64,000 nt of DNA from Paraspadella gotoi (Eukaryota; Animalia; Chaetognatha): positions 12,978,813 to 13,042,812 of the forward strand of contig CM119264.1 in the NCBI GenBank assembly GCA_051294375.1. Reading direction: 5' to 3'. Under the pieces are notes generated by a model that worked only from the letters and a program-made list of their open reading frames with translations, made no database searches and was not told where the DNA came from. A program made the translations under genes and the position numbers. Of the stretch, positions 1 through 64,000 are shown piece by piece (position 1 is the first letter of the stretch; every line of letters starts with the position of its first letter).

Positions 1-1482
1 TATAATGATTTATTGCATCGGCGCAAAAAAAAAAGAAAACGACATTATTTAAATTCTTTTTAGTTTTCACGTTCGTTATATATTCATATCTCATATCTCA
101 TTTTGAGCTTTTTTTTTTTCGTATCATTTCTAATTTTGGAGTGCTTTATTCGTTGAAAAACCCTACCCCAGCGCCATCTGCCTCATTACTCAATTTGTTT
201 CTTTGTTTATTTAAGGTGCGACAACGAGAATGCATCACCGGCAGATGGAAGTGCGACGGCGACAACGATTGCGGCGACGACAGCGACGAACGAGGATGCG
301 ACGCTCACACTTGCAACGAGGCCACTCAGGTGCGGGATTTACAATTTTGATTAATTTTTGTACCATGGTCTAAATTAAGGTTAAACTTTTGTATAAATAA
401 CTTTTTTTTCTGAAATAAAAGAATAAACAATAACAACAACAATAATAACAACAACCATATTTGTATACATAACTATTCGTGATTTACTTACATTTTTTTT
501 CTCAGTTCCAATGCGCGAGCGGTCACTGCGTCGACAAGAGCGAGCGTTGCGACGGACGAGCGGACTGCGCCGACGTGTCGGACGAAGCCGGTTGCCGCAC
601 TCGATATCCGGGCGGACGGCACTGCTCTAGCAAAGAGTTCACCTGCAACAACACCGTCTGCACACGCCTTCATTACCGGTGTCGAGTTTGAGAAAGAAAG
701 AAAGAAAGAAAGAAAGAGATAAAGAAAGAAAGAAAGAAAGAAAAGAAAGAAAAAGAAAGAGAAAGAAAGAAAGAAGAAAGAAAGAAAGAAAGAAGAAGAA
801 AGAAAGAGAGAAATAGAGAAAGAAAGAAATAGAGAAAGAAAGAAAAAAAGACAGAAAGAAAGAAAAAAAAGAGAAAAAAAAAGAAAAAAAGAAAGACGGA
901 AAAAGAAAAACAGAAGAAAGAAAAAGAGGAAAAAGAAAAAGAATAAGGGAAAGAAAAAGAATCAATCAATCTAATTTTTTTTTTTGGTATCAGATGCGAC
1001 GGTGATGACGACTGCGGCGACGGCAGCGATGAATTAGACTCTGTTTGCCGCGAGATTGAATGCGATCCAGAGACAGATTCAGGTTTATTTGCGTTGCGTA
1101 GTATAGTATAGAAAAGTATTAACTTCTTGAAGTCATTATCGCTTTTTTTTTAACATTCTCAGTGTGCAGCAACATGAAATGCATTGCAAAATGGCGACTT
1201 TGCGACAAAGTGGACAACTGCGGGACGGGTGAGTCTATGAGACGCCAACGTCGATAACGAGGCCTTAACTTACCTTGTCCGCCTTTGTCTCTTATTTCCT
1301 CCCCCCCGACACCCAAGCTCCGATGAGAACGACCACGATGTCTGCGCGCGACACCGTGGTCGAGAACGCGAGTGCAACGAGCGTCAATTCAAGTGTGCCA
1401 ACGGGATGTGCATCTCCGCATACAGACTGTGCGATCACGCCGACGATTGCGGGGATAATTCCGACGAGATCGATGCCGTAAG

Positions 1483-1577
<95 letters not shown>

Positions 1578-2173
1578 CTCTCTCTCTCTCTCTCTCTCTC
1601 TCCTTTCTCTCTCTCTCTCTCTCTCACCTACTCACTCACCCTATCTTACCCTCCTCAGACAATCCCGGTTCCGCCCCATGGCGGCTGCGCCACCAACAAC
1701 GGCGGCTGCGAACGCAACTGCACGGACGTAACGGTGACATCCTACGTGTGCAGCTGCGGCAAAGGATACAAAGTCTCGGAAAACTGACCGCAAGTCTTGT
1801 TTGGACGTCAACGAATGCGCAACGGGAGACAACGAGTGAGTGAAAAGAAAGTCGGCGGTGACCAGGAATTGGGAACAATCTCAACGCGTTCATTTCTCTC
1901 TTTTTTTCAGGTGCCCCAAATTGTGTCTCAACTTCAAAGGGGGTCACCACTGCGAATGCTTCCAGGATTCAACGACACCATTGGCTCAAGAAGCGGCAGC
2001 GTCTGCCGAGCGGAGGGTAAGTTTTTAACGTCTCAATTCGCTCATGTCGGCGCTCTTTGACGACTCGTTCCTCCAATCTTCGGGCCCCCCTCCCCCATCT
2101 CTTAGGGTCGGACCCCACGATGGTGATGTGTCTCAGTCGTCGGGGAAATTCGTCGCTTCATCGAAGAGCGATC
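1..2173 (+). repeat. Near-identical, more error-prone duplicate of 6621-8754 (LRP2-like exons and introns), ending at the N gap
   Basis: Base 1 (TATAATGATT...) matches 6621 and 2173 (...GAGCGATC) matches 8754. This copy has small deletions that break exon frames or splice sites (e.g. GACAACGAGAATGC vs GACAACGAGAAATGC). Confidence 0.95.
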
Positions 2174-2198
2174 NNNNNNNNNNNNNNNNNNNNNNNNN
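2174..2198. other. Assembly gap (25 N)
   Basis: Run of 25 n in the sequence. Confidence 1.
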
Positions 2199-2277
2199 TA
2201 TATTCTATTTTTACTCTCGACTCCCAATTCCGTTGATATCTCCATGATCCTCCCCGACTTCACCGCCCTCTACCCAC

Positions 2278-2466
2278 CTTCCGCCAAAACAAATACGTAT
2301 TCGTCACAAGTCTCGGTTTCGTTCTTGAACTCATTTGCGTATCGCCGACACTCGGCAAACCCGTTGTCGGTTTTGATGTCGGGAGGAAGAAAGTCGGAGA
2401 GATTGATCGATCGGGAGGAGTCGGGGGCGGCGCAGTGGTGTCTGTGAAGGAAAAGTGAGAAGGGTT

Positions 2467-2523
<57 letters not shown>

Positions 2524-3114
2524 AGAGAGAAGTGTATGTATGTATTGAATGTATAAACAGAATACGGCCTTGGGCACGCCTAATGCGGCCTATATACAGC
2601 CTTTTAAGTAAAGTACAGTTAATTACGATGTTTAAAATACAATTCAAGATCTTGAAAATATTTTCAAAAACAAAAACGATAACTTTTCAAAACAAAAAAC
2701 GATAAAATTGGTAATAGATCAAAAAAATTAAAAGTTAAAAAGAAGAATGGTTAGGGCAATAAACTCATAAAACTCTAAACAGCATTGGTTTGACTTCTTA
2801 TCTTCCTCGTAGCAAAATGTGAGTGGAGATTTGTGAGATTTGGGAGTAGAAGAGAGAGAGAGAGAGAGAGAGAAAATGAAATGAAAAAAAAATGAGGGAG
2901 TAAGAAAGAGAAACAGAGAAAGAGAAAAAGACAAAGATTGGGAAATAGTAACAGAAAGGCTTTAAATGCTACTTTACTGCGGCACATATCCGGCGAATGA
3001 GTCTATCAACGAAATCCAAGGAGTGCAAATTCCAATGTACAGAGTCAACACGTAAATTCCAAGTGGGAAAAGTCCCTTCACCCCCAGAAATTCTAGGGCG
3101 TCGTCGAGGGACAT
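2278..3114 (-). CDS. SLC22 / organic cation transporter-like gene, first two coding exons (3114-2978, 2441-2278)
   Basis: Spliced translation MSLDDALEFLGVKGLFPLGIYVLTLYIGICTPWISLIDSFAGYVPQ|HHCAAPD...ECRRYANEFKNETETCDEYVFVLAE. It matches the SLC22 N-terminus, TM1 and Cys-containing first loop (PxHxC...CxRY...C). Junctions are GT-AG and phase-consistent. Confidence 0.75.
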
Positions 3115-3998
3115 TTTTTCCTCTTTTGTTTCTTTCTTCTTCGTTTCTGGTTCTTCTCTATTTTTTATTTCGGTTATGCGTTATTCATGTTTGCGAATGG
3201 ATGTTTTGTCGTTTTTTCAAGCACTGTGTTTGTTTATATATATATACATATTTTTTGATATTTGTGCCATGCTTTCTTATGTTTTGTTTGTTTAATTATG
3301 ACGATGATTGTTGACTGTTTATTTTTATTATATCGGTTTTTGATTACATAACTGATTTACTGGAGGCGTTTCTAGGTATCATAATCATTTAAAGACAGGT
3401 TCACTATATCACTCCGAGTTTGCTGAACTTTGATCGTAAGATAATGATATCTTTTAAGCGACGAAACCGATACGAAGATCGGTTAAACTAATGGCAATTC
3501 TTTTAGCTTTTATGAAATTGGCACAACCAATATAAAAATAATCCATTCATTTAATAAATAAGCTATCTTGCTCCCGATTTGATTTTCTTTATTATTTATT
3601 TCTTATTTATACTACTTACTTACTACTTGCTCGGGATAGTTATATAGCTTACTACACTTTTTGTCTCACATCAGAAGTTAAAAAAAATCATTTATTTAAA
3701 TCTTTCCATTTTTTAATATATATATAAACCTTTCAAGAAAACTAGAATCATCCCAAATTTAAAAAAATGCAAACCTGGGCGCGAAAATATTAGGCCATCA
3801 GAATCGAAGAAATGATTTCCCTGCGGGTGATGGCAGAAAGAAAGGAAAAGATGAAGGAAAGATATAAAAAGAAAAGAAAGAGAGGAAAAGATGAAGGAAA
3901 GATATAAAAAGAAAAGAAAGAGAGGAAATCTCAGAATCTTCCGCCATCGTTTTCGACGCGTTGCCTCGTACATTTGCATATTTTACACCGTCATATGG

Positions 3999-4076
<78 letters not shown>

Positions 4077-4313
4077 ACGTTTCTAATCCCACAAAACTAA
4101 ATGGGCTGGAAGTAAATAAAAAAAGCGATTACTAGTGACAATCCGAGGCAGTTCTTTAGTGGATTATGACGAACTTACGTTACAGTTCTATATGGATTTA
4201 CCGACTTCCTAGTTCTTATTACATTTTTTGTTTCATTAATTAATTCATCCATTCTTTTTTCATTTTAGTGATTTTATTATCTGTAATCATAATGTTTCTT
4301 CGCTCGCCCTCAG

Positions 4314-13163
<8,850 letters not shown>

Positions 13164-14160
13164 ATTGGAGGAAGTCAGAGTTCAATCTGATACGGCGTGT
13201 AAAAAAAAAAAGAGATACTTTTCCGTCACAGCTCGTTTCTTTTACTAAGAGTATTACATTCATTAACTACTAATTAATCCCCGAAGAGTACTGTTACAAA
13301 CCATTTTCTGGTTCATAAAGAGAAAAAAAAAGTATTTTCAAACTTTTTTGGTTGTGCCTTGGAATTTTTCAAGTTTTCCCTGCCTCAAGTAATATTCCAA
13401 TCATTCCACTCAATTCTTTGATTTCGAATTTAAAAAAACTCAATCATTCCATCGCGCTTCTTCGGTATTCACCAGCAAATTTAACATTCTTGAGTGCGAA
13501 CGGACGAAGGTGATTGTTTTTATTTTTTTTTTCATACGTTTTACAATGGTGAAAAATTGACGCTTAACTTCTAGTCTTCTCTGCGTAGTTTTAGATCTTT
13601 GATTACTAATTCTGTTTGTATTTGAAATTAGCGGATTGTAATACCTTACGTACATTTTAAAAAAATTAACTAACTTCGCTTTGTCGGAAATGACGCTACT
13701 ATTAGTCTATCTGTTTTACGTTTATAATGTTAACAGTTATTTTTGTGCTGTAAGTCTTTATTCAATATTATATCAGTTTAAAGTTTATGAAGAGAACTTA
13801 AAATAAGAGCTCTGTACTCAACCAAATTTATATTTGCGGAAAAAATAATGCAATATGTTGTACAATTGTTAAGCTTACTTTCAGAAATATAATTTTTTAG
13901 CAGTTGTCAACTCCATGGATTAGAGAAAAACGTTCGATTAGTTCAGATACTTCACTTGTTAGTTTCAGTTATGAATGATAATATAAAGCTCTATATAAAG
14001 CTATTACATAATATAATTATGCGATAAAAGCAATTTACACTAAATAGGCAGAGCACAAGATTTTAGTTTCTATATTTTAAATAGATGAATGGATATACTG
14101 TAAACGATTTGCTCGTATATTCCATACCAACTTAAACCCGAATAAAACTATTGACTTTTC

Positions 14161-14238
14161 CTCTCTCCGCCGGTCAAGCCCATCGCCCGCGTCTTATGTC
14201 GTTGACTTTAAAAGACCGGGGTCATGAGACGGAAGAGA
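14161..14238 (-). promoter_or_regulatory. SECIS element (form 2) in the selenoprotein 3'UTR
   Basis: Minus strand: cucuuccguc-uc-AUGAC-CCCGGUCUU-uu-AAA-GUC-aac-GAC-au-AAGAC-g-CGGG-CGAU-gggcuugacc-ggcggagagag. Helix I, the GA/GA core (14225-14221 and 14185-14182), helix II, apical AAA and a mini-stem are all present. Confidence 0.9.
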
Positions 14239-14345
14239 ACGTGAAGGCGTGAGAATTGTCCCTTGTGAATTCACCTTCGCTCTTCACGAGAGCCACACTT
14301 CTTACTAAAGCTCCATTAACACTCTGACCCATTGCACATTGATGA

Positions 14346-15012
14346 TTACAACAGCGTGCAAAACGGGGTTTTCTTTTCCGGCGGCGGCGGCGCCGACACC
14401 GGTTTCGGCTTTCCTCCGGCCACGACGTCCGCGACCACGCCGACGACGTCCGCGTTGTTGGGGAAGCGCCGGTGATCCAGCTTGGAATAGATCGCTTCTT
14501 CGTTGACAGAGATTTCGAAGGAACCGGGACGTCCCACCTAAATAGGAATTCTATTATAATTAGGGTTCTAAAAAAACACGAGCGTATGAAATATCCGTTT
14601 ACATAGGTTTTAAAAGTAAGCCGAATCTAGGAATGAATTGATGAAGGGATAGTTTGTTTTTTTGTTTGTACCAATTTTAGCTAATTAGTTCATTTCATTG
14701 AGAATTTAAACATTTATAAGGAAATGTGCGAATTACGGTTGCGTAATGCTAGTTTGTTTGTTTGTTAGTGTAGTAGATAAGAATCTCCTAACGAAAAATC
14801 GTAAAAAAAAACATTCACCGAATTCCGCCAGAGTCCATCTCCGCCCGACGTTGACTCATCACAGCACTTACCTTTCCGTCGACCTGGACCATCTCTTCTC
14901 CTCCTTCGATGGTCTTGAGGATTTCCGCCTTCAAAGCCTCGAACTGCGGACGATAATTTCACCGACCGCAGTATTCCACGAACACTTTCGTCTTCGACAT
15001 CGGCATCGCCAT
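14346..15012 (-). CDS. MIEN1: Selenoprotein of the SelW/Rdx family (SelW2/MIEN1-like), 110 aa; exons 15012-14872 and 14537-14346; Sec UGA at 14961-14959
   Basis: MAMPMSKTKVFVEYCGR-U-NYRPQFEALKAEILKTIEGGEEMVQVDGK|VGRPGSFEISVNEEAIYSKLDHRRFPNNADVV...PFCTLL*. Shows a CxxU motif, the Rdx signature GSFEIxVN...SKL...FP and a CaaX end. The frame continues through TGA to a GTAAGT donor. Confidence 0.93.
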
Positions 15013-15046
15013 TATGACTGAGTGGGAACGAAGATTGACTTTACTA

Positions 15047-15081
<35 letters not shown>

Positions 15082-15400
15082 TTTTTTCTCGTTAAAATGT
15101 TTCGTATTTCGCGCGTAAATTCCGAAACAAAAAATAACAGTTTTTTCGAACGTCTCGAAATAACCACCCGAAATGAAAAAGGACCAAAGTAAAGTTATTG
15201 TCTCCAAGGAGATAGAAATACAGTGGAATCGCCTTTGGCATAGCGATGACCTGCGATCGGGAAGTCTCTTGAACGAGGAATCGATCTCGTTTTAAGCGGT
15301 CTTAGCTTTATTCTCATGTTATGACAGAATGAAATGACTCCCAGTTTTTTTCCCATGATCCACCGAATCGCATGTAGGAGGGATGATTCAAATGAGTGAA

Positions 15401-15435
<35 letters not shown>

Positions 15436-15531
15436 AGGAAAAATATTAGATGAGAGTTCGTCTATATTTTATTTCTTAAATTTAAAAAAAAGGCTTTATG
15501 TATATACTCTCTTTTCGTTGTTTTTGAAGTA

Positions 15532-15634
15532 TTAGGAGAAAAACAGTTTTGGTTTGACAACGATTTTTTTGACATAATTAGCCAGACATTATGTCAAAAA
15601 AATCGTTGTCAAACCAAAACTGTTTTTCTCCTAA
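15532..15634. repeat. Perfect inverted repeat (47-bp arms, 9-nt loop), MITE-like or hairpin
   Basis: Arm TTAGGAGAAA...TTGACATAAT (15532-15578), loop TAGCCAGAC, then its exact reverse complement (15588-15634). Confidence 0.9.
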
Positions 15635-16767
15635 AAAAAGGCTTATATTTATTTAAAAAGGTTTAAAACTGTAAAAATCTTTAAAAAGGATTGGCCGGGA
15701 AAAAGAGTTGACAAGCTACAACATCCCCCCCAAGTGATTTTTATTTTCAGACGAAAGGATTTGAGACAATAATTCAATTTGATTCCATGTCATTTCGGTT
15801 CACATAAAAAGATTTTCAATTTAAGTTTATTTCTTCTATAAAAAAGTAGTCGATGTTTATTAATCGTTGAAATAAAAAAAAAAGATTTCCTGTAAGAAAA
15901 GAAGGGTGCGCCCCCCCCCCCAAAAAGACTGTCTTAATCAAATAGTAACCACTATAAGAAATATTCCGCTCAAAACAGAACCGCCCTATAACGTATTTCG
16001 TATTCTTCGTCGCCGTCTTCAACGTAGCCGACGTGACTGAGAGCGTTGCAACTCGCAACGGCCGTTATCTCCGTCGCTGTCGTGGTTTTCGTAACGACGA
16101 TATTCTCACCGGCGATCGTCACTCTACGCGTCCGTCATTCCCAGGATTCTCCTCATCGTCGTCGTCGTCGTCGTCCTAGTGGTCGTCGTCGTCTTCGCGA
16201 TCGTCTTTCTCGTCGTCTGCCTCGTCGTCGTTCTCCTCGAATTCGACGTCGCGTCGCTTATAAAAACCGGAAACTCCGAGTGAAGCGAGAAACGCGATCG
16301 AAAAACTTTTTTTGCGTCGCGTGAACCAGAGGACCGTTTCTCACGGACGACGACTGGTTTGGTGAATCGACAGATTTTAAATGGTTTTCGTGGACACGAG
16401 GTAAATTTTTTGATGTTGGTTCGGATTTTCAATTTGAACAATTAGCTAATGGTTCAATTAGAACTTTTAGTTAACTCTTACACGAAGCGGGATATTATTG
16501 AAATGCTAATTTTTTTTTTTCAGATTAGAAATTAAAATATTTTTTTTGAAATAAGTATGCTATAAACGATAGCTGATCGAGTTCACCTGTGAAAAAAAAA
16601 TGGAAAGCAGAAATGTCAAGATCCTACTTTATATATTGTTTAAACATCCTGTTTTACATAACGTGTAAAGATTCTGCTTTACATATGTATATAATTTTAA
16701 GTTAAATTGTGTCTCTTGGCGAGACATTAAACGAAATTTCTTTCACAGACTTTCGCTGTTGTATGCC

Positions 16768-17538
16768 ATGAAAGTTCCGGCTTCCCTCTTCCTTCTCATC
16801 TCTCTCTTCAGAAGTGGAATTTGTTCCTTACGGCAAACGGAACTTTTACGTAAGTCGGGAAACCGTTCGAGGGCGGAAACGAGATTAGAGGAAAGAAAAC
16901 AGAATAACAAAAGACAAATCCGAAGAGACTTCCGACTTTTTCGTTGACGAAATTCGATTTTCATGTTTCTTTTCCGTTCTAAGACTCTGTGTAATTTTTT
17001 AGACACTGTTTCGCGGGAATAACTTTTAAGCACGCTTTGAATATACGTATATATGTGAGATGCGGCCCCGAGTTCATTGTTCATTGGTGAAAACCACTAA
17101 GTTGTAGTCATTGTTTATAAAAGTTCCTGGATCGAATTCGGGAAATAATTATTTTATTTATTGAAACGCAAAAAACGCGGGATCGAATCTTATTTACTTA
17201 TTTTCTTTAGTCTTCTCAATAATATCAATTGTTTTCTCTCTTTTTTTAGACGATGGTGACGTGACCAATTTTGGGTCAGACCTCGACGAATTTCGGAGGA
17301 GACAAGAAAACGAGGCCATCATCGCGCTTTTGCGGCGACATCTCAAAGAGAACCCATCTTCCTCCAGGGTAAGGGTCTCGGGTGAAGCAGAAAGTGAAGC
17401 AAAAAATCTGAATTTACAACTCACCATTCAAGAGAAAGGCTCAATGATGTATTGGTAGGAAAAAACCTTGTTAGTAAATTAAGATTAATCACCACAAGTG
17501 TTCTTATTCACGCTTTATGACCTGATTTGTAGATTGTC

Positions 17539-17577
<39 letters not shown>

Positions 17578-17630
17578 TCTCTCTCCCGCGCCTCCCTCTT
17601 TCTTTCTTTCTGTTTCGTTCTTTCTTCTTT

Positions 17631-17662
<32 letters not shown>

Positions 17663-18004
17663 TCCGTCTCCCTCGCTTCAGTTTTCTGTCATTTACAGTC
17701 TGGCCATCCTTGGAAAATGATTCTTCGAGTTCTACGCCAATTGAAAAAGTGGCAAAATAAAAATCCGGTCTTGCGGAGACTGATAGTAAAAACTCTCATT
17801 AAACATTAACCATTTAATTTGAATTCAGGCGTCCCTGTTCTTTGATGATGAGGACGAACCGAGATCCCGAGAGAGTTTTCTCCGCTCCCTCTCTCGGCGA
17901 CAGAATCCGTCGCTTTACGTCGAGAAAAAGTGAGATTTGTTTCTGACGCTTGGTCCCTCCTTTATATTATTTTATTAACTATTCTCTCTCTCTGTCTTGC
18001 TCTG

Positions 18005-18099
<95 letters not shown>

Positions 18100-18748
18100 T
18101 CTCTTCCCAATTTTTCCCTCAGATCGCCAAACGCGGTCCATCTCCCTTCCTCGGCAAAAGATCATTTTCCGCCTCTCCTTTCCGGCCGCCGCCTCTCTCC
18201 TCGATGCCCCTCGTTCCGGCGTCGTCTCGCCTCCGCTCCCTCGACGGCGCCTACGCCGAGAAACGCGCCCCTCGGCCCAACTTTCTCGGCAAACGCGAAG
18301 CCCTTTCGGCGGCGTCTCCAGGCAAGCGGCGTCCGGCGTTTATCGGCAAGCGGTTCTTTCCGGACGACGCCGAGGTGATAGAAACCGGCGACGAGAACGG
18401 CGCCGCTCCGTGGAAACGGGCGGCGTCGCCGTCGTTTCTGGGAAAAAGAACGCCGCGACCTTCGTTTCTGGGAAAGCGCGGCGCTCGAGTTCCCGGCTTC
18501 ATGGGGAAAAGAGGTTGGAGAGATGAGGGGGAGGAAGAGGAAGAGTGGGAGTCGAAAGGTGAGTTTCAAAATAGTTGGGGGAGGATTGGTGAGGAAATTC
18601 GCTATATTTTTAAATATTCCGTATTCTAATTTATATTTCTAAAGGCAAAACTGACGAAGGAACCTTTCACGATGAACGGACCGATGGACAAATGAACGGA
18701 CGGCTTAATGGAGAAATGATCCAAGGAAATACGGACCGCCTCGCTTAA
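16768..18748 (+). CDS. Neuropeptide precursor encoding several PxF[L/I/M]-amide peptides; exons 16768-16849, 17250-17368, (17829-17929), 18123-18558, 18645-18748
   Basis: Signal peptide-like start MKVPASLFLLISLFRSGICS. KR-flanked units end in GKR: GPSPFL, APRPNFL, RPAFI, AASPSFL, TPRPSFL, GARVPGFM. Spacers are acidic, and an AATAAA lies near 18776. Confidence 0.9.
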
Positions 18749-19615
18749 AAAAAATGTGATCTTGACAACGAAATCAATAAATCTAAATTCTAAGCATAAC
18801 AAAAAATAAAAACAAAACAAAAAAAAAAAGACTTGAAAAAACTGGTTTGTATTCATTTTTATTTTTGCCGCTGCTTATGTATTCGTAACACTTTTTTACC
18901 GACTGCACTTTGATTATAAGAAATTTGAGATGAACACGGATGATCTATTGTCTTCAAATTATGATTAATATACTTGTTGGTTGAACGAACGAAAGCAAAT
19001 GGTGACAATGGTTGTCATAATAATATATTTCATACTTTTTGATTACTAATTAGTACTACGAAGTACCCCAGTAATTGTTTTTTTTTTATTTGTTTGGACT
19101 TATGTTGTGGTACCTTTTAATTTATAATCATACATTTTTTTTCAACTTCTTTTATACCAAAAAGAAACTTATTGTGAAATAACGTGGTGCTGGTGTAGCA
19201 GAGTTACGGCTAATTCTAAAATCTTTTTGACCAATATTCCTCGAAATCATTATCGACATAAACTTTCTTTATGATTGTTAATTTGAGCTTATGACATTCT
19301 TAATTTTCGTCGTTGTATTGCTGCAATAACAGTTTGTACAGAAAAACACCTATTCTCCTCCACTTATCAGACGATAAAATAAAAGCAGAACATTTTCAAT
19401 AAACCTATTTTGCTGTATTTGAGACTTTGGTCATCTTGAGTCACGGGATTCGAGTATTTGGAGCGTTACAATCTCTTGAATTTCAAAATGCTTCATTTAT
19501 AATTTCTGTTTATGAAGTTATCTTTTAACTTCTTTCGAGGAAATTAATGAAGTAGGCCATGAACAAAATTTAACAAAGCGGAATTTGTTAAAGGAGCAAG
19601 GGTGCATTTGCCAAA

Positions 19616-19691
19616 AGCGAATGACAGGATGGTGCTACATTGAGCATTGAGCAAACCGTTATGGCTCACTGGAGCACAATCCTGCCGTCCG
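19616..19691 (-). ncRNA. Candidate pre-miRNA with a miR-29-family seed in the 3p arm
   Basis: 5p CGGACGGCAGGAUUGUGCUCCA (19691-19670) pairs with 3p UAGCACCAUCCUGUCAUUCGCU (19637-19616) with 2-nt 3' overhangs and a 32-nt loop region. The 3p arm starts UAGCACCA. Confidence 0.55.
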
Positions 19692-19941
19692 CCATTGAAG
19701 AGGTTATTTTTGGATTGTCGTTCCAGTCTTTTGACATTTAACTTTCGATCGTCGGTTTTTGACGCAGGAGACTTGAATTCCTCCGCATTTTTCCGGAAGG
19801 ATCAGTTCGATTTCGAAAGCAGTAGCTCCTTTTCACTTTCACTAGTGCAGATATACTTAATTTTTGGGCGACAGCAATTTTTTTTGGAATTGAGTCAAAT
19901 TCCTTGGTTTTTTTTGTTTTTTTTTATCAGAGAGAGAGAGT

Positions 19942-20064
<123 letters not shown>

Positions 20065-23000
20065 AGAGAGAGAGAAAGAGAGAGAGTGTGTGTGTTAGGA
20101 CCTTAAATATACAAGGTCAAAAATACTCACGAATTATTCATTATGTTCTAAAATAATAAATGTTTTAAATCGTAAATCAATAAAAACTAGAAAATAAAAG
20201 GAAACAAAGAACCTAAAATTTGAGAAAATAAAAAAGATAAAATTTCGGAAAGTTTGAAAAATGACATTTTTTAAGGGGAGAAAAAAAACGGGATTCTTTT
20301 CTTTATGTGAAACTCGACTTTAAATGTGATTCTTTGTAGATAACAAGAAAAAAATAAGTGATAAAGCCAATCATTTTAAAATCTTTTTTTTTTAAATCGA
20401 ATATTAGTTTTGTTAATTTTAAACTAATTGAGAAATTTAAATGACGTTTGAAAATCATTATTTTCAAGAGTTACTAAAGGGAGAGTGTTATTATTTTGGT
20501 TTTTCATTTTAATTCGTCGTGAATCAAAGTCGAGAAAGTTGCGAGTTTATATATGAGAGAAATATCGCGTCGCGGAAAATTCAGACGATGACCGAAGAAA
20601 AATTAAACAATTAAGAGAAAACAGCAAAAGAAAGATATTAGATTCTTTTAATAAATAAGCTTTATTACGGTAAAAATACAGCAGGGTGGATAAATATGTT
20701 ACAAATATATAACCATAAATGACTCGAAATTTACGTTTATAGGGTTTATAGGGCCATCGAATTGCCACATTTTGTTTCCAGTAATCTAATACTTTACGCA
20801 TTCTACTCCCGTCATCTGAAATACGAACCCGTACCACTTTTTTCACTTCTTGAGAAATCCGCGTGGCGACAACAACAACGACAAAAGTTCATAAAAAAAG
20901 GAAGAAGAAAGATTCTTTTGTGACTTTAGATGGATCGCATGGTTAACCCGCAGTTTTGAGTAAAAGGTTTATTTCTTTATATAATCATTGTTTCTGTATA
21001 TTAAATGAAAAAGTATTCGGCTCTCATGGATTTTTAATTTACGCTAATGCTAATGTTGTTCTAAAAAATATATATTTGATATGGATAATGTCCAGCTAGG
21101 TAAAATAAAACCTGTCAAAGAAACGAAGCTAAAACAGATGCTCTTTTTTATTTGTGAAGCTTTTCCCGTAAAAAGTCATGAGAAAGATCTCTCTTTCGAT
21201 CTCCCGCTAAACGCCTTGCCAAAATACATCCAGTGGTCACGTTATGATGATATTGTTCTAAAATAGTCATTTACACTCATCTGACGTTAGGTTTTTAGTT
21301 AACGTACTATATTTTTATTGATTTATATTGTGTTTATTGTTTCTGATTTAAATCATGAGTTGGTTTTGAATTCCTACTTATTAAATAAATAAATGCATAA
21401 CATTTTTTCTAATAAATTAAAAAGTTCGCAGGAAAAGTGAATCGCGAGCAATAAAAAAAAAACACCCAAGGAAAAACCTTTTGTTTTGTTTCTTTTGAAT
21501 TCGCGACGATTTCTCGTGAGAAGAGAAAAAACAAAGGAGGGAAGAGGAATTTCGTTTACACAATTTGAGGTCAACCGAAATAAGAAAAAAGAAATGGGGG
21601 AACGGCGCGATCGAGTCGGTGAATATACGGGCGCCAGGGGGGAGGTGGGGTAGGGTGGGGAAAAAAGGTGGAAATAGTTTGCAAGAGGGGATTTCACGCA
21701 AAGGTTGCTCTATCAGGCAAATCATTTAAGCCGGCTTCTAGTCAGTTGGTCACGCTGTTTGATAAGACGCGCCATTTATATAAAGACAATGATAAGCTAT
21801 AAATAATTAATAAATTTTAGAAATTCCTAATAAATACTGAGGATAAACAATATTTCTTGCGAATTATTTCTTTATTCATTCGCCCTGGCCAGAGCCGCCG
21901 GCTGGGGCCCGCATTGAGAGGGCGACGACCAAAGACCAAAGACCGAGGACCTTCTCTTCCTCAGTCTCGATCCCTCTCGCTCCCTTCCCCCCTTTGAGGC
22001 CGCTCCTTCACCAGAGCTCCTTCTCCTGTGGCTTCCCATTTTAACTTCCTTTTTTTTTTTACCAAATTTCTCAAATGAAGCAATGATTCAATTTTAAGAT
22101 AAAGAAACAATTATGAAATCATAACATAATTTCTTGTTTGCTCTTTTTTCATTCTTATTTTTTTTTTGGTTTTCAGGGACCTTGCTCTCGGTATAGTATC
22201 AGTTTGTGGAAATGTTTTTTTGTGTCACTCGATTGTAAGTTTTGTAAGATTTGTAACCTTTAGAAAAAAAAAAAAAAAGAAAAAGAAAAACCCTTAAAAT
22301 ATTATTATGACGTTAATTCAGATTTTTTTTCACTTGGCCATTTTTCCTACTCTTTGTTTTCGTTTTCCAATTGGAAATATTCCGTCAGCCAAAGTCATCG
22401 TCCCTTTCGATAAAGATCAACTGATAATGGCGATAAAAATGAAGCGATTGTACCGTATCAGTTCTCATCTCAGATTGCTTAAATAATCCGCTTCGGGAAC
22501 TTTGATTCTACCTCATTCTGATTCTACCTGATTCTCACTCGCTCTCATTGAGTCGAGGACTCGTCGCATAAAAAACAAACACGATGAAAGATTCTGAGTT
22601 CTAGTGTTTTTATTCTTAAAATTACTTTACAAGACCGGTACGAAATTAATAATAATTGTTTCTAAATCGCATTGAGAAACGACGACGGCGAAAGCGACTT
22701 TGAATGCGAATCGAAAAGAAAAGTTGTCAGTTTTTTTTCGCGCAAGTAACATGATTCTCTGTTTCTGAATCAAAAAATCTTTTCAAATGCATTCAAGTTA
22801 GTCCCATTAAAGATCTCCGTGGGAGATCGCCGTGATGAGTAATAGCGCCAACAGTTCAATAGAATATTGTGGTTAAAGAACAGTAACTCAAAACAGTTTT
22901 TCTAAATAAAATTAAAAATAATGAATAAGTCATGAAATGCGATTAAAGCCCCGGAAACAAAAATAAAAATAAATAATAAAAAGAATCAACTGAAAGTTCA

Positions 23001-23657
23001 CAATTAATAGTTGTTCTTTTTCATTTTGGATGAAATTATAAATTGGAGAGACTCCTGTGAAAGTGACGGCATGATGACAGGTCGTGACGCGTCTGTGTAA
23101 GAGGGAGAGACAAAAGTGAAACGCGTAAAAAAGTTTAATAAAGTTTTTTTTTAATACGTATTATTTTTTAATGAAAAAATTAACCTTATGGTAAAGACGT
23201 TCAAGAGCCGCAGCGTCGTTTCCGGAGATCTGCCAAAAAACATTGTCCGATTTATGATTTATGATTTTTTTTTCTTATTTTGAGACGCTTTCACCTCACT
23301 TTTATAAATTACTATTTTTCCCTTAATTTATCTCTGATTCTCTCTCTTTTTTCGTCGGAAACAATCACCGAGTCGGACGGATAAAACCACTTTGCTCGGA
23401 AGGTTTGCTTTGTTTTCTTTTTCCCCCTTGCTTTATTGCAATATCAAAAATGAAAAAAAAAATATTGGCTTCTACCTCGAGGCAAATAAGAGATTGCCTT
23501 CCGACGAGATGAGACATTTCTTGAAGTTCCTGTATCGGAGTTAAATGATTTACAAATAATTATTAAGCAAAGAAGTGAAGCGAATTAACGAGATCATATC
23601 CGAAACAGTTTCTTTTTGTCAAAGGTTAAAATATTGATTAACGACAAACTGATTTAC

Positions 23658-26414
23658 CTACTCAGTGACGCGATCAGTGTAGCGCTCATGCATCCACTTG
23701 CACTGTTTGTTAAACTACGAAAAAGAGAATAAAGATTAATTTAATTTATTTTATAGAATTAGTTATGAATCCTTTATATACCGGCCGGATATGGTCTCCG
23801 CCAACAGAGGAAAACAAAGGGGCAACGACATACGCCAAGTCTCGTGCGAGAGGGCGAGACTTAAACGATCACTGGCTTACGAGACGTGAAGGCATTTTTC
23901 AAACGGGATTTGTGCAAGAAAAGTCTATGATAATTTTTTTTAAAAATGCTGTTGTCCTTTCTGTCTTGTAAGCCAGTGCTGATGACATAGCACCTCTCAC
24001 ACAATCTCTCATGCCACTTAAGTGAAAAGCTCGGTACTCACGCTGATGGCTTGCCACATTTCGTGCTTTTCCCTCAAAAGCTGCGTTGCTCTTTTGTCCA
24101 ACCTCATGACTTCTTCGCCGATGCTTCGGATTTCACCTTGGTGCGTCAGTTTGTCCGTCTCGGCCGAAATCGTCCGGTTTTTTAGAGCCTGGTAACCTGA
24201 TAGTGGAAGGGAATCGAAATTGACTGCTAATGCATACCATACGAGAAGTATTTCATGTCAGCTGTCATTGCCAATAATAATAATAGCTTTACTGGTTGAT
24301 TATCGCAGAAGATACTTTTTAAGTGCCTAACGATCTGAGACAATCATCGATCGCTCACCTCCCAGTGCCTCGTCTCTTTTATTTTTCATTTCCGCCAAGA
24401 GATTTTCTTTCTCTTTCTTTTCCATCACCACATCTTCCTTCCACTTCTTCAACTCGGCCTGCAGACTTTTTCTTTCGTCCGCAATGTTTCTCTCCGCTTC
24501 CGACAGATGGGAGGCTGCGTCTGAGTTCAGAAACCGCAAAATTAACAAAAGGCGTTAAATTAAGTTAATTTCTATTATATTTAACAATTTACTTGCGTTC
24601 TCTCTCTCCATCGTTTTTATCATCGTTCTCACGTCGCCCGAAATTCTTTCTTGATCAGCGTAGAGAGTTTTCATATCTTCAAGTTTCTAAAAAAATATCT
24701 ATTTAACTTTTTCACCAGATTTTATCGTTATAAATTAGATGCAGTTGAAAATTGAACTGTCTTCCGGTATAAATTTAAATGAGTTCATGCGACAACAACA
24801 ACAACAACAACAACTTTCTTGGCGATTTTTCGATCAACAACGACAACAACAACAAGGAGGTCTTCCCGACCTTTTTCAAGTCTCTGTTCTTCGCCTCGAC
24901 TCTCCTCCGCTCCTCAACTTTAGCGTTGAGGAGCTCCTCAAGTTTGTGAATTCCTTCCGCGAGAAGTTTTCGTCTCTCCTCCTCCTCCTTCTTCTTTCTG
25001 ATCTTCGCCGATTCGCTCACAACCACCATGTAAAACTGATACCTGACAAATAATAAATACATTAATTAATTAATTAATTAATTAAGTAAATAGCTTTCCC
25101 TTTAAGTCAGACTAACCAGGGCCAGTTCTTGCACTTGTAGTAGTTCCTGATGTTGTTTTGTAGTGAGAAGAGAAGTTTCTTTTCTCGCCGCTTGAGGGCG
25201 TAAGTTGACTTGATAAGCACGTTTCTCGACGCCGCCTGCATCTTCAGAACGATGACGCTCAGCGCCGATTCGCGAATCTCTTCCAGATTGGATAGTTTTC
25301 CCGCGCGAAACATTATCTGTGAAGAATTATTAGGATAGACAAAACTTTATTACTAACTGAATCTAATGTGATTGTATGAAGTACCGTAGTTAATAATGAT
25401 ATATTATTGCAAAGCTGGTCCAAAAATCGAGAAACATTGTTTTGTATTGATAGTTTATTATAAATGCGTGTTCCTCTTCAGACGCGTTTACACTGAACAA
25501 TTGAACATGGCTTGTACTATTAGATACATTTGTAGATGATATAAGTCGGTAGTCACATCATAGCTAATCGGTTCGCGTCTCCCACTGTACTCTGTTATGT
25601 CCAACAGCAGATTCATACACTAAGCCTATGAACGTGAGCGTCGACTGCGTCGCCACGTTGAAGACCTCAGATGAAGCGCCGATCAGAAGGCGCCCACTAC
25701 CATCTCCCACTGGCGATTCGCAAGATTTATCCTCCCGACAATTAAAAATATATTTCAAAAGGATCACGTGATCGACACATAATCTAGGCTGTTCCGTTTT
25801 AATCATTTGTGATTTTTTCAAGATTTCGAGAAAGCGAGAAATTGGATATTTGATTCGCCAGACGATTCTTATCGCCGTCGGAAGATTCGACCCCAACTCG
25901 AAACATCACGGAGACGACGATGACGACGACGAAAAGATAAGAACGACGAAAACGAAGACGGGGGTCATGATGAGCCGGCAGAACTTTCTCCGGCCGTTTT
26001 TTTTTTCCAGTTGCAGATACAAGACTGTACAAGCTTGGTTTATTTTATTCAGAGTAAAGTTTAGCGTAAATCTATTTCAGTTTTTTTTTCTTAGTATTGA
26101 CAGTAGTGTTTGTTATTTAGAATTTTTTAGGGATGAATTAAATAAATTAAACGAAATCATTTTATTCGGTTTGATCTAAAAAAATAAAATATTTAACTCC
26201 CTTCCCCTGATCTCGTACTACAAATTGTTTTAAGCTGTTACACAATCGTTCCTTTCCTTCCTCGACTGAGAAAGGAATGTGGATCTCAATCGATTTTTTC
26301 CGCCATTTTTTTTTTCGTCTTTTTCGCTTCGAATGTCACGAAATCGACATCAAGAATGACAGAAAAAAAAATAGAGTCACAATAAGAGTGAATACAATTA
26401 AATTACTAGTAACA

Positions 26415-26506
<92 letters not shown>

Positions 26507-29481
26507 GAGAGGAGACCTCAACGTTCAACAACTAATAGCTTTAAAAGTAACCCAGAACGTTGAGCAGCCTCTTACCTTCGTGTGGCCGCATCTGAAATCG
26601 TCCACGTTCATTCCGACAGAGGGCAGCGCCTTTGTGGCGCAATTTTTTGGGTCGTCCTTCAAATCGGAGAAGATCTTCGGCGCAACGATGGAATATCTGG
26701 AGCAAAGTATGGAGGAGTATCGCCCAAAAATTAACTCTCCCTCCCCGACCCCAACCTGCTCATGAAATCCGCGTAGGGCACTTTGTTCGGCAGCCCCAGC
26801 ATGCATATGCGGATGCCCTCCAACACGCCGTTGCAGTTGAGTTGATGCATGACGAGCGGCGCCTCGATGAAGCCAGACTTCTTGATCTCGTTGGGGATGA
26901 TGCATCGCACGAAGTGAGGGTGAGTCGAGTTTAAGTTGGTCATCAATTTGTGGAGAGACTCACGATGCGCGGCCGAGATCGTCATCAGCGCTGGAGTGGG
27001 CGAGGGGAGTTGACATAAGTCAAGAGTTGATTATTTTTTTTAACCCCTCACAGGGACTGCTCACGTTTTATTGCGACTTCACTGAACCCGTTTCTGATAT
27101 TTCTTTTTCTTCGCAAACACCATATTCGTTTCGGCCTCCATGAACTCCCCATAATCCGGGGCCTTTCTCTCTTTTATTGACTCGATCTAAACTTGTCTCC
27201 CAATTCGACCTCACCCGATCCCAATTCGACCTCACCCGATCCCTTCTTCTTTTCTCCTCCGGCTTTTTCTTGGAAAACGAGAGAAACGATTGGATTCGTT
27301 GCCGCATGCATCATGTTGACGACGGCCTCGTTGACCGGATCCTGCGCGTAAACAGGGGATTTAGGCGGGGGGGGGGTCTAAGCTCTGTTTGTCTTATTGA
27401 GCTATACTCTCTGTCTCTCTTTAACTTTTCTTGTTCTGTTTTTTAAATGGCACAGTGGTTAAATAAAACACACATTTGATTCCCCGCTTTTCTCCCTTTC
27501 TCCATCAACCCCGGCACCTTGTTCTTGAACAGCCATCCCGTGACGTTGTAATTGACGATGCCCGCGTAGTGTCCGATCTGGAAATGCGCTTCGGGCGCCC
27601 CCTTCTTGGGTGGCTTCGGCTTCCCAAAGCACTCCGACTTTCCAAGATGCTTGTTCATCAGCTTCTCGAGGAAGGTCTTGTCCGAGGCTTTGGGCACGAT
27701 GCACTCTTCCTCCAGGATGGAGAGAACGCCCATTTTTTTCTCGATCAGTTCGATCGTCTTGACCTGGAACGAGATGAGAAGTTGTTGTTGTTGTTATTAT
27801 TGTTATTTTGTGGTTCAGTGTTTTTAATTTCGAGGTACCCGGCCCTGTTAAAAACGGGCCGCTGTATTTTTTTTTCTTGTTTAAATGTTGATTTTTTTTT
27901 AACCGAAGACAGAAAGTTAACCTCTATCGCTGTATAAACATAGAATAGATATTAAATAAATATTTAAAAAAATCATGAAGGTTTCCGACACGAGCCGTTG
28001 AAAACTTGATTCGATTTCGTTCCGATCTCAATAACAAATAAATTTTACAAGGCGTCACGCTTCGCAGAGTTATTAATCCATTACGCCATTAATCCATTCG
28101 CGTTTCATTCGCTCTGCATTTCGGGCCTCGAGATAAAGAGACAAACACGTACACGTACACGTACACGTAAGAGTCGGGAAAATGTGGAATTAGAAGAAAG
28201 CAGTTAATGGGACACGGAAGCGGGATTCTATGTTCAAATTTGTAAAATAAATAAATTGTTTTGAAACTTTAAATAAATGTTGCCATTTAATTTGTTCCGA
28301 GGATCTGTACCCACCAGATCGAGGCCAAAGTCGATGAAGTCCCATTGGATGCCTTCTCGCTTGTACTCCTCCTGCTCCTCCACGAACATGTGATGGTTGA
28401 AGAACTGCTGGAGCCGCTCGTTGGTGTAGTTGATGAGCAGCTGCTCCAGCACGTTGAGATCGAAAATTTCGAAACCTGAGAAAATAAAGGGGCTAAAACG
28501 AAATGAAACAACGAGCATGTAACTATCCAACCCACTATTCAAATAATTATCTTATTGTGGCGGTATATTCACACCGCCTCACGTCCACCATCGTTCAGCC
28601 AATAACATTGGCTCAGAGGGGGAACGCTCCATCCGAGGCGTTGCTTTCCATCCACAGTCATATAACGACTTCCCTCTGCGTTGGCAAAGCGAGACCTAGG
28701 GTAACCGCGCCAGTGACAGGAGGCGGAAGCCCCCAACACCAACGGTGAGATGCTCCATCCCAATTGGTATCACAGGCAACCCGAATATTGTCATATTATA
28801 ACTATTTTTTACAAGTTTCAAATTTAACTGAATAATTCATTAGCGATCAAAAGCAAAATAAAAAAAAAAGAACAAACGGACTCCCCCATTACCCGCGATA
28901 TCGAGCACGCCGATGAACGTCTTCCTCGGATTGGGCGTGTCCAGCGACGCGTTGACTTTGTTGACGATCCAATCGAAGAGACGCGCGAAGAGAGACTTGG
29001 ATGTCGCGGAGACGGAGAAGGAGACCTTGGAGTGGCGGACACGACATGCTGACATGGTTACTGAACTATGGACATGAATAATGAACGACTGAGACTCGCC
29101 TGATCCACATTCTGACCCTTTTTCACGAAATCGTTGCCGACTTTGAGTTTCGGCTTCATGAAAGTGTCGACGAAGACATCGGGGTCGACGCCCAAGAGAG
29201 ACGCGCAGTCAGTGACCTCGTCCATCCCGTCGGGTTCCGCCTTTGGAGGGTCGGGACGAGGCCGTTCGTAAAGAAAATGTAACTCGTTCCTCCTTTGAGG
29301 CTCTTACCTGTTCCTCCCGTCCCCTCTGCTTCCAATGGGCGTTGCCCAAATGAGCCACGGCGATGGTTCCCTTGTAGAGTCCATTCTTTTCGTCCTGAGA
29401 GAAACCCAAAGTGTCGAAGGCCTCGTCCGTCGCTCGCATCTCTTCCGCGTCGTCCATTCCTATGGAAGAGAGGTGGAGAGA

Positions 29482-29549
<68 letters not shown>

Positions 29550-32356
29550 AGGAGGAGAGAGCCAACCGAAAAAAACAAAAACAGTTCAAAAGATCAACAT
29601 TATTCCCCAACACATCAAATCTCAAACCAGAACTTACCAGCCACGGTCAACACTCCCTGACTGACGAAATAGTATTTTCCCGGATCGGGTTATTCCCCAA
29701 CCCGACACATAGGGTGATACTGAGGGTAAGCGTTCGTCATGATCTGATAGAAGATGTGATAATTTCGCTCGATCTCCATTTGGAAAGTGATGCGAGATTT
29801 CTCCAGTAGGTAAGTCTCGATGTCGGCCGAAGCGATTTTGAAACTGGGGCCGAAGTGAATGCGGATGAACTTGCCCTTTATTAAGGGATGGGAGGAGGAG
29901 GAGGCATTATTGAAGAGGATAAGAGTGGGAGAGAGAAGGGTGAAAAATATGATGATGTGGCGGTATATTCACACCGCCTCAAATCCACCAACGTTCAGTT
30001 CAGAGGGGAACACACCATCCTAAGTGTTGTGTTCCATCCACAGTCCTAACGACTTTCCTCTGCGTTGGCAAAGCAACCCGTCCTAGGGTAACCGCGACAG
30101 CGACTGGAGGAGTCACTGAGGGTCGGAAACCTCCAAAACCAACAGTGAGATGCCCCATCCCAATGGGCATCACAGGCAACCCGGCTGTTACCACAATGAA
30201 CTCATTACAGAATGAGATTCTTTCACTCGTAATTCTTTTAACATTTTCATCCTTCTCAACTGATGACTCAGAAATTCCTAGAACCACGAGCAAACAAAAA
30301 CAACATCGCTATGCTCACGAATCTGCTCGAGTTATTGTTCCTGACGGTCTTGGCGTTGCCGTATGCCTCCAGCGGGGGGTTGGCCTGAATTATCTGCTCC
30401 TCCAGGGATCGCTGAGTCTCCCCCTTAGACTTGGCGGCGTTGGGGTCGGCGCAGTTGAGCGCGTAGTACTGAAGGACCTTCTTCGTGTTCTCGGTCTTTC
30501 CGGCGCCGGATTCGCCGGTGATTAGGGAAGACTGGTTCTTGGATTCTGATCGAGGTGATGGCGATGGGGTGATGGAGAGAAGACCGAGAATGATGCAAAA
30601 AGATGAAAAATACATTTCGGAATTATTTAATGTTTTTTACGATTTTTTTTTCTGTATTTAGATGAGAAAAAAAAAAGAAATCAGCAACGAAAAAAAAGGA
30701 TTTAATACAATATTATACGTATTATAAATTGTAACTACTTACCCATTTCCATGAATTGCAATGCTCCGTCGGCAATGGCGTACAGATGAGGCGGCGCTTC
30801 GTTTCGTCTTCAGGGCAAAAACGACAAAACGAAAGAAATGAAAAGAGATGATTAAATGCTTACATGATTGTTTTTTAGATAAAAATAATAAAAGGAAAAG
30901 CATTTGTCGGAAAATTAATGTGATCGAAAAAGGATTCTTCACGATATTTTTTCTTCTATTTTTTCACCTTTTGTTTCTGTAGTAATTCCTCATGACTTGC
31001 GTGTACACGTTGAGCCATTTGTAAGGATTGATGCACACGCAGAAGAGGCCCGAATAGGTGTAAATGAGGAGGCATCGGTAGCGCGTGCGCAGATTGTGCA
31101 AAACGCAAGCGCGGTTTAAGACGGACAGATTTGACATGTCCTCTTCCTGAAAAACGATAGGAGTGCCGTTTTGAATTGCCGGTTTGTTTTTGTTTGTTAT
31201 GTTTTGTTGATGCCGACGGTTTTAACGAGTTTTGGTTTTTCTTATGAATTATTCGATAACGCGACGGCGAAAACGGTCGGCGCCATCGAGAACATTTTAT
31301 CTTTTGTCTTTTGTCTTTTGAGGAGCGAGCAAGCAAAATCATCTTTTTAAGGAGTGAAAATCAAGGCCTTGTTTTCTTTCTAAGTTGACACTGAATAATT
31401 ACATATTCTAGTTAATCTTTTACCTTGTAACGCTAGTTAGTATTCACATTATTAATATGTTTCTTTTTATCACATATAATTACCACGATTGTCGTCTACT
31501 CATTACTCGACCTTTTCAAACTTTGGCGGGTTTTGCTCCCACACTTTGTCACCCGGCAGTGTAAGGGCGCCGCCTTTGTCAGTTTCCACGGAGACTTTGT
31601 CGCCATCTTTCTTGACGATTTTGGCTTTGATGTAAACTTCCTCGGGGTCCTCTACCCAGCAAGCGGTCTGAAGAGGAGGAAGGGAAAGAAAAGAAGGAAA
31701 TGAGTGGAGGAAAGAAAATAAGAAATTAATATGGATTGATTTGAACTGGGAGATAAGAAATGAGATGGAATGATGGAAGTTAAAATTAGATGAAGAGGAG
31801 AACAAGGATTTGAAGAAAAAGGGAAAAAAAGGTCGCAAGGAAAGAAGTGGAGTGGGAAAGACTAATGGAAATGTAGAGGAGAAACAAAAGAACTCGAGGG
31901 AGGGAATCGAGAAAAAGTCACTAGAAAAAAAAAAAGAAACTCTTAACGATTTGTCTCTGCGTTTAATGGTTCGGAAATCCGAGGGAAAATCGAGAACCCT
32001 TAACCCGAATCTTTGGCTTCTGTCGTAAAGAATCAATAATTGAGGGTCGTCGACCGAACTTACCTTGTCGTTTGAGGGTGGGGTAAGAGGTCAAAAATGA
32101 TTAACAAATCAAAATTGGGTCCATTTTAAGGTTTTCATTGTCAAATATTCGTCAACTTTGGTCACTAAATCAACTGGTGGAATTTGAGTTTGGAATGAAA
32201 CATCAATGAAGTGTCAGGGAGAGTGCAACTTGCCTTGGCGTCAAAAGGAGCGGACCTTTCCTTTAGAAGTTCATTCATGGGGGTTTGCAGCCAGCACCAA
32301 TCGGGATGGTTGGGCGTAAGGCGCTCCGCCTCTCCGGGTTTCAACACGTGGGCCAT
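23658..32356 (-). CDS. Muscle-type myosin II heavy chain with complete SH3-like, motor and IQ regions but a short coiled-coil tail (stop at 23658, or at about 23004-23040 if three further small exons are used)
   Basis: Exons encode [24 protein letters not shown]-loop [13 protein letters not shown], switch I NNNSSRFGKFI, switch [35 protein letters not shown] and NWPW, followed by heptad-rich exons. Confidence 0.9.
25438..25740 (-). mobile_element. Possible degenerate solo LTR in a myosin intron
   Basis: Minus strand TGTCGGGAGG ... CTGAAGAGG ... AATAAA ... CAAAACA. TG...CA ends are present but no TSD was found. Confidence 0.35.
28556..28795 (+). mobile_element. 240-bp structured repeat, copy A (solo-LTR-like), TSD TTAT
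   Basis: ttat|TGTGGCGGTATATTCACACCGCC...GGCAACCCGAATATTGTCATA|ttat; homologous to 29956-30195 and 48511-48760. Confidence 0.8.
29956..30195 (+). mobile_element. 240-bp structured repeat, copy B (solo-LTR-like), TGTGG...CCACA termini, TSD ATGA
   Basis: atga|TGTGGCGG...GTTACCACA|atga. Confidence 0.85.
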
Positions 32357-33818
32357 CTGATGAAATAAAAACAAGTTTTTATACTAAAAAAAAGTGGAGG
32401 GAAATTTGTGGAACTTCCATCCCATTTGTTCAAACCGTAAACGTTTTTAAAATTTGTATATTTATGGCCTTTTTTTATTTCAATACTGAAAAAACAAATT
32501 GGCGACATCAGAAGAACAGTTTTCATTTTTTTTTTTTCGTTGATGTCGAATATATTGTAAACCAATATTATGGTTTCCGCAATAATTTCTGCATTAATTA
32601 TTATACAAATTAAGTGCGATATAGCAATAATTACAAGGGAGCATTGATTTTTCAAAATTTAATAAGATCAAAATTCGAACCATTAAAAAATACATTATAC
32701 ACGGTTGGTAATGAATTATAAAACGCTTGAATGTTTAAACTGCCTTATTTTTTTTCAAAATATGTTTAATAAAATAATATTTTTTTTAATATTTTATATT
32801 TCTCTTTCTCCAATACAACGTTCATTTTAAACCTTCGAATTACTCTCGTTCAGACAGTATACACCTTTATTTTCTACGGATAAAAGAAAATAACATAAAT
32901 CATAAATTATTTGCATTAATTAATTAATGGACTCACCCTCGTCGATGGTTTATTCAATGGGTTCGACTCGGAGTTCCGTTCTTTTCTTCTTTCATCCCCT
33001 GAAGGAAAACCGAAGCGGCCTCCGATTTTATACTTTCTCTCGCGCCTCTTTCTTTTTTTTTCTTCTTTTTTCTCTTCTTAATCCCTATTCAGTATTCATA
33101 TTCTCTCCTCTTTTTTTTCTTCATCCCTCAACCTCTTCCACCATCAGCTTCCAATCTTTTTCCTCGTCTTCATCTCCGCCCCCCCCTTCGTCCTTCGTCC
33201 GACCGACTCGATCGAGACCGACTCAATCCATTCTCTCCCGAAATCACGGATTTTCTCGGGCCGCCCCTTTCTTTTTCTTTCAATTCACTACGAGTTCGAA
33301 TCAAGGAAACTGGGGAATTTTACCCACGAAATCTCGGCCAAGCGTATGCGTAATGTTCTCGTCTTCGTGGTCGTCGTAGTCGTCGATGTCATCTTTATTA
33401 TTTCTTTTTTTATTCCTGTGGTATTTTCTCTTCGTCGCTGTTTTCATTAGTGTCAGTTATCTTGTCATTGGAAATGTAAATAGTTAACCTTCTCTAGCTT
33501 TTTTCGTTTTGTTTAGCGAAAATAAAATGGTCTGGTATTTTCAAAGAAGTACATATTATTCAATAATTTAACAATCTGCTATCTCTCTGTGGTTGGCAAG
33601 ATATACAGGAAGCTCATTCCCTGAATAAACAAGCAATGCGAAATTTGCTTTTAAATAGCCATTTCTCTTTTTCCTGTCTCCCTCTTTCGCTGACCCCATG
33701 AAAAAAAGAAATAAACTAAAAATAAAATATAAAACTAAAAAAAGGAAAACATTTAAGAAAATATAGAAGTCAAAACGCTGCTGATAATGAAAGGAAAATT
33801 TGAGACGCGATGAAAGAG

Positions 33819-33904
<86 letters not shown>

Positions 33905-34662
33905 ACCCACTCGCAGATGCCATTGCCGTTCTGAGACCGCCTCGCTGTTTTCACAACCCCTTTTTTTTTAATCCGCAGGAAAAATCCTTCTTGAATGAAC
34001 CCACATGTCGGACAGATCCCGATGTTATGACTTTATGCAAATGTTGTTTTTGCTTCCAATACCATCAGAAACTCGGTGTCTGGTTCCACTCATAGGATGA
34101 AATTTTGATATTTTACTGTCAGAACAATAATTTGTACAGCGTAATATTTGATTCGTTGGATAAAATGCAATATAATGTTTTTTAGAATAAATTACCACAA
34201 GAAGTGAAAAAAGGAAAACCAGCTTTGTGATGTGACGTGATATAAATGATAAATGATTCGGTTTTTATTTCAGAACAAAAAAAAAAAAAAAGAATGCCCA
34301 TGGTTTTTGATACCACAATTGAAAGGATAGATTGAGTAACGTGCGTGGGAGGACAAAAGCGGGAAAGAAGAAGAAACCATCTTAAAATCTCAAGATGATG
34401 TAAGGAAAAAAAGTTCTTCGAAAAATATTTTTCGCGAAAAGAATGAAAACCATTGCAAAAACGTAAATGAAATAATCATCGTTATACTCTTAGTAGAAGA
34501 TTGTGATTCTCTCTCTCAAATATTGCCGTTAAAGATTCCACTATAAGAACATCTCGTTTTATTAAAAATTCTCATTTTTGCTCTTTTTCTCGAATTCACT
34601 CCGAATCATTTAGTTAGTATAATTCGCGTCATTTAATTAGTAAATAATACTAAGGAATGATA

Positions 34663-34730
<68 letters not shown>

Positions 34731-35141
34731 ATATCTCTCTAATTTTTCTGAGAGTTCGATCGCGTTGCCCGATTTCATGCGACTGAAAGTCAGAGAAGAT
34801 AACAAAATTAACAATACGCTGCCGACGACGACGACGAAAACAACGACGACAGAGAAAAGAAAAAGGAAGCATTTGCGTCACAATCTTCTCCGAGAATCGC
34901 GAGGGATTCACGGCGTTATCTGTGATTGCATCGCCTTCCTCCCTTTGTGATTCTTATTCATTTTTCGCGCGGATTGTTCACTCCGCTTTGGATTACAGGT
35001 CATTGAGATTCATTAGAGATGAAATACATTAACTACATGAAATACGTGAAATACATTACATGAAATACATTAAAACAAACGTTATTAATCGTTTCATTAC
35101 GTGAATATCTTTTATTGTTGTTTCGTCGTCAGTTTTTCGTC

Positions 35142-35895
35142 ATGGATTCCAGCGTCGCGGAAGAAAAATCGAGGCGACCAAGCAAAGCGGGGGAGCAGGT
35201 GAAGTTTCACGACGGGGAGAGGGAAAGGAGAGAGAGGAGGTGAGTCAAAAAGTGAAGGTGAGGACAAAACTGGAGAGAGGGAGAGGTGAGAGAGGAGGTG
35301 AGTCAAAAAGTGAAGGTGAGGACAAACCTGGAGAGGTGAGAGAGTGGAGGAGAGGGGAGGTGCTACATATGATGGAGGTATTGCTACTAATGGTACAGTC
35401 GCACTGAGAGAAAGGTTAAAACGAGGGGAAACGAGAAGGCTTTGGGGAAACCACAAAACTGATTAGGCAAATTAAGGGAAGACAAAGATTCGCCCGAAAA
35501 TTTAATTTGAAGAAGTTAAGTGAGTAGAAGATGCCAATTATGCAAAGTAAAAAGATCTTTCTCTATTTACTTAAAATTTTTACATCTTTTTATAGTTTAT
35601 ACTTGATACTTCATGGCTTCAATAATATTTCATAGGGTGTTAATTAGTCTGCAAAAAATTTAAGAAATTAGATTCTAAACGCAGCAAATGAAATCCTCCA
35701 CAATATTATGAAATGCTGAACAGAAAACAATGAGCAGCATTTTGCGGAAAATATTGGTTCTCCGCTTGATTTAATTTAATTGGTTTAATTTCTCCTAATT
35801 TTAAAAAGAAAAATTTAGTTGAATCGATTTTCTTCATCTCAAAATCGATTTTTATCTCTTCTTCGGACGCCACGACCTAGAAGGAGATCGCGTGT

Positions 35896-35988
<93 letters not shown>

Positions 35989-38735
35989 GACATGCCTCTA
36001 GTCGTTTCAAATTAATACCCATCCCTCCCTCACCCACTTCCCTGCTACTCTTTTCCCACACCCGCAACAAGGTCAGCAAGAAAAATTCCTCCAACGGCAA
36101 ACTCACCCTCTACGTGGGAAACCGCACCTTTTTTGATTATGGTGGAAAAGGTCACATCATCGACGGGATCGTGGGCGTGGATGCCACTTTCCTGCAGCCC
36201 AACCAACGCGTCTTCGTTCAGATCTTGGCCGCGTTCAAGTACGGGCGCGAAGACAGGGACGTCTTGGGCATCAACTTTCAAAAGGATCTCTTTCTTTCTG
36301 TTTCTCAGGTTCTTAACTTTGCCGTGATTGTGAAACGTAATTTTGTTCTAGCGGTCGTTCATGACGTTCTGTGACATTGGGGTGTTTCAAAACTGTCTCG
36401 ATCCTCGATCCCAGATTTATCCCCCTCACGATACCGGAGAGGATCACCAACATACTCACTTACAAGATCGAATTCTTAAACGACTCAAAGGACGCGCTTA
36501 CCCGTTTTGGTTCGAGCTGCCGAGCAGGTGAGGTCGAACCTGTGATTTAATTCAAAGTCTTTACTACAATTGCTTAATATAATATTTTTTTTTTTTTAAG
36601 TTTCGCGTCTATTGAAAAAAAAGGCTCACAATCAACGCAGTTTACCATAGAACTGTGACACTAAACTAAAGTTTATATCAAATTATGATAAAGATAACAA
36701 AGATATTTGTTTTTGATGCAACAACGATTTTATTTAATAGAAACATACATGCTTGGACTCTGTTTCGAGTCTTCATCACCGCTTTTGAAGCGTTAATCAA
36801 AAAACACAACGAAACAAATGTTCGAATGATACAGATACAATTTTTACATTTACAGCAAAATGACAACAGAAAAATAATAAATAATAAATAATAATAATAA
36901 TATAATCTCATTCACCCTTCTGTGTTTGACTCTCAACCATCTCTCCCTCTCCCCCCCCTGTCTCTTTCTTTTTCGACTCCCTCTCCTGCAGCGCCCCGGC
37001 CTCGGTGACGGTGCAGCCGGCCGACGGAGACGACGTGGAGGAGGAAGAGGAGCTGCCCTGCGGCGTCGAGTACGAGTTGCGCGTCTTCGCTGCGGAGTCG
37101 GAAGGCGCCAAAGCGTTGAGGGGTGCGTCGGTGGCGATTCAGATCAGGTGGGTTTGGGGAGATTTGGTGGGGGGGACTTTTGTTTTGTGTTTAGACGGAT
37201 CTGCTTATCGCAGATTCCGACTCTATAATCCACTTTGTCGGTCCGTCGGTTCACCCCCACAATCTTTTGTGCAGATAAAATCGTGAAAGTGGAAATGAGT
37301 TTAAATGAAAAAAAAGAAGTAATATTTACTTGAATTTGTATAATTATATTTCCTCATAATTATGCTAATTATTTATTGAGTTTAAATAAAAAAACAATGG
37401 TCACGTTTATAAATTTGAATTATTTTTAATTTTTAAAGTTGCTTTCTCTCTCTCTCTCAGTAAAAATGATTGATTGGCTGATTGATCAGTTGACTGATTA
37501 TTGATTTACCGCTAAATTATCATGGGCAGATCCGAGATTGCTCAAACTTGTTTTTTTCCTGTTTTTGTTTTGGTCCGTTGAAAATAAATATTTTCAGTAA
37601 GATATCAATATCAATGATATTTAAAGAAAAAAGTTGTCAACGCCATATCCTCGCCCTTCCCAATCAACCCCCCCCAGACGTTTTGCCGCCGTCTGGCCCT
37701 TACCTCCGTTGCCGACGGAACCAATTGCTGTCAACGAGTCCTTCAATTTTTTGATGAGTGACGGGGCGCTCAAAACCACCGCCTTTTTGGACAAGGAGGT
37801 TGGTCGGTCGGTCGGTCATTTTTCCGATCGGCCCCTTTTGCATGTTGCTCATTAGGTTTCTCTGCATGATGGTCGATCGATCTGTCGGGTTTCTTTGTCG
37901 GCAGTTCTGTCTACCCTCTTGTCCATTTGTCTTACCTGTCTGTTTCTCCGTCTATCTGTCTTCCCATCCCTTTCCCCGTTTCCCCGTTTCACTCTCAAGG
38001 TCTACGTCCACGGGGAACCAATCCAAGTCTCCGTCAAACTCGACAATGAGTCGACCAAGTCCGTCCGCGGGGTCGAGATCGCCGTGGTGCAGTTGGCCGA
38101 GATCTCCCTCAACGAGACCGTCGTCTACAAGCGGAACGTGGAGACCAAATGCTCCGTCGAGGGATTCCCGCTGGAGCCCGGGGAGAAGATCGAGCAGTCC
38201 TACGAGATCAAACCCGTCGTCAAGGACATGCAAGGTTTCTTGGGCTCTCGTAATTGGATTAAGAAAGATATCGATGGATCTATCTATCTATCTATCTATC
38301 TATTTATTTATTTATTCATCCACCAATTGCCATGATATTTTTCAAAACACAACGAAGTGACAAAACCTCGACACATTCCTCAACTCCCCTATCCCGCTAC
38401 CCTTTAACCCCCCCCCCCAGGTCTGGCCATCGACGGACGCATGAAAAAGGATAAAACGAATCTGGCTTCGTCGACGATCACGACGAACGTGTTGGGAAGT
38501 AGAGAGAATATGGGCATCGTCGTATCTTACCAGGTCCTTTTGTTCAGGAGATCATTTTGACGATTGGGAGTTTCATTTTCAGAAACGCAAAATGTGATTG
38601 ATTGATAAAAGATGAGTGAGAGGGATTCGTGTTCACTTTTGATGTCTCCTCCAGGTGAAAGTGAAGATGGTGATGTCGATGGCTGCAAACGTCACCGTCG
38701 ATCTTCCCTTCGCTCTGACTCACGTCGTCGACTAA
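35142..38735 (+). CDS. Arrestin (beta/visual arrestin clade) without a C-terminal tail
   Basis: Exons encode VSKKNSSNGKLTLYVG, AAFKYGREDRDVLGINFQKDL, APASVTVQP, PCGVEYELRVF, LDKEVYVHGEPI, GLAIDG...TNLASST, RENMGIVVSYQVKVKM and VDLPFALTHVVD* (TAA at 38733-38735). The first exon 35142-35198 is inferred from splice phase. Confidence 0.9.
37190..37270 (+). mobile_element. Helentron/DINE-like (HINE) end fragment; inverted copy at about 45295-45375
   Basis: TTAGACGGATCTGCTTATCGCAGATTCCGACTCTATAATCCACTTTGTCGGTCCGTCGG: a palindrome plus a GTCC/GTCG microsatellite, repeated in reverse at 45295-45375. Confidence 0.55.
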
Positions 38736-39713
38736 GGACGAAAATGACGCAAAAGAAGTTTCGAAGATGTTAACGATTTATTGATCTCAATATAACCGAA
38801 GTAAAAAAAAAACAAAAACAAAAAAAAACAAAACAAAAAACAGACGTCAAGTTACGTCACCAAACATGCATTACGATTCCAATATTTGCATATTTTGTGC
38901 GCGTCATTGGTCTTTGTTGCTCACAATGACTCTAAAGATTACACTCTACACGTGAAATGAACAAGAAATGCTCTACTTCATGCATATTTAATTTACATTA
39001 GGGCAACCTATTATTTAATTGAATGAACTGTAAGAAAATATGAAAAAAATATGAGGCGTTTTTAGCTGTTCTTGGTTGGAGGGGAAAATACCAATCAATA
39101 TTAGAATTTATTCATCGACCCGTGAAAAAAAAAAAACGCCGGCCAATTCTAAAAATTTCGAAACAAATTCGTTTCCCCAACGGAAGACTTGGAGACTGTT
39201 TAGAACGCCGTAAGTCGATCGCGGCTGACGAATATCCGATTAAGGTGTCAGTGTTTATCACTGGGTGGCGCCGTGAGAATGATGAATTTTGACCGAAAAA
39301 AAAAGGAAAGAAAAAATGGGGGGGAAAAATAGAAAGAAAAAAAAAACGAGGTCGCTCTACTCGATTATGCGAGGACACGAGTACTGAGTCAGTCAATGAG
39401 CCAGTTAATGAGTAAGTCAATCATTAAGTCTGTCCGGTCGTCCAAGCTCTCCGCACGTCTCCATCAGAAATTCTCAGAGGAAATTAGTTCGGGAACGCCT
39501 TCCTCATCCTCTGATTTGTTTCTGTCAACAACAGGAATCTTTCTTGATCTCGATAATTGATTTTTATCACGTGGGTGGAGTCTTGGGATCGGGGAAAACC
39601 TCGAGGGGGAAAAAATGATTCATAATTCGCTTCGTAACCGAATGGAATTTTATTATTCGGTGGAGTATTAGACAAATGAACGCAGTGGGAAAGAAAAATA
39701 ACGTGTCAGTGAG

Positions 39714-39818
<105 letters not shown>

Positions 39819-41539
39819 CGCAGAGAGTGGTGCAGAATAAGACGTTGACCTTAAATGAGAGATGCTTAAAAAATTACACTTAAATAATTTTTTTTTTATT
39901 CAAAATATCGAAAACTAAAAGAAGTTGGTGCATCAATTTTTGCTGAAGCTTTTTACTTAATTTATTTAAAAGTCTGTAGAAAATTCAAAATATAAAATTT
40001 TGAATATAAATACAATTTTTAAACGATAGCTCATTTTTAGCGACTGATTTAAATGCTTCGCCATGTAATGGCAAAGATGGATCTTCGAAGAGAGCGAACA
40101 AACTTCGTTTTCGTTTTCATTAATTTTGTCGAGGATGTGACTAGCGTATAGGGTCCTAGGAATAAACAATCTTTTTAGAAATAGCTTTGTTTTGATTGAT
40201 TTGTTTGTGTTATTATATTGTATTTAGACACAAATTTTCTTTATTCGCACAGCAGTGAAAAAGCGCATTTTGAAAATAAAAATTACAATCAAAAATCGTT
40301 AAAAAACGTTAAGAATAAATGCATAATTAAATATGGAATAATATTTGTAGTATGTCACCCGGTACTTCACGTCTCTCGACTTTTTCACCGTCCATTTTTC
40401 CTTTCCTCATTTTTCGCTCATTTTTGCGACGTTAATTTACTTAGTTTTTTTTCACAAACTTTCCTCTTCTTTCCTCCATTTTCTCGGCCACACTTTTCTC
40501 GTCTCATGTTTTTTCTCCGAATTTACCTCCTTTATTTCTTTTTTTTTTGGATTTCTTTTGCATCTGCCGTTTTTAAGGAAATTGCTTCTTATTTTTTTGC
40601 TCCTGATTTTTGCAATTTTATTTCGATGACATTTACGGCCTTTGGCTTTGCTTTCGAGGTAAAATCTGGTTTTTGTTTTTTTTTGGTTTTTTTTTTCATT
40701 TTAAAATTTGTTGTCGGTGACTTGATTTCGATAAATTTATTTTATTGCATCCACATTGCCAGTCTCTCTCTCTATCTTTCTCTCATTCTCGCTGTCTTTC
40801 TCTTTCTCTCGCTCACTTTTTTCCTATCCCTCTCACGTTTTTTTCAATATCTCTTCAACTCTTATCTCTGAAACCACTTCCGGTACCAAGTGCTCCCGTC
40901 GTCGTCGTCGTCGTCATGGTCGTTTTTTCTAGGGTTTTGCATCACGGGTTCAGTGAGGCATAAATGAGGAGATGAGACATACTCATTACCCAGGGGTCTC
41001 TTTTTTTGAGTCGGCAGAGAACTGCTTGAAAAGATTAAATAATACATAAAAACTAGCTTAGACTAAGTCATTTATTTTACATACTTAATTATTACAATCC
41101 GTAAGATTGCGTCGATTAGTTTATCATGCAAAAAATATTGAATAATAATATTTTTTTAAAGAGTAATCGCTAATCGGCTTTATTGTAGAACGGGAGGGCG
41201 TTAAAATAAACAAACGACAACAATGTCAACACGACGAGTGATATTAGGATGACGATGACGACGCCGACGCCCTAAAGGCCGACGACGATATGATATATCT
41301 TCCATTCTGCCGCCAGGTCGTTTATTTCGCCAATAGCAAGCGTTTGCCGGGCAAATCTCCCAAAAAAGTTTTAGTGAACCCATTGAATTACCTCTTCGGA
41401 GCAAAATAGCTTTTCATATCTTAGTCTAATAAAAAAAAAAATAATTTTTTTTTGGTCTCAGATCGTATTTAAAATTTTACTACATCTGGGTAAGATACTT
41501 TATTAGCTTAAAAAGAAATATTAAAAGCTAAACGAAACG

Positions 41540-43075
41540 ATGACTCCGTTGGCATCGTCCCTTCGCCTACAAATCGTCCTGGTCTTCGTATCTGCCGTCG
41601 TCGCTTCATACGTCGACGCCTCCTACTCCAGACTTCCCGCGTTCGTCGGGAGGACGAACGATGACGAATTCATAGGTTTGTTCCTTTGTTCCTTTGCCCT
41701 ATTTAGTTAAATGGAGAGCCTCTCTGTTCGGGTAATTTGATTGTCTATAAGCATGTCCCCTTCAGTCGTGACCGCTTGGTCGTTGAGTATTACGACCAGG
41801 ACATGACCAATAGGTATCGGGATCGAAGCCGCACTGTAACTACCCTACGTGAGCACGGCCGTGAACGGTCTTGGTGGCCTGGAAATCCTTCCAGTTCCAG
41901 TTCCAAGTTCACAGCCGTTTCTTGGCTCACTTACCCCCCCTGTCCGTCCTTCTTTGTTTTGTAATAATGTTTGTATCCAAAGTTTTTTTGGTTTATTAAT
42001 TATTATTATATCCACCGCCTTACAGAAGAAAAACGATGCAGCGGTCCTACTTGTCAGTGGATGCCCGGAGAGATGTTTAAGGTGAGGTCTTTCAATCCTT
42101 TGTTCCACCACTAAAGTAGCGTAGTTATCAATGAACCCATTTCTCGATAAATTTAAAACAATTGTTATGTTCATAAATTTTCAGAATTTTCTGTTTTCTC
42201 TTTAATTTTATTTGTTTCACTTTCCCAAAGCGACGGGGAATCAACGACGGGAGAACGACGTCGAGAATCATGGATCAAATCAGAAGAATGCAGATGGAGT
42301 CGGCAATGAAGGCGCAAGGGATGCAACGTCGAGCTCACGGGGTAAGTCGAGTTAAGTTGTATGTTATGGCAACGGGGGGACATGTGTGATGCCTGGGGTG
42401 TGAGGCATCTCCCGACAGCTGGAGCTTTGCACCTGCAGTGACCACCCCATGTCACTGGCGTGTTTATGTCGACACCATCACTCTTTAACCAGAGTGACCG
42501 TGAGGGGATTGAACCCGGAACTCACGGTTGGTGAACGAGTACTGAGCTGTCCAGTGTCCAAGCCAATGTGCCCTTAATTTCATGGAAGGTTTGATTAGCA
42601 ATATAATTTTCACGGGACAATTATTTAATTTAAAAATGTTAATGATCGACTCCCCCTTGGTCAGCTGCTGGACAATCTCCTCCGCCCTCCGCCTCATTTC
42701 AGCCTAAGATTCGCCGAGGATCTCCTCGACGCCATCCGCTCTTCCAGCCGCCGCCGCCGCAGCGCAGGTCTGTTTTTAGAGATGCAGATGGCAGATTGAG
42801 CGATGAACATCTGTTGAAACTCTAATACCGATCAGTAAAAATTTCATATCCCGTAAATTATTTTTCATATTTCAGAAGAAGCAGAGACGGAAGCCGATGT
42901 CAATGACGTCGTCGTTGGACCGACGGATTTGAATTCTCGCGCCGTCGCCGGTTTAGAAATGACGCCGCCGATCGTTGCAGAGTTGCTGCATCGCCGACGA
43001 ATTCATGGCCAACAGGAGAGAGTGCAGCAACATATGCAGCAGAGATTCCAGCCGCAGATTCCTGGTGAAATGTAG
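41540..43075 (+). CDS. Secreted prohormone/neuropeptide-like precursor, 201 aa; exons 41540-41675, 42026-42081, 42231-42341, 42665-42767, 42876-43075
   Basis: All five exons join in frame at GT-AG sites: MTPLASSLRLQIVLVFVSAVVASYVDA/SYSRLPAFVGR...EEKR-CSGPTCQWMPGEMF-KRR...RRRRSA...QPQIPGEM*. Confidence 0.8.
42362..42573 (-). mobile_element. tRNA-derived SINE-like element
   Basis: Minus strand starts GGGCACATTGGCTTGG (A-box-like) and contains GGGTTCAATCCC (B box). Its 3' half shares the CCAGTGAC..GTCACTG and GAGATGCC..GGCATCACA hairpins with the 240-bp repeat family. Confidence 0.7.
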
Positions 43076-43639
43076 AGACATTTGGAGACGGTGAAAATAA
43101 ATGCGGAGCGGATTTTTTTTTTTTTTTCCAATTTCCATTTAAATTTAATTTAATTTAATGCTTTGATTTCTATTTACAAGACTAATTCACTGATTAACGA
43201 TTGCGGAAATGCGATACTTTATATTTCATATACCGCGGAAAGAAGGAACATTCTACCAACTTGCAATTACATCGAATTGTCTTTTTGTACAAACGTTTAA
43301 ACTGCAATTTTTATTTCAGTCTTCCATTGATTACTCATAAAATTATCTGTGTTGTGTCAAGACTGAGAACTCTCTACTCATAACAAAATATCTATAAAAT
43401 CGTTTATTTAAAATAAAGGCATAAAACTGACGAAACAGTCTAAAAATCTTTTTTATCCGACTAAAAGCATAAAAATATCAGAAAGAACCATGTTTAAACT
43501 CAAGTCAGAATAAAAAAATGGAGGATCGAGAGATTTCGTTTTTATTCGACTCATGAAAAGCATCAATACCGAATTTTAAAAAACCTTTTTTTATTTTCTT
43601 AGAGTTTTGTTTAGCACTAATAAAAGAATAGCACGGAAG

Positions 43640-46600
43640 ATGAATCAGGTACAAGTGATTTACATTATTATTCATCAATGTTGGCTATACAGGCGGGGAA
43701 ATCCAGCCTTATTTTAACAAACTTTGATCAACTTTTTAAAAGTTAAAAAGGCTCAAGAAAAATGGTTTAATTTACTTTTTTTATCTTTCCCATTAAATTC
43801 TAGGAGAAGATAGAAATTGCTCAAGTTAAAATTGTGAAACCGAGACGAAGTCAATCGGAAAGCGACAGAACAAGTGTGGGATCTGTGAGTTGTGGGCAAA
43901 AAATGAAATAATTACAAAAGAAACAAGTCTTTTGTTTTTGTTTTTTGTTTTTTAGATAATATCGGATACTGAAAAGAAAAAGGATTTCGCTACGAATTAT
44001 CTAATTCAAAGTCCCGATGAAGTAAGTCAGTTTATAATAGATAATAAGATAAAAACATAATAACATAACATATATACATGAAATACATTTTATGTAATTG
44101 AAACATTCTTATAAATATAATACATCTTCATTGATAGGGAAGCCTTTTGTCTCTTGATTGAAAGCTTGAAGGATCCTTCTATGTCATAATCTTGTAAAAT
44201 TGATGGAAGCTTTTAACCACCATATCCTGTCCTAAGTCAGGGGCAAAATAGCTAATTTATGAAATGAATAATTTTATATTGTACCGTTCCATAACATAAC
44301 ATTATAACAACATAATAGCGAGAAAATACAACCGCAGTACCCTGCAAGCATTCAATGAAAACTTTCACCCAGTCTAGTTTATTAAATTCCAGAGCAAATT
44401 GCTTCCCTTTCTGTAAGGACATAAGAAAAAAAATGTGAACTTGATTTTGGAGATTTAAAAACAAATAAGAGAAAAAAATGATTAATTTCGCAATATTTTA
44501 TTCTAAGTGGAGCAATAAAGAAAACGAAGATGAAAGCGAGGAAGCTTTTGAAAATGAGGTCAACTGATAAAATATTTTTATACTTACAAGGTAACACACC
44601 GCAACCCGCCGCTAAAAAAAAATCGTCATTGTAAACCTTTGAAGATTTATTTAATCTGAAATATTTTTTTTGTAGTAACAAGTTTGAGCAAACAATGTCG
44701 GATCTGCCCACGATCATTATCGGTATCAGTCAATCAATCAAAACAAACACTTCGGATCACAGTAATTAATTGCCTAATTAATTAATAATTAATATATTCA
44801 AATTAATTATTTAAATAATTAAACAATTTTATCCAAAATGTTTGTTTTCATTGATTTGTTGATTAATTAACTGATTAATTAATTATTTGATTAATTAATA
44901 TATCTTGCATTTACATTTAAAATAATAAGCATAATCAATTAGTGAAACAGGTTCTTTGTTTTTTCTATTTAAACTTATTTCCACTCAAATGATTCCATCG
45001 AAACTTGATTTCCAGTTTAATCACACTTTTCTACCCAAATAAAAAATTTCAATTCATTAATCATGAGTAATTGGTGTTCAATTCGATTCCATCGAAACTT
45101 CATATCCAGCTCAATCACACACTTCCCTACCCACACACAAAATTTCATTCCAATCCATCCATCCAATCACGAGAAATTGGTATTTTTTGCTAATGTGAGA
45201 CAGACGAACGGACGGACAGAAACGGACAAACATTTTTTTTTTTGCATAATTTATTATAATTTGATGTTCTGACATGATATAAGTGAATGCCCGACAAGAT
45301 TGAGGGGGCGAACCGACAGACCGACAAAGTGAATTATAGAGTCGGAATCTGCTGATAAGCAGATCTGACTTAAAACCAAAATTATTTATATATCCAAATT
45401 TTATATTGATTGGTTTTTGATTCGACTTGGCTATAAGTGGAGAAAAGTTGCATTTTGTTGTTTTTTTTTTCATTAATTTTTTTTAATGAAATTAGAATGT
45501 ATAAATGATTTTGGTTATTACTACAAAAAAACTTTCAGATTAAAAAAAATATTTAAAGGTTTGTAAATAACGACTTTTTTCTAGCGGCGGGTTGCGGTGT
45601 GTCACCTTGTATAATGAAGATAAGGAAGTCACACACCAATACAATTGCTATTTCCACCCAGGAATTTCGGCCATCCGTATCGTATTCCGTTTCTGTGAAA
45701 CCGGATGAGGAAAAGATATCTAAATCTCATTCTCAAGATTCTGTGAGTTTTATTTTCTGTCCAAGGATAACAAAATGAATGCCTTTATTTTGAAACCATT
45801 TTCCCGTCAGATCTCTATTCTCAATGACGATGTTCGGAAAAGATGGCGCTCCGAAGATTTGGGGAAAAATAACGAGCCATCAGCTGAAAATGCGCTTAGA
45901 CGGCCCACGTGAGAATTGGGAAAATAGAAAAAAAAAAAACAAAGAATCATAATGGAAAAAAAAAGAAAAAAAAGAAAAAAAAGAAAAAAAGAAAAAAAAG
46001 GAAAAAAAAAGAAGGGGGGAAAAGGGAAAAGAAGGGTAAGAGAAGAGAAGAGAAAAGAAAAAATTAAAAATAAATAAGTAATTCAAAGGAATTAAAAGTA
46101 ATATTGATTTTCCCAGAGAGTACCATAACTTCTCCCTCAATACCATCAAACAATCCCTCTCCGATCTCCGCTTGGCGGCGTCGGGTATTTACGACCGAAT
46201 CTGGCACTACCATGACGAGTTGCCTGCTTGGCGCCGAGACAACAGCTTCATCGTGGCGAGACACCGACCATGCACCTACTCCATCGTCGAGTGCTTCAAA
46301 AGCGTATTCAGGTAAGTTTATTATCAATTAGTCGTGATTTGAGATTTTGAAATTACTTTTATGTGACTTTAGCTGGCACAACGAAACCATGAACATTTGG
46401 ACTCACCTATTGGGGTTCCTTGGAGTCGTCGCTTACATCATCCACCGAAACTTGAGCGAAAGCGATAAAATCTACGTTTCCCAGTATGTTTTTCTTCTCT
46501 ATTTTTGACTAACGTTTAGCCGAAACATGTCCGTTTTTTATTAAAAATAAAATCGTTGTTGAAAATTCATTTCAAACTTTTCTAATTATTACACAACGAA

Positions 46601-47856
46601 AAGAAAGGATTATTATACCACAATGACTAAAATCTCGAAAACTAGCGAATAAAAATAGTAGAAAAATAATTTGAATTTTCAGTGACGAAGAAAGGATCCT
46701 TCTCGCGCATGAAATATGCAGCGCACTATGTCTGCTGTTCTCTTGCGTCTTTCATATTTTGGAATGTCACTCACCGGAAATTCATTCGGTGAATATCAAA
46801 TAATTCTTACTCGGTCAATAGCCATAGCCGATGAAATTTAAATGCTAATGTATACAGCGTTAAAATAATCTCTCATGAGCATAGATTATGGTATTAAAAA
46901 TACTATATATAAATAAATATTAAAAAATTAATTACTAGGGTATAGAGCCATATAAGAAATTTTGTCCATTGCAAGTATACTTAAAAATGTATAAATTTTC
47001 GTTTGAGCTGTAAATATTTGACTCGCCTCATTGAGTGCGGCTACCTATATCAGTATTTCTACAACGATCTTACCCAGATCTTCTGTCGCCTGGACCACGT
47101 GGGCATCGCCCTTCTTATCTGGTCCTCGAAAATGGCGCTGATTCAAACGACGTCTATCGGACGCGATCCTGGCTACAATTTGCAACTGCAGGCATGGGGA
47201 AGCGTCACTGCGATGGCTTCAGTTTTGTTGCAGGTCTATTGTTTTTATTTCCAACCATTTGTATTTTTTCTAAAAAAAGAAATTATGATCTATGTCAGGC
47301 GTCAGGACTCTTTTCCTCGCCGGCCGCTCGAGCCCTGCGCACGCTATGGTTCATCTCCACGTCGACGGTGTGGGTAGCAATTCCGGTCCACGATCTAGTC
47401 TCACGCCTCGGCCTCGACGTCGCCCTCAACGTCGCAAAGCTGGACATCTATTTCGCTTCGCTTTTTTCAATCACCAGTAAAAATCGATCGGGTGGGATCT
47501 CGTGAATTCTCTACATTGGATAATAAATGCCGAGTTTTTTTGTTTCGAATCCAATGCATAGTTTGTTCGTTGACACTAATTACACTTATCCTGATCCACT
47601 ATTATTATAACTTCTTTGACCACACCTCCCCTCGGCAGCTGGAGCGATCATCTACGTGTCTCGCATCCCGGAAAGGTTCGCCCCCGGTTACTGCGACCTT
47701 TATCTCCAGGGCCACAACATTCTTCACATTTGCGTCGTAATCACAATCGCCCTGCAACTCTACGGACTGCAGTTGGGGGTCGAGTCGAGGGCCAAATTCG
47801 CCGTCGACTCTGGGCTGAGGTTCTCCGGCATGCCAGGTTATGTTGGATACGATTGA
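43640..47856 (+). CDS. PAQR / adiponectin receptor-like (hemolysin III family) 7TM protein
   Basis: Motifs LPAWRRDNSFI, WHNETMNIWTH, SCVFHILECHS, CRLDHVGIALLI and SRIPERFAPGYCD...GHNILHICVV. The small upstream exons from ATG 43640 join in frame. Confidence 0.88.
44587..45609. mobile_element. About 1-kb non-autonomous DNA transposon (MITE-like, TA TSD) in a PAQR intron
   Basis: ta|CAAGGTAACACACCGCAACCCGCCGCTA ... TAGCGGCGGGTTGCGGTGTGTCACCTTG|ta. Imperfect TIRs run about 100 bp, and HINE-like sequence is nested inside. Confidence 0.8.
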
Positions 47857-48230
47857 ACGGGGAGATGGGACGCAGCTGGAGGAAGTCAAAAATAAGCTGG
47901 AAGAAAATGGGCAATAGATAATTATCGCTTGTCCCGAGTTACGACGGAGAATGAAAGAGGGCTGATACATTTTGCTTGATCCGAAAAATAAAAACAATAC
48001 TACATCTCAGTTTTTGTTTCCGTTCTGACCACTGGCCTTTACATAATTTGAATAATGATTTAGAGAATTAACGCGAATTTTTAGTAAACGGTATTTTTTT
48101 CAGTGGATCATCATTTCAACAGAAAATCAATGAAAGAAAGTATAATGATGAAATCAAAGACGCCGAATCGATTTGGTTCACCTCGGGGCCCCATTTCTCA
48201 TGACCGATGACGTTTTATCGATTCTCGATA

Positions 48231-51200
48231 TCACAGTCGCTGTCGATTTTCCAACATGTTTTTGAGTTCTCTTCGCAAGATTTTTCCGGGGATCGATCTC
48301 GGAATTTTCTGAGTAAAGACGACGCCACCACGCAATTCATTGTAAGACGCCATCGATGAAGCGACGTGTTTTTTTACCTGCGGCATTTACAGTGATGTGC
48401 AAAAATAAATGCGCCATTTTTTTATCAGCCTTAAAAATCATCCTGTATTTAAAAAAATTATAAATTAAAATTTATTGAATGATAAAAACTTTAGCATAAA
48501 TTTAATAAAAATCGGGTTGCCTGTGATGCCCATTGGTATGGGGCATCTCACTGTTGGCTTTGGGGGCTTTTGACCCAGTGACGCCTCCTGTCACTGGCGC
48601 GGTTACCCTAGGACGGTCTCGCTTTGCCAACGCAGAGGGAAGTCGTTTGGACTGTGGAATGTGTATGGAACACAACGCTTGGGATGGTGTGTTCCCTATC
48701 TGAGCCAATGGTATTGGCTGAACGATGGTGGACGTGAGGCGGTGTGAATATACCGCCACAATAGCCAAAAAAGAACTAATTTTTTTTTTAAATAAAATGC
48801 TTCACAGCAAAACAAAATATAAACAAAAATTTAATTTTTTTATAATTATTTTTTCATATTTTTAATACTTTGATAAAGTCTTTGTAATAAATTAAAAATT
48901 TTTTAAAAAATTATCTGGGCATCCAGAGGGGCAGCTAGACAACTGGATTAACCCAGATAATTAAATAATAATTTCAAAATTAATAAAAAACAAAATAAAT
49001 TATAGGTTAATAATTATAAAATCTAATTAAAACCTACCTCCTCTGCCGTCACCACGGCTTCGTTATCCTTCACTACAAAAGCGAGCGGAATTTCCCCGGC
49101 GGCGGAATCATTGACGCCGACAACGCCAACGTCCAAGACGCCGGGAAACGACCGGATCGTCCGTTCGATCTCGGTCGGTGAAATCTGAGAGATTTCAAAT
49201 AAACTATACGTCGTTTGTCTTCCTTTCTTTTTCGTTGCGTTAATAGTTTGAGGTAGAAAATGAATTGTTTTTTTAAAATACGACTTTTATTATGAAACAA
49301 AATTTCAGACATGTTTCGGCTTTAATATAAAGCCTTCATCAGCGTAAAAGTGAATTGAAATGTAAAATAAAAATTTTCACAGAGAGAGAGATTAAAGTTT
49401 CCAACAAAGAATTGAGAAAATGAGAGTGAAAGACTGAGATTAGGTTAAGGCTGAGGACAAGTGAGTGAAGGAGAGTAAAAGAGAAACGAAAAATTTGGTC
49501 AAATTGGCAAAGTACAGTGAACTACATAAAGAAAAAAACTTAAACTACATAAAGCAATACTTAATAAATTTATTATTATTAAAACACATAAAAAAAATCA
49601 GAAAAACAAAACGATGATCAAAGTTAGAAAGAATGATTATTAGACCTTGCCATATATGAAAAGTTTTGAATCAAAAACGAGTATTGTGTAAAAGGTGCCC
49701 ATACATCATATGAATTTTTTGAACATTTTTTTTCAAAAAAAAATTTACAGTAAATGCTGCCAACTTTGAAAAAAATGAAAAAAAATGGTAAAAAATGGAC
49801 TTTTTGCTAAATATCTTTAAAAGCTTTATTGCTAGAGGGGCGAAACCCAAACTATCTTGTAGAGTGGAAAAAATTGACTATGTTACATACCTCGCATTAT
49901 AAATTAAGTTAGTTTTTTACTAAGGAAAATTTTTTTTAAAACCTATTGTTTTGGTCAATTTTTGATAAAATTTTTAAAAAATGATATTTTTAACAATGTT
50001 CGTGAAATATTTTGTAAAAAAAATTATGGCGAATTGAATAAAGAAATAATTGCCTTTGTTTTGCTGAAAGAATTTTTAAAAAAGATTATCGGTTAAAGAG
50101 TTATAATTTTTTAAATTAAAAAAATCACTTTTCTTAATAATTATTTTTATTTAATAGGTTTGAACTAAGCTAAAGGGAAAAAGGGAATGCACTTTTTTCA
50201 GAGTAAATAAAAAAATAGTAAATTCTGATTTGACAATGGGTAACTTTAATATTTTGTCTCACCAGGTCATTAAAGTTTTTTTAAATTTTTATCATTTTAT
50301 AATCGAATTATGACTTAAATAAGGTAGTTTTTTTTTCCTATATAAAAGAAAAAGAAAAATTGACAAAAGCGATTAAATGATTAAAAATTGATAAAATGAG
50401 ACAAAAAAAGCAACTGAGAGAAGAGTTGCTTGCTGCTTACCGATCAAGAAAAAAAAGTCATCTAGAGTGCCAAAAAAAAAAAACTAGTTATTCTATTTTT
50501 TTGTTATCTATTCATGATTTATAGTTAATAATTAAGTCTATTGTAAATAGTTGATTTAGTTTTAAAATATAATTTTTAATTCATCTTTGATTTTTATTCA
50601 TTCATATCTTGTATAGTTGATGAATTTATCAACAAGTCGGATCTATTCTTAAATTTATCAAGCAAGCTTAATATATTTTTCCAAGTCTTTTACAACTTTG
50701 ATTAAACAATATATTTAACACAAATTATAATTCAACTCAGTTCTGGAGAACTAGCTTAACAAAGGTAATTTATGAAAAAATAGAATAACTAGTTTTTTTT
50801 CTTTGGCACTCTAGATGACTTTTTTTTCTTGATCGGTAAGCAGCAAGCAACTCTTCTCTCAGTTGCTTTTTTTGTCTCATTTTATCAATTTTTAATCATT
50901 TAATCGCTTTTGTCAATTTTTCTTTTTCTTTTATATAGGAAAAAAAAACTACCTTATTTAAGTCATAATTCGATTATAAAATGATAAAAATTTAAAAAAA
51001 ACTTTAATGACCTGGTGAGACAAAATATTAAAGTTACCCATTGTCAAATCAGAATTTACTATTTTTTTATTTACTCTGAAAAAAGTGCATTCCCTTTTTC
51101 CCTTTAGCTTAGTTCAAACCTATAAATAAAAATAATTATTAAGAAAAGTGATTTTTTTTTAATTTAAAAAAATTATAACTCTTTAACCGATAATCCTTTT

Positions 51201-54008
51201 TTAAAAATTCTTTCAGCAAAACAAAGGCAATTATTTCTTTATTCAATTCGCCATAATTTTTTTTACAAATATTTCACGAACATTGTTAAAAATATCATTT
51301 TTTAAAATTTTATCAAAATTGACCAAAACAATAGGTTTTAAAAAAAATTTTCCTTAGTAAAAAACTAACTTAATTTATAATGCGAGGTATGTAACATAGT
51401 CAATTTTTTCCACTCTACAAGATAGTTTGGGTTTCGCCCCTCTAGCAATAAAGCTTTTAAAGATATTAGCAAAAAGTCCATTTTTACCATTTTTTTCATT
51501 TTTTTCAAGTTGGCAGCATTTACTGTAAATTTTTTTTTGAAAAAAAATGTTCAAAAAATTCATATGATGTATGGGCACCTTTTACACAATACTCGTTTTT
51601 TGATTTCAAAACTTTTCATATATGGCAAGGTCTAATGATTATAGACGCAATAAATTTCAAACTTATTAAAAATACCTGGTGACCTTTGTACTTGATCATT
51701 TCCTTCATACGGTCAACTATGAAAATGTTGTCATTGTCGTCGAAATATCCGATGTCACCGGTACGGAGCCACTTTTTATTATTGTCGTCGAAGAGAAAAG
51801 ACTCGGCAGTAGCTTGAGGGTTTTTCAAGTAGCCTTTCATCATGGTCGGGTTGTGAACGACGATTTCGCCTGTCTACGGTAAAGATAAAATTTTGTTTGA
51901 ATCGATTTATTATTAATTTATTTTTTATTAATTAACTAACTTCATTGCGGTCCAACTCCCGGCCTGTCTCGATGTCGAGGACTCTCGCTTCTCCGTTGGG
52001 CATGAGTTGACCGCACGATGAGTTGGGCGAATCCGCCTCCACGCTGGAACTGAGGATGCTCTCCGTCAGGCCTAATGCTTGCTCGACCTATAAGAAAAAC
52101 CTTAAACTCCTATTAGCCAGTCTAATTTTGAGCGATGGCTAAACAGACAACTACAGATTAATCATTAAGTCAACTGCGCCGCCGACCTTGATGTTAGGAT
52201 ATTTGTCAATGAGGGCGTCGGCGGAGGCTTTGTTGAAAGGAGCCGCCCCGCAGAAAATTGTCCGGAGAGAACTAAGATCGTACTTGGGAACTAGCGGATG
52301 TCGACTGAGGAAATCCAATAAAGGAGGCACGATCGCCATAGTGCGTATTTGGTATTTCTTGAATGGGAATACGATAAAAAGTATCAAAATCACTAAGTAA
52401 AAAATAGAAAAAAACACTTCTGTGAGCTTAAAATAAACCTGAATAGTTCTCAAAAATAGTCTTGGATGAAATTTAGGGTTGGTGACATTCGTTCCCCTGT
52501 AGGCAACCGTTGTAAACGCCTGGTAGAGCCCAAAAATGTGAAAGAAGGGAAGAAGAGCCAAAGCGAATATTCGTCCATTGCTTGGAGCTGTGGGAAGTGA
52601 AGGATTCAGTGTGGCGGACAACGGAGAGAGAGAACGAGACGGAAAAACCTAGTCTCTTAAGAAATCATAGTGATATGACATAGTAGTAATATGATGAATT
52701 TATTTTAAATTGCAAAGACACGCCCACCTTCCTCGATCGCTTTTTGGCGTAAAACTGGATGTTGAACTGACGCATCAATGAAAGCGACGATGGTCGAGTG
52801 AGTGTGAATCACTCCTTTGGGTCGACCCGTCGTCCCTGCAAATTGTTCGTTTTAGATTAAACCCGGCAATGAGAAAATATTTTTAAATAGGAAATGGGTA
52901 AATATAAAATTCTGACCGGACGAAAAGGGGAGGATGAGTATGTCATTTTCCGGTTCCAAAACGGGACGGACGAAATAGTGCGGGAGATCCGGCGGCCGGA
53001 GAAGCGACATAAAGGAGGAAGAGCGAGATTGCCCAAGAAAAAGTTTGCCGTATATAGAAAGGACAAAGTCGGGAGCGAAAGGAAACCCTAGTGCATATGT
53101 TTAAATTATAAAGTGATACAAAATTATGATAAACATTCATGAAATATTCATGTAACTGAGAATAAAATTCTTAATTAAAAATAAGGCAAAATAAGTTGTA
53201 ACAGGGATAATTACCGAACAAGAAAAGCTCTCGAATTGTCGGCACTGATTCCGATAAAGTGGCAGCTTTCTTGCCGAATACTGGAAAAACGAACAAAGCT
53301 TTGGCCTCCGTCTCTTCAAGTTGACCGATGAGAACGGCTTCAGTTTCCAGTGGATTTAAAAGAGCCACGGCCATTCCCACGTAAGCACAGCCTTTAGGAA
53401 ATAATAAAATAAGCAGCTTAAATTTACTATTAAAATCACAATGTCACTATTTAATTATTTGCCTAAAACAGTGACGACGTAATCTATTGTATTGGGGGAC
53501 ATAACGCCGACGACATCCCCTTTTGTGTAACCCTTTTGCAGGAGCGACTGACCAAGGCGCATCGAGTAATCTTTTAAGAGACCATAACTGGAAAAAAATA
53601 TACCCATTTAGGCTTTATATTTAATTATCTATTTAGTTACTAATCTATTCAAAAGCAATTTTTAGAGAGAAGGCTCACACACTCGCAGCTGCAGTGTCTC
53701 ACCTCTTCTCCACAGCACGTCAAATCGTCAATCATAACTCACCTTAAACTTCTCCCGGTGAACCCATCGATAATGGCCTCCTTCGCCTCGTGACCGGAGA
53801 TGTCGCCAAGAATATATTCGAAAAAATCTAGGTCGGGGACTTTAATGCGATACTTGGAGCGGAAAGTTCGAGCGTCCACCGCGCTCGTCGAAAATGAAGT
53901 CGGAGACGGTGGCGCGGGCGGAAAACGAGGCGGCGACTTTCGGGACGGCGGGAAGGGCCGAGTCTTGAAGGCAACGAAGTAATCCGTAGCCGAGAGGGTT
54001 GAGAGCAT
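48231..54008 (-). CDS. 4-coumarate-CoA ligase / firefly-luciferase-like acyl-CoA synthetase (ANL superfamily)
   Basis: Motifs LPFSSGTTGRPKGV, ALLPFFHIFG, CGAAP, MMKGYLKNPQAT, WLRTGDIGYFD, VDRMKEMIKYKGHQ|ISPTEIE, GEIPLAFVV and LRGGVVF..KIPRSIPGKILRRELK...QRL*. The start codon is approximate. Confidence 0.9.
48511..48760 (-). mobile_element. 240-bp structured repeat, copy C (inverted, one end degraded)
   Basis: Reverse complement of copies A and B; lies in the last intron of the ACS gene. Confidence 0.8.
49641..51634. mobile_element. 2-kb foldback-type non-autonomous DNA transposon with ~860-bp TIRs and 8-bp TSD ATGATTAT (hAT-like TSD length)
   Basis: atgattat|TAGACCTTGCCATATATG...CATATATGGCAAGGTCTA|atgattat. 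Arms 49641-50502 and 50775-51634 are near-perfect reverse complements around a ~270-bp spacer. Confidence 0.93.
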
Positions 54009-54559
54009 CGGCGAGAACCCAGAGGCGTGGCGAAGAAGGATAAAGCGAGACGGAAGTGAAAGAACAGCCCAATTTTCATTTAAATCGGTAATTTTTCTTA
54101 AACTTAAATTCGTTGGCCTTTTGGTGTGACCACCGAGGCTGAACATGGGCGTAAAGAAACGTTTTCCAAATCCAGCGCTCATGGTACAGAAAAGGAGGTA
54201 AAGTTATCTTGACAGCTGTATCGGAAAATTCAGGAGTGGACAACAAACTTAAAGTTAGAGGCAAATAATATCTGTAAACGGGCTAATATTCGATAAGAAC
54301 CATACAAACAAAACAAAGCCACCCACCAATTTCTTTTTCGAATAAAAACGTGACACGGCTGTCATAAATATAAAGTTCAGATACATAATCGTTAAAAGTG
54401 TGAAAGTTCGATCTTAAAGTTAAACCGGTTTAAAAACCTCTGAGTTGTAAAGGTGGCGCGGCAATACTAAACAAAAGGTAAAAGGATTTTAACAAAATTA
54501 GAGCTCAAATTAAAACAAAAGACGGGAAAAGGGGAGAATCAAAAGTTTTAAGTCACTTT

Positions 54560-54897
54560 TCGGTCGTTCTGTCGATCGGTCCGTCGGTATGTCCGTCCGT
54601 CAGTCTGACCCACTTACGTTAAAAATGCATATAACTTGCATATAGTTGGTTGTGTAGAAGAAGTCGCGTCAGTTGATCATTTGTAAATCTAAGGGACTGC
54701 GAGCGCCGTATTCAGGAATTCCTAAAACTATAAAGAATAAAAGATTAAATTTTGATGCAGTGCATGCCATAAATACAGGGGCAAAAAAGTTTTTTAGTCA
54801 TGTCATATTATGTCACGTCATATCATGTGATCAAAGGGAAAAACACGCGAAAATAAAGTCACTGCGGTGCAACACATTGGAATTACCGTTCTTGATT
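54560..54897 (+). mobile_element. Helentron-associated (HINE/DINE-like) element
   Basis: GTCC/GTCG microsatellite and 3' GTCACTGCGGTGCAACACATTGGAATTACCGTTCTTG; homologous to 60688-60966. Confidence 0.6.
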
Positions 54898-55580
54898 TAA
54901 TATGCGATAATATATATTGTTATAAGTACTAGAACAAAAAAAATCTACAGTACGGATAATTTTGATGATTAAATCATTAATATTTCATATCGACTAAAAC
55001 TTGGTTTCCAAGTTTTTAGGCAAAAAAATCTGTCGACGTCTTATTAATTTCTTAACTTCTCAACATATTATATCGTATATTGATAAACTTCGCTTTCTGA
55101 ATTCGTCTTTTAATAGGCATGAATACGCATGAATGAGCATGTTAATGTTATAAAACAACTATCCCCTGGATATATAATTTGTTTTTTATTAATAGCAAAG
55201 TATTAATCAACTAACGTAATGGTAAAGTAAAGTATTAATCAACTAACGTAATGGTAAGTTATGTAATTGTGGCATTTGTTATTTGCTAATGATCGAACTC
55301 CTTTCAGCAGTGCCTCTAATCCATTCAAAACGAAAGAACATCGCCACTGATGCCGCCGAATACTTTAGGATCGTATCCTAGCAACGATATTTTTCTGCCC
55401 TATCTGTCACGCGATAAAAATTCGCACTAAAGTTTTAAATGCTGTACTCGTTCGAAATTTAAATTTTTGAAAAGTTGCCTAATAAAATTCGAATTTTTTT
55501 ACAAGCTGGAGGTTTACATGCTTTAAAAAAAATTAACATATTAAAATTCGAGATTTTTTAGATTAAATTTTTAAAAAAAT

Positions 55581-57654
55581 ATGTCCTCTCCCTCTGCCTC
55601 TTACACTTCCGATTCTTGTTCTCTGACTTCGACAAGAACTTCGACGAAAAAACAAAAATCAGAAAAAAACTCAACAAAAAAATTGAAAAATGCCTCCGAT
55701 GTTGTGAACGATAAATATTGTCCCTATGACGACGCCGACGACGACGAGGAAAGCGACGACGACAGCTCTTCAGAGTCTAAAACTCTCGGTTCCACGGAGT
55801 CCCTGATTTCCGGCGTCGAAGACGTCGATTTGGCGGAACTGAAATTGTCCGACGCCGACGAATCGAAAGCTGGCGAAGATGAAGCTGACGAAGACAACGG
55901 AAAAGGCAGCCGCGATGACCGAGTCGACGGCGGAGGCACCGAGTCTGTCCAGAGGACCGACTCTCGGTGCACCTTCACAAAGTCTCCGACGAGTGCGATC
56001 AACTTGGATCGTTTGAAAAGGTGACCGTAGCCCGATAAGATTTGGGAAATGAATTGTTGTTCGCAGATAGAAATTGGAATAAAGAGTATAGCGTAGCAAA
56101 AATATTGAAATCAAGGAGAATCAAAATTAAAAATCATGATCATGATCATGACCTATGAACATTTTTGAATAAAAAAAAATATTTTTATTTGTCAATTTTT
56201 GCATAGCCCATATTTATACATAGAAAATGTCAAAATTTTAAAATGGTGTTTTTCTTATTTTTGAAAGCAGATTCGAATTCCTCAAGAAAAGTTGATAAAA
56301 GGTAATATATCTCTTTTTATAAAATTTTATTAAGTGGGTCAAAATCCTAAAAATTATTATAATTAACCTATAATTAAATTATATTTATATAATTTCATCC
56401 AATTTCGGCGAAATTAAGTGTTTTTAAAAGTGACTCAGCGCCGTGGCGCCATGCCATCTCGACTCTCGGCGCTGTATCGTCGGTTAAACTTAACGTCCCA
56501 GCTTTTTTATTTCATCTGACCATTTCTTTTTTCAGTGAGTACTATGTATAAATATGGGCTAATGCGAAAATTGAGAAATTAATAAAACAATTTTTTTATA
56601 TATCAATATTCTCTAGTACAAGACTATTCGAATTTTGATCGGCAACTTTCACTACGCCTGAATAAAGAGGCTCTTCACCTCTGAAAAAAAAAGGAAAAAT
56701 GTGGGGATTTTCAAGTACGGACATAAAAGTTTGTCCTCAACGCCGCCGTCTGGTTTGAACGCGTGTTTTATGTCTTTAATAGTCTTTTACTCTTTATCAC
56801 ATCACGTCTCTGGATAATGGATCAGAGCATTGGTTTTTATGAATATTTTTCCTCTGATGTCTGGTTTTATATTAACTCCATTTTAATATACAGTTCTAAT
56901 GAAACACATTCACTTGAGTTAATTCTCATTATATTTCTATCACTTCAGACCAACGTCCCGATCCTCGACCGCCTGGGAATCTTGGTTCGTTAAGAAGGAG
57001 AACGAGCGGAGGAAGGAAGAGGACAGAAGGAAAAAGAGCGAGGAGAGAAAGGAGGAGGAAAAGAGAAGAAAGATCAAAGAGGAGGAGGCGAAAAAAGAGA
57101 AGGCGGAAGAAGAAGTTAAGAAGTGGAGAATGAAAAAGGAGGCGGAGGAAACGGCGGAGGAAGAAAAAAAATGGAGGGTCCAGAGAAGGAAAGAGAAAAA
57201 GGAGACGAAGAGGAAGGCGGAAGTAGAGATGAAGGTGAGGTTAAGCTGCGGAGGGATTCTTTTTCGGTAACGCAAAATTACCGTAACCAACTATCCATAC
57301 GTTTATTTTCGTTCGCCTCTGAATCGTCTCTGTCCTCTCCAGGATTCTACTCCATTAACGCCTCTTGTTCTTTTGTTTTTTTTTCGAATTTATAAGGCGA
57401 AGAACAAATACGACGAATGGTTGGAGGGAAAAAAGAAAAGAGATCAAGAAACGAGAAAAAAGGAGGAACAGAAACAGAAGGAGGAGGAGGAGAAGGAAAG
57501 GAAAAAAAAGGAGAAGGCGGAGGAGGCATACCGGAAGTGGTGCCAAAGGGCGAGGACGACGCTCGCGGCGGGAACGAGACTCGACTACTACGCGTGGCGA
57601 AAGGGGGAGGCGGTCGTGGGGCCGGGGGACAAGCAGGGGGTGCCTTGGGTTTAA
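55581..57654 (+). CDS. CCDC34-like coiled-coil protein; exons 55581-56020, 56949-57234, 57397-57654
   Basis: Acidic, Ser-rich N-terminus, then STAWESWFVKKE, a K/E-rich coil with spaced Trp (VKKW, YDEWL, AYRKWC) and ...GVPWV*. Splice phases are consistent. Confidence 0.7.
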
Positions 57655-58259
57655 GTCGGGCCGGTGGGTGCTCAGTACAGCTCATTTTAGGTGTGAGGTG
57701 CGGGGCGAAGGAAAGAATTCGGCCCAGTATTCGGTGTGAGGGGGATTTCTCGGAAAAAAGAACCAAAAAAACAAAAACAGGTTGCATGTTCAGTGTGAGA
57801 TGGCGGAGCCTCCAGAAAAATGGGATGTTTACCCATTTTGGAGGACGAATAGGATTTAGGTCTTAGTTTGTAGAAGAAGACTGAAGAGTCAAAGATGGTT
57901 TAGAGCGATATTATTTTTCATACACCCATAGCATTTGTGATATTTCCAGTGCGCATTAACAATAGAATTATCTCTTTTATTTTCGCTATAGTAATAATTC
58001 TTTAATTTACGCGTTTCTTTCTATGCAGGATTCATTGAGAACAAAAGAATTTAGTTAGAAAAAAGGTTGTTGCGTCCACATTATCTCAGTATTAATTGTA
58101 ATTTCACTACGGAAAGGTAGAGCAAGTACAAAGGTTTTATCTCATTTTTCATTTTTAAATCATTTATTGCCGTCATATTTTATTTAAGTTTTGAGGATGA
58201 TCATGATGGGATTCGAAATAAACACAACCGGAAGCTCATTCGGAGTAAAGAATCTGAAT

Positions 58260-58414
<155 letters not shown>

Positions 58415-59334
58415 GTAAATTCTTGAATCGGAAATGACGTACCCTCCATCGGGATTCAGCGAAAGTCATCGGAAGTGAAGCGGAAAAGAAAATGTAGGAA
58501 AAGTCACACCTGTGTTCGAGACATTTTATTCCTTAAACCAAGCCGATGCTAGTATTTCAGACATAGAAAACTCACCAATTAATAATACAACTGATCGTTG
58601 TGAGACGATTGATTGTTCCAATTTAACCCAAATGAATATTCCCTCTGAATCAACGTTGCCCGGTAAGTCTGTTGCGTGATTGGTGAGAATCGTGATTTTT
58701 GAATTCTCAATGAATCGTGAAGACTTGAATTACTAATTAGTCATTACAAAAAAGTGTATTTGTTAAAGCTATAAATTCAAACGTGCAGGCACTCAGCAGA
58801 CCTCAGGATCACTAGAAAGAATCTTAGTATAATTTTATTTTTGTCCGATAGAGCCTTTTTAGAACATAATGACTATATAGTTCTGTCTTATTTAAGTCAA
58901 ATTTAACTGTTAAGTGTTGTATATTAGTTTCTAATTTCTGGCGAGTTACTTCTACCGAAAAAACCCTTTAAACAATCGTAAATCAAGTAGAACAAAGAAT
59001 TAAAAAGTCACAGATAAATGAAATAAACATGAATCGGCGAAGAGGAAATGAGGAGAAAGATTAGTTTCCTTTTTTCTAAATTTTTTCAAAAACTTTTTTG
59101 TATTGCGTCATTTGCCGCTTGCTAAACCCCAACGTGCAACAAAAAAAATAGGTCGATGACGAGATGGAAATCCTATTGGAATAACCACTTAAAAGGCAAA
59201 GATCAAGAGAGGGCGAGGAGAGAAAGAGAAGGCTGTCGAATATTGGGTCGATCGGGACAAAAGAAGACGATAGAGACTCGATTTTTAAAAAATTTTATAG
59301 AAAATCGCGACGGCCGAATAAAAAAAATATAGAA

Positions 59335-61518
59335 ATGGCTTCTTATGTCGCAACGCTGGTTCTTCTACTGACGGTAAATGAATTAACTTAATTATCGTTA
59401 ATCTATCTCTTATTCATTACTGAAATATTATTAAATTTCCGTAACCGTGTCATACTGTCAGGGTCCGGAACTTTTATTTGAAAATTCCATTAATTCGTCT
59501 TAACATTTTTCTTCGGCGTCTCCTTTACTCGTCTCTTTCACAAATTAGTCGGCATTGAAACTCTTTCTCGTAAATCATCAGCGAGTACTTACTGTCTGCA
59601 CTCCTTTGACAACTTTCTCTTTCTTTTAACAAGTTAACAACTCTACGCTTTGGCAGGTTCCGTTCGTAATGTCACAGAAATTTCCGCTTCGAGACTCAAA
59701 ATTCGAAGAAGGAAAAAACCGAGTTTATGACGGCGAAGAAAGAGACAGCGGGGACGTACAGAGGAACGAAGACCGACAAAGCAACGACACAGATGTAGTA
59801 AATTTGTCGGTAAGACTTTGGGGGGAAAACAGGGACGGAAGACTGGTTTCACTGTTTGCTCGAGACATGTTGAAAACTTTTCGCATTTACAGTAATTTTC
59901 GTACGCTCCCGAAAGTAAGATAATACGCCTCATCAAAAAAAAAAATTAAAAAAGGCAACCAAGGTTAAATTTGTCAGCTAAATATGGGTAAAACTGATCC
60001 TTTGCCCCCATTAACCCCAATATAGGCAAAAAAAGTTGTCTTCTCAGTCGGAGGCCTTTTTTGCCCTCTAAACATATTCTATTCCTGTTCCTAACCTCTG
60101 ACACTGATCCTTCTGTCAGCCTTCCCGCTCTTCGCTCACCCCTTTCCGCTCTTTTTGCAATCGAATAGTCTTTTCCGGAAAGACTCCGCCCTTCGTTCTT
60201 CCTTCACTGCCCTCTTGAACCGTGAAATTAAAACAGAAACAAAGGAAGGAAAATAGTGAAGGGATAAATTTGAAAAAGGAGGGAATTTAAAAAAGATTAT
60301 AGATGAAAATAAGCAAAGACTGAAAAAGAAAAAGACAAAAGCTAAGAAATGAAGATTAACAGATATATATAGAAATAAATAAATAAATAAAAAATAAAAC
60401 ATATAAAATAAATAAATAAAATAAAATAAGAAAAAAAGAAAAAAGAAAAAAAATCATTCTCTTTCACAGAACGAAATCAACGGAATGATGACCGTATATG
60501 CGCGGGTCAACTTCAATGACCTGCCTCCGGAAAGCTTGGAGCCGATGCCGACGCTTCAACGCTTATTTCCGGAACTTGCGACGCTGCTGCCGATAAAGGG
60601 AACTCAAGGAGGTTAAAGATCTTGTTGCAATGAAACATGGCCGTTAATTCTCCTTCAGCGACCAGATTCCCTTCATTTGTCATGCAGTTTTTAGTTGCGC
60701 CGCGGTCGGTATGTCTGTCCGTCGGACGGTCCCACTTACGTTGCTCATTTGTTAAGATAAAAAAAAAACTCAAATCATCAGGAAATAAGAAGACAAAAGA
60801 CAAAATTCCGATGCAGTGCTTGTCATAAATACACGGGCTAAGAAAGTTATGGTAGTCATGTAATCATGTCATGTCACGTCGTCATGTAATGTCAGTTCAT
60901 GTTACAAAAACCACACGTGATAAGGCAGTCACTGCGGCGCAACACATTTGAATTACCGTTCTTGTTTTTTTCACTATCAACTTGCTCATCGGTTTTTTTT
61001 ATTTTTTGGACAGTTTTTTTCCTCAAAAATAATCAGATTCTCTGTGATTTTCCATTTTTTTCTCTCCTTTTTTTTCCCCTTTTTAATTGTCTTTTGGGCC
61101 AAAATAGGATCCCGGACGAAGAGGGCGACGCCCGCTCCTGGAGGTGAATGAATAATTAAATTTTCGAAAAAATAAACGAAGGAAATAAAGAATAAAAGAA
61201 CGAAATATAACCTAAAATCAAATAAATGAATTTTTTTCTATCATTTCAATATTTAAAAAATCATCTTTCCTCTTTAGGTCCCACTCAAAATTTCATGGCA
61301 CAGGCGATTTGTTCTCAACCTTCCCTCATGAATTCTATGCCCATGGCTTCCGGTCCGCTGTTAGGGAGAAAGCGGAGAGGAGCGGTAAGGAAATCTTTTA
61401 GAAACGATGAAACAGTACCTTACCTTGGTTCTCGTGTTTTTCACATCTTTTCTTTATTGCTAACGGTCTTTGGGGCCATATAAAAATATGCTGAAGACTC
61501 TTACCTAAAATTTCTCTT

Positions 61519-61587
<69 letters not shown>

Positions 61588-62355
61588 AATCCGTTCGGTA
61601 CCCCCTTCCCTGCCCCTCTCTCGGGCACGCAGCCTGCCCGGCAGGCATACAACCCCTTTTCTCCAACGCTTCTCGCCAACGCTATGAGTCGGGGCGCGAG
61701 ACGTCCGGTGACCCCTTCTACTATGGGTCAACTTAATACGGCCAACTATTGGGGCCAGATGGTCCCCTTCTTGTGGCAGTTGCAGATGATGCAGAATCCA
61801 GCTGGATTCGGGGGAGCCAACGCGGCAGTGGCGCCGGGAGCGCCGGCCAACGTCGGCAATGGCCCTCAAACCGCTCCGGGTGAGTCATCGATATTTGCGG
61901 TAGAATTGGATTCTTAAAACAATTTTTGTTCATTTATCGATTAAAATGGCGTTTATATAGTTATTTGAATATTATATTATATATTATATAATTTTATATA
62001 GCCAGAAGTCAGAAGCCAAATTTTTGAATCGTGAGATGATGTTTCGTTCTTTTCGCGAACTACGTATATGCCTACTTAAATACATATTAACATACATGGA
62101 CGAAACGTTTGTGCTGAAAATTATCTCATTTTCGCGCTTTGACCCACTTTTTATCCCTTTTTTTATTCGGCCGCAGGTGGAACCGGAAATGCTGGAAATC
62201 CGATGCTGGATTTAATGCTTCAAATGTCCTGCATGCGAATGCTTTCGCCCACTGTTCATCCTCCCGAACCTGGCGCCGCTCCTGCTGCCGGTGGAGGCAT
62301 GATGGGCATGATGAGCATGATGGGCATGCCGGGCATGGGGATGTTCGGAAGGTGA
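59335..62355 (+). CDS. Secreted Met/Gly/Pro/Ala-rich proprotein, about 300 aa; exons 59335-59373, 59657-59809, 60470-60611, 61108-61143, 61278-61384, 61633-61879, 62177-62355
   Basis: Seven exons join in frame: signal peptide MASYVATLVLLLTVPFVMS, furin-type sites RTKR and RKRR, and C-terminus GGMMGMMSMMGMPGMGMFGR*. Confidence 0.78.
60688..60966 (+). mobile_element. Helentron-associated (HINE/DINE-like) element
   Basis: Subterminal inverted repeats GTTGCGCCGCGG / CTGCGGCGCAAC, an internal GTCC microsatellite and an end CTTG in a T-run; homologous to 54560-54897. Confidence 0.65.
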
Positions 62356-63031
62356 TCTGCGTCGAAAACCCGATCGAGACTGTCCGACAACTCGAACCGG
62401 CTTGCTTGTTCGGATCCCAGCAAAATGCGACGATATTAATTTTTTCTTAATTCGAAATATATTTTTTTAAAAATGTTTGGAACTATGATCATTATCGAGT
62501 ACTGAATGTTAAATGTTTGTCAAAACAATCGTTAAAAACAATTTAAAGTTGTGAAATTCATAATTTATTATTTTCATATAGATTTTCTCAAAAAAATTGT
62601 TCGCCCGGTAAAGCGCCTGAAAACATATTGTTTATAAATGTAAAAATTATTCAGTTTTAAAATTATTCCTTTTTTTATTAATTTTTTTTATTCTGTTTTA
62701 TTAAAAAAATTACTGGAGACAGGGCGACGGAAATCGAAAGAATTCGCGAAAAATCATTATCGCCAAATGTGACTGAGTTTGAAAAATGAAGGAGACGAAG
62801 GGAAGCAATAAGATGACCTGCAACGTCAGGAAGGCCATCAATTTTATTCTCATTCTCATTTATTCTTCACTTCGGTTACAAGATTTGAACCCCAGACTTT
62901 TACTCATGTTTATCTATCGCGATTTAAAACGGTAAAATAACAAATAAAAATACACGAGGAGAGACGAACGTCAAGTTAGGTCTTTTAAAAATCTTTATTT
63001 CATAAAAGGAAAATTTCAAATAAGTTTGTTA

Positions 63032-63956
63032 CTAATTTCTCTCCTCGAGACGAAAGTTCTTCGCCAATGACGTGGCATTCAATGTCTGTAACGAAGGAGC
63101 CGTCGCCTCCAACCTGTTGGCGCCGTAAAGCGACGCCGGGCCGCTCGACCTTTTCGCGCCATGGTTGTAAGGGGGCGGCACTAAATTCCACATCTCGTAG
63201 TCAGGATTTTGTGGCGCCGTAGGAGTCAACGACGCCAGGGATGATGGAGTTTCGGGGCGCGACGCCGAAGTCATCCATATATGATTAGGGATGACTAAGG
63301 CGGAGTTGACTGGCGGCGTCAATAATTCCGCTGGTGGCGGCGGAATCGGTGAAGGGGAATGACAGTTAGGCGAATCGTCGTTGGGGAGAGACGCCCAATT
63401 AGGCGTTGGAGTTGAAGTCGAGATGGCGTCCGTGTCGAGTCGATCGGCGACGGAGATAAGATCGGAAGAACTTCTCCGCCAGGCGGCGTTTGCGTCGACC
63501 AGCAATTCCACAGATCGCGTTTGGACGATTCGGTCGTCGAAGAAGTCGTCGTAATCGTAATCGTAGTTGTCGTCGGCGACGGCCTCTCCTCCGACCTCTT
63601 CCTCAGTCTCGCCCCTTCGTCCGGAACGAGGATTGTCCGTTCGGCGGCAGCACCACCAACAGCAGGCAGCGCAGACGCAGACGAACAGGAAAAACACGAC
63701 CGCAACTGAAGGACGTTTTGCATTTACATTAGGTACTGACATCGTGACCAACGCAAATTTTGCAACTAGAAACTCCCGAGTCGATCTTCTTTAGCCTTTA
63801 GGGTAAGTGAAGAACTCACCTATAATTGTAAGGATGACAAGTAGCCGTCGAAATTCAACGCATAAATCATCTTCCGCCTCACGTTTCCACGAATCGTGGG
63901 GAAAGACGTCTTCTCCAAACTTGCAATCGAATTCCCCGTTTTGCAATTTTGATAAA
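63032..63956 (-). CDS. Single-pass membrane protein, 3' exons (63956-63820, 63705-63032): LDLa-like remnant, TM, Cys-rich juxtamembrane segment and PPxY tail
   Basis: NGEFDCKFGED...DDLC, TM LLVILTII|VAVVFFLFVCVCAACCWWCC, and a cytoplasmic Pro/Ser-rich tail with NPDY and PPPY. The 5' end lies beyond the window. Confidence 0.7.
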
Positions 63957-64000
63957 CTGTCGGTGGAATAAAAAACAAGCGAATTTTACGATCGCCCGAC

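Follow-up and report, generated by a model that had tools for sequence, protein, structure and literature searches.

A tail-less visual/beta-type arrestin with changed tail-partner residues and an acidic middle loop, encoded in the genome of the chaetognath Paraspadella gotoi

Pre-activated arrestins have usually been made by truncation or by mutation of the polar core, in which the arginine of the arrestin tail has its acidic partners in D26 and D297. The p44 form of bovine arrestin-1, a splice isoform of a tailed gene, ends just past the C-domain, as do engineered truncated arrestins, and it keeps D30, D303 and F13. A carp cone-arrestin study, going by its title, reportedly describes phosphorylation-independent suppression. 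Deletion of the tail raises arrestin binding to unphosphorylated receptors, and on mutagenesis R169-D290 was called the central bridge (PMC7913897). In arrestin-1, replacing Asp303 (equivalent to D297) by Ala or Arg strongly increased binding to unphosphorylated rhodopsin with stability not lost, and changes of Asp296 (equivalent to D290) had larger effects than those of Asp303 (PMC12733242). The premise of the original prediction on this locus, that tail and polar core hold arrestins inactive, is supported by the tail-deletion and Asp303 mutants (PMC7913897, PMC12733242).

Natural loss of the arrestin tail is already known. It is documented at the genomic level, with loss of exon 16, for teleost ARR3 (ARR3a/b) and ghost-shark SAG (PMC5501109); the tail of Arr3a is not addressed in the available part of PMC11803233. 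Drosophila Arr1 is without clathrin and AP-2 motifs, an absence that it shares with the arrestin described here, yet it mediates phosphorylation-dependent rhodopsin endocytosis (PMC9740569). The squid visual arrestin has an unconventional polar core and a weakly fixed tail and binds unphosphorylated rhodopsin (PMC11173308, PMC9740569). Our arrestin is likened to it by that description, the sequence comparison being a PDB match of 6bk9 to exon 2; the squid protein has a long tail. What is new here is that complete tail loss coincides with altered partner residues and with a middle loop that is acidic. No natural arrestin with such a residue set was found in the literature searched, which did not extend to subscription papers or to the supplements of bioRxiv papers and of PMC5501109.

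The gene lies on the plus strand of a 64,000-nucleotide stretch of contig CM119264.1 (GCA_051294375.1), hereafter the window. It has eight coding exons separated by seven introns, all of them GT-AG, and an open frame of 370 amino acids that closes at the TAA in 38733-38735, three residues past the His that closes the C-domain. One spliced contig of 1,362 nt from run X1 (listed as 'RNA?'; contigs only) follows the arrestin exons on the plus strand. Its seven listed pieces agree with the exons with no differing letters and no gaps, three of its joints are listed as GT..AG, and two unlisted contig gaps of 67 and 112 letters have the sizes predicted for exons 1 and 3. This transcript evidence is one contig from one run of one study, and contigs drop rare variants.

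All features are on the plus strand. The 5' untranslated exon (34833..34998) is represented by the contig piece 34833-34995, with a donor GT at 34999; its start is the first base of the contig and not a mapped transcription start. Coding exon 1 (35133..35198, length from the 67-letter gap) carries the ATG at 35142 and a 19-residue N-terminal arm whose last residue is a Gln at the R7 position. Exon 2 (36072..36308) contains beta-strand I, R25 and the finger loop and matches beta-arrestin PDB entries at E 7e-20; within it, beta-strand I has V8, K10 and K11 but Ser in place of F9 (36075-36077), and Thr replaces D26 (36126-36128). Exon 3 (36415..36527, length from the 112-letter gap) encodes helix I with L100, I104 and L108. 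Exon 4 (36992..37147) encodes the middle loop and the strand leading toward R169, whose codon is split by intron 4. The hinge and the start of the C-domain follow in exon 5 (37678..37798). Exon 6 (38000..38234) continues the C-domain, with Glu for K232 (38075-38077), Val for R236 (38087-38089) and K250 kept. The gate loop is in exon 7 (38421..38533), where D290 (38432-38434) and K294 are kept and Lys stands for D297 (38453-38455). The coding part of exon 8 (38655..38735) comprises the last two C-domain strands, three further residues and the TAA. Intron 2 (36308/36415) sits at position 85c, a hotspot with five independent intron gains in deuterostome arrestins (PMC5501109). Intron 1, at 7c, is one base off the vertebrate 7b, and it appears to hold a direct repeat of about 60 bases (35199-35370). 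Very deep contig cover at 37190-37280 and 44680-44990 likely reflects copies of a small repeat element.

By its sequence marks the product is a true arrestin of the visual/beta family. The best full-length BLAST matches reach E values down to 1e-83 with about 39-41% identity over 350+ residues, exons 2 and 7 have PDB matches, and the finger loop, helix I, the beta-strand I lysines and the gate loop are all present. In Pfam, exon 2 alone was recognised among seven exon pieces (Arrestin_N, E 0.011, below the cut-off). Alpha-arrestins (ARRDC) carry a PPxY tail and lack the helix I and the finger loop that mark the visual/beta type; here both elements are present and PPxY is absent from the 370-residue model, and this assignment was rejected. 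The two-domain sequence, finger loop, helix I, gate loop and R169-D290 are shared with beta-arrestins (ARRB1/ARRB2, Kurtz, ARR0), and the best trees place the protein among sponge and flatworm beta-arrestins. It differs from beta-arrestins in lacking the tail, clathrin box, AP2 motif and R393, in the changes D26T, D297K, F9S, K232E and R236V, in the acidic middle loop, and in having 12 of 18 basic positions where they have 17-18.

In a tree of 27 sequences this arrestin has the longest branch (2.07; median 0.61) and falls outside the arthropod and vertebrate visual clades, branching at an open fork together with beta-arrestins of flatworms and sponges; the arthropod visual clade excluded it in both trees that were built. 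AU tests (21 sequences, quick tree, LG+G4) rejected grouping with the Arr1 pair (p-AU 0.001) and with vertebrate visual arrestins (p-AU 0.01). They did not reject a position as sister to all arthropod visual arrestins (p-AU 0.129), in a panel without mollusc, annelid or flatworm visual arrestins, or grouping with arthropod beta-arrestins (p-AU 0.066). No ortholog was found. None of 22 candidates was significant when exon 2 was compared with longer proteins, and a representative search (417 matches at E<=0.001) listed no protein of 340+ residues with more than 58% over that part of exon 2 which matched. The best 120 of 1281 profile-search matches were mostly vertebrate beta-arrestin-2, with no ortholog among those listed; a metagenome scan gave two loci, both ordinary Kurtz-like genes, and the ESM Atlas queried with exon 6 returned no usable match. 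Arrestin is not mentioned in three supplementary files of PMC12460157 or the main text of PMC10952353, two chaetognath papers.

The absence of the tail, proposed originally from the genomic letters, holds at the mRNA level: the spliced contig runs through the TAA into the 3' UTR (38736..38795), where a second in-frame stop lies four codons on, and extends to 38795. Because the final 14 letters of the contig lie in a masked repeat, they do not fix the poly(A) site. With no differing letters across the TAA, an assembly or annotation error at the stop is rejected, as is a pseudogene in view of the open frame, the splicing and the GC3. The clathrin box, the AP2 motif and the R393 equivalent, all predicted to be lacking, are indeed absent from the mRNA, and the test for an endocytic beta-arrestin accordingly found neither of the first two. 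The protein is truncated before strand XX, which is a p44-type trait, and its tail of 3 residues compares with 19 in the shortest of 144 motif-matched arrestins. Codon composition suggests that the stop is old, because GC3 is high right up to it (0.72 for the coding region, 0.73 for the last exon) and only 5 of 19 codons after it end in G or C.

A downstream tail exon was also sought. A script scan of 38600-64000 (plus strand, three frames) found no match to clathrin-box or FEDF-like motifs, tblastn with tail queries gave only low-complexity noise downstream of the stop, and in the X1 contig no splice joint leaves the last exon, which contains no consensus donor. Of the two refuting conditions set originally, a spliced tail exon downstream and reads without the TAA, neither has thus come about. 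The results also bear on the idea that the tail-less mRNA, like p44 among the products of SAG, would be just one isoform, with a tailed form arising through readthrough or from a different 3' exon. A rare form could have escaped a single contig from a single run, and an in-frame F-E-D lies at 38760-38768, nine codons past the stop (shuffle p=0.016 in frame and 0.044 in any frame, noticed after the fact); as a sign of a tail relic it is a possible but weak one. Against this stand the lack of a donor or outgoing joint and of any tail-like exon within 25 kb downstream, the need for readthrough to pass first the TAA and then a TGA, and the absence of D26, D297 and F9 on which a tail could dock. 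A tailed isoform is very improbable indeed.

The replacements F9S, D26T and D297K were confirmed, all three sites lying in ungapped register with solved beta-arrestin-1 (HMMER). Two of the three polar-core acids are thus lost, one with reversal of charge. To call the polar core dismantled, as was done originally, is right for D26, D297 and R393, which are gone, but not for R169 and D290, which are kept. Since two of the five core residues (D26, R169, D290, D297, R393) remain, a canonical arrestin becomes less likely, while descent is unaffected. Of the three-element interaction with strand XX the helix side is kept, but the tail is absent in the mRNA and position 9 is Ser. The multiple alignment retains V8, K10, K11, R25, D29, L100, L108, R169, an Arg at 170, D290 and K294; in helix I only L104 is changed, to Ile, the finger loop is recognisable and position 107 is still basic.

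For comparison we used a panel of 21 arrestins below 75% identity, taken from 149 full-length sequences among 284. Position 9 is Phe or Tyr in 20 of them and Val in one, position 26 is Asp or Glu in all 21, and position 297 is Asp in 16 and never Lys, in a panel that includes a partial rodent model (10-residue tail, Ala297) and a snake isoform without the gate loop. Motif matches among the 284 gave Ser at 9 in 0 of 201, an acid at 26 in 228 of 228 and Lys at 297 in 0 of 149 (8 of these 149 being mis-hits), although this set is heavily redundant, consists mostly of vertebrate beta-arrestin-2, and its divergent members escape the motifs.

Less secure is the claim that tail and partner residues were lost in a matched fashion. 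Of the nine clasp residues taken from PMC11173308, 3 are changed non-conservatively, whereas in the remaining conserved columns this holds for 17 of 146 (p=0.093 by Fisher's test and 0.077 by the binomial). The total of 20 in 155 conserved columns is like that of the most divergent panel members (18-20). The clasp pattern is suggestive, because D26 and D297 are the very acids that pair with the tail arginine, but it does not go beyond what appears to be the background divergence of this protein. Such a background would be expected by those who regard the gene as a redundant duplicate under relaxed selection, which lost its tail first and let the partners drift, and whose product may be a poor scaffold or in the course of being lost. 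The tree's longest branch agrees with this, and fast-evolving duplicates are documented, as in sea-urchin ARR0.1 (PMC5501109). The open frame, canonical splicing, expression and GC3 high to the stop speak against it, as do the intact finger and gate loops and the 22 most conserved columns, with just two changes, both conservative. We regard relaxed selection as quite improbable.

The middle loop has changed as well. It carries an acidic stretch (37023..37052, plus strand) in which 8 of 10 residues are Asp or Glu and K138 is lost, and it is 13 residues long, compared with 8 in 149 of 150 motif matches. The segment has a charge of -9, against 0 to -3 in nine comparators. The N-domain carries a net charge of -4; eight comparators range from +1 to +6, and a spider eye arrestin has -5. 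At 18 phosphate or inositol positions 12 residues are basic, whereas six beta-type sequences have 17-18 and visual-type sequences 11-15; judged by these counts, the loss of basic residues is visual-arrestin-like and unlike beta-arrestins. R7, K107 and K138 are taken by us to be phosphate contacts. In the C-domain phosphoinositide site (positions 232, 236, 250, 324 and 326; PMC5501109) three of five residues are kept, the exceptions being K232E and R236V.

Two further readings turn on this loop. According to one, autoinhibition has been re-wired: the acidic loop would fold on the basic groove of the N-domain in place of the lost acidic tail, so that the protein would still be gated until receptor phosphates or an active receptor open it. 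The length and charge of the loop fit this, as do the retained core phosphate-sensor residues and the role of the 139/middle loop of arrestin-1, which keeps the basal state stable and governs when the tail is released (PMC8621391). The loop also contacts the receptor, however, so its acids could bind basic receptor loops instead, and one arrestin, P0082, which the loop motif misses, has a milder Glu-rich insertion in the same place together with a tail; we consider re-wiring unlikely. According to the other, the protein would be an active-state arrestin with the tail deleted, the polar core rebuilt on the new Lys and its sole remaining control moved to the acidic loop as an inbuilt phosphomimetic. 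This is unlikely, but if true it would mean that arrestins can also be gated differently, and the protein would offer a natural template for stable phosphorylation-independent arrestins.

The reading that we prefer, with about an even chance of being right, is that the gene encodes a p44-like pre-activated quencher in a gene of its own, with a low need for receptor phosphates and probably no recruitment of clathrin or AP2 through the usual motifs. As in p44, pre-activation is predicted; in this case, however, it is the gene that seems to have no tail, and the residues that would partner it have changed. The quencher would block G-protein coupling of activated receptors. With no tail there would be no three-element clasp, and position 9 would be free to turn polar; D26T and D297K would take away acids that have no partner once R393 is lost, and the Lys beside R169 would weaken the remaining R169-D290 bridge. 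With the clasp lost and the bridge weakened, the protein would be expected to visit the twisted active state and to insert its finger loop into an active receptor. Loss of R7, K138, R161 and R165 would lower the contribution of receptor phosphates, and that of K232 and R236 would abolish a large part of the phosphoinositide site. The likeliest partner, if visual arrestins are a guide, would be a dedicated receptor such as an opsin.

In favour of the p44-like quencher are the mRNA-level stop and its apparent age, Ser9, Thr26 and Lys297, each without a counterpart in the comparison, the visual-like count of basic residues, and the literature on tail deletion and Asp303. Against it count the retained R169-D290, K10, K11, R25, K294 and basic 107, the larger effects of Asp296 than of Asp303 changes, the enrichment short of significance, the precedent of fly Arr1 and the failure of the searches to find an ortholog. 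The original step from tail-less to phosphorylation-independent and non-endocytic does not follow, since fly Arr1 is a counterexample (PMC9740569); R169-D290 and K10/K11 are also intact. The same precedent, and the retention of K10, K11, R25, K294 and R169-D290, could be taken to mean that the chaetognath protein is tail-less yet phosphorylation-dependent, and possibly endocytic through non-canonical partners. But the Arr1-type sequences P0075 and P0274, with tails of 38-40 residues, keep F9, D26 and D297, and all five clupeid arr3b sequences keep Y9, D26 and D297, unlike the arrestin here; with the rejection of the Arr1 grouping in the AU test, this makes an Arr1-like mode rather unlikely.

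Several other genes were seen in the window. On the minus strand, 23650-32360 encodes a muscle-type myosin II heavy chain, which appears to stop after about 1,040 residues and to have no more than a short coiled coil; its stop near 23660 adjoins a possible splice donor. It is collinear end to end with P0298 (1,041 aa), many relatives have 1,030-1,070 aa, and it is possibly a member of a conserved short-tailed family. The best of the matches listed are 'merc' and JGI proteins, presumably from marine plankton, at 85-90% on one exon, and a rotifer is represented among those listed at 73%. A short-tailed myosin II is not described in the available part of PMC3912159. On the plus strand, 18250-18560 is an exon of a neuropeptide precursor with repeated P-x-F-(L/I/M)-G-K-R, like the precursors of PxFVamide or Mytilus inhibitory peptides, and a search by peptide name gave no relevant match. 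Positions 1-11600 (plus strand) hold an LDL-receptor-related gene with an NPxY-like tail and near-duplicate parts (exons near 1240-1840 and 7850-8420, together with the stretches at about 490-1150 and 7110-7730), which are due either to tandem duplication or to an assembly artefact. Downstream of the arrestin, a spliced 981-nt X1 contig marks a small gene at 41479-43391 (plus strand), whose product has a probable signal peptide and may be the precursor of a secreted peptide. From their translations, ORF pieces at 46985-47740 (plus strand) look to us like a PAQR-type membrane protein, and those at 52150-54200 (minus strand) like a 4-coumarate-CoA-ligase/luciferase-like enzyme.

The arrestin is real, an uncommon natural form within a familiar family, and the function proposed for it is plausible. 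The natural tail-short arrestins compared here keep the residues on which the tail docks, whereas in this one the tail is lost and its partners are changed. With it one could test whether an arrestin can select active receptors without a tail and polar core, and what K10 and K11 do with no tail to displace. It would also probe the binding of unphosphorylated opsins by invertebrate arrestins, a question left open in the available part of a review (PMC11173308). If stable, the protein may serve as a template for phosphorylation-independent arrestins in structural work on GPCRs.
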